In this document: positions 1-52,486 of the stretch, one piece after another
Position numbering within the stretch: position 1 is the stretch's first letter
Layout: each line of letters begins with the position of its first letter
Source of the DNA: a virus
Taxonomy: Duplodnaviria > Caudoviricetes
Direction: 5' to 3' (one strand)
IMG/VR virus record: IMGVR_UViG_3300037070_006243
Coordinates: 1 to 52,486 of that record
DNA length: 52,486 nt
Program-made: the position numbers and the translations under genes
Notes under the pieces: model-generated
Seen by the model: only the letters and a program-made list of their open reading frames with translations
What the model was told of the DNA's origin: nothing
Database searches by the model: none

Positions 1-294
1 GCCCTGATGAGGTGCGGAACCCGTATAACCATCATGCTGTGTACGCTCGAAGGTTATACGCTCAATATTCAGCCCATTCTTCCGACGGATGTCCCACGGA
101 TCGCGGACGAGCGCGGGATTTTCGTCGTCTTGGTTCATGATAGTTACGCGGTTGGCCGACCAGTTCTTAACCGCGAAAGAGGTAACGGCGCCGGTAAATG
201 ATCCGGGGGCAAGTTTTATCTCATCCCCAAGCCCGGCACCGGATTCGAGCGCGGCTTGGAGTTGGGCGCCGTTTGCGCAGTTGATCGTGACCAT
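1..294 (-). CDS. N-terminal 98 aa of the large beta-helix/esterase spike protein (continues across the circular join into 52359..49243)
   Basis: ATG at 294 overlaps the TAA of the upstream ORF; open frame MVTINCANGAQLQAALESGAGLGDEIKLAPGSF... runs to base 1 and in frame into WPTARSI-MWSGNSNF; start resembles pectate-lyase-like beta-helix proteins. Confidence 0.85.
   Translation of the reverse strand, partial: MVTINCANGAQLQAALESGAGLGDEIKLAPGSFTGAVTSFAVKNWSANRVTIMNQDDENPALVRDPWDIRRKNGLNIERITFERTQHDGYTGSAPHQG
2..127. repeat. Terminal direct repeat, copy 1 (126 bp; assembly circularisation overlap)
   Basis: 2-127 is identical to 52361-52486; base 1 (G) differs from 52360 (A), a synonymous GGC/GGT change in the spanning ORF. 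Confidence 0.95.
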
Positions 295-875
295 TACCTA
301 GCCCATCCATAAATTGTCCAGCATTCGGCGCTGGAGCTTAACGTGAAGGAACCGCCTGGGTAGGATGCGAGTTCTTGCGGGCCGATCCAACGGTGACGGG
401 ATAAGCTGCTCGTAGAGGTTGCCTGTACCGTACCTAGGCCGAGGTCGTCTGAACTAACCGTGCGGCTAGCGGTTTCGGTGAAGGTAGAGACGAAGAAGCG
501 TCCGCCGTGACGGAGTTGTCGGACAGCGGGAATGGTGAAAACGGTGCCGGTTGCTACTTGAATTGCCGCGCCGAAAAGTTCAAACGCTCCGCGGAAGCCG
601 AACCGTTGAAAGGCGGAGGCAACAGCTACGGAGCAGGTAACGTTTACGGCGTCGGACGGTGCGCGGAACCAAGCTGCGTCGCCGGCGCTTGTTGCACTTG
701 GCGAGGATGCTCCGGTGAGTGCAATTGCTCCGGCGTTACTAATTGGGCGAGCGCTGGCTGTAAAGTTGTGAGTGAAGCCGACAACGACATCTCCGATCAA
801 GCTGTTGGCGAACCCAACTGTATCGACTGAGCCGCTAGTTCCGTCAGTGATGTATGAAACTGCGCGGTAGCCCAT
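294..875 (-). CDS. Hypothetical virion/fibre-associated protein
   Basis: 193 aa, Ser/Thr/Ala/Gly-rich, translationally coupled within the fibre cluster. Confidence 0.6.
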   Translation of the reverse strand: MGYRAVSYITDGTSGSVDTVGFANSLIGDVVVGFTHNFTASARPISNAGAIALTGASSPSATSAGDAAWFRAPSDAVNVTCSVAVASAFQRFGFRGAFELFGAAIQVATGTVFTIPAVRQLRHGGRFFVSTFTETASRTVSSDDLGLGTVQATSTSSLSRHRWIGPQELASYPGGSFTLSSSAECWTIYGWAR

Positions 876-1420
876 TAGATACGGCCTACTTCTTGCCAGC
901 GCGCCTGAAAGTTGGTCGTCTGCGGGCCGGTTAGGGTGAAGCCAAGCACTCCGAGCGCAGTGATGACGTCGGTGTAAACCTTGTCTGTTTCTTCGTTAGA
1001 GAGGTAGGCAGCGGCTTTCTTCTGGCGCTTGGCGTCACGGAACTGCGCATCAGTGAGGCCATCAGAAGGCGCGGATGCGTTCATCGCGTTTGTAACGGCG
1101 AGCCGTAGTGCATCCTTCTGGGCTTGTGGCAGCCCTTTAACCAACGTAAACCACTCCGGCCCGGTGAGGTTGAACTCGGTCGCGAGTTGGTCACGAGTGG
1201 TTGGCGTGCGCGTCACCGTCGTCGCCTGGAAGGTGATGATTGTCTCAGTGATAATGTGGGTATTACTTCCGGTGACGGTGCTGACCGGAGCTGCGTCGAT
1301 GACCGCTTTCCAAACCGCTCCAGTTGACGCCTTCGGTACGTGCGCAGCAACCCACTCCGGGGTTACATTCTCGTATTTGTCGATGACATTTCCGGGAAAA
1401 ACTAGTGCGTAAAGTGCCAT
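875..1420 (-). CDS. Hypothetical protein, possibly fibre assembly/accessory
   Basis: 181 aa, directly downstream of a fibre-like gene, coupled start/stop. Confidence 0.55.
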   Translation of the reverse strand: MALYALVFPGNVIDKYENVTPEWVAAHVPKASTGAVWKAVIDAAPVSTVTGSNTHIITETIITFQATTVTRTPTTRDQLATEFNLTGPEWFTLVKGLPQAQKDALRLAVTNAMNASAPSDGLTDAQFRDAKRQKKAAAYLSNEETDKVYTDVITALGVLGFTLTGPQTTNFQARWQEVGRI

Positions 1421-1422
1421 GA

Positions 1423-2649
1423 TTATGCATCCGTCGCTGCGTTGGAGGTGTAGGTACCGCTGATATGGGTAACGATCGCGTCCTGCGCGAGGTCGTCGTT
1501 ACCGGCGGTGCCGTTGCCGTCTACGTCTCGAGAAAGCCGACCAGCGATAGTTTTACCATTCGCGGGAGTGTTGGCGGCGGTTACTGCGCCGGTGGCATCG
1601 GAAACATAGCGAGTCATTGCAGTTGCGCCGTCGTCGACTACGCGTACCGCGGTTCCCCACGAACCGTCAAGAGCTTCGGCGTTCCCGATTGCTTGAAGCT
1701 CGAAGCACCAAGTGACCGTGGCGGTGGCGTTTGAGGTGACGTGATACCAGTGAACCTGGAAGGTGAAAGTTCCGTTGTTGTATTTCTTCGGAAGTTTAAT
1801 GTCGAAGTGGGCAAAAGCATCTGAAGCGGTTGGGAAGGCCCAGCCAACGAGCATTTTATCGTTGGTGGCAGTCTCGGCAAAAACTGGAGAAGCACCAGCA
1901 GTTACCGCTCCAGTCATTTCGTGAGCGTAAATGGTGAAGTCGGTTACGCCCTGGGCAATCATGGCGTCGAGTTGGGTTTGGATGGCGGAGGTTACGCCAT
2001 CAAGATAAGACATCTCTGTGGGGGTGATAGTTGCCGCACCGGCGAGGATGTTGTTGGAGTTCATATCCAACGTGCCACCAAGCTGCGGTGAGGTGTCGTC
2101 TACGAGATCACCACCGCCATCACTTCCGCCGCCGATGAGAAGTGCTCGATTGTCACCGCTGACGTTGGTGATAACTAGAACTCGACGTTCGCCGTCCGGA
2201 ATGACAAGAGGGAAGGTGAAGTTAATTGTGGTGTCGAAGATCGCGGTGGAGGTAAAGGTAGTTTCCTGACCGCTTGCAAAAAGTTCAAGAAATCGGGGGA
2301 AGGAATTGAGACCGGTGGCGGAGGCGATATCGACGGTGGCCTCGGCGGCGGTTACTAATCCACCCCAGAATGTTGCGCCGTCGATGTCAACTTCGCTCGA
2401 AACGATTGGGATTTCTTGATAGAGGTAGGCGGCGCCCATGCCTTCGGAGGTTAGAAGTTTCAACCCCGCTGCGAAGTTCCAGAAATTCTCGTCAGTTGCG
2501 AGGGATCCCGCGGCGCCGCCAAGGCCGAGGGGGATGGCAAGCCGCGCTCCGTATGTGGCAAGGTCCGCGCCTCCCGCGGTGATAAGAGCTTGGAGGGCGA
2601 CGGAGTTACGAAGGGCGGCTGCCAGTTCGCCTAGTTCTTTATCGGCCAT
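1423..2649 (-). CDS. Tail-fibre-like protein
   Basis: Contains DLVDDTSPQLGGTLDMNSNNI and ITPTEMSYLDGVTSAIQTQLDA, segments typical of phage fibre shafts, then a beta-rich C-terminal domain. Confidence 0.65.
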   Translation of the reverse strand: MADKELGELAAALRNSVALQALITAGGADLATYGARLAIPLGLGGAAGSLATDENFWNFAAGLKLLTSEGMGAAYLYQEIPIVSSEVDIDGATFWGGLVTAAEATVDIASATGLNSFPRFLELFASGQETTFTSTAIFDTTINFTFPLVIPDGERRVLVITNVSGDNRALLIGGGSDGGGDLVDDTSPQLGGTLDMNSNNILAGAATITPTEMSYLDGVTSAIQTQLDAMIAQGVTDFTIYAHEMTGAVTAGASPVFAETATNDKMLVGWAFPTASDAFAHFDIKLPKKYNNGTFTFQVHWYHVTSNATATVTWCFELQAIGNAEALDGSWGTAVRVVDDGATAMTRYVSDATGAVTAANTPANGKTIAGRLSRDVDGNGTAGNDDLAQDAIVTHISGTYTSNAATDA

Positions 2650-2652
2650 GGA

Positions 2653-3141
2653 CTACGCCTCTACGTAAATGGTCATGGGTTCGAGGGCGACGTTTAGCAC
2701 GTTACCGTCGGGGATGTCGTTTAGGTCGGTGTCGATTACGAGGTTTTGGAGTTCCTGAATCGTGCCTGGAATCACCACATCTTCGGAGATTTCGTTCCCG
2801 GTCACACCCTGTGCGTTCTTTGTGCGAACTTTGATGGTCGCGGTTGTACCCCAGAGGGAGACGTAGACCTCGGTGGTGTAGAACTCGGAATCCGCGGGAT
2901 CGACCAGGGTTTGCCAACCGTCTACAGAGTTCCACCATTCAAGTATGCCGAGGGTTCCGGCGTTGTCCCCCTGAACCACAGCGTCCCCCCAATCAACGGC
3001 GGAGATGTCGGTCGTGAAATCGACCTCTCCATCATTGACCCCCGGTTCGATCTCTGAGGCGAAGCCAGAGGGACGGTCGCGCTGCGCCGTCACCTCCGCG
3101 GTGTTCGCCCAAGTTACGAGGTTGAGTCCGATGCAGATCAT
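2653..3141 (-). CDS. Putative head-fibre/spike protein (start MICIGLNL; Ig/FN3-like beta domain)
   Basis: ATG at 3141 overlaps the upstream stop; the 3501 extension in the ORF track is shadow sequence; N-terminus resembles the MIxLGLGL anchor of GTA head fibres. Confidence 0.5.
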   Translation of the reverse strand: MICIGLNLVTWANTAEVTAQRDRPSGFASEIEPGVNDGEVDFTTDISAVDWGDAVVQGDNAGTLGILEWWNSVDGWQTLVDPADSEFYTTEVYVSLWGTTATIKVRTKNAQGVTGNEISEDVVIPGTIQELQNLVIDTDLNDIPDGNVLNVALEPMTIYVEA

Positions 3142-4004
3142 TACACGCGGTTCTGTTCGACCTTGATGTAGTCGATGGTAGCGATTCGCTGCGCGGTTCC
3201 GCGGTTGCCGATGACGATCGCCGGGGTGAGGGCAACGGTTGTGGTTACGGCGGCGGCGACGGAGCCCATGGAGACACCGTTGATGAAGCCCTCGACCACG
3301 CCGGCGGCGGAAACCTCGATGCGCAGGTGGATGTAGGTGTCGGCAACGAGGGCAGTGCCAGAGACTACCGGGGTGACATCGGTTCCGTTTGCGACGCCGC
3401 CGAGGGTAAGCATGTCCACGGTTGCGTCTGTGTCGAAGATAATCCCGCAAGCATCGGTAGCGTCGGAGAGCGGATCGGCGGCAAGCATGTAGATTGGACA
3501 CTCGACGGTCGTAACCGCGACGTCGGTGAAGCCCATGAAGAGATAGACCGCGGTGATGGCGTCAACCTTCAGCCGTGCTTCCATCGCGAGGCCGCCGGAG
3601 TTGGCTTTCCACGCCAGCCCGATTCCGTTGAGGACAGAGTTGTTCGCGGCGTGGGTGTCGTCGGCGGTGCTGGATTTCAGTGTGACGGTTCCGTTAAGAG
3701 CCGCGGCAACGGTTGTCGCAACCTGAGTGCCTGAACCACTCCCGGCGGTGGTGACCCATGTATCCGCGGGACCAGCGTCTCCGATCGCCCACGTACCGAA
3801 GAAGTCTTCGTAAAGGACGTACTTGGTGCCGAGGGCGAGGTCGTTCAGTTTCAACCCAAGGGCGGCGGAAAGGGCGGTGAGGGCCGCGACAGAACGATCC
3901 GTGCTCGCTTCCGCGCGAAGGGCTTCGAGACCACCCGCGAATATTCTGGTTGCGGCGTCGGCGCTGCGAAGGTCGACAGATTCGGCGGCAGAATACGGCG
4001 GCAT
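3141..4004 (-). CDS. Virion structural protein with lectin-like beta-sandwich
   Basis: 287 aa, Ala/Thr/Gly-rich, EDFF...W and HLRIEV...FING...IDYIKVEQ pattern reminiscent of ConA/LamG-like folds. Confidence 0.5.
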   Translation of the reverse strand: MPPYSAAESVDLRSADAATRIFAGGLEALRAEASTDRSVAALTALSAALGLKLNDLALGTKYVLYEDFFGTWAIGDAGPADTWVTTAGSGSGTQVATTVAAALNGTVTLKSSTADDTHAANNSVLNGIGLAWKANSGGLAMEARLKVDAITAVYLFMGFTDVAVTTVECPIYMLAADPLSDATDACGIIFDTDATVDMLTLGGVANGTDVTPVVSGTALVADTYIHLRIEVSAAGVVEGFINGVSMGSVAAAVTTTVALTPAIVIGNRGTAQRIATIDYIKVEQNRV

Positions 4005-6155
4005 TTATAGATTCTCCGATAGGTGTTGGAAGGCGAGGATAAGGTCGGGGACGAGCTTGGAGTAGTCGATGGCGTAAGGGATGAACTCGGGATCACCTGG
4101 GCCTGCGATGGAACCGGCACGGACGGCGTAGGGGGCGAGGAGTTCGAGTTCTTGGGCGATAAGCCCACGTCCGGTTTCACCTGTGAGCTCGCCGGTTACG
4201 CCGGAAAGCCAGTCGTAGTCTTTGACGAGCATTGCGCTCACGCGAGCAGCGGCGGCGGCTTTATCAGAGGGGGTTTGGTTGGCTTTGAGCCGACCGTCGG
4301 ATGAGGTGTTGAAGTTGGTTTGACTGTTTACGGATTCGACAGAGCCGACGAGACCGTTGGCGTTGTAGAAACGGTTATGGTTGGCGGAACTTGTACCGGT
4401 GCGGGACGAATCCATCGTCGTCGCGGAATTAAGTAACTTCCCCGAAGTCACACCAGTGGCGGAAAAGGTTCCGACGTTGTGGAGGGTCATACGCTGCAGC
4501 GGACCCGCGGAGTCGCTGTAGATGACTCCGGTTGCGCCGGGGTAGTTTAGCTCGTCCACGCCAGAAACGTCCGCGAGGAGTAGGACGCCAGGGGAGGCAT
4601 TTTTACCTGTAGCACCCTCGGTGAAGACACTACCGCCGCCGGAGTTCATAACGATGGAAAGACCGCCGCAACCGGAAAGGTCACAATCTTCGAGGGCGAC
4701 GTGGGAACCTTGGCTGACAACGATGGCGTCGTCCCCGGCTCCAGAGAAATCGCTATCCGAACAACGACAATCTGCGCCAAGAACTGCGCGGAGGGCGGTG
4801 CCGGCGGCGCCTGAACAATCCGCGGCGGTCATGGCAAGGTAGGCGCGGTGGACCTCAACACCGTCGGCGCCGGAATTGGTGAGAGTGGCGTCGATTAGGT
4901 TGACAACGGAAGCACGAGAGATGAAGACCATTGAATCGCCGGAGCCGGCGGCCCGGACATCGGCGTCGGCTTGGCCTGCGTCAACTGTGCAACCTTGGAA
5001 AGTTGCATTCGATCCTTGCTGAATACGAAGGGCCGGACCACCAGAGCCGCTCCAAACAGTGTTAAGGGCGTAGATTCGAGAACCCTGGCAGTAGAGGCCA
5101 CAAACACCGGTGTTGATAACCCCGCAATCTTCGAGAATTTTAACACGAGAATTTTGAGCGTAGATGCCATGCCCCCAGTAATCTGGGTCGCCTCGGGGCG
5201 AGTCCATATCGAACTTGCATGCAATGGTTGGGGCTAGGCAGTTGGAGAAGACGAAGAGGTTTTGAGATGAATCAAATACCGCGCTGGCTTCACCCGGAAG
5301 GTCGGAATTGTCGACGCCGACGAAGCTGGGGCTTAGAGTAACTGTGGCGGACCCTGGGGTGCCGAGATCTCCGGCGTAGGCTATCTCGAAGGCGGAGAAG
5401 TCGCCGTTCTCGAGGCGAAGCCCTGTTGCCGGTTGGTGCCCGTCTTCGATCATGAGGGTGATCTTGTCGCGGGTACGACCGTTTACGCGCTTGGATATTT
5501 CGTTAATTGCGGCGTCGAGGGTGGGGAAGGTTGTTGGGATGTAGTAGGTTACGGCGTCTTTGTGCCCGACGGTTATGTCTACGAGGCGTGCCCAGTAGGA
5601 GTTGCTGGAGTAGGTTTCCGGGTCCCGAGCCGGGAGGGTATGTGCGACGCGGCAAACGTACATCACGCCATCGCTCACCACGATATCATCCGCAACGTAG
5701 GGGTTGCCGGCGATGTAGGCGAGGGATTCGACTGTTTCGAGATCCGGCGGGACTACTGGGGTATAGCCGAGGAGCTGCTGCTGTCGCATGACGGTGAGGT
5801 CGAACTCGCGCTCGATCGCCCGCGGGTCGAAACCGGAGACTGTGTTGAGGTCGATCCCGGTTTGGGTGAACGGCACCCACCGCTCGATCCGAATCTCTAC
5901 CCCGGATGCGATCGGGGACTCTCCGAGGTCACTCGGATACGTGATGGTTCCGCCGAGATACCCATCCGAGGCATCGCCGCTTCCACGGGTGAGCGTGTAT
6001 GATCCCGTGGAAATCTCCACAAACGGATCGTCGCTGCTATCCCGCGAGCTTACGAGAATATGTGAATCCGCGTAAAACCGGAACGAGAAGGGAAAATTCC
6101 TTGTCGCGCCATTCCCGAGCCGATCAACCGATCGGTCTTCCGTCTCAACTGTCAC
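4005..6155 (-). CDS. Tail fibre/tailspike: T7 gp17-like N-terminal adaptor, beta-helix, C-terminal peptidase S74 intramolecular chaperone
   Basis: GNGATRNFPFSF adaptor motif; YVADDIVVSDGVMYVCRVAHT CBM-like motif; Gly/Asp/Ser beta-helix repeats; SSDGRLK...GLIAQEL...IDYSKLVPDLI chaperone; GTG start with GGAGG RBS. Confidence 0.85.
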   Translation of the reverse strand: MTVETEDRSVDRLGNGATRNFPFSFRFYADSHILVSSRDSSDDPFVEISTGSYTLTRGSGDASDGYLGGTITYPSDLGESPIASGVEIRIERWVPFTQTGIDLNTVSGFDPRAIEREFDLTVMRQQQLLGYTPVVPPDLETVESLAYIAGNPYVADDIVVSDGVMYVCRVAHTLPARDPETYSSNSYWARLVDITVGHKDAVTYYIPTTFPTLDAAINEISKRVNGRTRDKITLMIEDGHQPATGLRLENGDFSAFEIAYAGDLGTPGSATVTLSPSFVGVDNSDLPGEASAVFDSSQNLFVFSNCLAPTIACKFDMDSPRGDPDYWGHGIYAQNSRVKILEDCGVINTGVCGLYCQGSRIYALNTVWSGSGGPALRIQQGSNATFQGCTVDAGQADADVRAAGSGDSMVFISRASVVNLIDATLTNSGADGVEVHRAYLAMTAADCSGAAGTALRAVLGADCRCSDSDFSGAGDDAIVVSQGSHVALEDCDLSGCGGLSIVMNSGGGSVFTEGATGKNASPGVLLLADVSGVDELNYPGATGVIYSDSAGPLQRMTLHNVGTFSATGVTSGKLLNSATTMDSSRTGTSSANHNRFYNANGLVGSVESVNSQTNFNTSSDGRLKANQTPSDKAAAAARVSAMLVKDYDWLSGVTGELTGETGRGLIAQELELLAPYAVRAGSIAGPGDPEFIPYAIDYSKLVPDLILAFQHLSENL

Positions 6156-6454
6156 CTTAACCTCCGGTGCCGGGGCGCACGTTCCTACGCTCCCTACATC
6201 CTACACCAGAGTCAATCCCTCCGCGGGATGTGTAACAAGAAAGGTGTGTATCCCGTTTTCCACTCTTCATTATATATGAGGGGGAAAAGGGATTTTGGAA
6301 TTTATATGTAATATATTTTGCGAAGGGGGTGGCCGGCGCCAGCTGGGGGTGGGTCTCCGCCGACCCCCACCGGGCCGCAGGGTCAGGGAGTCCGGGGCGG
6401 GGGACTCCGTGCCAAGGGGAAAAAGTTTTTCATCGTTTCACCTCCGGGTTGATG

Positions 6455-6484
6455 TTGCAGCGCGGCGGGATTACCGCGCTGCAA
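6455..6484 (-). other. Stem-loop immediately after the 6493-7068 gene (processing site or terminator)
   Basis: 11-bp perfect inverted repeat TTGCAGCGCGG/CCGCGCTGCAA; no adjacent U-tract. Confidence 0.5.
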
Positions 6485-6492
6485 TGGTTAGG

Positions 6493-7068
6493 TCAGAGGA
6501 GATCGTCTTCCTCGAGGTCAACATCAACCGGCGCGGCGGACTGCGCGTCAACGATCACTTGCGCGCGGACCATGAAGCGGTCGGCCTCATCGGCGGCGGC
6601 ATCATGGCGAGTGATGTAGTCGAGGATTGCGGTCCCGTTGGGGTAGGTATTGCCCGACTTCGCGGATGTGGTGAAGTACTTCTTGCCCTTCTCGTGCTGA
6701 GCAGCCTTGGCTTTGATCGCGGCATCCGCGCCCTTGCCGAGCAGGCCAAGGCGGGAGAGGATGTCGGACTCGGCAAGCTTGAGCGCGACCTTCGTGGTTT
6801 CGTCGAGTCCGCCGGTTTCGAACTGCGTGGGATATTGGCCAGCGGTGATCTGGTCTGAAATTTTGACCATAAGCGCCCGCTTGTTGTCGCCCTGAACGTC
6901 CTTCGTCGCGACGGACATTGCCCGCTTGAAACCCAGAACGGCGAGCGTGCGGATCGCGGCCTCGTCGAGGTTCTGGAGGTCGTAATTCGCGGTAACGGTG
7001 GGCGAGCCGGTCGGTTGGGCAAGCTTGAAAGTGAAGGTCTGTGGGCCGGTGAAAGTGTGGTTGGACAT
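6493..7068 (-). CDS. Hypothetical protein with acidic C-terminus
   Basis: 191 aa, ATG with AGGAG RBS, strongly biased codon usage, ends DVDLEEDDLL. Confidence 0.8.
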   Translation of the reverse strand: MSNHTFTGPQTFTFKLAQPTGSPTVTANYDLQNLDEAAIRTLAVLGFKRAMSVATKDVQGDNKRALMVKISDQITAGQYPTQFETGGLDETTKVALKLAESDILSRLGLLGKGADAAIKAKAAQHEKGKKYFTTSAKSGNTYPNGTAILDYITRHDAAADEADRFMVRAQVIVDAQSAAPVDVDLEEDDLL

Positions 7069-7316
7069 GGTAGGCTCCTATCGCAGCCGGGATTGGCTGG
7101 TACGTAGTACCAAATCGGAAAAAGTGAGTCGTGTCAATGCACCGACTGGTTAAATACAGGCAGTTTTCCACAGGTATTTGGGCCGAGGTAACATATTGTG
7201 ATCGCCGTCCCGGCAGGGGTCGCGCAATTCGAGGTGTCAATCTGCCGGGATAGACTCGCGGGTATCGCCGGTTATACACACAGGTGCATCGTACACCCCT
7301 ACACACCCCCTCCCTT

Positions 7317-7660
7317 GCCCCTACTTAACCGACATCACTCGGACCTTATCCCCAACTTCCCCCTACCCTCTCCCAGTTGTCCCTCCTGCTGGTTTGAGGG
7401 GTGGCATAGGCATACACACGATCCATTTCCGAGGTTCAGTCTCTTTCCGAGGTTCTTCTGTTTTTCTTTTCTAAAAATATTTTTTTTTTAGAAAACAGAA
7501 AGAGAGAGAGAGAACCTCGACCGAAGGGAAGGCAGGGAACCTCGAAGGGACTTCGTGTGTATGGGGAGGGGATGCCGGGGGCAATTCCAGCAGGACAGAC
7601 ATGTGGGGGTATGTAGGGGAATTTGGGGATATGGTAGGGGTAATGTCGGTCAAGTAGGGC
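7317..7660. repeat. Large imperfect inverted repeat centred on an A/T tract (~7481); candidate origin/control element
   Basis: Seven mirrored blocks, e.g. CATACACACGA 7411-7421 / TCGTGTGTATG 7553-7563; TTTTCTAAAAA 7467-7477 / TTTTTAGAAAA 7485-7495. Confidence 0.9.
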
Positions 7661-7685
7661 GTAGGTAGGGAACATACACACCGTA

Positions 7686-7714
7686 TTGCAAGCGCTTCGC
7701 GCATATGATAGTGT
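7686..7714 (+). promoter_or_regulatory. Sigma70-type early promoter
   Basis: TTGCAA-17 bp-TAGTGT with extended -10 TG, ~45 bp upstream of the first rightward gene. Confidence 0.6.
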
Positions 7715-7757
7715 GGGGGTGGGACAATTTGTCCCGCGAAAAAGTATGAAGGAGGCG

Positions 7758-8138
7758 ATGATGATTGAGAATATGCAGGTCAGCTACAACAACGGCGACG
7801 AGTCGTGGACTGGGCGGATCGATATGACGTTCTGGTCAGTGGAGGCGGCGGCGGAAACGTTCGAGGCAATCAGGCTCGGCGAAGCTCGGGGCTGGACGAA
7901 GGACGTGGAGTATCGGGACCGGGAAGTGGAGGTTCAGCGCCCGTTTCTCGTATTCAACACTGACACAGAGCAGCTGGTCAAGACAGCAGTAATGGCGGTC
8001 TGGCAATTAACCGAGGGAAAGATCACCACGATTAAGTTGCACCGTCACCTGACCATGGCAGGGCTGAAGGAGTCGAAGGATCAGGTCGAGGCGTGGATTG
8101 CGGAGCTGGAAGCCGCAAATACCGTCGCCGAAGGTTGA
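7758..8138 (+). CDS. Early protein with C-terminal ribosomal protein bL12 (L7/L12) CTD-like motif
   Basis: AAGGAGG RBS; C-terminal GKITTIKLHRHLTMAGLKESKDQVE resembles KIxVIKxVRxITGLGLKEAKDLVE. Confidence 0.65.
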   Translation: MMIENMQVSYNNGDESWTGRIDMTFWSVEAAAETFEAIRLGEARGWTKDVEYRDREVEVQRPFLVFNTDTEQLVKTAVMAVWQLTEGKITTIKLHRHLTMAGLKESKDQVEAWIAELEAANTVAEG

Positions 8139-8180
8139 TAGCTTCTAGGGCGTGGAGACGCGCCCTACTTGGTATCAACC
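8133..8180 (+). promoter_or_regulatory. Intergenic two-tier stem-loop (candidate RNase III processing site)
   Basis: Outer stem GGTTGATA/TATCAACC, internal loop, inner stem TAGGGCGTG-GAGA-CGCGCCCTA, followed by RBS. Confidence 0.5.
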
Positions 8181-8193
8181 GAAGGAGGATGTG

Positions 8194-8433
8194 ATGACTA
8201 TCAAAGAACGGGCGCAGATCATTCTGAGCCAGAACGGTTGGCGGCGCGATCCGCAGCCGAAGAGCGGAAAGTATGCGGTGTATATCCGCAACGGATCGCT
8301 GTCGAAGTTCTACCTCGGCACCCACGGCGCAATCAGGTTCGGCGCCACACAGGCGAAGTCGTATTCGATGAACCTCGCCACGCTGCAAGCGGTAGTGGTC
8401 GGGCATGGCCCGAATACGGAGGTCGAGCTATGA
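8194..8433 (+). CDS. Hypothetical early protein
   Basis: 79 aa, AAGGAGG RBS. Confidence 0.7.
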   Translation: MTIKERAQIILSQNGWRRDPQPKSGKYAVYIRNGSLSKFYLGTHGAIRFGATQAKSYSMNLATLQAVVVGHGPNTEVEL

Positions 8434-8594
8434 CTTGGGTCATCAGGAAGATATTCACCAATGGCTCCGGCGGCGAAGACGTCGCGTGTGTGTGGCCGCG
8501 TGAGTCGTGGCGCCTCGCCCAGCGCCTGCTCGTCGACTTCGAGCGGGACGACTTCACCTGCCGGTATGTGACACAGTGTCGGGGAGGGAAGTGA
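8430..8594 (+). CDS. Hypothetical early protein
   Basis: 54 aa, GGAGG RBS, ATGA overlap with previous gene. Confidence 0.6.
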   Translation: MTWVIRKIFTNGSGGEDVACVWPRESWRLAQRLLVDFERDDFTCRYVTQCRGGK

Positions 8595-8806
8595 TGGAAG
8601 TCCTTCTCTCAGAGTTCACCCGCGCTCGCATGGCACAGCGGAACCGCCAAGTGGAGGTGATGGAGCCCGGCCCTGATGGCCGGGACTGGTGCATAATCCC
8701 ATCCTCCACCCTGACCGCCGTCCAGTGCTTCTACGGCTCGGACGGCGACTTCGACGTCAACCTCAACCACTACCTTTCCCACCACACATCGAGGGCGATG
8801 AAATGA
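8594..8806 (+). CDS. Hypothetical early protein
   Basis: 70 aa, GGAGG RBS, TGATG overlap. Confidence 0.6.
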   Translation: MEVLLSEFTRARMAQRNRQVEVMEPGPDGRDWCIIPSSTLTAVQCFYGSDGDFDVNLNHYLSHHTSRAMK

Positions 8807-9069
8807 GCCACTATACCATCGACTACAAGGGGCTGACTCGGGAGCAGGCGATCACCAAGGCGGTCGAGGATATTAAGGAATATCTCGGCCCAAGGACGTG
8901 GGCAAAGCTGGAAGAAATGTTCCCCGGCGGCGCGAAGATCAGGCGCAGAGATTTCCGGAAGTGGATCAACTCCATCCATTTCGCCATGATGTTCGTCGGC
9001 GTCCGCGGCTTCCCGGTCTACGCCTACAAGCGGTATTTCTTCTACCGGGCCGAGGTGGTCGAGGGTTAA
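8803..9069 (+). CDS. Hypothetical early protein
   Basis: 88 aa (MSHYTIDYKG...), ATGA overlap. Confidence 0.65.
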   Translation: MSHYTIDYKGLTREQAITKAVEDIKEYLGPRTWAKLEEMFPGGAKIRRRDFRKWINSIHFAMMFVGVRGFPVYAYKRYFFYRAEVVEG

Positions 9070-9111
9070 TTTTCTGGGGTGGGCGGAAACGCCCATCACG
9101 GTGACTTAACC
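9064..9111 (+). promoter_or_regulatory. Intergenic two-tier stem-loop (candidate RNase III site)
   Basis: GGTTAA/TTAACC outer stem; GGTGGGCG-GAAA-CGCCCATC inner stem; RBS follows. Confidence 0.45.
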
Positions 9112-9123
9112 TAGGAGGCTACA

Positions 9124-9411
9124 ATGACAAGTGCAGTTGGTTACTGGCCGATGCTGAACGCCGTCGACGAGTATTACTACGTCGACTCGCCGAACGAAGG
9201 TTGCTGCTTAAATCCCTCCGCATGTTTCATGCTCATCCCCGAAGGTCCGGCGGCATACGTCCCGGAGGGAATTCAGGTCATCTACGACCCGACCTCGAAG
9301 TTTTTCTCCGGCGCAAAGAATTGCTTCGTGTGGCAGGGGGACGAAGGCAAAGACTACGGCCTGCGCCGCACCGGCCGAGACATCCCCTCTTACTCCCACA
9401 GGATGTTCTGA
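9124..9411 (+). CDS. Hypothetical early protein
   Basis: 95 aa, AGGAGG RBS. Confidence 0.7.
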   Translation: MTSAVGYWPMLNAVDEYYYVDSPNEGCCLNPSACFMLIPEGPAAYVPEGIQVIYDPTSKFFSGAKNCFVWQGDEGKDYGLRRTGRDIPSYSHRMF

Positions 9412-9412
9412 C

Positions 9413-9622
9413 ATGGCCGTGTTCGAGTCATTCTCCCCGGCGCTGAGGCGCGAACTGAACAAGGTGGTTCGCCCCTATCGCTACCTCTACCGCAACACCA
9501 CCGAGGCGATGAAGGATCGCGGGGAAACCCTGAACGTGCTCGACGTGCACGAGTTGAACCTCGTCGACGAGAGCGACCTTCGTGAGGTCTACTCCAACCG
9601 CAACCAGTTTTACGAGGGGTGA
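9413..9622 (+). CDS. Hypothetical early protein
   Basis: 69 aa, tiles between neighbours. Confidence 0.6.
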   Translation: MAVFESFSPALRRELNKVVRPYRYLYRNTTEAMKDRGETLNVLDVHELNLVDESDLREVYSNRNQFYEG

Positions 9623-9624
9623 AC

Positions 9625-9825
9625 ATGAAAATCGAAGGCTGGGTCGAAGAAATCGTGGAAGAAATGCTCCGTGGAAAAACAACCACGGGGCTTTCATCCG
9701 CTTTCATATTCGAAGGCACCCCTCAAGGTCATGCTTTCTGGGCAGAGTATGCCTACAAAAGAAAACCCTACGACGACAACTTCGAGACCACGCTGATACA
9801 TCTTCAGGCGCTACAGGAGGAATAA
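9625..9825 (+). CDS. Hypothetical early protein
   Basis: 66 aa, GAGG RBS. Confidence 0.6.
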   Translation: MKIEGWVEEIVEEMLRGKTTTGLSSAFIFEGTPQGHAFWAEYAYKRKPYDDNFETTLIHLQALQEE

Positions 9826-9832
9826 AGACTGA

Positions 9833-9876
9833 CTCCAACTTTCTAGGGGCGCGCAATCGCCCCTAGCTTGATGGAG
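9833..9876 (+). promoter_or_regulatory. Intergenic two-tier stem-loop (candidate RNase III site)
   Basis: CTCCA/TGGAG outer stem; CTAGGGGCG/CGCCCCTAG inner stem. Confidence 0.45.
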
Positions 9877-9901
9877 CCATTTCCATCCATAGGAGGCTAC
9901 A

Positions 9902-10096
9902 ATGAACGATCTCTTTTCTCGCAAGCAGATGAAGCTTCGCGCCGCGCTCACCACTCGCGCCCCGCTCCACAACGCGTTCCGCATCACCGTTTCCCCGGAC
10001 GTTTCCCTCGACACCCTTCGCGTGTTCAAGGCGGCGTTCGACAAGATCGAGGACCATCGGTCGGTGTACAATCACCCCGGCGTGGTGGCGCGGTGA
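9902..10096 (+). CDS. Hypothetical early protein
   Basis: 64 aa, AGGAGG RBS. Confidence 0.65.
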   Translation: MNDLFSRKQMKLRAALTTRAPLHNAFRITVSPDVSLDTLRVFKAAFDKIEDHRSVYNHPGVVAR

Positions 10097-10584
10097 AACT
10101 CTACAACCCCTCCAACTACCTCGACGTGGAGGCTATCCTCTCCACCGCCCTCGAACGACAAAGCGAGGGCGGTATTTTCTACACCATGCGAAATTACGGC
10201 GAGACCGTAAAGTTCATCCAACGCGTGGGGGAATATCGGAAGGCACTTCAGCAACTCGACGCGCGAGGACATTCCGACGGCCGGCCCGGAGCTTCCCGGT
10301 ATGATATGGTGATGATAACTCGCCCGTGCGGGTGTCACCAAGGGTGCGTGTTCCGCAAAAAGGACGGGCCGGAGGGAACCTGTACCCCGACAATCCACAT
10401 TGGTTTCCGCAACGTCATCCGCGGAACGATCACTGATGTGGCTGGGAAGAGGCTGGACGTACATGTCCCCGAAACCTTCCACCATTCGGAGCTAACATCG
10501 GCACCGGATGCACTCGTTGAAACCGCGGTGGAGCTACGGAAGAAGCTCGCTGCTAAGATGAAAGGAGAGATAATTGATGGTTGA
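10093..10584 (+). CDS. Hypothetical protein
   Basis: 163 aa from GTG overlapping the previous stop (GTGA). Confidence 0.65.
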   Translation: MKLYNPSNYLDVEAILSTALERQSEGGIFYTMRNYGETVKFIQRVGEYRKALQQLDARGHSDGRPGASRYDMVMITRPCGCHQGCVFRKKDGPEGTCTPTIHIGFRNVIRGTITDVAGKRLDVHVPETFHHSELTSAPDALVETAVELRKKLAAKMKGEIIDG

Positions 10585-10789
10585 AATAGGCGTCTCCGGC
10601 GACACCCTCGACCTGCTTCGGGAATATTCCGAGGCAGGCGGGAACATCTCCATCTCCAACGCGGTTCTACAACCGAACGGAACCTTCCTCGTCCGTGTGC
10701 CGGGGAAGTTCTTCCGTGACGCCCTGCGCTTTTCTTCCGTAGACGTCGACGAGATAGTCGCGGATTATCTCGGGAGCCTTTTGGGATGA
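10577..10789 (+). CDS. Hypothetical protein
   Basis: 70 aa, AGGAG RBS. Confidence 0.6.
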   Translation: MVEIGVSGDTLDLLREYSEAGGNISISNAVLQPNGTFLVRVPGKFFRDALRFSSVDVDEIVADYLGSLLG

Positions 10790-11151
10790 TCCTCTACCGC
10801 TACGTTCGAGGGGCATTCACCGAAGCGGACAATCGTCCGTTTTTGGGACAACAGCCGGACCTTCCCCTCTGCAAACCGATGCTTAGCACCCACGCAGTAG
10901 AAAAGGAGACCCCAAAGGGATATTGGATCGCGGATGAGATGGGCAGGAGAAAGTTTGTCCTCAAAGGCCGCGGAAAACGCTACGCTCATGAAACTCTCGA
11001 GTGGGCGCTCGAAAGCTTCATCCGCCGCAGGGAGCACTACATCATATGGCTTCGCCATGAACTTCGTGCGTCCGAGGTCGTCCTCGGAACCGCCAAGGAT
11101 TGGGCAGCGAACGGTATTCCGGAGGAAGTCAATGTCTATGTCTTCGGATGA
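10786..11151 (+). CDS. Hypothetical phage protein
   Basis: 121 aa with VEKETPKGYWI...RKFV...KRYAHET...ALESF pattern typical of small phage proteins. Confidence 0.7.
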   Translation: MILYRYVRGAFTEADNRPFLGQQPDLPLCKPMLSTHAVEKETPKGYWIADEMGRRKFVLKGRGKRYAHETLEWALESFIRRREHYIIWLRHELRASEVVLGTAKDWAANGIPEEVNVYVFG

Positions 11152-11368
11152 CCTCTGGCGGGAGTCCCGGAAGTACGTCGAACCGTGCCTGATCATCTTC
11201 CGCACACCCTCCGGCGCCTACGCCAGCTACTCCCGCAACTACAACTTCGCGGGATACCTATCCCCGCTCACCTGTATAGAGGAACTAACCTTCCCCGAAG
11301 TCATCACCCGCCCACCGCTGGAAATCGTCCCACTCTTCCCCAAACTCAAACTGGAGATTAAACTATGA
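11132..11368 (+). CDS. Hypothetical protein
   Basis: 78 aa, GGAGG RBS, ends ...PKLKLEIKL. Confidence 0.6.
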   Translation: MSMSSDDLWRESRKYVEPCLIIFRTPSGAYASYSRNYNFAGYLSPLTCIEELTFPEVITRPPLEIVPLFPKLKLEIKL

Positions 11369-11541
11369 GTTGGCTTCTCATCCTCTTCGCAACCACCACA
11401 GGAATGTCCGTGGTCGCCGCCTACGACTCCCTCGACGCCTGCACCGCTGCATCCGCCGCATTCACTTCCGAGGCAATCCGCAATCTCCCCGACAACCGAC
11501 CGGGGATTTTCTGCGTCGCCGTTCCCACCCCGACCAACTAA
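11365..11541 (+). CDS. Small exported/membrane protein (58 aa, not in ORF track)
   Basis: MSWLLILFATTTGMSVVAAYDSLDAC...IFCVAVP; GGAG RBS; hydrophobic N-terminus and a Cys pair. Confidence 0.6.
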   Translation: MSWLLILFATTTGMSVVAAYDSLDACTAASAAFTSEAIRNLPDNRPGIFCVAVPTPTN

Positions 11542-11552
11542 GGAGATACAAT

Positions 11553-11723
11553 GTGGGCGGCGAAGCGCCGAAGGGAACCTCCATCCGTGGCGTGCTGACC
11601 GAGGCGTTCCGCCGCAAGGGTTGGTCGGAGACGCATGGGGAGAAGAAGCTCTTCATCACCGCGGCGAAGAAGGAGGACGTCCCCGACTACGCCACGCTCC
11701 TCAACGATGAGGTTCCGTTCTAA
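11553..11723 (+). CDS. Small protein ending in an SSB-like acidic tip (NDEVPF)
   Basis: AAGGAG RBS then GTG at 11553; 56 aa; start codon uncertain. Confidence 0.5.
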   Translation: MGGEAPKGTSIRGVLTEAFRRKGWSETHGEKKLFITAAKKEDVPDYATLLNDEVPF

Positions 11724-11770
11724 GCCTCAATCTGTGGCCGTATCACGCGGCCACAGTCTCGGGCTTAGAA
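11718..11770 (+). promoter_or_regulatory. Intergenic two-tier stem-loop (candidate RNase III site)
   Basis: TTCTAAGCC/GGCTTAGAA outer stem; CTGTGGCCG/CGGCCACAG inner stem; RBS follows. Confidence 0.5.
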
Positions 11771-11782
11771 GAGGAGAACCCG

Positions 11783-11854
11783 ATGGAAGGAATACTCGCC
11801 GTGATCATTTGGTTGGGGATGCTCTACATCCTCGACCACGACGCAGGAGGGTGA
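11783..11854 (+). CDS. Hydrophobic micropeptide (23 aa)
   Basis: GAGGAG RBS; MEGILAVIIWLGMLYILDHDAGG. Confidence 0.4.
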   Translation: MEGILAVIIWLGMLYILDHDAGG

Positions 11855-11858
11855 AGAT

Positions 11859-12056
11859 GTGCGCCGCCGTATCACCGTGGTCCTCTCCCGAGAAGGCCAT
11901 CGCATAAGCTATACCTCTACCTCCACAATCGACGCCCTAGATTACGCCGAACACATGGCACTCTGGGGCTTTCACCATGACGCAACGAAGAAGGAAACAA
12001 TCTATGCGCCTGACAGTCATTCATATTCGCGGTGGACAGCCGCGCGCCTACGCTGA
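11859..12056 (+). CDS. Hypothetical protein
   Basis: 65 aa, AGGAGG RBS, GTG start. Confidence 0.5.
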   Translation: MRRRITVVLSREGHRISYTSTSTIDALDYAEHMALWGFHHDATKKETIYAPDSHSYSRWTAARLR

Positions 12057-12327
12057 CTCGGAGCAGGTTAACCAGCTAAAGTTCGAATATCAGCCGTGGA
12101 TTATCGGGGAGGGTCATTCAGATGATTGGGAACCCGCGAAGCTTACCCCCGAGCGTGTGATCGAGTGGGCGCGGGTGGCGCAGGTCGGCTACACGAATCG
12201 CCTCTACGGCGAACGGCGGGAAGGCGAAGGGATGATGGAAGCTGCCTTCGCCACCTACCTCGACTACATCCGCGAAGTCTCTCCCGGTGTGTGGGAAATC
12301 CGCACCGTTTCTCCATACACGGATTAA
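12004..12327 (+). CDS. Hypothetical protein
   Basis: 107 aa (MRLTVIHIRGG...), AAGGA RBS. Confidence 0.65.
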   Translation: MRLTVIHIRGGQPRAYADSEQVNQLKFEYQPWIIGEGHSDDWEPAKLTPERVIEWARVAQVGYTNRLYGERREGEGMMEAAFATYLDYIREVSPGVWEIRTVSPYTD

Positions 12328-12331
12328 GTAG

Positions 12332-12547
12332 ATGAAAATCCACGCACCATCAGTAGTCGCAGACCTCCTCATGCTCGCGGCGGTTAGGATCGAAATCGCC
12401 CTCAACAGAGGGGAATTGGCCGAACTCGATGCCATTCTTCTTCACCTTATCAACACCTCCGACGTGAAGACCGACGAATGCGCAATCCGCATTTTCGAGG
12501 CAGCGCGGACTTCCATATCCCACGTAGCACATGAGGTAGATTCGTGA
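12332..12547 (+). CDS. Hypothetical protein
   Basis: 71 aa, coupled to the helicase start (GTGA). Confidence 0.55.
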   Translation: MKIHAPSVVADLLMLAAVRIEIALNRGELAELDAILLHLINTSDVKTDECAIRIFEAARTSISHVAHEVDS

Positions 12548-13971
12548 AACAGCCCACCCACGAGCAACTCGCAATCGTCGACTTCATCCGCTCTCGTAAA
12601 GAGAACCTCCAAATCGACGCCAAGGCCGGGACCGGTAAAACCACAACTCTCGTCGACATTGCCGAAGCCTATCCCCTCCCCACCATCGCCATCGCGTTCA
12701 ATAAGAAGAACGCGGAGGACCTAGGCAAGCGTATGCCCTCCCATGTTGAATCGAAAACCCAACACTCCGTGGGTTTCGCGGCGACAAAGAAATACCTCAC
12801 CACGAAGTGCACGGTCAACTTCAACAAGAAGCACCAGATCATCAAGGAATACATCGAGGGCTTGGGCGCCGTCGACAAATCCGAAGCCTACAACTCCTTC
12901 TCCGATATCCGCAAGGCCATCGATTTCGGATATTCCTCCGGCTGGATTCCCGAAACCGGCCGCTTCCCCGTTCGCGGACTTATCGAGGACCATGAGTTCG
13001 AAGCTTCCCTCGAGTTCGAACCCTCCAACCTCGAGCGGAAGATCATCCGCGTGTGCATGACCAAATGCATCGAGGAGGGACTAAAAGGTAACATCGACTT
13101 TGACGATATGGTGTACCTCCCCGCCCTTTGGCCGATGACCCTGCCGCAATATCCGCACACCATGGTGGATGAGGCGCAGGACATATCTCCCCTCGGCCAC
13201 CGCCTGATTGATAAAATGGTCGGTAAGAACCGCCTCACCGCGGTCGGCGATCCGTGTCAGGCAATCTACGCCTTCCGAGGCGCGGATGAAACCTCCATGT
13301 CCACCATGCGTGAACGCTTCGACATGTCTACCCTCCCCCTGAACATCGCCTTCCGCTGCCCGAGGGAGGTTATCCGCAACGTCCACTGGCGGGCGCCGGA
13401 AATGACGTGGCCGGAGTGGGCGATCGACGGCGAAGTTCGCACAATGGGGAAATGGGATTCTTCCCTCGTCCCCGACGGTGCGTACCTAATCTGCCGGAAC
13501 AACGCTCCGATCTTCCGCATGGCGATGCGTTTCATCCGCGACGGGCGCAAACCCAAGGTCCTCGGCAACGACATCACCGCCGGGATTGTTAAGTCCCTTC
13601 GGAATATATCGAAGGACGACCGCCTCCCATCTGAGCAGGCGCTGGAACTCTTCGAAACCGAGGCGCGGAAGCTTCGCGTTAAGTACAAGAACTCCGGCTC
13701 CATCAACGACAAGATCGAGTGCATCGAAAACTTCCTCATCGACCAACCAACACTTGGCCTCGCCATCCTCCGCGCAAAATCCATCATGGACCTCGACGGA
13801 AACGTGCAGATGATGACCGGGCACCGATCCAAAGGAGGGGAAGCGAAGGAAGTCTTCTTCCTCGACCAGCACCTTGTCAAGGACGAGGGCCAGGATCGCA
13901 ACCTCCGCTACGTCATCTGCACCCGCGCACAGGAGCGCCTCACCTACATCACCACGGAGGAGATGGAATGA
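12544..13971 (+). CDS. Superfamily I (UvrD/Rep-like) DNA helicase
   Basis: AKAGTGKT (Walker A), VDEAQD, GDPCQAIYAFRGA, FRCP, TGHRSKGGE, YVICTRA motifs. Confidence 0.92.
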   Translation: MKQPTHEQLAIVDFIRSRKENLQIDAKAGTGKTTTLVDIAEAYPLPTIAIAFNKKNAEDLGKRMPSHVESKTQHSVGFAATKKYLTTKCTVNFNKKHQIIKEYIEGLGAVDKSEAYNSFSDIRKAIDFGYSSGWIPETGRFPVRGLIEDHEFEASLEFEPSNLERKIIRVCMTKCIEEGLKGNIDFDDMVYLPALWPMTLPQYPHTMVDEAQDISPLGHRLIDKMVGKNRLTAVGDPCQAIYAFRGADETSMSTMRERFDMSTLPLNIAFRCPREVIRNVHWRAPEMTWPEWAIDGEVRTMGKWDSSLVPDGAYLICRNNAPIFRMAMRFIRDGRKPKVLGNDITAGIVKSLRNISKDDRLPSEQALELFETEARKLRVKYKNSGSINDKIECIENFLIDQPTLGLAILRAKSIMDLDGNVQMMTGHRSKGGEAKEVFFLDQHLVKDEGQDRNLRYVICTRAQERLTYITTEEME

Positions 13972-14213
13972 CCTCTACAGACATGAAAGATCGACTTCGC
14001 TCTATGGCTATAGATTGGCGCGCCGCCGCCGAAGCTGAGGAGGCGGTTTTCCAAAGCTTCGCCTATGTTCGCGAGGCTTTCCATGCCGGAGATCGATCTG
14101 AGACAATAATGCACCGTCTTCGTATCAGCAATGATGCTCGGGGCAATCGTGATCGTTTTCTTCGTGATGCGGATTGCCTAGAATGGTTATTGAAAACGGA
14201 GGAGATGGAATGA
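13954..14213 (+). repeat. 18-bp direct repeats ACGGAGGAGATGGAATGA at 13954-13971 and 14196-14213
   Basis: Exact repeat containing RBS, stop and start; both genes end TEEME. Confidence 0.9.
13968..14213 (+). CDS. Hypothetical protein between direct repeats
   Basis: 81 aa, ATGA overlap, GGAGG RBS. Confidence 0.65.
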   Translation: MTSTDMKDRLRSMAIDWRAAAEAEEAVFQSFAYVREAFHAGDRSETIMHRLRISNDARGNRDRFLRDADCLEWLLKTEEME

Positions 14214-14362
14214 GTTGGGTTCAAACTCTAGCCTTATTCGTTCTCCTCGCCAGCATCTCTCTCACCGTCAACAAAACCCTAACCCTCGTGGAAGATCAAT
14301 GTCCAATAGCTTCCTCAACTTCATCCTCTCCCTTGCTCTCTGGCTCGGCCTCGTTGCCATAG
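14210..14362 (+). CDS. Small membrane protein
   Basis: 50 aa, hydrophobic N-terminus MSWVQTLALFVLLASISLTV. Confidence 0.45.
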   Translation: MSWVQTLALFVLLASISLTVNKTLTLVEDQCPIASSTSSSPLLSGSASLP

Positions 14363-14409
14363 TCGTACTGATCCTCGTCGGCTTCCTCGCGAAGCGGAGG
14401 GATGATTAA
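14299..14409 (+). CDS. Small single-TM protein
   Basis: 36 aa MSNSFLNFILSLALWLGLVAIVVLILVGFLAKRRDD. Confidence 0.5.
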   Translation: MSNSFLNFILSLALWLGLVAIVVLILVGFLAKRRDD

Positions 14410-14594
14410 TGAAAACCACCACCACTCTCTTCCTCCACAACCCATCCGGGGAGGTAGTCGCTCACACCGACTCTCCCGTCGCGATGGACATGCAACTTCG
14501 TCACGCGGCTAAAGGCTCCTTTGTTACGGTAGAAACCAAGGAGATTATCGTCAACCGCGCCTTTCTTCAACGGCGCTTCCCAGAGTACTTCTAA
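14409..14594 (+). CDS. Hypothetical protein
   Basis: 61 aa, GGAGG RBS, TAATG overlap. Confidence 0.6.
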   Translation: MKTTTTLFLHNPSGEVVAHTDSPVAMDMQLRHAAKGSFVTVETKEIIVNRAFLQRRFPEYF

Positions 14595-14773
14595 TGATTC
14601 AAATGCGCTACGCCCCGAAAGATCGCCCGATTCTCCTCCACTTCCCAAAAGGATGGATACAGGGAAGATGGCACGGAACGGGATGGTATCCTATTCGCCT
14701 CGATTCCCACGGCTGCGGATGCTGTGCGGAGGAAAACCCCGAACCCGATGGCTGGCAAGAGCTTCCCCAATGA
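14594..14773 (+). CDS. Small DUF551-like phage protein (59 aa, not in ORF track)
   Basis: APKDRPILL...W...PDGWQELP pattern. Confidence 0.55.
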   Translation: MIQMRYAPKDRPILLHFPKGWIQGRWHGTGWYPIRLDSHGCGCCAEENPEPDGWQELPQ

Positions 14774-14949
14774 AAACCAAAGAAGAACAACACAAAGAGG
14801 CTATATTCTACATCCGCAACCTCGCCCGCATGGATAAAGTGCTGGAAATAATCAGCGAGGCAACCTCTCGCATCTACTACATCGGCCACAACGACGGTGC
14901 TCGAAGCGAAGCGGATTTCCCCCGGTCGAAGGGAGAAATGGGCCAATGA
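14770..14949 (+). CDS. Hypothetical protein
   Basis: 59 aa MKTKEEQHKEA..., ATGA overlap. Confidence 0.5.
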   Translation: MKTKEEQHKEAIFYIRNLARMDKVLEIISEATSRIYYIGHNDGARSEADFPRSKGEMGQ

Positions 14950-15122
14950 CCCTCTTCATCGTCCTAACCTACTGCGTTGCCAACCTATGCTACACCGTAG
15001 AACTCCCAACCACCTCCTGCGGCGGCGCACAAACAATCGTCGAAGCCTCAACCTGGCTTTACGCCGCCCACCCGACCGCCACTGTGCAAGATGTGAGGTG
15101 CGCAGTAGGCGAATCACTGTGA
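14946..15122 (+). CDS. Small Cys-rich exported protein (58 aa, not in ORF track)
   Basis: MTLFIVLTYCVANLC...C..AQ...A.W...HP...V..VRC, a pattern I associate with small alphaproteobacterial proteins. Confidence 0.55.
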   Translation: MTLFIVLTYCVANLCYTVELPTTSCGGAQTIVEASTWLYAAHPTATVQDVRCAVGESL

Positions 15123-15124
15123 AC

Positions 15125-15167
15125 GGAGGATGTGTACACATGCACGCTGCACCCATACACATCCTCC
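15125..15167. promoter_or_regulatory. 12-bp inverted repeat (operator or hairpin)
   Basis: GGAGGATGTGTA 15125-15136 / TACACATCCTCC 15156-15167. Confidence 0.55.
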
Positions 15168-15259
15168 ACGCGCCGCCTTGCCTTCCCCGCCCTAACGTGA
15201 TAGGGTACATACCAAGGCCCAACTACGCCTTTTTCTAGCCTGACCCGACGAGATTTTTC

Positions 15260-15288
15260 TTGCCTTTGCCGTGCATATCGACTATCTT
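15260..15288 (+). promoter_or_regulatory. Sigma70-type promoter for the middle/replication block
   Basis: TTGCCT-17 bp-TATCTT, 36 bp upstream of ATG 15325. Confidence 0.5.
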
Positions 15289-15324
15289 TTCCTGACTACC
15301 CTGAAGCCATAACTGGAGCACCCA

Positions 15325-15867
15325 ATGGCATCCTTCAAGTCCTACGGCCGCGCTTTCAACGTCGCCGATCGCTACGCTGCCGGTCACGTCATCAACGACA
15401 ACGAGGCCGGTGTCCTGAACCAGCAGATGGCGGAGATGATCTCTCACCGCCTCCGCAATCAGGTTCTCGTCGACCTCGCCAAGGGCGACACCGTTCCCGA
15501 GGAACTCGCCGCCGACGCCGACGCCTTTGTCGCAGAGGCCGCGGCTTCGTTCGACTTCGGCACCGCCGCCTCCCGCGAAAAGCTTTCTCCGCTGGAGAAG
15601 GAAGCGCGGACCATCGCCGAGCGGCACGTTCTCGAAGCCGTCAAGAGCGCCGGCCTCACCGTCGGCAAGCGCGGAGTCGGGGAAAAGACCGACGACGCCG
15701 GTGTCGTCACTCCCGCCGTCCCGGAAGAGACCGGCGAGGGCATCTACGCCTACTCCACTTTCCGCGCCAAGGTTCGCGAAATCGCGAAGGACCCGGAGGT
15801 CGTCAAGTCGGCCACTTCCGTCCTCGAAGCCCGGAACAAGAAGGGGAAGGTCTCCGTTGCCTTGTAA
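15325..15867 (+). CDS. Conserved-looking hypothetical protein, probably highly expressed
   Basis: 180 aa, GGAG RBS, strongly biased codons, own promoter and downstream structured region. Confidence 0.8.
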   Translation: MASFKSYGRAFNVADRYAAGHVINDNEAGVLNQQMAEMISHRLRNQVLVDLAKGDTVPEELAADADAFVAEAAASFDFGTAASREKLSPLEKEARTIAERHVLEAVKSAGLTVGKRGVGEKTDDAGVVTPAVPEETGEGIYAYSTFRAKVREIAKDPEVVKSATSVLEARNKKGKVSVAL

Positions 15868-16022
15868 TTCCGCACCACGCCGCTGTCCGTTTCCTCTCCG
15901 GAACAAGGCGGCGTAACGCGGATGAGCCGTCGTCGTGGTGCACATTTAAAACATGAGCGCGGAAGGCACGGCGGCGGTTCGGGGAGAGGTGAGAAAGCCT
16001 CTCCCCACCCCTCGGAGACAAC

Positions 16023-16226
16023 ATGACCGAACTTGAACTCCTCCACATCCTAGGCCGGGCGCATCAATCCGCGCTCGGCATTTGTGTGAAAACCAACTCC
16101 CCCGAACGCCTCCGAGCGAAGCTTTACCCCGTTATGCGGAAGAATAACTTTTCCGGTTTGTCCCTTTCTATCTCCCCCAACGCTGATGAATTATGGATTG
16201 TGAAAAATGAGCCTGACACGGCATAA
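16023..16226 (+). CDS. Hypothetical protein
   Basis: 67 aa, GGAG RBS. Confidence 0.65.
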   Translation: MTELELLHILGRAHQSALGICVKTNSPERLRAKLYPVMRKNNFSGLSLSISPNADELWIVKNEPDTA

Positions 16227-16380
16227 CATAGTCCTCTACGACGGGGATATGGAGAAGATGAAGGAGTACTACCCCAACCGGGCCTCCCTCATCATTCGAG
16301 AACTTGTCCGCCGGCATCTAGTCGAGCGCGCATCCAGCGCACCAAACATCGTGATCTCTTTGGAGAAACCAAGTGAGTGA
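16207..16380 (+). CDS. Putative ribbon-helix-helix DNA-binding protein (57 aa, not in ORF track)
   Basis: TRHNIVLYDGDMEKMKE...ASLIIRELVRRHL fits an RHH strand-helix-helix pattern. Confidence 0.5.
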   Translation: MSLTRHNIVLYDGDMEKMKEYYPNRASLIIRELVRRHLVERASSAPNIVISLEKPSE

Positions 16381-16561
16381 CACACCCATCGCCGACATCT
16401 ACAAGATGACCGCGGAAGAGCTAGCCGCGGACCCCACCCACCTCGACCTTCTCATCGCAGACCTCCGGCAGAAGCGGATTAACTTCAACACCGCAGCCAC
16501 CCCGGCGAAGTCGAGCACGAAGATCGCTCAACCGAAGCTTGATCTGAAGATTACGTTATGA
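16373..16561 (+). CDS. Hypothetical protein
   Basis: 62 aa, GGAG RBS, GTG start. Confidence 0.6.
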   Translation: MSDTPIADIYKMTAEELAADPTHLDLLIADLRQKRINFNTAATPAKSSTKIAQPKLDLKITL

Positions 16562-17427
16562 GCCGCTACGGAGAGATGTTCGACGCCTCCGGCGTTCAGA
16601 TGGTGTGGAACTCCCACTCCCTCATGGATGCATCGAAGTGCCTCTACTACTACAAACTATCCGTGATCGACAGCTGGCGCACTTCGGAGGCGAATGACAA
16701 CTTCATCTTCGGCGGAGTCCTCGCCGGATGCTTGGAACATTTCTACCTCCAGCGCAGCGCGGGGATGGATCGGGAAGACGCCATCCGCTCCTCTGTGCTT
16801 AAAGCCATGGTAGAAACCATCGGCTGGGAGTCGAAGCACCACATCAAAGACCGCGGAACGCTTATGCGTACCCTCGTTTGGTACTTCGACCATTGGCGGA
16901 ATGATTTCCCCGTCCTCGTCACGGACGAAGGTCCGGCGGTGGAGAAACTCTTTCGCATTTCCGTGGATAACGGGATCGAGTTCGTCGGCCTGATCGACCG
17001 CGTGATCGAGTACGTCCCCGGTAACTACTACCTCATGGACCAAAAGTCCACCGGGTCTACCCTTTCCTCCTACTTCTTCAACCGCTACAATCCGAACGAT
17101 CAAATCTTCTTCTATTCATGGGCCGGGCGCGCAATCTTTCCCGTCCCTATAGCGGGATTTATAATCGACGCAGCGCAGGTCGCGGTTGGTTTCTCTCGCT
17201 TCGACCGCCACGTCATCGAGTACACCGATGCGCAACTCGATGAATGGTATAATAGTGCCATGCACCATATCGAAGCGGCGCAGGAAGCGGTACGAGATAA
17301 CCACTTCCCCCAACGTTTTACCTCTTGTATGAACTACGGCGGGTGCGAGTTTCGGGAAATATGCAAACGAAGCCCGGAATTCCGCGGGAACTTCTTGAAG
17401 AAAGACTTTGTGCAGGTGAAAGAATAA
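16558..17427 (+). CDS. PD-(D/E)XK exonuclease (AddB/Cas4-like, probable Fe-S cysteines)
   Basis: E...GLIDRVI...LMDQKST...QIFFY; N-terminal Cys plus C-terminal CMNYGGCEFREIC. Confidence 0.85.
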   Translation: MSRYGEMFDASGVQMVWNSHSLMDASKCLYYYKLSVIDSWRTSEANDNFIFGGVLAGCLEHFYLQRSAGMDREDAIRSSVLKAMVETIGWESKHHIKDRGTLMRTLVWYFDHWRNDFPVLVTDEGPAVEKLFRISVDNGIEFVGLIDRVIEYVPGNYYLMDQKSTGSTLSSYFFNRYNPNDQIFFYSWAGRAIFPVPIAGFIIDAAQVAVGFSRFDRHVIEYTDAQLDEWYNSAMHHIEAAQEAVRDNHFPQRFTSCMNYGGCEFREICKRSPEFRGNFLKKDFVQVKE

Positions 17428-18278
17428 TGGGCACCCTCCGCCAAGCCGCCGCCGACTCCGTTCCTCTCGCGAAGCTTTTCGTAATCGGGGACACCAAGTC
17501 CGGCAAAACCACCCTTCTTCTCGACCTCATCCTCGGAGGTTACTTCGTCCATGTCGTTGACGTTGACTGTAAGATATATCCCTCCTACCTATATCAGCGG
17601 ATACTTGCGACTGGTAAACCCGAACTTCTTGACCGACTCGACTTCGTTCAATACCGGGACGAGTATATCATGGACCCGATCGAGGGATCGGTCCCAAAGC
17701 ATCCCGCCGTCGCGTTTGAGCGAGTCACCGCTATCACCACAAAATGGGAGGATGGAACTCGTCCGTGTGAGTGGGGGCCAAACCACGTCTTCGTCGTAGA
17801 TACGCTGAACAGGCTCTCCGACGCCGCCTTCGCAAAGAACTATCTCCTCATCAAAAACTCCAACAAAGACCACAAGGTAAACGACATGCGGCAGGTCTAC
17901 AAAGCCGCGCAAATGTCTATCGAGCGCTACATCGCAGGACTTTGGTCCGACAAGTTCAACACTAACGTTGTCATCCTCTCCCATATCAAGGACGTGGACC
18001 TGGAGTTCACCGTCACTCGCGACGGCCAGAAAGTCGCGACAAAAACCAAGGGTTTCCCCGCCACCGTTGGCAACGCCCTCTCCCAAACTATCGGCGGGTA
18101 CACTAACGATCTATTCCAGATCGAGATATCCGGCCACGGTCCTTCGGAGAAGCGCATGATCCGCACCCAACCAAACCCGCGGACGGAGGTCGGTTCCTCC
18201 CTCGTCGGCCTTCCCCCGCAAATCCCCTCCGAAGGAGGACTTCTCACCATATTCAAAAAACTCCGCGGCGAAGTATAG
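17427..18278 (+). CDS. AAA/RecA-like ATPase (AAA_24/Sak4-like recombinase)
   Basis: GDTKSGKT Walker A, FVVDTL Walker B, VVILSH; lies between nuclease and SSB-like gene. Confidence 0.8.
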   Translation: MGTLRQAAADSVPLAKLFVIGDTKSGKTTLLLDLILGGYFVHVVDVDCKIYPSYLYQRILATGKPELLDRLDFVQYRDEYIMDPIEGSVPKHPAVAFERVTAITTKWEDGTRPCEWGPNHVFVVDTLNRLSDAAFAKNYLLIKNSNKDHKVNDMRQVYKAAQMSIERYIAGLWSDKFNTNVVILSHIKDVDLEFTVTRDGQKVATKTKGFPATVGNALSQTIGGYTNDLFQIEISGHGPSEKRMIRTQPNPRTEVGSSLVGLPPQIPSEGGLLTIFKKLRGEV

Positions 18279-18318
18279 ATTAGGTCATTTGACCACACCA
18301 CAACCACAGGAAAGACTC

Positions 18319-18813
18319 ATGGACTTCAACACAATCGCCAATGTTTCCGTCTCCGAAGTCGAGCCGCCGAAGGAACTGCCCGCTGGAACCTACATCTGGT
18401 CCGTCGACCAGCTCCCCGAGCAGAAGGCAACCGCCAAGGGTAACGGTATCATGGTGAACTTTCGCCTGAAGCTCGTCGCCCCGGCGGACCCGTTCGAGAA
18501 CCCCGTTGGTCTCGAAGAGTACGGCAACCCGGTCGGCGAGGTTCGCACCGTCGGTTTCTACTACCCGGAGGTAAAGCCCGACGACATGACCGACGACGCC
18601 TTCGAGCGCAGGCAGAAGGGAGCCTACACCGACATCGTGGACTTCCTCACCTCGACCCTTCGCGTGGAGACTTCCGAGTCGTTGATGGAAATGCTCCAGG
18701 CGTCGCTCTACGCCCAGTGCCTCGGAACGATCAAGCACGTTCCGGCGCATAACAACCCGAAGAAGCTCGTCGCGGACCTCCGCGGCAGCGACTGCGCGCC
18801 TCTCGAGGCCTGA
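18319..18813 (+). CDS. Putative single-stranded DNA-binding protein (DUF669-like OB fold)
   Basis: EPPKELPAGTY... start and position after the Sak4-like ATPase. Confidence 0.55.
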   Translation: MDFNTIANVSVSEVEPPKELPAGTYIWSVDQLPEQKATAKGNGIMVNFRLKLVAPADPFENPVGLEEYGNPVGEVRTVGFYYPEVKPDDMTDDAFERRQKGAYTDIVDFLTSTLRVETSESLMEMLQASLYAQCLGTIKHVPAHNNPKKLVADLRGSDCAPLEA

Positions 18814-18820
18814 TCCACTT

Positions 18821-18851
18821 TAGGTGGCCCTGGAGGTTCTGGGGCCACCTA
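18821..18851 (+). terminator. Stem-loop after the SSB-like gene (terminator or processing site)
   Basis: TAGGTGGCCC/GGGCCACCTA 10-bp stem; no U-tract. Confidence 0.4.
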
Positions 18852-18881
18852 GCGGGGAACAGGGGTAAACCAAAAGGGACT

Positions 18882-19337
18882 ATGATGAAACTTCTTCTAT
18901 CCACCACCATCGCCTTTGCCATTGCCACCTCCGCCTTTGCCTACGATCAGGGAGACAGCAGGGCGGACGGATTTGACTCAAACACAAAAACCACTCGCGG
19001 ATACGACGGGGTTTCTAACTTCTACGGAGGTCGTGGTTGGGAACACCCCCAACGTCCCGGCCAGATGTGGGATAAGAGCAACAACCCCGTCCGTGTACGT
19101 AGCAGTGGAAAATGGCACCTCGCGTGGAATCCAGATACCGGGCGAGTTGCGTGGTTCCACGGCTTCGTCGACGAGGTAACATCGACCGAGTACCGCCGCC
19201 TCCTTCGCCTCGGTGAGCACCCCACCCACGGGCGGTTGAGGCAACTTAATAACGCTACAAGCGACTGGAATGCGGCCTACACCGTCAATTATGGATCGTT
19301 GCAGGACGCCACCAACGGTTGCGGTAACTGTCAGTGA
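18882..19337 (+). CDS. Secreted hypothetical protein
   Basis: Sec signal peptide MMKLLLSTTIAFAIATSAFA; 151 aa. Confidence 0.7.
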   Translation: MMKLLLSTTIAFAIATSAFAYDQGDSRADGFDSNTKTTRGYDGVSNFYGGRGWEHPQRPGQMWDKSNNPVRVRSSGKWHLAWNPDTGRVAWFHGFVDEVTSTEYRRLLRLGEHPTHGRLRQLNNATSDWNAAYTVNYGSLQDATNGCGNCQ

Positions 19338-19639
19338 AATCCAAGGGTATCTCCCTCGCCATCCGCTCCGCCAAAGGTACGCTAACCAAGGCGGAAATAG
19401 CGGCGGCGACGGGAGGTACCCTCCACGGCGTTAATATTGCAGCGGTTAGGTTACGGAAAAAGGGATTTGTTATTAACTTTAAACGGCCAGATTTTATCAT
19501 GGATCAAATACAGAGGCTCGCCGACGGCACACTCACGCAAAGAGAGATCGCGGAAACTGTTGGGACCTCCTACATCTACGTGCGCGTAGCGCTTCATCAT
19601 CTACGAAACAAGGGAGAGAAGGTTTATGTTAAATATTAG
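19334..19639 (+). CDS. Tandem helix-turn-helix DNA-binding protein
   Basis: Two internal repeats: LTKAEIAAATGGT...RLRKKG and LTQREIAETVGTS...HLRNKG. Confidence 0.75.
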   Translation: MKSKGISLAIRSAKGTLTKAEIAAATGGTLHGVNIAAVRLRKKGFVINFKRPDFIMDQIQRLADGTLTQREIAETVGTSYIYVRVALHHLRNKGEKVYVKY

Positions 19640-19648
19640 GAGGTTTAG

Positions 19649-19939
19649 ATGACCGACAGAGACGCCCTGATCGAGGCGGTAGCGCGGGCGATTTTCAATT
19701 CAATCTTTGAAGATGACGCTGGCGATTTCGACAGGGCCGAGACCGATTGGCAAGAACAGGCAAGGCGCGAAGCCAACGCCGCCCTCTCCGCCCTCGCTGC
19801 CCACGGGCCGACAGAGGCGATGGTGGAAGAAATGTACGATAACCTGCCGTTTGGCAACGCTGGGCGGCGCGAAATCCGCGAAGGTTTGGCCATCGCTCTC
19901 TCCACCCTCGCCCAGCCGGGAGGCTCCGATGACAAGTGA
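19649..19939 (+). CDS. Hypothetical phage protein
   Basis: 96 aa, AGGAGG RBS; LIEAVARAI...A.AAL...PTEAMVE pattern. Confidence 0.7.
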   Translation: MTDRDALIEAVARAIFNSIFEDDAGDFDRAETDWQEQARREANAALSALAAHGPTEAMVEEMYDNLPFGNAGRREIREGLAIALSTLAQPGGSDDK

Positions 19940-20540
19940 GGCACCAGAGCGCATCTTAGTGGACACGAACCACGAGGATTTCGGCGTGAGCGTTGCCTAC
20001 AGGCAAGCTGCGCCGCACTCCATCGAAGAGTTCGCGCTGACCGAATACATCCGCGCCGACCTATGCGGCCCATCCCCCGTAGCCGACGAGTGCTATTTCC
20101 AAGGCACGTTCCAGGTGAACGATCACTTCAAGCGCACAGCAGACGAGCCGCGAGAGGCTGCCGAGCATCCGCTCGAATGGGACTTACCCGTAGCCAAAGA
20201 GCAGGAGGCGGTGGAGGCGCTGCGAAAAGCTGATTGGGCGCTACAACCATTCTCCGACTGTGTGATCGACCCAAGCGGCTGTGAGCCTCAGGTGCTTGAG
20301 ACAAAGAGCGCCTTGAGCGACCAGCGGTTTTTCGATGCACGCAACGCTTACCGAGCAGTCCGCGCCGCCCTCCGCGCCCTCAACAGGGGACCGCGAGAGA
20401 CGGAGATCACCGACGAAATGGTGGAGCGGGCTAAGGTTGCGCTCAACGAGACTTGGCGCACGGCCCCGATCTACATGGACGCGACCGAGATTGCCCGAGC
20501 GGTCCTCAGCGCCGCCCTGTCCAAGGAGACGAAGCCATGA
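19929..20540 (+). CDS. Hypothetical phage protein (mosaic)
   Basis: 203 aa; APERI...TEYIRADL and ITDEMVERA segments typical of temperate-phage accessory genes. Confidence 0.65.
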   Translation: MTSEAPERILVDTNHEDFGVSVAYRQAAPHSIEEFALTEYIRADLCGPSPVADECYFQGTFQVNDHFKRTADEPREAAEHPLEWDLPVAKEQEAVEALRKADWALQPFSDCVIDPSGCEPQVLETKSALSDQRFFDARNAYRAVRAALRALNRGPRETEITDEMVERAKVALNETWRTAPIYMDATEIARAVLSAALSKETKP

Positions 20541-20929
20541 GCGCCCTTGTCGAACGCCTCCGTCAGCAATTGGAGATTGACTTCAAGTATGTCGATCTGA
20601 ACCTCTTCACGAAAGCTGCCGACCACATCACGACCGTCGAGGCCGAGCGCGACGAGGCGTTGAAGGAGGTCGAACGGTTGCGGGAAGACAGCGCCGAGAC
20701 ACTGGCGATGTTCCACGCGCGAGCTGAGTCAAACACCGGGGCGATCGCCGCCCTCACCGCCCGCCTCGAAGCAGCGGAGGCGGCACTTCGCCCGTTTGCG
20801 AATGAGGCGGACAACCTTCACGGCTACCGAGACAACCAAAACAACGGAGAACTGATCTTTCACATCTGCGTCGGTGACTTCCGCCGTGCCCGCGCCGCCC
20901 TCACCCAGCCTGCCACGCCAACGGAGTAG
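20537..20929 (+). CDS. Hypothetical coiled-coil phage protein
   Basis: 130 aa; LVERLR...KAADHI...ALRPFA...VGDFRRARAAL. Confidence 0.7.
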   Translation: MSALVERLRQQLEIDFKYVDLNLFTKAADHITTVEAERDEALKEVERLREDSAETLAMFHARAESNTGAIAALTARLEAAEAALRPFANEADNLHGYRDNQNNGELIFHICVGDFRRARAALTQPATPTE

Positions 20930-20935
20930 AACCCC

Positions 20936-21316
20936 ATGCGCTTTCAGGATTTCAGCACCGCAAACCGCCGCCGCTGCGAGGCCGCAGTCGGCTTCAATCA
21001 CCCGCTCGCCAGATGGTCAACGTCCGACTGGTTCACCGCCGTCGTGGGAGAACTCGGCGAGGCTGCCAACATCGCGAAGAAGCTGAACCGTGTGCGCGAC
21101 GGCATCCCCGGCAACGATCAGACGCCAGACGAGTTGCGGGCCGCCCTCGCCGACGAGATCGCCGACACGTTCATCTATCTGGACTTGCTGGCGCAGTCGG
21201 AAGGCATCGACCTCGCGGCTGCGATTGTCGCGAAGTTCGACCGCACGTCGGCGAAGATCGGCTATCCCATGGCCCTCACCCCGCCTGCCACGGAGACGCC
21301 GGATGCCCAGCGGTAA
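20936..21316 (+). CDS. MazG-like nucleotide pyrophosphohydrolase
   Basis: GELGEAANIAKK...LADEIADTFIYLDLLA...IVAKF (all-alpha NTP-PPase ExxE...ExxD). Confidence 0.85.
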   Translation: MRFQDFSTANRRRCEAAVGFNHPLARWSTSDWFTAVVGELGEAANIAKKLNRVRDGIPGNDQTPDELRAALADEIADTFIYLDLLAQSEGIDLAAAIVAKFDRTSAKIGYPMALTPPATETPDAQR

Positions 21317-22523
21317 ATTCACATCCTACCCCATCGACTCAATAACCATCCTCCGCGACGACCGACAGCGACGTGACCTCGAAGACGTCTCCGACCTAAC
21401 CACCTCCATCACCCGCATCGGCCTCGTAAACCCGATCGTAATCACCCCGGAGGGTGTACTCGTCGCCGGAGAGCGCCGTCTGACCGCCTGCCGCCTGCTC
21501 GGTTGGACCGCCATCCCAGCGCAGTACACCACCGACCTCGACGAGATCGAGCTCGAACTGATCGAACTCGAAGAGAACCTCCGCCGGAAAGACATATCCT
21601 GGCAGGAACAATGCACCGCGATCCGCCGTATGCACGATCGCCTCATTCAAAAGAACGGCAATGACTGGACGCAGGCACAAACAGCCGAGTACCTCGGACA
21701 TACAGAAGCATTGGTTCAACGCTACCTCTTCGTTGAAAAAGAGCTTTCCGCGGGAAACACTCTTGTCGCCTCTGCTTCTGGGATCGTCACGGCAACGAAT
21801 ATGGTCCGGCGAAAAGAAAGCCGCGCCGTTGCGGAGCTTATCCGAAATATTAACCCACCGCAACATGAAGGCCCGCCTATACTCAACCTCGACTTTTATC
21901 AATGGCTGGAGTCATATGAAGGACGGCCGTTTAATTTTCTACACTGTGACCCTCCGTATGGAATAAAGATGCAATCAGCGGCTGGGATGAATAAAGCTAA
22001 CCGGGAGCGGTACGCGGACAACCCCGAGGACTTCTTCAACTTCGTCCGCGCCATCCCGCGCATCCCGATTGAAGACTCCTGCCATATGATGCTTTGGTTT
22101 TCCATGACGTTCTATCCGTGGACGAAATTGGAGCTACATAACCAGGGGTGGATTGTGTCGCCGTTTCCACTCGTCTGGGGCAAGTCAGACAACCTCGGCA
22201 TAATGCCCGACCCCGACCATGAAGGGAGACGTAACTATGAAACCGCGTTCCTCTGTACTAAAGGTCAGCGTAAACTTGCGCAACCAGTCTCTAACATTTT
22301 CTGGGGAGCGCGTGGAGATGATCTTCACCCTTCCGTCAAACCTCGAGATATGCTTCGACATTTCCTCCGAATGTTTGTCGATTCTACAACCTCAATGCTC
22401 GACCCCACATGCGGATCGGGTAATGCTGTCCGAGTCAGCAAAGATATGGGTGCTTCCTTAGTCCTCGGACTTGAGCGCGATCCCGTCTTCCACCGCGACG
22501 CCGTGACATATTGGAGTGAATGA
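21303..22523 (+). CDS. ParB/Srx N-terminal domain + HTH fused to beta-class N6-A/N4-C DNA methyltransferase
   Basis: GLVNPIVI...VAGERRLTA...EENLRR; WTQAQTAEYLG; DPPY (motif IV) precedes LDPTCGSG (motif I). Confidence 0.88.
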   Translation: MPSGKFTSYPIDSITILRDDRQRRDLEDVSDLTTSITRIGLVNPIVITPEGVLVAGERRLTACRLLGWTAIPAQYTTDLDEIELELIELEENLRRKDISWQEQCTAIRRMHDRLIQKNGNDWTQAQTAEYLGHTEALVQRYLFVEKELSAGNTLVASASGIVTATNMVRRKESRAVAELIRNINPPQHEGPPILNLDFYQWLESYEGRPFNFLHCDPPYGIKMQSAAGMNKANRERYADNPEDFFNFVRAIPRIPIEDSCHMMLWFSMTFYPWTKLELHNQGWIVSPFPLVWGKSDNLGIMPDPDHEGRRNYETAFLCTKGQRKLAQPVSNIFWGARGDDLHPSVKPRDMLRHFLRMFVDSTTSMLDPTCGSGNAVRVSKDMGASLVLGLERDPVFHRDAVTYWSE

Positions 22524-22681
22524 TGGAAAAGCGCAAACCGATCTACGAAGAGGGTGAATGGTATCGCCGCGCCCGGGAACATGCGGAGCGAATGGCGGAA
22601 AAGGATGGGAAAATCCTCGTAGAGTTCGAGTGTGAGGTAGGAAAATCCCCACATGTCTACATTCTGAAGGACAAAGAATGA
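22523..22681 (+). CDS. Hypothetical protein (52 aa, not in ORF track)
   Basis: GGAG RBS, fills the gap with coupled start/stop. Confidence 0.5.
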   Translation: MEKRKPIYEEGEWYRRAREHAERMAEKDGKILVEFECEVGKSPHVYILKDKE

Positions 22682-23064
22682 AGAAACTTCTAATACTACT
22701 TCTCGCTTCCACTCCCGCCACCGCTCACGAAGCGCCGAAGGGGTGGCTTTACGAGGGTTCATGCTGTGCCGGCGACGACTGCCAACAGGTCGATTCCTCC
22801 GTAATGCACATTGTCCCCGGCGGTATCGCCCTCGTTATGAAAGCCGGAGACCACAAAAAGCTCGAGTCTGATATAACCTTCGACGCCACCCGTGTTCTTA
22901 AGCGGAGTAAGGATGAGTTCCTCCACGTGTGTTTGATTAAAATGGCCACCCCCAAACAGTGGCAGCCAACTCCCGACCAAGATCGAGACTACGTTTACAT
23001 GAAAGCGGCGGATGGTAGTTGGTACCGCCTCCTCTGCGTCTACATCCCGAAGGAGAATGGTTAA
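22678..23064 (+). CDS. Secreted Cys-rich hypothetical protein
   Basis: Signal peptide MKKLLILLLASTPATA then HEAPKGWLYEGSCCAGDDC...SKDEFLHVC...LLCVYIP. Confidence 0.75.
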   Translation: MKKLLILLLASTPATAHEAPKGWLYEGSCCAGDDCQQVDSSVMHIVPGGIALVMKAGDHKKLESDITFDATRVLKRSKDEFLHVCLIKMATPKQWQPTPDQDRDYVYMKAADGSWYRLLCVYIPKENG

Positions 23065-23795
23065 TGGCTCTCGCTGCAAAAATTTGGAACGGTAACAGTC
23101 TTGCCAACATCATCTTCGGCACGCGCCACACGGGCAGCTACGAGGTGCTCGACGGCAAGGGAGGGAACGACCAGCTATACGGCGGCGGCGGTCCTGACTT
23201 CATCCTCGGCGGCACCGGGAACGATGTGCTCGACGGAGGTAACAATTTCGGAACCTCCACCACATTCCCCGGCAACACCTACATCCCCAACGTCGGCCGA
23301 GGGTTTAACGACACATATGCAGATCGCCTCTACGGTGGTCCCGGCAACGATGTTCTTCACGGCGGGCCGAGGAGTTACATGAACGGCGATGGCGTAGCCG
23401 ATGGTAATCCGCCTTTACAGATAGATCGAGGTGACGACTTTTTTGTCTTCCACGACGCCGGAGGGCAGGATTGGTTAAAACTTGGCGCCGGATATTCCCA
23501 CGTTTCGCAATTTGATTGGAGTGCAAAGCATCGGGATAAGATTAAAATGGTTGGCGGTGAAGATGCCTACGACGTGGTAAAAGTTTCAGCGCACCTAACT
23601 TCACAAGACAAAGACGGCAAAGGTGGTGTTTATCACCTAGATGATTTCTGGATAAGAGGAGATCACGGCGAGCGCGTGCGAATAACTCCAGAAAACAATG
23701 GGCACGGAACGGATGTTTATTTCCACAACAACAGTGGGACAACAGCCGAGGCGTTGACGGATATACAAACATTGACTGATCCTTGGTTTATATGA
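23064..23795 (+). CDS. RTX/hemolysin-type calcium-binding repeat protein
   Basis: Nonapeptide repeats LDGKGGNDQLYGGGGPDFILGGTGNDVLDGG and DRLYGGPGNDVLHGG; 243 aa from ATG overlapping the upstream TAA. Confidence 0.85.
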   Translation: MALAAKIWNGNSLANIIFGTRHTGSYEVLDGKGGNDQLYGGGGPDFILGGTGNDVLDGGNNFGTSTTFPGNTYIPNVGRGFNDTYADRLYGGPGNDVLHGGPRSYMNGDGVADGNPPLQIDRGDDFFVFHDAGGQDWLKLGAGYSHVSQFDWSAKHRDKIKMVGGEDAYDVVKVSAHLTSQDKDGKGGVYHLDDFWIRGDHGERVRITPENNGHGTDVYFHNNSGTTAEALTDIQTLTDPWFI

Positions 23796-24247
23796 GGTGC
23801 CCTATGTTGCAATCTTCCTCCTCGTTCTATTCATCATCCTCAAACTCCTCAACCTCGTCCCGTAGTATACTAACCTCCGACGACATCATCTACATCCGCC
23901 GACTTATTCGTGAGGGGGTAAGTCATCGTCAAATAACTTCCCTTGTTCGAGTTGGTATGAGTAGGATTAAAAAAATCGCAATCGGCCAACTCTACCCCGA
24001 CCTTCCCGAGGTAATCCCCCTCCACGAATACGAACGGATTATGAAATTCAACAAAGGTATCCACGGCCGTTCTCACCGTTGTTATGCTCCATGGAAAACT
24101 CTTCCGCCAAAACTTCGTGAAGAATTTATCCGGTTAACAACCAGGAGCAGCAACAACCGCTACACCCATAACGAGGCGTATCGGAAGATCGGCCGAGCGG
24201 ACCTTATCAAATTGAGGATGGATCGGTGGAGTCGGAATGGTGATTGA
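23783..24247 (+). CDS. HTH-containing protein (true start uncertain, probably near 23867)
   Basis: LTSDDIIYIRRLIREGVSHRQITSLVRVGMSRIKKI resembles the HTH found after phage HNH domains; no HNH motif present. Confidence 0.5.
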   Translation: MVYMRCPMLQSSSSFYSSSSNSSTSSRSILTSDDIIYIRRLIREGVSHRQITSLVRVGMSRIKKIAIGQLYPDLPEVIPLHEYERIMKFNKGIHGRSHRCYAPWKTLPPKLREEFIRLTTRSSNNRYTHNEAYRKIGRADLIKLRMDRWSRNGD

Positions 24248-24312
24248 CTTCTCTTTCCGCGGCGGGTATCATACACATTCCTGCATGATGCACCAATACA
24301 CATGGTCCCACA

Positions 24313-24444
24313 ATGGCTAAAAAACCACTCGGCCCGCTCGCAAGATATGCATTCGGATACTCCGACAAGAAACCGGGATGGATGTATTGGGCAATCCATA
24401 TCGGAATGATAATCTTCCTTCTATACCGGTGCGTGCATGTATAG
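24313..24444 (+). CDS. Small membrane protein (43 aa)
   Basis: MAKKPLG...WMYWAIHIGMIIFLLYRCVHV. Confidence 0.4.
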   Translation: MAKKPLGPLARYAFGYSDKKPGWMYWAIHIGMIIFLLYRCVHV

Positions 24445-25522
24445 ACCCATCCTCCTCGTCGGGGAAGCCTACGGCGAGGAAGAGGACCGGCGGAAAACCG
24501 CATTCGTCGGACCGTCCGGCCGTTTCTTAAACTGGCTTCTTTCCGACGCCGGGATCGAGGGCGGGCGGTACATGGAGGACAACCGTGGAAAATACATCGA
24601 CTGGTCCGCTTCCCACGAGGTCTACCCTACCAACTGTTTCAACCTCCGCCCCCGACCGACTAATAATATCTCTAATCTCTGCGGACCACGGAGCGAAGGA
24701 ATCGTGGGTCTACCGGCGCTGGAACCGGGACTTTACCTCCGGCGAGAATATCAGGTGGAGCTTGACCGGCTCTGGGCCGAAATCGAGCGCATTGACCCCA
24801 ACATCATTATCGCGTTGGGAAACACCGCACTACTCATCCTTACGGGTTCGAAGCTCCCCATCACAAAAAACCGTGGAAGTCTCACCACTACTTCCCGCGC
24901 GCGTGCGGATGGCACTCCGTGGAAGGTACTTCCGACCTTCCACCCGGCAAACGTTATTCGCGAGCGCAGCCAGCGTCCCATCGTAATCGCAGATTTGATG
25001 AAGGCGAAACGCCATGCCGCTATCCCCAAATTCACTCGTCCCTCTCGCAATATCTGGGTTGAACCGACACTTGAAGACCTTACTCGATTCGAACTCCTAC
25101 ACATACGCGATTTCGAAGAACCCTGCGCAGTCGATATCGAAACCGCTCGGGGGACAATCACCGAGATCGGTTTCGCTCCAAGTCGAGATGAGGCCCTTGT
25201 GGTCCCCTTCTACTCTCGAACCCACAAGGATGGTAATTACTGGCGTACTTCAGGAGAAGAGAGAACTGCGTGGCTTTGGGTCGCTCGTATACTCCGAAAT
25301 CTACGAAAACCGATTTTCCACAACGGTCTCTATGACATCTACTACCTATGGCGAGCAATGCAGCTGCCGGTCCCATTTGGTGGAGAGGATACGATGCTTC
25401 TTCACCACTCTCTTCAGCCGGAAATGAAGAAGGCGCTGGGGTTCTTGGCCACGATCTACACCGAGGAACCAAGCTGGAAGTTCATGCGGAAAGAAGTAGA
25501 CACAACGAAGACGGAGGATTGA
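24437..25522 (+). CDS. Uracil-DNA glycosylase (family 4-like) fused to the N-terminal part of a PolA 3'-5' exonuclease
   Basis: LVGEAYGEEED...FVGPSG...IIALGNTA...TFHPA (UDG); AVDIET (ExoI); FHNGLYD (ExoII); DTMLLHH; no ExoIII. Confidence 0.88.
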   Translation: MYRPILLVGEAYGEEEDRRKTAFVGPSGRFLNWLLSDAGIEGGRYMEDNRGKYIDWSASHEVYPTNCFNLRPRPTNNISNLCGPRSEGIVGLPALEPGLYLRREYQVELDRLWAEIERIDPNIIIALGNTALLILTGSKLPITKNRGSLTTTSRARADGTPWKVLPTFHPANVIRERSQRPIVIADLMKAKRHAAIPKFTRPSRNIWVEPTLEDLTRFELLHIRDFEEPCAVDIETARGTITEIGFAPSRDEALVVPFYSRTHKDGNYWRTSGEERTAWLWVARILRNLRKPIFHNGLYDIYYLWRAMQLPVPFGGEDTMLLHHSLQPEMKKALGFLATIYTEEPSWKFMRKEVDTTKTED

Positions 25523-26071
25523 ATGATTATCGGAATCGCCGGGACCAAGGGCTCGGGGAAGGATACTATCGCGCTGCAATTGAAGAAGGAATATGAGTTC
25601 CACCATATCAAGTTCGCGGAACCGCTTAAGGAAATGCTTCGGGTTATCTTACAATATCGCGGAGCAAGTTTGCTCATGATCGACGCCATGCTAGAAGGGG
25701 ATCGGAAGGAGGTTCCGTCCGAATACTTCAGCGGACGTACTCCCCGCCACGCCATGCAAACCCTTGGAACTGAGTGGGGGAGGAACTGCATCGCCTCTGA
25801 TCTTTGGACTTCCATCGCCGCCGAGCGCACAGCGGCATTTGCAAAATTTGCAAACGTCGTGATCTCCGACATAAGGTTTCCGAATGAGGTGGAATGTGTG
25901 CATAAGCTCGGCGGAGAGGTTTGGCGGGTCATCCGCGATATGTCTCACCCCGCGGATCAGCATCCTTCGGAGATTCAGGTCGCAGGTCTTCACTGTGACT
26001 ACACTATCTACAACCTCGGCACGCTCGAACAACTCTATACAAAGATCACCAACCTTATGGTAAAGCCATGA
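25523..26071 (+). CDS. Deoxynucleoside monophosphate kinase (T4 gp1-like)
   Basis: IIGIAGTKGSGKDT, FAEPLKE, TPRHAMQTLGTEWGR, ISDIRFPNE, HPSE. Confidence 0.9.
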   Translation: MIIGIAGTKGSGKDTIALQLKKEYEFHHIKFAEPLKEMLRVILQYRGASLLMIDAMLEGDRKEVPSEYFSGRTPRHAMQTLGTEWGRNCIASDLWTSIAAERTAAFAKFANVVISDIRFPNEVECVHKLGGEVWRVIRDMSHPADQHPSEIQVAGLHCDYTIYNLGTLEQLYTKITNLMVKP

Positions 26072-26406
26072 TCTACCTCGCATCCCCCTACTCCAACCCC
26101 GATTTGGCAAAGATGCAACTCCGTTACGAGGTCGTTCGCGATCTAACCGCGAAACTTCTCAAGCGAGAGATATGGGTCTATTCCCCAATCGTACATTGCC
26201 ACGACCTTGCCGAACATAACGAAATGCCGAAGTCGTCCGAGTTCTGGTACAACTACAATGTGCATATGATGAGCCTCGCCGAACAGCTTTGGGTTCTTTA
26301 CATGGAGGGCACGGAAGAATCCAAAGGCATCGCCGGTGAAATCGCATGGTGGGAGGCTAACCGGTCTAAAGATACCCTCTCCTTCATCGTCGCCGACGCA
26401 TGGTAA
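26068..26406 (+). CDS. DUF1937-family protein (nucleoside 2'-deoxyribosyltransferase-like fold)
   Basis: MIYLASPYS...VYSPIVHCH...W...ESKGIAGEI. Confidence 0.8.
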   Translation: MIYLASPYSNPDLAKMQLRYEVVRDLTAKLLKREIWVYSPIVHCHDLAEHNEMPKSSEFWYNYNVHMMSLAEQLWVLYMEGTEESKGIAGEIAWWEANRSKDTLSFIVADAW

Positions 26407-27950
26407 GGGTAATCTCCACCGAAGACCTCCAACCCGGCCGGGCGATGGAGTCGTCCGACCTAACTTCATGGGTGTACAACGGGCTGGATTGCTGCGTTAC
26501 GCTGGAGATATACGATAGCTTAATCCCCCTCCTCGATCCACAAACAGTCGCCACCTACGAACTGGAAAAGGAACTCCAAGGCCCCGTCCTCGACATGAAT
26601 ATGTCCGGTATGCTCGTCGACAAACAAGAGTTGATGGAAGCTATCGGCTACATGACGGGACTTATTAACACCTACGAGCGGAACCTGAACCGCCTCTTCA
26701 CCGAAGGGTATGGGTTTGAAATAAACTGGCGCTCTCCGCAGCAACTCCAAACCTTCCTCTACGACTTCCTAAAACTCCCCCCGATTCGCAAGCGCAACGC
26801 CAAGGGCGGGTATTCCCGCACTGCCGACCGCGACGCGCTTGAGCGTCTTTCGATCTACCCCATCGTCTCCCCCGTCTGCGAGCATATGTTCGCGTTGCGA
26901 GATATGGCGAAGAAACTCGGCTTCCTTCAAACGGACATAGACACCGATGGATACATCCGCTCTTCCTATAACATCGCAGGTACAACCACGGGACGGCTGG
27001 CATCCGCGGAGTCCGCATTCGAAACCGGAAGCAATCTCCAAAATGTTGACCGACTACTGCGTCGTATCCTCATCGCTCCGGCGGGAAAGAAAATCTGTAC
27101 CATTGACTTGGAACAGGCAGACTCCCGTAATGTGGGGGCAATGTGTTGGAATAAGTTTCTCGCTGAACACGGATCCGCCTTCGCCGGGAGTTATCTGGGC
27201 GCGTGTGAGTCTGGAGACCTACATACCTCAGTTGTTCGAATGGGATGGCGAGATCTTAATTGGGGCGATGACGAACGGAACTTCCGTGCTGTTGCTGACG
27301 AAAACGCGTATCGAGATTATTCCTACCGGGACTTGGCTAAAAAGCTTGGACATGGTTCCAACTACTATGGCCAACCACCGACTATGGCAAAACACTCAAA
27401 ACTCCCTGTTGCTGTTGCAACGGATTTCCAAGCACTCTATTTTGAGGCATTTCCGTGTATTCCTCTCGGACATAAATGGGTTGAACGCGAGCTTAAGGCT
27501 GGTCGTCCTTTGGACACCCTTTTCGGACGGCGCCGCCGATTTTTTGGCGACCCAAACGACGATAAGACGCTTCGAGATGCGATCGCGTTCGTTGGACAAG
27601 GAAGCACCGCCGACGAAGCCAACCGCGGACTTCTTATGGTATGGAGGCAATGCAAAAGATTCCCCGGATTTCAGCTGATTGCGCAGGACCACGACTCGGT
27701 TTCCTTCTACTACGATGAAGAGACGGAGGATGAAATCGTTCCCTTCGCGTTGAAGTGTATGGAGGTTCATACCTACCTAGCCGGGGATCGGCCATTCTAC
27801 GTCCCCGGCGAGGCCAAGGTTGGATGGAACCGCGGAGACTACAGTGACTCCCCCGGAAAAAGACTAAACCTAGATGGAATGAAAAAATGGAAGAACGGGG
27901 ACTCGCGCAAGCGACAAGTCGGGCCGCGAGCAGCGTACAGCCTGAGGTAA
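26400..27950 (+). CDS. polA: Family A DNA polymerase (ExoIII + polymerase domain)
   Basis: YNGLD (ExoIII), NWRSPQQL, GTTTGRLAS, NLQNV, IDLEQADSR (A), GDLH, AKKLGHGSNYYG (B), TLFGRRR, QDHDS (C). Confidence 0.92.
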   Translation: MVRVISTEDLQPGRAMESSDLTSWVYNGLDCCVTLEIYDSLIPLLDPQTVATYELEKELQGPVLDMNMSGMLVDKQELMEAIGYMTGLINTYERNLNRLFTEGYGFEINWRSPQQLQTFLYDFLKLPPIRKRNAKGGYSRTADRDALERLSIYPIVSPVCEHMFALRDMAKKLGFLQTDIDTDGYIRSSYNIAGTTTGRLASAESAFETGSNLQNVDRLLRRILIAPAGKKICTIDLEQADSRNVGAMCWNKFLAEHGSAFAGSYLGACESGDLHTSVVRMGWRDLNWGDDERNFRAVADENAYRDYSYRDLAKKLGHGSNYYGQPPTMAKHSKLPVAVATDFQALYFEAFPCIPLGHKWVERELKAGRPLDTLFGRRRRFFGDPNDDKTLRDAIAFVGQGSTADEANRGLLMVWRQCKRFPGFQLIAQDHDSVSFYYDEETEDEIVPFALKCMEVHTYLAGDRPFYVPGEAKVGWNRGDYSDSPGKRLNLDGMKKWKNGDSRKRQVGPRAAYSLR

Positions 27951-27952
27951 GG

Positions 27953-29128
27953 GTGACAGACTGGCTAACCGCTTTCGCCGGGTTAACGCAGAGCTTGAAG
28001 ACACCGGACCTTTTTAAAAGATGGTCCGGTGTTTTCACGTTAGGCGCGGCTATGCAAAGGCGGGTATGGCTCCTATCCGATTCACGAGAGGTATTCCCCA
28101 ACCTATATGTATTCCTCTGCGCCCCGCCGGCGACTGGTAAGGGAGTTGCACTCGATCCGTGTACGGACCTTCTTACATCCCTCGAAGATCACTTCGTTGG
28201 TACTCGAAGCATGACCGCGGCGGCGCTCGCGGATGAGATAAACGAAGCAACGGTGTCCATCTTTGTGAACGGCGAGGGTGTGCAGTTCAACCCTCTTACA
28301 ATTATATCCGACGAGCTTGGCGTTTTTCTCCCCGTCTACGACGCGATTATGATGTCGCGCCTTACCGATGTTTACGACTGTAAGGGGTACTCCGAACGCA
28401 CCCGAGGCGGGGATCGCATCACCGTAGACAAAGCTCACCTATCCCTGATCGCCGGTTGCACTCCGGCACGACTCCAAAACATGCTCCCCGACGGTGCCTG
28501 GAACGAGGGTTTCATGTCCCGCGTAATCTTAGTCTACGGAAGCTTTGATGAAAACCGAATGATTTCTGAAGAACGATCTAACTACTCTCCGGGTATGTTC
28601 AACGTTCTTCGGGATGAATTAATATCCCGCACCTCACGCTATGGCCGGGTGCGATGGTCCGCCGAAGGCTTAGAGGCCGCGAATGTGTGGATGCGAGCCA
28701 AAATGGCACCGCGCCCACAGCATCCAAAACTCGTCTTCTACAACGGACGACGACATTGGAACTTTATGAAGCTAGTTCTAATCTTCTGCATATCCAGAAA
28801 CGGAGACCTCGTAAACGCAGATGATGTACTGAATGCGCAGGACCTACTATTGGAAACCGAGACGTACATGTCCGATGCGTTCAAAGCGATGCGTTCGGGC
28901 GGGGATCAAGAGGTCATGGAAGAACTCTACCACTGGCTATACACGCTCGGGGTCAAAGATAACCAACCCCGAGCACGTATGTATCTTGTCCGATTCCTCG
29001 CCGAACGCGTCCCTGCTCATGCTATTGAGAGGATCATCCTCGCCATGCTTGGAGGAGGAATGATAACAGAGGAACAGGTGAAGAATATCGGCCCGTGCTA
29101 CCGCGCAGCAAAGTTGGATATAGAATGA
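27953..29128 (+). CDS. DUF3987/YfjI-like P-loop ATPase (putative replicative helicase), no primase domain
   Basis: FPNLYVFLCAPPATGKG Walker A, IISDELGVF Walker B, GFMSRVILV; GTG start after GAGG. Confidence 0.75.
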   Translation: MTDWLTAFAGLTQSLKTPDLFKRWSGVFTLGAAMQRRVWLLSDSREVFPNLYVFLCAPPATGKGVALDPCTDLLTSLEDHFVGTRSMTAAALADEINEATVSIFVNGEGVQFNPLTIISDELGVFLPVYDAIMMSRLTDVYDCKGYSERTRGGDRITVDKAHLSLIAGCTPARLQNMLPDGAWNEGFMSRVILVYGSFDENRMISEERSNYSPGMFNVLRDELISRTSRYGRVRWSAEGLEAANVWMRAKMAPRPQHPKLVFYNGRRHWNFMKLVLIFCISRNGDLVNADDVLNAQDLLLETETYMSDAFKAMRSGGDQEVMEELYHWLYTLGVKDNQPRARMYLVRFLAERVPAHAIERIILAMLGGGMITEEQVKNIGPCYRAAKLDIE

Positions 29129-32100
29129 CTAATCCCTCGTCTCAGGAAGCCCCGATGATTCAGCAACCTTTTGAAACGCTTGTCGAGCCCAGATTATATT
29201 GTTGTATGGAGTCAATTGACGTACTGTATTCGCAGTTGATTGAGTTGGAGAATCAACTTCACTCACAAGTTTCAGCGCTCGATTTAATGTGGTATACGAC
29301 GGACCTGCGACGGAACCTAGAACGTTCCCGGCAAACCTTCGGTCAGTACCTTCATCGGATACGGTTAGGTAATCTCTCGTCCCCGGAATCGCCTGACCAA
29401 TCTTCATCGCCTGCGCAAACACCCCAAGGAACGGAGAGCGAGCAATTATCTCATCCGCCCACTTGTCATAGTCCTGATTCTGAGCTTCTTCCCACTCACC
29501 ACGAGCCATTTTATCCACAGCATAACTCAATGCCCCAAGGGCCGTCCCAACTAAAATACCCTCAAGTACCGCCGAGTCCCGCTGCTGAAGACCCGCCATC
29601 AAAACCTTAGTATTGGACGACCACATGAAACTCTGGAACTGGAATAGAAGCTTATGCCCCATCGACGCGTCGACAAAGAGCGCTCGCTCCAATCCAGGAG
29701 TAACAATCGTCCCCTCAACTTGGGAGAGAATCGCAGCGCGGAATGCCTCCACCGCCCCGGGATCATCCCATGATTGTGTGTTGGGAACCCAGAGATCGCC
29801 GCTCTGAACCAACCCGCCATTATCCTGTTGCCGCCAAATCCTTTCAGCGAGGTCACCGTCGATATGAGCATAAGCCAGAGTTTCCCGAGCTTCAGCCTGC
29901 GACATCCACCGCTTATTCCCGGTCATAACCGCGTCGAGTGCGTCAAGTATTTTCCCGGCAGCGACCGGCGTGACCCACTGTTTCATTATCTGCGTCCATT
30001 GAGAGTACAACCCAACCACGCCTATCTTATTTGCAAGGAACTCTGCGCCTTTTTCAAAACTGTTCCGCCGCCCAGTATCTTCCATAAGATCGGCGACTTG
30101 GTAGAAATGGTTTTGAAGAAGCATATCATTCATACCGTTGTAGAGAGCCTCCCGCTGCGCGAAGCGAAGGTTTTTCAAATCAGTGATATATGGCTTCAAC
30201 GCATGTCGCCAAACACGTCGGAAGCCGTACTTGTAAACGGCAATAGCGGGGTCTACGAGGGATGGCGCAAGAACATTGCCCATCATGGTGAGCACGTTCC
30301 ATTGCTGGAGCAGCCTACCCCCGCGATAGAGGTACGAATCCGGATCAGCAGGAACCGCGCGCTGATGTCGGAGTCGCTGGACCTGCCCGACGAAAGCCTG
30401 CTCTGTCTTCACCGCCTCCCGTTGGAGTCGATCCTGTTCCGCTTCTTTCTGTTTCGGGTCAAGATCCTCTCTGGCACCAATTCTCTGCCGCTCACGTTCG
30501 TAGACTTTCCGGATCTTTTCGATCGCGACCGAGCCGTTAAGACCCATCCCGGCTTTGGTCAGTTCGACGTCTGGAACGACGTTGCGGGCGTAGATACGGA
30601 TTAGCTTGTCCATATCCGATTCGAGGTAACGCATCTTTTCTTCGATAGGAATGTCCAGGGTGCGGAGTTGTTCAGCCCCGCGTTCTGCACCTAGGTCGAG
30701 GGAAACTACGCGAGTTGGATCACCGATGATCTTTTGTCGGGTGATTTGGGCGTATTCTTTTCCACCGACAGAGAAGTCAACCGTCCCGTCATCGTTAATC
30801 GTACCGCCGTTCTTTCGCACCCACTCGGTCATATCCTCATTTCGGCGGACGATGTTGGACTCTATCTCTCCAATCTTCGCCTTGGACAGTGCGGGGTCGA
30901 GTTTGGCGTGAACCGGAAACAACCGCGCCTTCGCGACTGCAAGCTGCTCCTGCCGCGCGAAAATATCCGCGTTTACATCATGGAACCATTCCTCGATCTG
31001 GGTCCGGGCGAACTCCGGTCCTTCTAGATGCGCATCGTCTAGCATCTGCCGAAGCTCTGCGAGGTGGGCGGACTTTGATTCCCGTCGCATACCGGAGACG
31101 GTTTTGGTCGGATCGAACTCGGTCCCATCCGCCTTCAACCCGTGCTTTAGTTCCAATCGCTCGAGGTCGGCGTCGAGGATGGAGATCTCTGTCTCCAAAT
31201 CCTTCACGTCCCGGATCAGGGACTTCAATCCTACGGCGTAGGCTTTATCTGAAAGTCCCTTCCGATCCTTGATAAACGAGGCCGCTTTCGCCGCAGTCCG
31301 CCGAAGTGCAGCGATCGCGGTTTCTTCGATCTCCTCCATCCGCTCAACCACGCGCTGTTGGCGAACCTCAAGTCGGCCAACAGCACGGGAGAGGAGTGTT
31401 GACCGCCGCCGCTTCCGGTTATCCGCGGCGATCATCGCGCGGTCCATCGGATTCAGGCGAGATTCAATATTCTTAATCCGGTCCTTAATCTCATGTTCGA
31501 GGCCGGCACGGAATGGACGCGCGGACGGACCAACGAGGTCCACCCCCTCACCTTCCGCGATCTGCTGTTGCACCTGCCGAAGCTGGCGCTTGAGCATCGC
31601 ACGTTCTTCCGCCAGCTCTCCCGCCTTAGTTTTGGCAAACTCTTCCCGTTGCGTGCGGATTTCCGCCTGAATCTCCGACACATCTTCATCCGTCCGAGAG
31701 AGGTCTTTAATATCCTCCTTCGCCCCGGTCTCAAACGTCTTTGCCTTCTGGAGTCGCCTGGCATACTCCATCGCCATCTTCTTCTGGTACGACTCCATAA
31801 TCAATTGATCGAACCCGGTCGGGTCTTTGATAATCGCGTTCTTGTTGTAGATATGGGTGAGGTAGAACGCTGCGCCGACAATATCGTCCTCGGCCAAATC
31901 TTTTGGAAGGAGTTCGTTCTCCTGAAGCTCCTTGAATAGCGGGGTGTAAAACTCATCCCGCAAGCGCGTGGCCAGTTCCCGAACTTCGGGGAGCGCCGAC
32001 GGCTGCGGCCGCTGCATTTCAAGAAACACCTGCTCGTTGAACTGCCGGCGGGAGAGCTTGCCTCCATGCGGGACAACTCCGAGCCACTCTGCGCGGGTAC

Positions 32101-33142
32101 GATCGAGGTAGTTTAGCTTTTCCTTACCCGTCTCATACTTCCCATACGCATCGTTGATGGCCTGTTGGCCCTTCTGAATATACGTCCGCATATTCAACTC
32201 AGTCTTAGACTCTACCGTCCCGCCCTTGGCGTATACCTCACCATCCGCCTGCGCCTTAAAATGCAACCCTCCATCCGCGAGCGTGGCTTGAATACCGCGA
32301 ACTTCTGGGATTTCACTAACCAAGGCTTGGAGAGATGATGCCTTGATCATCAACCGCATGGATTTATCCATGATCTTTCGGCCAACAGATGCCTCGGCGA
32401 ACTCCTCTTTCGAGAGAACGTCTTTCAGAAATCCGGGGTCCTGGGTTGGGTTCAGCCGTTTATTCGCAACCGCCGCACCAACACCTTCCGTCTCCCCGAT
32501 CCCGGGAAGCGCGGCCGAGTCCCAACCGCCGATCCGCCGTCCCTCTTGTCTGCCGTAGTTCTGCGCAGCGGCAACCATTTCCCTCGGCGACAGCGCCGAC
32601 ACCGCCACACCCAACACCCCGCCAAGCGCAGCGGTCGCGAGGATATTCGCCCGGCTTTCCGCCGCCGTCCGCGTTAGCTGATTCGCCGAGAGCACCGCCT
32701 CATCAATCGCTGCTGAACTTCCAGCCAGCGCTGCCACCGCACCAATTCCGCGTAATCCGCGTCCAACCGCCCCAAACGGGACAAAGGTCGAGGGAGAGAA
32801 GATTCCAGCCGCAAAGTTCGTGGCGAAACCTGTAAAGCCGCTAGCCGCAAGAATCGCTCGACGCTTCTCCTCTTCCCGAAGCCGAGCTTCTGTATCGAGG
32901 GCCTCGCCCCGGCTTCGCACATCTTGGAACAGATTTTGATATGGTACGAGGTCAGGCCGCTCCTGAAAGAAGTCGTAGAGAGTGAACTTCGGGTCTGGTT
33001 TGAAATCATTAGCGGACAACATATCGAACATATTGACGAACCCCGACTCCTGTTTGAAGGAGGCGTCGAGGGTTTCGCCGAAGGAATAAGCGGGTTCTGA
33101 GGTGCGCGGTCCATAGAGGGGCTTCGGTTGAAAATCGACCAT
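29129..33142 (-). CDS. Large internal virion (ejection) protein
   Basis: 1337 aa, helical/coiled-coil, last of three T7 gp14-16-like genes. Confidence 0.75.
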   Translation of the reverse strand: MVDFQPKPLYGPRTSEPAYSFGETLDASFKQESGFVNMFDMLSANDFKPDPKFTLYDFFQERPDLVPYQNLFQDVRSRGEALDTEARLREEEKRRAILAASGFTGFATNFAAGIFSPSTFVPFGAVGRGLRGIGAVAALAGSSAAIDEAVLSANQLTRTAAESRANILATAALGGVLGVAVSALSPREMVAAAQNYGRQEGRRIGGWDSAALPGIGETEGVGAAVANKRLNPTQDPGFLKDVLSKEEFAEASVGRKIMDKSMRLMIKASSLQALVSEIPEVRGIQATLADGGLHFKAQADGEVYAKGGTVESKTELNMRTYIQKGQQAINDAYGKYETGKEKLNYLDRTRAEWLGVVPHGGKLSRRQFNEQVFLEMQRPQPSALPEVRELATRLRDEFYTPLFKELQENELLPKDLAEDDIVGAAFYLTHIYNKNAIIKDPTGFDQLIMESYQKKMAMEYARRLQKAKTFETGAKEDIKDLSRTDEDVSEIQAEIRTQREEFAKTKAGELAEERAMLKRQLRQVQQQIAEGEGVDLVGPSARPFRAGLEHEIKDRIKNIESRLNPMDRAMIAADNRKRRRSTLLSRAVGRLEVRQQRVVERMEEIEETAIAALRRTAAKAASFIKDRKGLSDKAYAVGLKSLIRDVKDLETEISILDADLERLELKHGLKADGTEFDPTKTVSGMRRESKSAHLAELRQMLDDAHLEGPEFARTQIEEWFHDVNADIFARQEQLAVAKARLFPVHAKLDPALSKAKIGEIESNIVRRNEDMTEWVRKNGGTINDDGTVDFSVGGKEYAQITRQKIIGDPTRVVSLDLGAERGAEQLRTLDIPIEEKMRYLESDMDKLIRIYARNVVPDVELTKAGMGLNGSVAIEKIRKVYERERQRIGAREDLDPKQKEAEQDRLQREAVKTEQAFVGQVQRLRHQRAVPADPDSYLYRGGRLLQQWNVLTMMGNVLAPSLVDPAIAVYKYGFRRVWRHALKPYITDLKNLRFAQREALYNGMNDMLLQNHFYQVADLMEDTGRRNSFEKGAEFLANKIGVVGLYSQWTQIMKQWVTPVAAGKILDALDAVMTGNKRWMSQAEARETLAYAHIDGDLAERIWRQQDNGGLVQSGDLWVPNTQSWDDPGAVEAFRAAILSQVEGTIVTPGLERALFVDASMGHKLLFQFQSFMWSSNTKVLMAGLQQRDSAVLEGILVGTALGALSYAVDKMARGEWEEAQNQDYDKWADEIIARSPFLGVFAQAMKIGQAIPGTRDYLTVSDEGTDRRFAGNVLGSVAGPSYTTLNRALKLVSEVDSPTQSTANTVRQLTPYNNIIWARQAFQKVAESSGLPETRD

Positions 33143-35664
33143 TACCGTGCTAGTTCCCGTTCTATTTCTTCTAGTCTGCGAGTCACACGGTCCATCTTCT
33201 CTGCGAAGTCGGGCATGGATGGATCGAGGAGGGATTGTTCCTCAAGCAGCGCGCCGCGCCGACCTTCAAAGTTCTGGTTTTCGATTAGGATTTTCCCGTA
33301 GTCGTAGAACACCGGCTGAGTTATCGCCTTCATCTTTCCCGGATTGGAGACGAAGTCGTGGTAGTCTACTTCCCCATCCTCATCCACCGGGATGACCAGA
33401 TAAGGGATTGGTTTCCCCTGAGCGATTGCGAGTTCAGTTTCCGGGAACGGGGTGAGGATATACCGGTCAATCCCGAACTCCCTCCGCACAGTTCGATCCA
33501 TCGTAATACTGGCTTGGGTTGGGGTGAGGCGGACTGCTTCGGTTTCACCATCTCCATCCACGTCGTATTGGAAATTGGAAAGTGCGATCTCGGGCGGGAG
33601 CCACATCATCTGCTGCTGGCCGCCGGTGGAGGTTGCGCCCCAAGTCTCCCCAATCTTCTTCAGCGCGAGGTCTTTCGCACCCTCGGCGTTGAGCGTAGTC
33701 GCATAATAGCCGTCAAAGAGGGCTTGATATTGCTGCTGAAGGAGTGCACCAGCGCGACCACTCGGCGGACGAATGTCCCCGGAAAGGGGAAGCCATGAGT
33801 CAAAAGTGTTGGTTATATCCGCGGGGAGGAGGGCCTCCATATCCGCGTAGGACTTATCCGCCTTCTTGATCGCTTCCAGAGATTTCCTTCCCTCAACCGT
33901 AGAGGAAACATCCATAATCTCCTGAATCTGATCAGACGGAAGTCGCGTCGCCCGGAGCCAGTTATACCCCGACGCGCGCTGGACGAATTCATCCGGGAGG
34001 TTCATTGTCAGCGCCGGGTTTGTTCGGTTAAGCTCCGCGTAGATTTCCGCCGCGGTTCCCACCTCGTCGAGGTTCTGTGAGAACAGCATCCGCGTCATCT
34101 GGGTTTGCATTGCCTCGGGGATGAAGTTGATCGCCTGAGCGCGGGCAATGGAGGTGTCAATCGCCTCTTTATTCCCCTGCGCGATACCCTGAACGAGGGC
34201 GGGAGGCATCATCAGATTTCCCTCCGCGGCGGACAGAGGTTCCCCGGTGGACGCCTTCCGATACGCCTCCTGCGTTTTATATTGCGTTTCCAGCACGCGG
34301 TTGGAGATAGCCTGCCCGGCGTTCAAGTCGTTTTGGTTATACGCGACCTGTCCATTCTCCACCGCCTCGAGGTACATCGGACGGAACTCTTCCCCACCTT
34401 CCGCACGGGCGTTGAGTCTCTGAAGCGCAACCTCCTGCGCCTGGGTGGCGAGTTCAAGGCGCGTAGTTATAGTCTGCTGCGCATCTCGCTCGGCCTGACC
34501 CATGATCTGCTGGATTTGAGAATCGGCGGCGAGAGCCTGATCCAATCCCAATCCATACTGTGGGTCGAACGCCATATCGGGAGTGATACCGCCGATACTC
34601 GCGGTAATCTTATCCACGTAATTCTTCGTCTCATCTGGGAGAACGGCGCGGTTCCGTCCCGCGGCTTGATATTTATCTGCCATTCCTGGTCCGGCATTGT
34701 ACGCGACGAGCGCCAGTTCTACATCTCCGCCATACCGCTGAAGCTGCTCGTTGAGGTAAAACGTGCCGTACTTCACAGACACATCTGGGCGCCGGAGATA
34801 CGCCGGCCAATCCGCTGCATCCTCCGGGAAATTTCTGTCATGAATCTTTTGTGCGATATAATACCCTGTGGCAGGCATAACCTGCATGAGGCCTTGGGCG
34901 CCCTTAGACGACACCGCGTTTGGATTACCATCGCTCTCTTGCCGCATTACCGCGGGGACAAGTCGCTGCGTTACATCTGGAGAGTAAGGAACAGCATACA
35001 TATTCTCTCGCCCGGTGCGGAGCATCCCGCCGAACGCTGCGCCGTTGAGCGCGGACAACCCGCCATCCGCTTTCACCGCACGCTCATCCGGTCGGAGTCC
35101 TGGCGCAGCCCCGACCATCCCCGCGATCCGCGCCTCTACCTCCGCCTTCTTCGAAGGATCGCGATAGACCTCCAACCTTCCGTCTTCAATCGCCTTATCT
35201 ATCGTAGTGATCGAGTGTCCACGGGTCGCCGAACGCGTGAACTCATCCGCAGACAGGACCAGCGAATTTTTGAAATCCTCAGCTTGGGGGGCATAACGTT
35301 CCTGAAGCCAGGAGGGTATGCTCTTCTGAAATTCATCATACCCTTTCTGCCACGTAGTAGCCGCGAGCCCAGCGTAGCCCGAACCATCTGCGGGGAGACC
35401 CGTAGTGGCACCCGCAACGTTGCGACGAACAGCACCCTCAAATTGGTTATACTTGAGCATCGCATCGTAATTCTGCCGCTCCTCTTCCTCCTTCGTGCGG
35501 ATGGCGAGGTATGCGCCGCCAAGCTGCCCAACGTTGCCGAGGGCATTCGCGAGCGACCCAAGTCCGGACATATCCGCCTCGGGCATGACTCGGGGTTCAG
35601 CGATCTGTCGCCGGGAACCATATGCCTGCTGGCCGGAGGGAACGTCTTGTGCGCCGATCTTCAT
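33142..35664 (-). CDS. Internal virion protein with lytic transglycosylase (SLT) domain
   Basis: RQESDGNPNAVSSKGAQGLMQVMPATG...ALVAYNAGPG...ETKNYV. Confidence 0.9.
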   Translation of the reverse strand: MKIGAQDVPSGQQAYGSRRQIAEPRVMPEADMSGLGSLANALGNVGQLGGAYLAIRTKEEEERQNYDAMLKYNQFEGAVRRNVAGATTGLPADGSGYAGLAATTWQKGYDEFQKSIPSWLQERYAPQAEDFKNSLVLSADEFTRSATRGHSITTIDKAIEDGRLEVYRDPSKKAEVEARIAGMVGAAPGLRPDERAVKADGGLSALNGAAFGGMLRTGRENMYAVPYSPDVTQRLVPAVMRQESDGNPNAVSSKGAQGLMQVMPATGYYIAQKIHDRNFPEDAADWPAYLRRPDVSVKYGTFYLNEQLQRYGGDVELALVAYNAGPGMADKYQAAGRNRAVLPDETKNYVDKITASIGGITPDMAFDPQYGLGLDQALAADSQIQQIMGQAERDAQQTITTRLELATQAQEVALQRLNARAEGGEEFRPMYLEAVENGQVAYNQNDLNAGQAISNRVLETQYKTQEAYRKASTGEPLSAAEGNLMMPPALVQGIAQGNKEAIDTSIARAQAINFIPEAMQTQMTRMLFSQNLDEVGTAAEIYAELNRTNPALTMNLPDEFVQRASGYNWLRATRLPSDQIQEIMDVSSTVEGRKSLEAIKKADKSYADMEALLPADITNTFDSWLPLSGDIRPPSGRAGALLQQQYQALFDGYYATTLNAEGAKDLALKKIGETWGATSTGGQQQMMWLPPEIALSNFQYDVDGDGETEAVRLTPTQASITMDRTVRREFGIDRYILTPFPETELAIAQGKPIPYLVIPVDEDGEVDYHDFVSNPGKMKAITQPVFYDYGKILIENQNFEGRRGALLEEQSLLDPSMPDFAEKMDRVTRRLEEIERELAR

Positions 35665-36335
35665 CCGCGGAGTGCTCCATATTTACGCTTGAACCAACCG
35701 CCGAGGTTGGAGAGATCGTGCCGAACAGCTTGGCTTCGGGAACCGTCAAGGATGGCGTTACCTCCCCCAGCTATACCGCTAAGGAGGGACGAATATCCTG
35801 ACAACCGGGAAGCTGAAGCGGCGGACGCTGCGTTCGCTCGGGCCATAGTCGCGTCCGTGCGGGCTAGCTGCGCCCCGCTTCGGAGGTCCGCCGCTTCTTC
35901 CTTAAATCCCTGCGCTTGGGTCCGGAAATTCCCGGCGTCGATCTGCCCCGCCTCCGCAATCCGCATTCGGTCCCGATCGGCGAGGCGGTGGAGGGATGCG
36001 ACTACTGCGAGCGGGGTTCGCCCTGTTAGGCCTGTGCTTGCGGAGGCAGAGATGACATCATCTATCTGACTCCGTGCTTCTAGGTCCTGGTCCATCGCGC
36101 GCTGTTGACCCGCGAACCCCGCTCTTTTCGCATTCTCGAGTGCTGTGGCGGCATCCCGATCCGCCGCCTGTGCGTTATATTCCCCGAGCGTCGCCTGATT
36201 CTTCAGAATCCCGCTTTGGTATATCCCAGCTTGCTCGGCCGCTTTCCCTCCAGCGATCCCTTGCTGAAGTCCAATCAGACCAGAGCCGACGCTCATCGCG
36301 GCGCTCAGTCCCGTCAGGATCGTTGCGAAGGCCAT
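35661..36335 (-). CDS. Small internal virion protein (T7 gp14-like)
   Basis: Ala/Gly-rich with hydrophobic termini; position before the ejection proteins. Confidence 0.7.
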   Translation of the reverse strand: MAFATILTGLSAAMSVGSGLIGLQQGIAGGKAAEQAGIYQSGILKNQATLGEYNAQAADRDAATALENAKRAGFAGQQRAMDQDLEARSQIDDVISASASTGLTGRTPLAVVASLHRLADRDRMRIAEAGQIDAGNFRTQAQGFKEEAADLRSGAQLARTDATMARANAASAASASRLSGYSSLLSGIAGGGNAILDGSRSQAVRHDLSNLGGWFKRKYGALRG

Positions 36336-36657
36336 AGAAGTAGTGCTCCTCGTTATAGTCCCCGAGCCGCGTGAACCCGAAGAAATCAGCGAACCGCTGT
36401 GCGCGGAAATCTTGTTTATGCACTCCGGCGTAGATGAAGCGCCAGCCTTTCATCCCGTCGAGCCAGAGGCGGATTGCTCCGCGTAACTTCGGGGTTCGTA
36501 GATTCCGGCCCGGGATGAGCCAGACGAAAACTTCCCGTGTTAGTACTCCAGTTCGAGTCATTCCAAACCGGAAGATTTCTCCATCCTCGTCGGAGATGGA
36601 GTAGACTTTATCCGTCAGGGGGTATTTTTCCGCAAGCTCAAGCACCGACAGAGACAT
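36175..36657 (-). CDS. T7 gp13-like/GNAT-fold virion assembly protein
   Basis: VWLI...VHKQDFRAQRFADFFGF; canonical position after the nozzle gene; C-terminus overlaps the next gene by ~160 nt. Confidence 0.55.
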   Translation of the reverse strand: MSLSVLELAEKYPLTDKVYSISDEDGEIFRFGMTRTGVLTREVFVWLIPGRNLRTPKLRGAIRLWLDGMKGWRFIYAGVHKQDFRAQRFADFFGFTRLGDYNEEHYFYGLRNDPDGTERRDERRLWSDWTSARDRWRESGRASWDIPKRDSEESGDARGI

Positions 36658-39595
36658 CGTGGACCACCTGTAGAATTTCGAGGGGCAGGCCAACGGGAGC
36701 GGTGATGGTGACCTCTCCGTTAGGTTCCCAGCCAGAGGTCTGCGATACCCACCTCTCCCCCTTCTTAATCCCGGTCGGTTCGAACCACGCTTCATCCGTC
36801 CGCATCGCGGCAAGGTAGTCCCCGACGAGGAACGCACCCGCTCGGCGGAACTTTACCCGAACCGCGTTGGTTTTCATCCGCCGTCCCTCGATAACTTCCC
36901 GGGAATCGGTGAGGGGGAGAGTGGTGAGGTAGGCGGAATATCCAAATCCAACGTGGACGATGGCGGCGTCGAAATCGAGGGTTATCGCGCCGTTCGTCAC
37001 AACCTTTTGGTTCATAAGCTTTCCGTCGGCGATTACGTCAACGGTTGCTCCCTCCCAAGGGATGTTGCTGACAGTGCTGACGAGGGAGTTCATCCACCAT
37101 TCACCGCTAAGCGCGGGAGCGGGGAGGACCGACTCCGGGGCAAGCTTTGTGATCGGGCGGGTGAAATTGACCTCGACCTGAGTGGAACTGGAGCGGGAGG
37201 TTATTACACCTCGACCACCACCCAGGCCGAGTATCTTCCCCACATCCCCCGACGAGAAGAGTGAGGAACTGGCGGTGACGGTCTGTTCGCCGGAAGTGCC
37301 GCTCACCGTTATATTTGCCGCGGGGTAAACCTTGGCGGTGGAGACTGTCCCGTCGAGGTAGATGCAGTCCTCGATCTCTTGTGAGGGTTCGGGGAGCATC
37401 ATCTCAAACGACTTCATTGTGGTGCCGTTGACGACACGCTCTACTTGGAAGTAAATGTGCTCATCCTGCCCCGCAGAAAGTGAGGCTACGTCCCGGATTT
37501 TCCCTTGCATGGAGGTACGGCCGAAGGCGTATTGGTTCTGCTCGCGGGAGATGGTCGCGGAGAATGCGTATCCATCCTCCCACACCCCATATCCTCGTTT
37601 ATCCTGCGCGTAAGTGAAAGCAAGAGATGTGATTTCTCTTCCGTCAAACAGGTGGCGAGCAAGGATAGAAATCTCTCGTCCCTGATATTGGCGGGAGGTG
37701 CCTTCGACGAAGAGCATTTGGACGGAACGTTCTTTCGGTTGGACATAGACAATGTCCTCGTGAATGACCGCTGGGCGGAGCCGGGTGGAGCCGATGAAGC
37801 TTTGTGGGTCTACGAAACCGGAGAGGGGGGTGACGGTGTTACCCTCGCTCGCACGAAGCAGGGACACGCCGAGAGCGGTGAAGAGAAGAAGTCCGAACTT
37901 AACCGGAATCGCATGGAGGATCGGTGTTACTTCTTCCGCGTCGAGGGTGTAGGTGTAAGGATTGGCGGCGGTTACGAACTCGCTCTCATTAAAGGTGAAG
38001 TAGTTTGGCTGGGTTGCCCAAAGAGTCATGGGCTCATTCGTCGTACCAGCGTAGCCATAGCGTTGCTGGAAGCGGAAGGAGACGGAGGGATAAGTACCAG
38101 TTGCAGGGGTTAGAACTATGGCGAACGTAGCCGCACTCCCACCACTTGTGGTAACGGTAAGCTCGGGTGCAACATACCCCGATCCGGGATTGGCGATATA
38201 GACTCCAATAATCGCGCTATCTTGCACGATCGGGTAGCCAACAAACCCCGTCCCCGGCGATCCGGTGAGGGTTAGGGTATCCCCCGTCGCATACCCACTC
38301 CCCGCCGCAGTTACGCGGATACTCTCCACCGCTCCCGGCGCGAATGGATCGCGGTAGAATGTTGGGGTTCGAGTGAAATCGGGAGTGATGTTCGCGTCTT
38401 CGAACGACGTTCCGCGACTCGTACCGATAAACCCCATCGGCATACCGATGTGCATCTTCAGCCCCTCAGGGACTACGAGGGAGCGGTAGACGTTGTAGTA
38501 GAGCGCTTCGGTTACAGCGGTCCAGGAGTAGGTGGCGTGACCTTTGACCTGAGTGAAGTCGATGGAGTTGCGAATGATCGCGGGACGGGTGATGCCAGTC
38601 TCGCGTCCATCTGGCATAACCGCGGAGATAGCGACGATGAATCCCGCGTCGCGGTCGGAAATAACCGCTACAGCGGTAGCATCATCACCATCGGTGGCAG
38701 AAAACTCCACGGTTGGAGCGGAAGTATATCCGGTGCCGGGTTTGATTATCGTAACACCGGCGATAGCATCTCCATCCGCATCGTCGGCTTCGAGAACGAG
38801 GTGACCGACAAAACCACTTCCACCGCCGCCGGTGAGAGATACAGTGGATGATTCCCCATATCCATCTCCGTGATTGGTCATGCGGATGGCTTGGATGTAG
38901 GAGTTAGAGTCTTCGATAGTCGGGGTTTGTGCAAGCGGCGCGCCAAGGTTCCGAGTTTCCTCGGTAAACGTCCAGGTGGTGGAGGTGCGTGTGAGGAGAC
39001 GCGGGGTGTAGGAGGGATGAGTGAACTTAATCACGTCCAGGTACTGCGAATACCCCACCTCACGAAGCTGGGCGGAGGAATACGGCTGGACGAGGGTGAA
39101 GACTTTCCGCGCGTTCGTTGCGCCCGCAGTTGTAGTCTGCGTCGTGCCGAACATATTCTTATAGGTGAAAGTATCGTCCGTTTTTGTATGGACGTAGAAT
39201 AGATTCGGGGACGAGTCGAGGTAGAACAAATCTCCCGCGACATACCCGTGCGCAGTCGCGCTAACTGTCCCCGAAACGATCCCCGAAACTACTTTCGCAG
39301 AGTCGAGTACATACCCACCATCTTTAACCAATCGGAGATAGCCAGTTCCCATAACAACCAAATAGGAGGAGGCAAGGTCATTAGAGAAACGAAAAGGGAT
39401 GAAGCGGATTTCGTCGGCTGGAGTTTGGAGCCAGTCGCCGAACTGCGTTCCTTTACGCTTGAACGCACCTCCGCCAAAATTAATCTCCATATTATGAAGT
39501 GTCTTCGCCCCGAGGTCATACTGCTCGAGGTCGGAACGTCCCCAAAGTTCTTCGCCGAACTCGCCGGCGCTAAAGCTGTGCTGGATTGGGCGCAT
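36638..39595 (-). CDS. Tail tubular protein B (nozzle)
   Basis: QHSFSAGE...GRSDLEQY...GGAFKRKGT...YPSVSFRFQQR...VHVGFGY. Confidence 0.88.
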   Translation of the reverse strand: MRPIQHSFSAGEFGEELWGRSDLEQYDLGAKTLHNMEINFGGGAFKRKGTQFGDWLQTPADEIRFIPFRFSNDLASSYLVVMGTGYLRLVKDGGYVLDSAKVVSGIVSGTVSATAHGYVAGDLFYLDSSPNLFYVHTKTDDTFTYKNMFGTTQTTTAGATNARKVFTLVQPYSSAQLREVGYSQYLDVIKFTHPSYTPRLLTRTSTTWTFTEETRNLGAPLAQTPTIEDSNSYIQAIRMTNHGDGYGESSTVSLTGGGGSGFVGHLVLEADDADGDAIAGVTIIKPGTGYTSAPTVEFSATDGDDATAVAVISDRDAGFIVAISAVMPDGRETGITRPAIIRNSIDFTQVKGHATYSWTAVTEALYYNVYRSLVVPEGLKMHIGMPMGFIGTSRGTSFEDANITPDFTRTPTFYRDPFAPGAVESIRVTAAGSGYATGDTLTLTGSPGTGFVGYPIVQDSAIIGVYIANPGSGYVAPELTVTTSGGSAATFAIVLTPATGTYPSVSFRFQQRYGYAGTTNEPMTLWATQPNYFTFNESEFVTAANPYTYTLDAEEVTPILHAIPVKFGLLLFTALGVSLLRASEGNTVTPLSGFVDPQSFIGSTRLRPAVIHEDIVYVQPKERSVQMLFVEGTSRQYQGREISILARHLFDGREITSLAFTYAQDKRGYGVWEDGYAFSATISREQNQYAFGRTSMQGKIRDVASLSAGQDEHIYFQVERVVNGTTMKSFEMMLPEPSQEIEDCIYLDGTVSTAKVYPAANITVSGTSGEQTVTASSSLFSSGDVGKILGLGGGRGVITSRSSSTQVEVNFTRPITKLAPESVLPAPALSGEWWMNSLVSTVSNIPWEGATVDVIADGKLMNQKVVTNGAITLDFDAAIVHVGFGYSAYLTTLPLTDSREVIEGRRMKTNAVRVKFRRAGAFLVGDYLAAMRTDEAWFEPTGIKKGERWVSQTSGWEPNGEVTITAPVGLPLEILQVVHDVSVGA

Positions 39596-40253
39596 AGGAG
39601 ATCGGTGTTACCGGATAGATGAAGCGTTGGCCTTCGATGAGGGAGAATCCTCCATCTCTGGCGGCGATCCACGGCGGGACTACTTCGAGGATTTCGTCCT
39701 GGTCGATATTCGCGTAGAAAGTCATGGACTCGACGTAGTGCCGCTGCCACTTATCCATGCAGATGCGGTACGCGGATGGATCACCGGTGAGGGGGTAGCA
39801 GATTTCCATCGCCAAGGTGTAGGCGATGAGGGTGTAGAGGGCGTTGTCCCAGATATTCGGGTCGTCGACCTTCACCGTGTAGACGAGTATTGCGTCGGTC
39901 GAATGGGTCTGGATGGTCAGTTCCCCGTTCAGAAGCTCGAGGGAGAAGTTCTCATACGCGGAAAGAAACCGCGGACGAACCATTCCCTCCGGCACGGCGT
40001 AAGCCTTGGTCCAGTTCGGGGAGGGATCACCGTCAACCCACGCGTCCCCAAGGTCGCGTTCCGCGATAAGGGCTAGCCGCGCAGTCGTGCGGAGGTTCTG
40101 CCAGTTTGCCGCCGCGAAAACCTTATCCCGCGTCGGGATGTAGAAGAGGTTACACAACTCCGCCTCACGAGTCTGATCGTTGACGGAGTTGAGTTTGCCC
40201 CGGGAGCCAGAGGCCCCCAGAGCGATGTTGTAGAGTTCGAGGATCGAACTCAT
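39570..40253 (-). CDS. Tail tubular protein A (adaptor)
   Basis: ELYNIALG...EAELCNLFY...W...YAVP...LVYT...DDPNIWD...LAMEICYPLTG; ATG at 40253. Confidence 0.82.
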   Translation of the reverse strand: MSSILELYNIALGASGSRGKLNSVNDQTREAELCNLFYIPTRDKVFAAANWQNLRTTARLALIAERDLGDAWVDGDPSPNWTKAYAVPEGMVRPRFLSAYENFSLELLNGELTIQTHSTDAILVYTVKVDDPNIWDNALYTLIAYTLAMEICYPLTGDPSAYRICMDKWQRHYVESMTFYANIDQDEILEVVPPWIAARDGGFSLIEGQRFIYPVTPISYAPNPAQL

Positions 40254-40699
40254 CAGCTGTCCGCGTCCGCGTAAGCCTTCCAGCCGGCCGGATCGGGCGA
40301 CAGGAACGAATCGATGACGAGGGCAGTCGTGGTAGCATCCGCGGTGATGACGAGGGTTCCGAGGAACTTCTCGTAAACATTCCCCTCGGTCGGGAGCGGG
40401 AAGACCCACCGCCGGCCTTTGGTGAACGCGGTATAGGCGAGGATTCCGGTCTGGGCGTGAACCGTTGCGGAACCGTCGGTAGCGACCGCGGCGGTAGCAT
40501 CGGAGGCGAGGACCACGTTGATAGTGGCCGAGCCGACCGAAGCCGCGGCGGTAACAACGACGAGATGCCAGTAGATGGGCTGACCGTTGCCGATGTCTCG
40601 GGCAACCGACAGGTCGATCTGGCTTCCTTCGAGACGGGTCGCAGCAGTGCCGCTAGCCGCCTCGTCGTTGCACATCTGGGTGAGGGCGTCAATGATCAT
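40253..40699 (-). CDS. Capsid cement/decoration protein (BPP-1 Bbp16-like)
   Basis: MIIDALT...IDL..ARDIGNGQP; directly after the capsid gene. Confidence 0.78.
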   Translation of the reverse strand: MIIDALTQMCNDEAASGTAATRLEGSQIDLSVARDIGNGQPIYWHLVVVTAAASVGSATINVVLASDATAAVATDGSATVHAQTGILAYTAFTKGRRWVFPLPTEGNVYEKFLGTLVITADATTTALVIDSFLSPDPAGWKAYADADS

Positions 40700-40711
40700 T
40701 AGGTCGTCTCC

Positions 40712-41716
40712 TTACTCGACCAGAGTCTCGTCGGCGGCAAGAACGTCGACACGGTTGATCGGAATACCGTCATGGACGAACTTCCGACGCGGGGTGATGC
40801 CACCGACATTCTCCATCGTGAGGGTCGAGGTCTTGGTGAGCAGCGCCTTCTGGGTGCGGTACTTCTCGGCGACAGTGCGGTTCATGTAGAACGCGAGGCG
40901 GGTGGTGGAGAAGGCGTCCGACGGAAGCAGCGACTCCATGTAGGACAGCTGCATGGGGAGGTTCACGCCGCTGGACGCATCCGCGACAAGTTCCGACTCA
41001 TCCACCTGCATACGAACCACGTAACGCCAATCCGGCATCGCGAGGCCCATATCCCACCGCCAATAAGTGCGGTAGACCTTGTAGTAGCCGCCGTTGGCGT
41101 CGGCCTTGATGTCCTCGCCCCAGTCTTCTTCCTTGAGCCCGATGTTCGAGCCGCGGGGGACGATGCCGAACACGCTCTTCGGCGACCAACCGATCAGCCA
41201 CACGGAGGTGACGTCGGTATCTTCACCGATGGAGTTGGTGATGATGTTCTGGCCGTTGGCGGCGGAGAGGGAGTTGAAACGCTCCTCCAGTCCGACGATC
41301 TGGTCCGTATCCGACGAGACGCCCTTGAAGATGGCCTCCGCCGCATACTGTCCCATGATTTCGATATGCGGGCGATCTTCCGCCGCACGGAACTCCATGG
41401 GATTCGGGGCCAGCTGGACAAGGCGCTTGTCGACTTCGCTCAGCGACTCCAAAAAGCCGCAGTTGTCAGTAACCTGCACCTTGGTGCCCTTCGAGGGCTG
41501 GACACCCTGATAGAGCTTGCCCCAGGTTGCGGCGGGGAGACCCGTGCGCACACTGTGGCGGTGACCGGTGAGGAGGTTTCCCTCCTGCCAGACAATTTCG
41601 TCCAGGATTTCGTTGGTCTCGTTCAGAATCTCGGCGACCGGCATGATGTTGCCGTCCGGACCGAGATGCTTTGCGAGATCGATGAAGGTAGGATTCGTTG
41701 CGGTGAGAGCGGCCAT
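40712..41716 (-). CDS. Major capsid protein (BPP-1/epsilon15 type)
   Basis: EILNETNEIL..I.W.EGN..TGH...RTGLP...DWRYVVR...GIPINRVD...E. Confidence 0.92.
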   Translation of the reverse strand: MAALTATNPTFIDLAKHLGPDGNIMPVAEILNETNEILDEIVWQEGNLLTGHRHSVRTGLPAATWGKLYQGVQPSKGTKVQVTDNCGFLESLSEVDKRLVQLAPNPMEFRAAEDRPHIEIMGQYAAEAIFKGVSSDTDQIVGLEERFNSLSAANGQNIITNSIGEDTDVTSVWLIGWSPKSVFGIVPRGSNIGLKEEDWGEDIKADANGGYYKVYRTYWRWDMGLAMPDWRYVVRMQVDESELVADASSGVNLPMQLSYMESLLPSDAFSTTRLAFYMNRTVAEKYRTQKALLTKTSTLTMENVGGITPRRKFVHDGIPINRVDVLAADETLVE

Positions 41717-41722
41717 GAGCCG

Positions 41723-42352
41723 TTACTCCTTAGTTACCATTGAGGGATAGCGCGCGGCCAACCCCGTCGGTGCGACTGCCGTACCGCCTGGAACCACTGG
41801 CTTTGCCTCGCCCACCGCTGACGCCACCTTCTCGAGGAAGGAAAACACCGCAGGGTGGGAGTGGCCGCCCGTGATCGCCAGGAACTCCCGGAAATCATCG
41901 CCGCCGTACGTGTCGATCACGCCTTCCAGCTTTGTCACGGTTGCGTCGAGCTTGTCACCGTAGTGCTCGGTGATTTGCTTCACGTTATCCGCGATAAGCT
42001 GGTTCCACGCCGTATCTCGCTGCGTTCCCTGTCCATCGACAGCCGTCTGCACGCTCTTGACGTAGCGATCCAAGAGCGCGGTCATAGCCTGCTCTGGAAC
42101 TTTGTAGTCCGACGCGATTTTGGCAAGGAAGCTCTTGTCATCGTCGGAAAATGAGAGACCCTCGGCCTCGGGAAACTTAAACGTTTCCGGGTCGAACGGT
42201 GTCGGTTCTGCCGGAGCTTCGGGCGCCGTACGGAGGAGGGGTTTGGGTTCACCCGTGGCGTCGATCGGATCGGCGGGAGGAGTTGCCAGCGCCGGATCGG
42301 GATCGGTCGGGGGAACTGCGGGATCGGCCGGGGGAGTCGCGTCGTCGGTCAC
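41723..42352 (-). CDS. Capsid scaffolding protein
   Basis: Pro/Asp-rich N-terminus, TGGHSHPAVFSFL, C-terminal ARYPSM; precedes capsid. Confidence 0.75.
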   Translation of the reverse strand: MTDDATPPADPAVPPTDPDPALATPPADPIDATGEPKPLLRTAPEAPAEPTPFDPETFKFPEAEGLSFSDDDKSFLAKIASDYKVPEQAMTALLDRYVKSVQTAVDGQGTQRDTAWNQLIADNVKQITEHYGDKLDATVTKLEGVIDTYGGDDFREFLAITGGHSHPAVFSFLEKVASAVGEAKPVVPGGTAVAPTGLAARYPSMVTKE

Positions 42353-42735
42353 GAATCGTATTCCTTGATGCTGTTAAGTTCTTCTTGACGGAAGTGTTCG
42401 ATCTCTGCGTTTTCTTCCATCAACCTGGTGAGGCCTTTTGGGGCGGCGATCGTTAACTCAGAAAGGATTGCGTTCCCCACATTCTGTTCCCCGCATCCGA
42501 ACGCGGTGACGTAGGGGTCGGGAGAGAAGGGTTGGTTGTTGAGGGCTTTTCCGATTTGAAACAGCCACCATAGGAACCTCCGCCCGTGCTCGTGTTCGGT
42601 GAGCGCGGACAGCGCCAATCGGCGAGCTTCGGCGTCATCCCTCTTGAATTTGTTTTCTAGCTCGGATCGGGTCATGGGAGGATCATGCTTGTTTTCAGGG
42701 GGAACGGGGAGTGTGTGTAGGGGTGTATCATGCAT
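42349..42735 (-). CDS. BPP-1 Bbp19-like protein (true start may be downstream)
   Basis: HGRRFLWWL...F...TAFGCGEQNVG; between portal and scaffold. Confidence 0.7.
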   Translation of the reverse strand: MHDTPLHTLPVPPENKHDPPMTRSELENKFKRDDAEARRLALSALTEHEHGRRFLWWLFQIGKALNNQPFSPDPYVTAFGCGEQNVGNAILSELTIAAPKGLTRLMEENAEIEHFRQEELNSIKEYDS

Positions 42736-42745
42736 CTATACACAT

Positions 42746-43189
42746 CTATTTTCCATACCGCTCTCTTATCGCCCGCTCCACGATGTCGAAAGACTTGTTC
42801 TGCTCTATAGCGCGAGTTACCATTTCTGGGGTTAGCTTTTCCGCGAACTTCTTATCGATCATTTTAAGCGACGAATCGCGGCCACGTTTTTCAATGTTGG
42901 TGGACTTACGTGTTGGGGATTCATCAAGCTGTTTTTGAATCTCTGGTGTGAGGCGGAACTTTGGTAGCGCGCGGAACATTGCTGTTAAGCGTTTTTGCCC
43001 TTGTTTTCCATGCTGTTCGCGCATGGCTTGAAGGTTTACAAACTTCTTCTTCTGCTCTGGATCCACGGGTAATAGTTTTTTGGTCTCGGGATCGCGAACA
43101 TAAGTTCCAGCTTTTCCACCGTATACATCCTTAAACAGCGCTCCGATTCGCGCTTTCATTAACTCATGGGGAGTAGATCCGCGAGGCAT
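42746..43189 (-). CDS. Basic hypothetical protein
   Basis: 147 aa from ATG overlapping the portal stop; Lys/Arg-rich. Confidence 0.65.
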   Translation of the reverse strand: MPRGSTPHELMKARIGALFKDVYGGKAGTYVRDPETKKLLPVDPEQKKKFVNLQAMREQHGKQGQKRLTAMFRALPKFRLTPEIQKQLDESPTRKSTNIEKRGRDSSLKMIDKKFAEKLTPEMVTRAIEQNKSFDIVERAIRERYGK

Positions 43190-44838
43190 TATCCCACCAA
43201 CTGTGATAGTGCGTTGGCCGCTCCGCCAACCGGGATTTCGGAGAGGGTCTTCGCCCCTTGCGCAAGTTGCGGGATAACCTCCGCTGCCCCGGCCGCCTGC
43301 TGCTCCTGCTGCTGCCCTTCGATCTGCGCGCGGATTTCGTCGAGGGTTCGTACATCCTTTGCGGGAATGCCGAGGCGGTCCGCATAGTCCAAGATCAGAA
43401 CAGGCCAATCAGGAACGAGAAGTGCCTCTTGAACAGCGCCAGCGATATTGCCAAGGAATCCAACAAACCGCTCCACAGGCGCCGCGCCAACCGCGCGTTG
43501 AGCGTCGTTGAGGACGGAGGCGTAGTTGATATTGATGTCTTTATTTCCGACTTCGGCGGGGGCTGGAAGGAACATCCCCTTACGTAGCATGATTTTGAAG
43601 ATACGGCGGAGACTGGTATCGAGGCCTTCCCCTTGGAAACGCTCAAGAACGGGTCCGAGAAGGATGAGCTTTTCTTCAACACGTGCGTCGATCTCCGTTG
43701 CGCTGCGGACGGTGTTCAGTTGGGAAATCATCTTGAAGAGGTCGTTGAAGAAATGCTCTCGGATGCGTCCCTGCACCATAACGATGTCGTTCGTCATTTC
43801 TCCGAGGGGGAGGTTGATCTGATACGCGGGTCGCATTCCGACGGAAGATGCACCGGAGACGTAGGTGACTCCGTTGGGGAGCAGGGCGGTGGGCTGGTTT
43901 TTGAGGGAGAGGTCCGCCACCATCGGTGGAGACATAAGTTTGTCAAGACCTTGCGCTTTACGCTTGGTTTCATGTTGAAGCTGTTTGATGTCGCCGAGGG
44001 CGTCGTTGGAGGGACCGTTGCCGTATGCGTCATTGCCGATGATTTGCCAGCGCGGGGTGACGCATGGCCACTCGCGGAAACCTTCGACGGAGAGTACTTC
44101 GCCGGGAACGGAATTGGCCTTTTCCCATATGATCCGGCGGTAGGTGAAGATTGGAGCGAGGTTGTATGCCTTCCCCACGTTCGGCTCAATCATGCAGCAA
44201 AGATCATGCTTGTCTCCGAGGCGACCGCCACCTTGCCGGTATGCGTTCTTAATCGCAAGAGAGCAGTTCTCGATTCCGAATGCATCTACGATCTGCTCGA
44301 CCGTCCAACGGAGTTCGTAGGAAAACCGATTGACCTGCTGCTTTTCGTTCTGGCCGAGGGTGTACTCGCCGAGGGCGAAATTATAGCAACGGAATACGTC
44401 GTCGTCGTCCTCGTGGATCACCATCGCCGCGGTGTTGAAGATGGAGAGATCGACGTAGATCGTGGCCATGGAGGTGTAGTAATTCGACTCACCCATCACG
44501 AACATCATGCGGATGGTGCAGTCGTCGAGCCACTTCTGAACGGACGAGTTAATGTCCACGTTCGGGATACGCAGGCGAAACCACGGCCGAGCGGGAGAGG
44601 TAATGCCGTTAAGCATTCCAGCGGAGAGGGTATTCGCGGCGAGGGTAGCGGTGCCATCGAGAATCTTCGGGTTCCGCGTGTTCGCCGCCCGCTGATGGCT
44701 GGTTTCCAGCGTCGCGTATCGGCGGGGGAGGATATAGTCCGCAAGATCTCGCCAATCATGCAACCACGGATCGCGCTCGCGTTTCTGTGCCTCAACAAGA
44801 GACTTCAGTTTCCGATGGGTCTCTTCCGAGATCTTCAA
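43189..44838 (-). CDS. Portal (head-tail connector) protein
   Basis: W.DLADYILP...DGTA..AANTLSAGMLNGITSPARPWF...YGNGP...SATEI..R.EEK...LGPVLER; TTG start with GGAGG RBS. Confidence 0.93.
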   Translation of the reverse strand: MKISEETHRKLKSLVEAQKRERDPWLHDWRDLADYILPRRYATLETSHQRAANTRNPKILDGTATLAANTLSAGMLNGITSPARPWFRLRIPNVDINSSVQKWLDDCTIRMMFVMGESNYYTSMATIYVDLSIFNTAAMVIHEDDDDVFRCYNFALGEYTLGQNEKQQVNRFSYELRWTVEQIVDAFGIENCSLAIKNAYRQGGGRLGDKHDLCCMIEPNVGKAYNLAPIFTYRRIIWEKANSVPGEVLSVEGFREWPCVTPRWQIIGNDAYGNGPSNDALGDIKQLQHETKRKAQGLDKLMSPPMVADLSLKNQPTALLPNGVTYVSGASSVGMRPAYQINLPLGEMTNDIVMVQGRIREHFFNDLFKMISQLNTVRSATEIDARVEEKLILLGPVLERFQGEGLDTSLRRIFKIMLRKGMFLPAPAEVGNKDININYASVLNDAQRAVGAAPVERFVGFLGNIAGAVQEALLVPDWPVLILDYADRLGIPAKDVRTLDEIRAQIEGQQQEQQAAGAAEVIPQLAQGAKTLSEIPVGGAANALSQLVG

Positions 44839-44839
44839 T

Positions 44840-45064
44840 TTAGCCTCCAAGGAGCGTGCGGCGGGTGCGGCTCGTGTCCGGCTTGCGGTTGAGAAGCACG
44901 CCGAAGTTCGGGTTGAACGCGCGGGATTGGTTCCACGAGGTACCGGTGGCGGCGGTCGTCTCCGACGGCGAGCGCGGCGGGGTCGGTGCGGGCGGAGTAG
45001 CCGGGGGAGGTGCGACCGCACGAATCGGTGGGGCCTTCGGCACCTTCGGGGACAGGAATGACAT
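44840..45064 (-). CDS. Small Pro-rich virion protein upstream of portal
   Basis: MSFLSPKVPKAPP...RRTLLGG, typical of this position in podoviruses. Confidence 0.7.
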   Translation of the reverse strand: MSFLSPKVPKAPPIRAVAPPPATPPAPTPPRSPSETTAATGTSWNQSRAFNPNFGVLLNRKPDTSRTRRTLLGG

Positions 45065-46557
45065 TAGAAAGCCTCCAGCGGGTTGTAGTCGTAATCCGGG
45101 GCGAGTTCCTTCGGTGGTCTACCGTACCGATCGAGGGGGATCGGGAGGAACGTCAGCGCGAAACTCAGAGCCAGCGAATCAGCCACATCTGGGCTCCATT
45201 TATTTCGCTTTTTAATATCAGCTTTACGTTCGAGCTGGATCGCTCCGTCGTTATCTCGCAGTCCGAAGGTAGGTGCGGTAAGCTCCTCCACAAGGGAGTG
45301 ATCGAGTCCCCGGACAAAATCAGGGATGCATCCAGTAGCCAACCACTCTCGCATACACGCCCACATTTCTGCACGCTTGTTCGCCGTTTTGTCACGAGAT
45401 ATTCCATCTGGGGAGCGGCCAAAATCAACGCCATAGATCATACAGGGAAGTTTCATATCGAGGAGGGTGTCGACCACACCCGCACCAACACCGCCCTCGT
45501 CTACAAACACCGCCTCGGGGTCATATTCGAGCACGGCAGCGCGAACCTTCCATGCAAGTTCTGTTGTTCGTAGTCCGTGGAAGAGTTGAGGGTGGATGGA
45601 GCGACCATCCGCTCCACGGCGTACGAATATAGAGGACAAATCGTCGCCGAATCGTGCCACATCGACACCGATGACGGTGCGATATTCGTTACCTTCGCGA
45701 ATCGGGCGCTTCGTGGCTTCCATTGCGAGTTCGTAGGGTATGAAGGAAACCGCATCTTGCCTCGGAAACATACCCTTAACACGAACGCGGACAAAGTCAG
45801 AATCTTCTCCATAGTCTTGAATCCAATCCGCGATGACTTGCTTATTCGTCCGCCGAACGGTGCGGGAGTCCAGCATTTCGAACTGCCAGCGGTGGCCGAA
45901 CTTCCCGCCCGGTGCGGCCTCACGGAACCGCCCGGTATTTCGAGTTGGGTTTCCAAACATAACCCAAATAATCTGCGTATCCGCGTCGGTCAGCGCACCT
46001 TCCGCGACTTCGTGGATCATATCAGGGATGGCGGAGGCCTCGTCCATAAGAACGAAGATTCGACGCCCTTTGTTGTGGAGTCCGGCGAAGGCTTCCGTAT
46101 TCCGCTCCGACCATGGTACGATATCGAACCGCCATGTGCGATCGTGTTCTTTATCTCGCGGGAAGATCGCGGTAGCGGTTACTTCGAAGAGGTCCTTCGC
46201 GAGAAAAAGCCGATGCCACTTCCCAATCTCCGGCCAGGTTTTGGTCTTGAGCTGGGTTTCGGTGTTGGCGGTAACTACGCCTTTCGCGTTAGGCACGGTG
46301 GACATCGCCCACCAAGTTAGGATGGAGGCGAGGGCAGACTTTCCCACTCCGTGGCCGGTTGCACGGCCGAGGCGGATTACGTTTTGTCCCTTTCGGAGGC
46401 ACCGCCCGATATAATCCAGTGCCTCCCGCTGCCAATCCTCGAGTTCCTCATGTTCGAGGTCCCCCGGTTCACCCCAGGGAAACATAACCTGAGCGAAGCC
46501 GAGCGGATCAAGCTCGTACTTCGCGAGGAGTTCGATGAGGTCGTCGGCGGCTACCAT
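45064..46557 (-). CDS. terL: Terminase large subunit
   Basis: TGHGVGKS Walker A, LMDEAS Walker B, FGNPTRNTG, GVDVARFGDD nuclease, SPDVADSLAL. Confidence 0.95.
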   Translation of the reverse strand: MVAADDLIELLAKYELDPLGFAQVMFPWGEPGDLEHEELEDWQREALDYIGRCLRKGQNVIRLGRATGHGVGKSALASILTWWAMSTVPNAKGVVTANTETQLKTKTWPEIGKWHRLFLAKDLFEVTATAIFPRDKEHDRTWRFDIVPWSERNTEAFAGLHNKGRRIFVLMDEASAIPDMIHEVAEGALTDADTQIIWVMFGNPTRNTGRFREAAPGGKFGHRWQFEMLDSRTVRRTNKQVIADWIQDYGEDSDFVRVRVKGMFPRQDAVSFIPYELAMEATKRPIREGNEYRTVIGVDVARFGDDLSSIFVRRGADGRSIHPQLFHGLRTTELAWKVRAAVLEYDPEAVFVDEGGVGAGVVDTLLDMKLPCMIYGVDFGRSPDGISRDKTANKRAEMWACMREWLATGCIPDFVRGLDHSLVEELTAPTFGLRDNDGAIQLERKADIKKRNKWSPDVADSLALSFALTFLPIPLDRYGRPPKELAPDYDYNPLEAF

Positions 46558-46793
46558 ATTGCGGTCAGTTCCTCCGCGGTAGTGCCGCTTTGGTTGATCT
46601 GCTTGAACCCAACCGGGAACAATCCCGCGGGGAGTTCAGCGGTCGCCGCCGCATCGGTCATATCGACGGCGATTCCGGTGATAACTCCGGCGGTGCCGAT
46701 CATAATCGCCCTGCATGGAGGGGAAAATGTGACGTTTCCGCCGGAGATATCTACGAGTTCGAACCGGCGTCCCGGATCACTGCGAGTCGACAT
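46551..46793 (-). CDS. Head-spike base protein, RcGTA Rcc01079 (GhsA)-like
   Basis: 80 aa; CRAIMIGTAGVI...LPAGLFPVGFKQINQSGTTAEELTAIW matches the RAlyvG..G.v...PAG..P..v..v..TGTTA..lvalW pattern as recalled. Confidence 0.7.
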   Translation of the reverse strand: MSTRSDPGRRFELVDISGGNVTFSPPCRAIMIGTAGVITGIAVDMTDAAATAELPAGLFPVGFKQINQSGTTAEELTAIW

Positions 46794-47313
46794 TGATTAC
46801 CTCTACGTCGATGGGTGGTAGTAATTTAGCGCGTTCCCGCGCCCGCTCCAAACGATCAGCGAAACCGATCATGTGGTTGTGATTCTGAGTCATGGAGGGA
46901 CCATGGCCAGTTCGGTCTGCACCGAGGGCAATCGCCTTCATGAGTTCAGTCGTCTCGATCCCTTCCGGGTCTTTCTCCATTCTGTCCGCAAGGATTTCTG
47001 CTGCATCCTGTGCGATCTCGCTTAGACGTTCTTGCAGGTCGAGGAATGCCGTGTTTACCATTTGCCGATAGTGGGTAACGAGTTCCGCGAACGTGGGGTC
47101 ATCTAAGAGAATGGATACGCGATTGACGGTGAGGTTACACGCGAGCGCGGCCTCTCCGCTAGAAAACCCCTCCGCAAGAAGGCGGGCGAGGCGATGGTGG
47201 CGAGCACGAATCCGAACAAGGGCGGTCGGCTTGACATGGCGCGGTTGATCTAGTGCGATCATATCCGCGTCGGTCAGGGGCCTGTCTACAACCGCGATCA
47301 GTAGATCATTCAT
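46777..47313 (-). CDS. Putative terminase small subunit
   Basis: HTH (HHRLARLLAEGFSSGEAALACNLTVNRVSILLDDPTF), ADRTGHGP; upstream of TerL. Confidence 0.65.
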   Translation of the reverse strand: MNDLLIAVVDRPLTDADMIALDQPRHVKPTALVRIRARHHRLARLLAEGFSSGEAALACNLTVNRVSILLDDPTFAELVTHYRQMVNTAFLDLQERLSEIAQDAAEILADRMEKDPEGIETTELMKAIALGADRTGHGPSMTQNHNHMIGFADRLERARERAKLLPPIDVEVINVDSQ

Positions 47314-47336
47314 CGGATTAGCCTTTCGCCACCATC

Positions 47337-47365
47337 AACCTAGCACGATTGCGGTAGCCTGACAA
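47337..47365 (-). promoter_or_regulatory. Sigma70-type promoter for packaging/head genes
   Basis: TTGTCA-17 bp-TAGGTT with extended -10 TG, ~24 bp upstream of the TerS ATG. Confidence 0.55.
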
Positions 47366-47373
47366 GAGAAATG

Positions 47374-47637
47374 TTACATATCGGTCCCCGGCGACCCCAT
47401 CGCAGCGATCTGTGCGCAGACGGCTCCGCCGATTTTTACCGGTTTATCGAGAAGGTCGATGCCTTTTGTTTCCGCGGCCTCGAGAATGGCAGCGGTTGCA
47501 GCGGCGAGGGACATGCCAACGACGCAGAGCTGATTCGGAGTCATGGAAGAGAAATCCGGCCGCTGCTCTCCGATCGGTTTGTTCGGGTCGCAGGCGGCGA
47601 GAACAAGGATGGGGATCATCAGGAGAAGGAGTTTCAT
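47374..47637 (-). CDS. Lipoprotein, putative spanin component
   Basis: Lipobox LAAC after a hydrophobic signal; downstream of endolysin. Confidence 0.6.
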   Translation of the reverse strand: MKLLLLMIPILVLAACDPNKPIGEQRPDFSSMTPNQLCVVGMSLAAATAAILEAAETKGIDLLDKPVKIGGAVCAQIAAMGSPGTDM

Positions 47638-47915
47638 TTCACTTCCTCAGGATTGGGGTCCGGTATAGCTGGAACCGAGATGTTAGTTGGCTCGCTGTTG
47701 GTTGCGGTATAGGCACCCATAGCCGACCAAAGGGAACCCCAAAAGATACCAACCTGAGCGATTAGGATTTCTGTGGTCGGTAGAAACTCTGGGATTCCGG
47801 TGGTGTTATACAACAGAACGAGGGTCAATGTAATGGGCACCTGTACGGAATTGCCCGCGAGAAGAGCATTCCAGAACTTTTCGTTACCTTGAAGTTTAAA
47901 CGGCCACCAAGTCAT
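47634..47915 (-). CDS. Putative holin / membrane protein
   Basis: 93 aa with two hydrophobic segments, adjacent to endolysin. Confidence 0.5.
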   Translation of the reverse strand: MTWWPFKLQGNEKFWNALLAGNSVQVPITLTLVLLYNTTGIPEFLPTTEILIAQVGIFWGSLWSAMGAYTATNSEPTNISVPAIPDPNPEEVK

Positions 47916-48583
47916 CCGTTAACCTCCTTGGGGATTTTCGACAGATGGTCGTCCCCGACCTTGAACGAGGGACAAGCTTTTTTGTTGGTGTAGTCGTTGT
48001 GGCCTTTGCACTTCTTGATCGCTGGATATTTTTCACAAAGGGCGGTGACGATGGCTTCGAGGGAGTCGCGCTGTTGCGCGGTGCGCGTGTCCATAGGGAC
48101 TACCCCGGCGGTGGTTCCGCTTGCCCCGACTCCGCCGACATACACTATCGCGAGCTTTCCTGGATTATGTCCTTTGATATGCGCACCGATCTGTGCCTCA
48201 GGCCGTCCGCGTTCAATCGTCCCATCTGTGCGGATTACGTAGTGGTATCCGAGATCGCTCCACCCATCTTTCGAGCCTTCCCATCCAGGTGTCATGTGCA
48301 TCTGGCGAAGGCCAGCGGCGGTTGAGGGATTGAACCCCGCTGTGCAGTGAATGTCGATCTCGTCGATAGGGCGGGTGGCAACGGGCTGTAGGCCGACGAG
48401 TTCCCGGGCACGAATCAGCGCATCCGGGGCCTGCGGCGGAAGCCATCCCGCTCGTTTTAGAGAGGCGAATGCGGCGGCATAAGACTGGTCGCCCCAGATA
48501 CCGTCGATTTCTCCCTCATAGTCACCCATCGCCGCCCACGCAGTTTGGATTTCCATGAGGTCAGATTTGAAGTTACGCTTCAA
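47912..48583 (-). CDS. Endolysin: N-acetylmuramoyl-L-alanine amidase (T7 lysozyme-like) with N-terminal PG-binding-like segment
   Basis: IHCTA, GWSDLGYHYVI..DG.IE.GR, GAH..GHN, KGHND..KACPSF; N-terminal IDGIWG. Confidence 0.92.
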   Translation of the reverse strand: MKRNFKSDLMEIQTAWAAMGDYEGEIDGIWGDQSYAAAFASLKRAGWLPPQAPDALIRARELVGLQPVATRPIDEIDIHCTAGFNPSTAAGLRQMHMTPGWEGSKDGWSDLGYHYVIRTDGTIERGRPEAQIGAHIKGHNPGKLAIVYVGGVGASGTTAGVVPMDTRTAQQRDSLEAIVTALCEKYPAIKKCKGHNDYTNKKACPSFKVGDDHLSKIPKEVNG

Positions 48584-48584
48584 G

Positions 48585-49028
48585 TTAGTCTCCTTCGATT
48601 GTGACTACACGAGCTTGTCGATCGTATAACCAAGAACCCTCCGCGGTTGTTCCCTGTTTTACAAAGGTAACTGACCGCAGCGGGATGGTGTCGAAAAGTA
48701 GAACACTCCAACTCATGTAGTAGACAGTCCCCGGATCGTTTAAGCACGGGGTGGTTTTACTTGTTGCAATAACTATATCTTCGGTTTTTTCGGGATCGTA
48801 TTCCCTGATCCCGGAGGAAAGACATATTCTCCCATCCGGTTTGATAAAAGAATGTGCGTAACGAACACTCATCTTTCCCGGCCAACGCACGAGACGTTTG
48901 AATGTTATCTCTCCCAGGGTCGGGTTAAACACTACATCGAGCGGACGAAGGAACAAAGACGAAGGGACGAGGATGTAGAGTAGTAACACCAAGGCGGTAG
49001 TAAGGAGGATGTGAAAGACGGTCCTCAT
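48585..49028 (-). CDS. Membrane-anchored hypothetical protein in lysis cassette
   Basis: N-terminal TM helix, 147 aa, two Cys. Confidence 0.6.
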   Translation of the reverse strand: MRTVFHILLTTALVLLLYILVPSSLFLRPLDVVFNPTLGEITFKRLVRWPGKMSVRYAHSFIKPDGRICLSSGIREYDPEKTEDIVIATSKTTPCLNDPGTVYYMSWSVLLFDTIPLRSVTFVKQGTTAEGSWLYDRQARVVTIEGD

Positions 49029-49246
49029 TGTTTGCCTGTGAATATGATAGTTCGGTAGGTCCAGATCACACCGAGGAGGGATACAATCACAGACCCAAGG
49101 AAGATGAGCGCGGAACGCAGTTGTCGCCGCTCCGCTTGGTCGCGTGCTTCCGCCTCCGCCTCCAGGGTGGCAATACGACGTTCGAGTGCCAGATTCTCGT
49201 CATGGAGTTTCTTAAGTTCCCATTCAACAAGTGTTTCATGCATCAC
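49025..49246 (-). CDS. Coiled-coil + C-terminal TM protein (holin/antiholin-like)
   Basis: 73 aa; LERRIATLEAE coiled coil then LIFLGSVIVSLLGVIW. Confidence 0.6.
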   Translation of the reverse strand: MMHETLVEWELKKLHDENLALERRIATLEAEAEARDQAERRQLRSALIFLGSVIVSLLGVIWTYRTIIFTGKQ

Positions 49247-52200
49247 GACGCTGCCGGAATTTTAAAGGGACGAGAGATACTACCCACACCGGATGAGTTG
49301 ATCGCCCAAACAAGACCTTCGGTTACGTCGTCGTCGATGAGGAACCGAGCGGATGCGCCTGATTTCACTTGATTGTTGTAGACATAGATGAAGTTGATCC
49401 CGCCGACTGGGAGGGTTGGGGTGATGGTCACTCGGTTGTTTCGGCGGGTTACGATGATTTCGCCGGTTGGATCGGCCGGGCGGTTGTTTTGGGCGATGAA
49501 GAGTGGGAGGCCGGAAAGAAGAATGAAGTCGTCGCCGAGTTTGATAAGCTCGCCGGGATCGACAGGGGCTTCGACAACAGGGGCTGCCGGTCCCTCAAAG
49601 GTTTTGGTATCTGCGGAGGGCTGAGAGTTACCCCCCGCGGTGATGACTCGGACCTTCATTGGGGATGAGGTTTGTTCGAACTGCACAGTGTGGTCCGAAC
49701 CGCCCGGAGTGCGGGGACGTGGGCGCCACACGATGCGGCCAGAGTCCGTTCCCTCAGCTATGGTGTCGGTCCAAATCCCCACGTTTTCGAAGAGATACTG
49801 AACGCCGGTGAAGGTGGCGTCGTCGAGGGTGTTTGTTCCGTCGGCCTCGAAAACGATCGGGGCGTAGTAGGAATTGACAAGACCACTCTGTGCGACGGGG
49901 GTTAAGAGGTTCCAATCGTCCGCAGCGGGGATGAGGGAAAGGATCGGGTCCGGCTCGGGATCGGGTATGTCGGGACCGGTGAAAGTTTTGGAATCCGATG
50001 CGGCGGAAAGAATGCCGTCAGTTTCCCGTCGCCAGTAAAGGTAGAGGTTGGGGAAGGCTTCTTCCGCCTCGACGGTGTGGCCGGTTCCGGTGAGTTCGAC
50101 TATGCGAGTTCCGTTCGGGAGAGTTCCGCGCTCGATAATGGTTTGGGTTATCCCGTTACCCGCGGAAGTGTCCACGACGCTCGCGGCCCAACGTAAACCG
50201 ACGTAGTTAATTCCAGCGGAGGTTGGTGGAATGGCGAGCTGCGCCGTGTACTCATCAGGAACGCCTGGAGCTTCTATAACTTGGTGAATTGACCAGTCGG
50301 CAAGGGCGAGAGGTTCCGGACGATCTACCACTCCCTCGAAAAGATCCCAATGCCAGTCGAGGGCAAGGGCGACTTTGGTGGAGGTGAAGAATGGGGACGT
50401 ATGTCCGCCGGGACCGTAGAAGGACGAGCCGTTGTGATCTACATCGACGGTAAATCCGCCGGTAGTGTTCATCCACGTTTCCCACGCCTGCGTGTCGTTG
50501 AGGTTTGCATCTTCGGTGCCGCAGAGGACGGCGCGAGCAGGGAAGGAAGTGAGGGGGCCGATGAGGTTTTTAAGTGAAATCGCAGCATAGCGGGCGGGTT
50601 GAGATGCCTGCGTGCCTAGAACGGCGGAAAGAAAATCCCCAACCGTTCCGTCGGTGTAGCCCTCATAGGCTCCGGAGAACCCGGAGACCGAGTTGAACTG
50701 TGTCGGCATAAGTGCCGCGTAGTACCACGCGATCCAACTCCCCATGGAGAAGCCGGTGAGGCCAAGCTTTTGAGGGTGGACTGCGTAGCGGGTTGTGATG
50801 AAGGGAAGACCTTCAAACTGGAAGTGACTCCGGAGTTTGGTGTTGTTTACCCAAGAGGCGGTGAGGGCGTCAACTCCCCAGCCAGCTACGTCCCCGGTCG
50901 CACCTTTAGATACGTCAAACGAGGCCATGTACATTGACCGCGACGCTTTAAGCGCGGTTAGTGTTTGTGGGAGGTCCTGGAACAACCGTAGCGATGAACC
51001 TTGACCGGGGAAGGAGAAGATCATCGGCAGTCCCGCGGGTTTCCCCGGCGGACAGAGGACAAACCAGTCGATGTTGCGCCCGTTGAGGGGGGAGGATATG
51101 GAAAATTCCTCCACGGTCCAACCATCGCCGGGAGAGGTATCGACGGTAACTCCCCCGACTATATCCACGCCGGTTCCGGGAGTGACAGTCTCGACCCAAT
51201 CCTTCCCATCGGAGGCCGGAGTTAGGGGACCGTTGGTTACGATCCGACGGTAGACTCGAAGATCGGTGAATGGAATACCCGCGGCGCGAAGGTGTGAGCC
51301 GTCGGTGGAGGTTAAACGAACTCGTTTGAACCCCGGGATCGCGGAGAGGTCTGTGATGACCTGGGTCGTGCCGTTCCCGGCGCTTACGTCTACAACTCCT
51401 TGCGACCAGCGGAAGCCGACGTAATCGAGGGTGTCGACAATGTGGAGAACGGCAGTGAACTGCCCGGGGACGCCGGGTTCTTCTACAACGTCTCCGATCG
51501 ACCATTGGCCAACAGTGATTGCATCGTCTGGTTCTTCCTCGCCTTCAAGCGGAGTCGGGCCGGCTTTATTCGGGATTGTGGAATCCCATCCGGTGGGGAA
51601 TACGGTGGGGGAGTTGGAGGTGACGTTGGTTGAGATAGTAAGTTCATCGTCTTGCACCGAACCGCCTGGATTTTTTATCCCGTTCGCGGTAACGTTGTTT
51701 GTGATGGTCCCAGAGTTATTCCCCATAACTGAAATGCCGGATGCACCGTGTGCGGAATTGGGAATGTAAAGGATTTTGTTCCCGTCTATCAGTGCATCTT
51801 TATTACCTGAGATTTGTATTCCATGCGTGTGATAAAGCTGGCCGTAGTTGTCCCGAATAATCGTGTCTCGGTGACAACGACTCCCGGCAAGAACTTGTGC
51901 CATCGAGGGGCCGACTTCGTTATGGGCGAAGATATATTGGCAGTAAAAGCCGTAGCGCGGAGGAAGCATAACGTTTTCGGTAATGGTAACGCGAGTCCAC
52001 CAACCGAAGGTGTCGTTACCGGCGCCTTGGATGCAATCGGGGTGGCGGTTGACGCCGTTCGGCGGAGTTACAACCGCTCGAGGCTGGTCGATATGTTGGT
52101 TATGGAAAAGGTTTTCGTGGACAAGGATGTCTGTATGTGAGAAGTATATACGAAGGGCGTCGATTCCCCATTCGGAAAAGTCGTTGTTAAGAACTTCGCC

Positions 52201-52486
52201 GTTGGTGTTCGCGCCGCCGGGGTTCATTCCCGCGTGCATGGTGAGGCATTCATTCCATCCGCGGTGGATGGTTGGGGTATCACCTGACCCGCGCCAACGG
52301 CAGTTGCGGATTCGGAAATTGCTATTCCCGCTCCACATAATTGATCGCGCGGTCGGCCAACCCTGATGAGGTGCGGAACCCGTATAACCATCATGCTGTG
52401 TACGCTCGAAGGTTATACGCTCAATATTCAGCCCATTCTTCCGACGGATGTCCCACGGATCGCGGACGAGCGCGGGATTTTCGTCG
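49243..52486 (-). CDS. Large modular spike protein: beta-helix + Ig-like repeats + alpha/beta-hydrolase esterase (full length ~1136 aa from ATG at 294)
   Basis: Parallel beta-helix repeats (HPDCIQ, VTITENV, IIRDNY, LIDGNKI); GLTGFSMGS nucleophile elbow, CGTED, GGHT; three related ~115-aa repeats. Confidence 0.85.
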   Translation of the reverse strand, partial: DENPALVRDPWDIRRKNGLNIERITFERTQHDGYTGSAPHQGWPTARSIMWSGNSNFRIRNCRWRGSGDTPTIHRGWNECLTMHAGMNPGGANTNGEVLNNDFSEWGIDALRIYFSHTDILVHENLFHNQHIDQPRAVVTPPNGVNRHPDCIQGAGNDTFGWWTRVTITENVMLPPRYGFYCQYIFAHNEVGPSMAQVLAGSRCHRDTIIRDNYGQLYHTHGIQISGNKDALIDGNKILYIPNSAHGASGISVMGNNSGTITNNVTANGIKNPGGSVQDDELTISTNVTSNSPTVFPTGWDSTIPNKAGPTPLEGEEEPDDAITVGQWSIGDVVEEPGVPGQFTAVLHIVDTLDYVGFRWSQGVVDVSAGNGTTQVITDLSAIPGFKRVRLTSTDGSHLRAAGIPFTDLRVYRRIVTNGPLTPASDGKDWVETVTPGTGVDIVGGVTVDTSPGDGWTVEEFSISSPLNGRNIDWFVLCPPGKPAGLPMIFSFPGQGSSLRLFQDLPQTLTALKASRSMYMASFDVSKGATGDVAGWGVDALTASWVNNTKLRSHFQFEGLPFITTRYAVHPQKLGLTGFSMGSWIAWYYAALMPTQFNSVSGFSGAYEGYTDGTVGDFLSAVLGTQASQPARYAAISLKNLIGPLTSFPARAVLCGTEDANLNDTQAWETWMNTTGGFTVDVDHNGSSFYGPGGHTSPFFTSTKVALALDWHWDLFEGVVDRPEPLALADWSIHQVIEAPGVPDEYTAQLAIPPTSAGINYVGLRWAASVVDTSAGNGITQTIIERGTLPNGTRIVELTGTGHTVEAEEAFPNLYLYWRRETDGILSAASDSKTFTGPDIPDPEPDPILSLIPAADDWNLLTPVAQSGLVNSYYAPIVFEADGTNTLDDATFTGVQYLFENVGIWTDTIAEGTDSGRIVWRPRPRTPGGSDHTVQFEQTSSPMKVRVITAGGNSQPSADTKTFEGPAAPVVEAPVDPGELIKLGDDFILLSGLPLFIAQNNRPADPTGEIIVTRRNNRVTITPTLPVGGINFIYVYNNQVKSGASARFLIDDDVTEGLVWAINSSGVGSISRPFKIPAAS
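52361..52486. repeat. Terminal direct repeat, copy 2
   Basis: Identical to 2-127. Confidence 0.95.

Follow-up and report, generated by a model that had tools for sequence, protein, structure and literature searches.

Split family A DNA polymerases have been described in S-SBP1-like phages, where gene fission of a T7-like PolA produced adjacent exonuclease and polymerase genes whose products are predicted by AlphaFold to reassemble (Czernecki et al. 2023, NAR, PMC10201439). Family A polymerases that also carry a UDG domain (UDG-PolAs) are known as single chains from SPO1-like, SP15-like (phiLo, YerA41) and N4-like phages (PMC10201439; Missoury et al. 2026, PMC13697223). In the Klenow-type exonuclease the catalytic residues are Asp355, Glu357, Asp424, Tyr497 and Asp501 (PMC9629493).

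Here we describe a polymerase locus in a 52,486-nt stretch of phage DNA (the window; IMG/VR record IMGVR_UViG_3300037070_006243), in which the break falls within the exonuclease domain. We consider it very probable that the replicase encoded here is a natural two-subunit family A polymerase, which arose by an old fission and whose exonuclease site is completed in trans, the genes in the gap being incidental.

Organization of the locus

The locus consists of four genes that all adjoin or overlap (Table 1). The stop codon of ORF1 (TGA) is followed without a spacer by the ATG of the kinase gene, with GGAGGA located 5 nt 5′ of this ATG; the kinase and DUF1937 genes overlap by ATGA, and the DUF1937 gene and ORF4 by 7 nt (ATGGTAA). 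These two genes occupy the 877 nt between ORF1 and ORF4. The four reading frames, their domains, the motif positions and the tight coupling given in an earlier note on this DNA were reproduced exactly to the base by ORF, Pfam/PHROG and coordinate checks. The stored gene call for ORF4 in the protein collection is 501 aa long (P0217), consistent with a start at M16; the start at 26400 is supported because the 15 residues upstream of M16 are conserved among homologues. The DUF3987 gene is a syntenic partner of the polymerase, and lies 3′ of the C-part in most related loci and also in Mel-JY34. Sigma-70-like sites in the region occur at chance level (3 found vs. 3.9 expected).

Table 1. Features of the polymerase locus (window coordinates).
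Feature	Position	Strand	Description
Sigma-70-like promoter match upstream of ORF1	24244-24272	+	TTGACT-17-TATCAT, 10/12 matches; weak lead
ORF1 (N-subunit gene)	24437-25522	+	361 aa; PF03167, phrog_17
ExoI (AVDIET; D233-I-E235)	D233-I-E235 from 25133 (annotated 25133-25141)	+	D233, E235 invariant in alignment A1
ExoII (FHNGLYD; N296...D300)	FHNGLYD from 25316 (25322-25336 annotated)	+	N296, Y299, D300 invariant in alignment A1
ORF2 (gap gene 1, dNMP kinase)	25523-26071	+	182 aa; PF21448, phrog_139
ORF3 (gap gene 2, DUF1937 / nucleoside 2-deoxyribosyltransferase-like)	26068-26406	+	112 aa; PF09152, phrog_355
ORF4 (C-subunit gene)	26400-27950	+	516 aa; PF00476, phrog_17
N-terminal extension of C-subunit (residues 1-23)	26400-26468	+	M(R/K)IIxT...L.P pattern; extra vs. 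fused relatives
ExoIII (Y26-N-G-L-D30 of ORF4)	26475-26489	+	Y26, D30 invariant in 44/44 C-parts
DUF3987 primase/helicase-like gene	27887-29128	+	PF13148, 5.6e-13; phrog_14296 'DNA primase', 2.3e-37

Conservation of the split among relatives

The earlier note had proposed a survey of homologous genomes for the split point, and this survey places the break at the identical aligned position in all 73 loci that carry both halves and in Caulobacter phage Kuura, an isolated plaque-forming phage (PMC9959647). The 73 loci, in which the N-part precedes the C-part on one strand, come from a set of 80 related IMG/VR loci; six of the other seven end within 641 nt past the N-part stop, and one (L017) has the halves on opposite strands. 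In the 73 loci the N-part always ends with ...WK(x)n...K(R/K)(D/E)(D/E) and a stop, and the C-part always starts ~20-25 residues ahead of Yx3D, a motif which lies inside the first 45 residues of the C-part in every case. The junction regions include 66 distinct sequences among the 73.

Database comparisons give the same picture. The best 120 homologues of the N-part measure 331-467 aa and are 46-65% identical, whereas fused forms reach only 25-38%, and 119 of the best 120 C-part homologues have lengths of 496-542 aa. A profile search of 1.84 billion protein representatives returned 2736 matches at E<=1e-30, the best 150 of which are all stand-alone N-parts of 254-407 aa. In the polymerase tree ('quick' search, midpoint root, every second split sequence, junction columns included), the 24 split rows (window, Kuura and 22 loci) fall on one side of a branch and the 20 fused rows on the other, with an SH-aLRT value of 100 and a single change on the tree. 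On this tree the split has a single origin, at the root of a large lineage of phages, Kuura among them. The split is old, and is very common in this one phage lineage.

These relatives also bear on whether the split is simply damage or an artefact, i.e., polymerase gene decay within a defective element or chimerism of the assembly, as might be suspected from a metagenome-derived virus record and from a dNMP kinase that is found in the gap of this genome only (0/80 loci). Against this, Kuura, which is a viable isolate, and hundreds of diverged relatives have the same split and invariant catalytic residues, and the CheckV completeness of the window is 100%. Positions 24300-28000 are also intact, with 0 differences, in contigs of three soil-metagenome DNA runs at depths of 62-161, although these runs are possibly the source of the record and so not independent. 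The split is not an assembly artefact, and we regard damage or artefact as a whole as extremely unlikely. None of the RNA runs contains the stretch.

The divided exonuclease site

ORF1 and ORF4 are consecutive parts of one polymerase profile, since the second half of ORF1 matches positions 552-788 of phrog_17 ('DNA polymerase') and ORF4 matches positions 809-1246. ORF1 comprises a family-4-like UDG domain (about residues 1-195; PF03167 is matched over residues 5-179 with 59.4 bits, cut-off 24.3) and then a partial 3′-5′ exonuclease fold. The latter is the first two thirds of the fold, and contains ExoI, ExoII, a DTML helix and a conserved WK...KED tail; the Pfam 3′-5′ exonuclease family PF01612 has no match in ORF1 at E<=0.1, and is matched by some homologues only. 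In ORF4 (PF00476 DNA_pol_A, 96 bits, cut-off 34.3), the N-terminal extension and the ExoIII helix are followed by the thumb, palm and fingers of a family A polymerase. When aligned with fused relatives, the break comes after the WK... segment and ahead of the W-x-YNxxD motif, and the spacing from WK to W.YN is ~15 residues in fused forms vs. ~36 in split forms.

Eight residues are invariant in the 44 C-part homologues of alignment A3 (Y26, N27, D30, D236, R310, K314, H431 and D432), the last five of which we take to be polymerase motifs A, B and C. The heads of the 73 C-parts show a recurrent M(R/K)IIxT...L.P pattern, with I4 kept in at least 90% of A3. Judging from the alignments, the catalytic residues appear to be under purifying selection on both halves of the divided site.

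Contents and origin of the junction

Both gap genes have clear family assignments (ORF2 vs. PF21448 dNMP kinase, 73.4 bits, cut-off 27.1, and phrog_139, 7e-49; ORF3 vs. PF09152 DUF1937, 34.3 bits, cut-off 23, and also phrog_355), but they differ in distribution. No homologue of the kinase occurs in any of the 80 related loci, whereas a relative of ORF3 lies in the corresponding gap of 21 of the 73 loci (tblastn), and phrog_355 matches 24 of 75 gap ORFs. In 14 of the 73 pairs nothing intervenes and the halves adjoin or overlap (gap of −4 to +3 nt); the remaining 59 have gaps of 138-1924 nt. Nucleotide-pool genes predominate in the gap, and a few relatives have HNH endonuclease genes there. The gap content groups into 42 clusters unrelated to one another, which suggests that genes were gained repeatedly and independently. 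The junction serves as a variable slot for small genes. The earlier note tied the split to the two gap genes; both are indeed present, but the split is independent of them, since 14 loci have nothing between the halves, and the kinase was found in the gap of this genome only.

Alternatively, a gene cassette could have entered an intact UDG-PolA gene and so created the split, and later been lost from the abutting relatives. The gp43 gene of some T4-like phages is split by such a cassette insertion. Here, the gap is filled in 59 of 73 loci and can contain HNH endonucleases, the most basal split row on the tree (Kuura) has two small ORFs in its gap, and the ~20 extra junction residues of split vs. 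fused forms are possible insertion remnants. However, abutting pairs turn up in different parts of the split clade, the second most basal row (L043) among them, and 12 of the 14 share one frame offset, which fits descent from one overlapping stop/start, like the frameshift origin of S-SBP1 (PMC10201439). The 42 clusters of gap content also speak against a single cassette. We consider a cassette origin possible but rather doubtful; that fission came first is not proven.

It might also be asked if the halves are rejoined, whether through splicing of the RNA (a group I intron with an ORF), protein trans-splicing (a split intein), or ribosomal frameshifting or read-through. Mobile insertions occur in the polymerase genes of related phages, and the SPO1 polymerase gene has an ORF-bearing group I intron. 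One related locus (L014) has an intein-like insert of ~297 aa inside the polymerase domain, and the HNH endonucleases in a few gaps and the frame offset shared by 12 of 14 abutting pairs could be viewed in the same light. In the window, however, there are no Rfam matches, intron families included, at E<=1 in 24000-28200, and two genes with above-threshold Pfam matches and overlapping neighbours fill the 877-nt gap end to end, which leaves no room for an intron core structure and could not be bridged by frameshifting. The N-part ends with ...KED and the C-part starts with MVRVIS, with no Cys/Ser seen at the intein N-junction, no HN+Cys/Ser/Thr at the C-junction, and both termini short in comparison with fused relatives. 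The stop and start are kept in all 73 loci. Rejoining in any of these forms is hardly credible.

Predicted assembly of the two subunits

Co-folding of ORF1 and ORF4, which the earlier note had suggested, docks the ExoIII helix at ExoI/II with ipSAE values of 0.88, 0.88 and 0.89, compared with 0.00 for the best control, although a pass is to be expected for the halves of a split enzyme, owing to their likeness to solved single-chain PolA structures. The runs share at least 85% of contacts, with partner pLDDT values of at least 83; 58 of 80 solved complexes come up to the mark used for co-folds, as do 2 of 110 mismatched pairs. In the model, residues 229-257, 293-298 and 315-348 of chain 1 form an interface with residues 1-68 of chain 2, in which the ExoI region (229-235) contacts C-subunit residues 23-42 and the ExoII region (293-298) contacts the ExoIII helix. 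Residues 1-8 and 10-13 of the C-subunit are also within the modelled interface, and its N-terminal extension may be a clasp onto the N-subunit. The co-fold shows that the fold can be completed, which is not proof of binding by these proteins.

An alternative is that no stable replicase is formed, with the C-part being an exonuclease-deficient polymerase that retains a remnant ExoIII, and the N-part a free uracil-repair factor with a dead exonuclease remnant. Stand-alone exonuclease-domain proteins such as ExnV1 exist (PMC9629493), as do truncated PolAs such as CCPol, which keeps three exonuclease helices (PMC10201439), and the halves of L017 are on opposite strands. The dead-remnant reading is nonetheless hard to hold, because the exonuclease motifs are invariant on both halves (Y26 and D30 in 44/44 C-parts, DxE and NxxxD in 27/27 N-parts). 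Furthermore, as we read the Klenow-type fold, its core would be incomplete if the ExoIII helix were missing. Nearly every locus has the two genes next to each other or translationally coupled, and the co-fold is confident. We judge this alternative to be improbable.

The earlier note's proposal of a DEDD site built in trans by a UDG-Exo/Pol heterodimer is supported by the constant break in 73/73 loci and Kuura, the invariant residues and the co-fold, and by the search for an intron, which found none, and for intein-type residues at the two termini, where none were seen. The data establish the anatomy of the genes, their conservation, a single origin on the tree and the variability of the gap; physical heterodimerization, an exonuclease activity present solely in the complex, and the function of the UDG domain are inferences. 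In the two-subunit replicase that we favour, subunit N (ORF1) would supply the UDG-like domain and the DEDDy exonuclease part with ExoI and ExoII, and subunit C (ORF4) a short and conserved extension at its N-terminus, the helix with ExoIII (Y26, D30) and the complete polymerase domain. Both would be translated from one operon, and on docking, the ExoIII helix of C would complete both the fold and the metal site of the exonuclease in N, with the UDG domain beside the exonuclease/polymerase as in single-chain UDG-PolAs. Neither subunit would be expected to proofread alone. The fission would be one old event at the base of the lineage, without dependence on the present gap genes, and the junction would have become a permissive slot in which small genes come and go, mostly nucleotide-pool genes and occasionally HNH endonucleases.

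The UDG domain

Motif A of the UDG part is GEAYG. Only two cysteines (C67 and C82) are found in residues 1-195, and the UDG part begins 5 residues ahead of motif A, so a four-cysteine Fe-S site is impossible; the earlier note had likewise reported GEAYG and the lack of N-terminal Fe-S cysteines. Its further suggestion that the domain may not be a glycosylase is unsupported, since E10 is invariant in the 27 N-part homologues of alignment A1 (as is F23), and at least 90% of these retain H169 (N66 likewise). In our alignment, E10 and H169 appear to correspond to E53 and H178, which are the catalytic residues (Glu and His) of phiLo UDG-PolA, an active enzyme (PMC13697223). A non-glycosylase reading is likewise not refuted, since 27/27 members have another residue in place of the motif-A proline (Tyr here; in relatives Trp, Phe, Leu or Ile) and no Fe-S cysteines are present.

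Comparison with known systems

As in S-SBP1, a phage family A polymerase is divided, and the products are predicted to rebuild the single-chain fold. The S-SBP1 exonuclease gene gp15 (171 aa) has, by our reading, all three motifs (DLE, NIIGYD and YCIQD); its proofreading site stays on one chain because the break comes after ExoIII, at the domain border, whereas here the break precedes ExoIII and the site would be common to two chains. S-SBP1 is without a UDG domain, its halves overlap with no intervening genes reported, and its new termini are described as loose, while the new N-terminus here is conserved and within the modelled interface. The polymerase subfamily is also different, in that no T7-like phage is present among the 40 phage matches listed per half, which include SPO1-like, Thermus, Listeria and Microcystis phages.

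The single-chain UDG-PolAs have the same domain order (N-terminal family-4-type UDG, 3′-5′ exonuclease, polymerase), and the N-part profile weakly matches a solved 1142-aa chain, 'Putative DNA-directed DNA polymerase I' (9qhs, E 1.4e-5). The Glu and His that we align with phiLo E53 and H178 are retained as in the active SPO1/SP15 type, unlike the N4 type, but those enzymes are one polypeptide and this one is two, and the motif-A proline is replaced here and in the relatives. SP15-like phages have T-modified DNA, whereas thymidine-modification genes were not found among the 20 replication-module ORFs scanned. The word 'split' is absent from Missoury et al. 2026 (PMC13697223).

Kuura belongs to the same lineage and has the same break at ~36% identity to the window, with a UDG-Exo gene annotated as 'hypothetical protein', two small ORFs and a polymerase gene (gp29 and gp26; OQ067476). 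The available part of the Kuura paper names only 'a DNA polymerase', with no mention of a split in that part (PMC9959647). Neither of the two gap ORFs (98 and 102 aa) matches a Pfam family.

In some T4-like phages, gp43A and gp43B make up a split family B polymerase. According to the available parts of the sources, phiKZ-like phages have family B exonuclease and polymerase on separate chains (PMC3201878), and a chimallivirus polymerase, also family B, is split (PMC13648687). The present enzyme resembles these in that a viral replicative polymerase is encoded by two genes and would work as a complex, although the polymerase family and the break points are different. To our knowledge, and within the parts of those sources available, none of them is reported to have a UDG domain or an exonuclease catalytic motif moved to the polymerase chain. 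A two-protein arrangement with a shared proofreading site is undescribed in the literature searched. Split PolA itself is already known (S-SBP1), and what is new here is the division of the active site. If our reading is true, the DNA-copying enzyme of a soil phage is two proteins, which together would complete one proofreading site.

Gene layout and family matches

With 52,486 bp and a CheckV completeness of 100%, the window is a complete virus record of IMG/VR, and its replication module contains four ORFs that lie head to tail on the plus strand and are followed by a primase/helicase-like gene. Below, we refer to ORF1, in which a family-4-type UDG domain (PF03167) precedes the exonuclease domain, as the N-part, to ORF4 as the C-part, and to ORF2 and ORF3 as the gap genes.

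Coordinates and family matches of the four ORFs and the adjoining gene
Feature	Coordinates	Strand	Length	Matches and remarks
ORF1	24437-25522	+	361 aa	PF03167 UDG, 59.4 bits (cut-off 24.3), residues 5-179
ORF2, dNMP kinase	25523-26071	+	182 aa	PF21448, 73.4 bits (cut-off 27.1); phrog_139, 7e-49
ORF3, DUF1937	26068-26406	+	112 aa	PF09152, 34.3 bits (cut-off 23); phrog_355, 3.4e-05
ORF4	26400-27950	+	516 aa	PF00476, 96 bits (cut-off 34.3), residues 99-459
DUF3987 primase/helicase-like gene	27887-29128			next after ORF4

The two outer ORFs correspond to successive parts of one PHROG DNA-polymerase profile, phrog_17, of which positions 552-788 match the second half of ORF1 and positions 809-1246 match ORF4. 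A profile built from 44 C-part homologues matches the Taq, Bst and Klenow chains with E-values of 1e-33 to 4e-38. For ORF3, phrog_355 is named nucleoside 2-deoxyribosyltransferase in PHROGs, and the PF05014 score of 17.7 bits is under the cut-off of 28.8.

The junctions of the four ORFs are tightly coupled. The TGA of ORF1 is followed directly by the ATG of ORF2, with GGAGGA 5 nt upstream, while ORF2 and ORF3 overlap by ATGA and ORF3 and ORF4 by 7 nt (ATGGTAA). Terminator and promoter searches inside the operon gave matches at chance level only. The last codons of ORF1 (..T-E-D-stop, 25505-25522) include the GGAGGA, a usable ribosome-binding site for the gene that follows, and this combined use for coding and ribosome binding may in part have shaped the conserved acidic K(R/K)(D/E)(D/E) tail seen in the N-parts. 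The region 24300-28000 is present unbroken and with 0 differences in contigs from three soil-metagenome runs, which are possibly the source of the IMG/VR record, so that the contigs are not independent of it. Among the runs listed as containing this stretch there are no RNA runs. In the protein collection, ORF4 is stored as a 501-aa protein (P0217), as would be expected for a start at M16 (nt 26445). Conservation in ORF4 homologues extends over the 15 residues before M16 (M-x-[IV]-I-x-T pattern), and a start at 26400, overlapping the DUF1937 stop, is therefore the better call.

The surroundings of the module have counterparts in other phages. A ParB-like N-terminal domain fused to a DNA methyltransferase is encoded at 21090-22523, and a methyltransferase gene is also found upstream of the polymerase gene in Microcystis phage Mel-JY34, Vibrio phage VS-ABTNL-3 and MW202489, so the module order is conserved. 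Three minus-strand ORFs of very large size (1337, 840 and 985 aa; 29129-39595) converge on the replication module, and large opposite-strand ORFs also follow the DUF3987 gene in Mel-JY34 and VS-ABTNL-3.

The exonuclease site is divided between two chains

All three motifs of a DEDDy (DnaQ-like) 3'-5' exonuclease are present and conserved, namely ExoI (DxE), ExoII (NxxxD) and ExoIII (YxxxD), and they are found on two polypeptides: ExoI and ExoII in ORF1, and ExoIII in ORF4, 877 nt downstream. The earlier note had described this split, and its motif positions prove exact: ExoI (D233, E235) starts at 25133, ExoII (N296, D300) at 25316, and ExoIII (Y26, D30 of ORF4) at 26475. D233, E235, N296 and D300 are invariant in an alignment of 27 N-parts (27/27), as are Y26 and D30 in an alignment of 44 C-parts (44/44). 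The latter alignment also has D236, R310, K314, H431 and D432 as invariant residues and Y322 in at least 90% of the sequences; we read these six as belonging to polymerase motifs A, B and C. ORF1 has no match to PF01612 at E<=0.1, and a few of its homologues carry a precomputed match to this family.

When aligned to fused relatives, the break falls between a conserved WK segment and the W-x-YNxxD helix. This stretch has about 15 residues in fused forms, as compared with about 13 on the N-part tail plus about 23 on the C-part head in split forms. The latter thus have about 20 extra junction residues, most of which form the conserved head of the C-part. A DEDDy site requires the tyrosine and aspartate of ExoIII, and reading of the ORF1 sequence found no other Yx3D or Hx3D downstream of ExoII, so that the site can be completed only in trans. 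The Klenow equivalents of the ExoIII residues, Tyr497 and Asp501, are listed together with Asp355, Glu357 and Asp424 (PMC9629493).

An intron- or intein-interrupted polymerase gene would restore a single chain, and was rejected. An Rfam scan of 24000-28200 gave 0 matches at E<=1, intron families included, and comparison of the termini with fused relatives revealed no intein-type residues at either side of the break. The gap between the halves is fully coding which, with no intron family matched, makes a rejoined product very unlikely. Away from the break, an insert occurs within the C-part of one related IMG/VR locus (L014, 7351-9786) and of an 804-aa collection protein (P0223): the 812-aa polymerase of L014 has an insert of about 297 aa between FGTG and TNLQN that begins with Cys and ends with Gly-Asn before Thr. 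By these features the insert resembles an intein; neither protein matched an intein family of Pfam at E<=0.01.

Conservation and spread of the split

The split is an ancient and conserved one, and it is very common. In a collection of 5.8 billion proteins, the top 120 matches to ORF1 have a length of 331-467 aa (92-100% coverage, 46-65% identity), and the matches longer than 632 aa are 96 UDG+PolA fusions with just 25-38% identity. The best 120 relatives of ORF4 are likewise uniform, with 119 having 496-542 aa; the exception is P0223, which has a PolA match only and no UDG. A profile of the 27 N-parts matched 2736 of 1.84 billion cluster representatives at E<=1e-30, and the best 150 of these are all 254-407 aa long.

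The same alignment of N-parts detected at least 521 loci encoding a relative in IMG/VR, as compared with one distant locus (L005) for a scan with ORF4 alone. We fetched the best 80, and in 73 of them an N-part is followed by a C-part on the same strand. Six of the other seven have a contig end no more than 641 nt after the N-part, and these seven are outside the junction survey. The seventh (L017, a contig of 5826 bp) has its halves on opposite strands and pointing apart (N-part, 4123-5109, plus; C-part, 2801-1332, minus); if this is not a misassembly, the halves can be unlinked.

ExoI/II and ExoIII are on separate chains in all 73 loci, a number that includes one locus (L073) whose C-part ORF is only 137 aa, with the remainder matching the minus strand, and which is possibly misassembled. 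The N-part ends at one aligned place in 73/73, after the conserved WK...K(R/K)(D/E)(D/E) tail, and the C-part starts in 73/73 some 20-25 residues ahead of Yx3D, with M(R/K)IIxT... as a recurring pattern of its head. Among the 73 junction regions, 66 are distinct in sequence.

Of the rows in a maximum-likelihood tree based on the polymerase part, 24 are split (the window and Kuura among them) and 20 are fused, and a branch with an SH-aLRT of 100 has all the split rows on one side, which corresponds to one state change. The tree is from a quick search with a midpoint root; it contains every second member of the C-part alignment, with the junction columns kept and one protein (P0156) dropped because it had no BLAST match to the C-part.

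Caulobacter phage Kuura, a plaque-forming podophage (PMC9959647), has the same layout, consisting of gp29 (UDG-Exo part, 36% identity), two small ORFs, and gp26 (polymerase, 36% identity). Its gp29 is annotated as "hypothetical protein", and the part of the phage description available to us refers to the polymerase as just "a DNA polymerase" (PMC9959647). There is thus a large phage lineage with the split throughout and with one cultured member, and annotations do not reflect it: N-parts are named "uracil-DNA glycosylase", "DNA polymerase" or "hypothetical protein" in the sources, and a C-part taken alone resembles a PolA without exonuclease. The clade would therefore be misread in surveys of the diversity and fidelity of viral PolAs.

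Gap genes and the origin of the split

The earlier note had tied the gap genes to the split, and this link turns out to be incidental, as the two halves abut or overlap in 14 of the 73 loci. In these 14 the C-part start is at a distance of -4 to +3 nt from the N-part stop (seven pairs overlap by ATGA, three overlap by 1 nt, and four have 0-3 nt between), and 12 of them have one frame offset in common; in the other 59 loci the distance is 138-1924 nt.

Counting plus-strand ORFs of at least 45 aa, the gaps contain 79 ORFs (75 distinct) in 42 sequence clusters. Among the 75, Pfam identifies DUF1937 in 16, DUF4406 in 15, DUF7768 in 14, HNH_3 in 2, and MazG, PRA-PH and methyltransferase in 1 each; the first three are related nucleoside-deoxyribosyltransferase-like families, which probably overlap on the same proteins. 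In PHROGs, 24 match the deoxyribosyltransferase family phrog_355, and there are several MazG-like pyrophosphatase and several HNH endonuclease families. Relatives of the window's DUF1937 protein occur in the gap of 21 loci, and its dNMP kinase has no relative in the 80 loci. Gap content also appears to vary within the same soil metagenomes: in runs X1 and X2, a contig of lower depth (about 11) matches the flanks 25465-25488 and 26469-26517 with 888 unrelated letters between, which indicates a co-occurring relative with different gap content.

The split might have arisen by insertion of a gene cassette, and Kuura, the most basal split row of the polymerase tree, does have a filled gap. We consider this origin rather unlikely; the abutting pairs are scattered across the split clade and include its second most basal row. 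Our reading is that fission came first, or was at least self-standing, and that the junction later became a permissive slot that has collected mostly nucleotide-pool genes.

Co-fold model and proposed assembly

The co-fold of ORF1 and ORF4 was computed from two alignments, one for each part, and gave ipSAE values of 0.88, 0.88 and 0.89 as compared with 0.00 for the best control, values to be read in the knowledge that two halves of one split enzyme will tend to pass through their likeness to solved single-chain polymerases. In calibration, 58 of 80 solved complexes reached the mark of the method, as did 2 of 110 mismatched pairs. The runs have at least 85% of their contacts in common, with a partner pLDDT of at least 83. 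The lowest-error contacts are between C-part residues 24-38 and N-part residues 231-233, 245-255, 293-295 and 319, and so place the ExoIII helix next to those strands and loops on which ExoI and ExoII are located; the modeled interface also includes C-part residues 1-8 and 10-13. The model shows that the fold can be completed, rather than that the two proteins bind.

The proposal of a heterodimeric replicase with a proofreading site assembled in trans, made in the earlier note, appears well supported, on the basis of the comparative evidence. The best explanation, which we hold to be highly probable, is a natural two-subunit family A replicase whose DEDDy site is assembled between the N-subunit and the C-subunit. 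The one split PolA found in the literature has a complete domain on each of its subunits; in the window lineage a catalytic motif of the site, ExoIII, is on the polymerase chain, and proofreading should therefore exist only in the complex of the two.

A broader reading, which we put forward as speculative and improbable, is that the division of the DEDDy site is functional rather than neutral, and provides a detachable subunit for fidelity and uracil surveillance, tunable proofreading, and a plug-in slot at the junction. The UDG-ExoI/II protein would then become an exonuclease only once clamped on the ExoIII helix and the conserved N-terminal clasp. Subunit stoichiometry could tune proofreading or allow an exonuclease-free polymerase mode, and the junction would be a lineage-wide slot for nucleotide-pool enzymes that are co-translated with the replicase.

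Apart from this broader reading, the two-subunit replicase would offer several uses. Kuura and its Caulobacter host are a ready system for the study of subunit assembly and of how uracil is handled, coupled to replication, by a UDG whose motif A is non-canonical, and also for the question of why nucleotide-metabolism genes have their hot spot at this gene junction. Enzyme engineers, too, could be interested in a polymerase in two pieces, whose proofreading and UDG module is separable.

The UDG domain

Family-4 UDGs of the PDB match the N-part at 3e-14 with the single sequence and at 3e-27 with a profile, and the N-part profile also weakly matches 9qhs, a 1142-aa "Putative DNA-directed DNA polymerase I" (1.4e-5). 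Motif A of family 4 UDGs is GE(A/G)PG, as in Thermotoga maritima (GEGPG). In the window it is GEAYG, and none of the 27 aligned N-parts has the proline, which is replaced by W, Y, F, L or I. Four cysteines bind a 4Fe-4S cluster in family 4, as compared with only two (C67 and C82) in residues 1-195 of ORF1. The protein starts 5 residues before motif A, and with just these two cysteines and no N-terminal stretch a four-cysteine Fe-S cluster is impossible. An insertion of about 18 residues (24563-24620, ORF1 residues ~43-62) follows a conserved AGI, and is shared with only three of the 26 other aligned N-parts (P0002, P0014 and P0015).

E10 and F23 are invariant, and N66 and H169 are present in at least 90% of the 27 sequences. 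Aligned by eye to the residues named in PMC13697223, E10 and H169 correspond to E53 and H178 of phiLo. According to the part of that paper available to us, these are the catalytic residues of the phiLo UDG-PolA, which removes dU ahead of the fork. ORF1 thus retains both the catalytic Glu (motif A) and the catalytic His (motif B) of active SPO1-like/SP15-like UDG-PolAs, and the suggestion that its UDG is inactive is not supported. The domain has about an even chance of being an active, replication-coupled uracil glycosylase, with a uracil sensor or a processivity module remaining as alternatives. Thymidine-modification genes (thymidylate-synthase-like or hydroxymethylase), which would have tied the UDG and the kinase to modified DNA, are absent from the 20 replication-module ORFs where these have PHROG matches; the matches are to helicase, exonuclease, Sak4-like, weak MazG-like and ParB-methyltransferase families. 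The role of the UDG does not affect the main finding of a split replicase.

Comparison with known polymerases

Literature searches found no published description of a UDG-PolA split before ExoIII (the supplementary alignments of PMC10201439 and PMC13697223 might bear on it), no report of a family A polymerase whose 3'-5' exonuclease site is obligately assembled in trans, and no occurrence of the term "DUF1937". Single-chain UDG-PolAs are described in the available parts of PMC10201439 and of Missoury et al. 2026 (PMC13697223), the latter of which does not contain the word "split". In these SPO1-like/SP15-like enzymes, UDG, exonuclease and polymerase form one chain, whereas the window has two genes.

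Other cases differ from the window. The gene is single and fused in Microcystis phage Mel-JY34 (810 aa) and in MW202489 (779 aa); the latter looked possibly split in the match table and was rejected. ExnV1 (7r0t), considered as a split before ExoIII, is a stand-alone exonuclease domain, yet holds the Asp501 equivalent. In Vibrio phage vB_VspS_VS-ABTNL-3 (MF497422, 3956-7090; locus L003), the UDG-PolA is split elsewhere, inside the polymerase domain, with a 184-aa ORF that has no Pfam match between the parts, and this looks like an independent interruption.

A known split of a similar kind is that of the T7-like phage S-SBP1, whose exonuclease and polymerase genes are adjacent and derive from fission, as in the window lineage. 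According to Czernecki et al. (PMC10201439), the S-SBP1 split goes back to a frameshift, and its new termini are loose. The 171-aa product of its exonuclease gene (gp15 of MT424636) holds ExoI, ExoII and ExoIII (YCIQD), so that the break comes after a complete proofreading site, at the exonuclease/polymerase border, whereas in the window lineage it comes before ExoIII. The window lineage differs further in having a UDG domain, a different PolA subfamily, a conserved new N-terminus, and a variable gene slot at the junction. It is thus a second, independent type of PolA fission, one that divides the active site itself.
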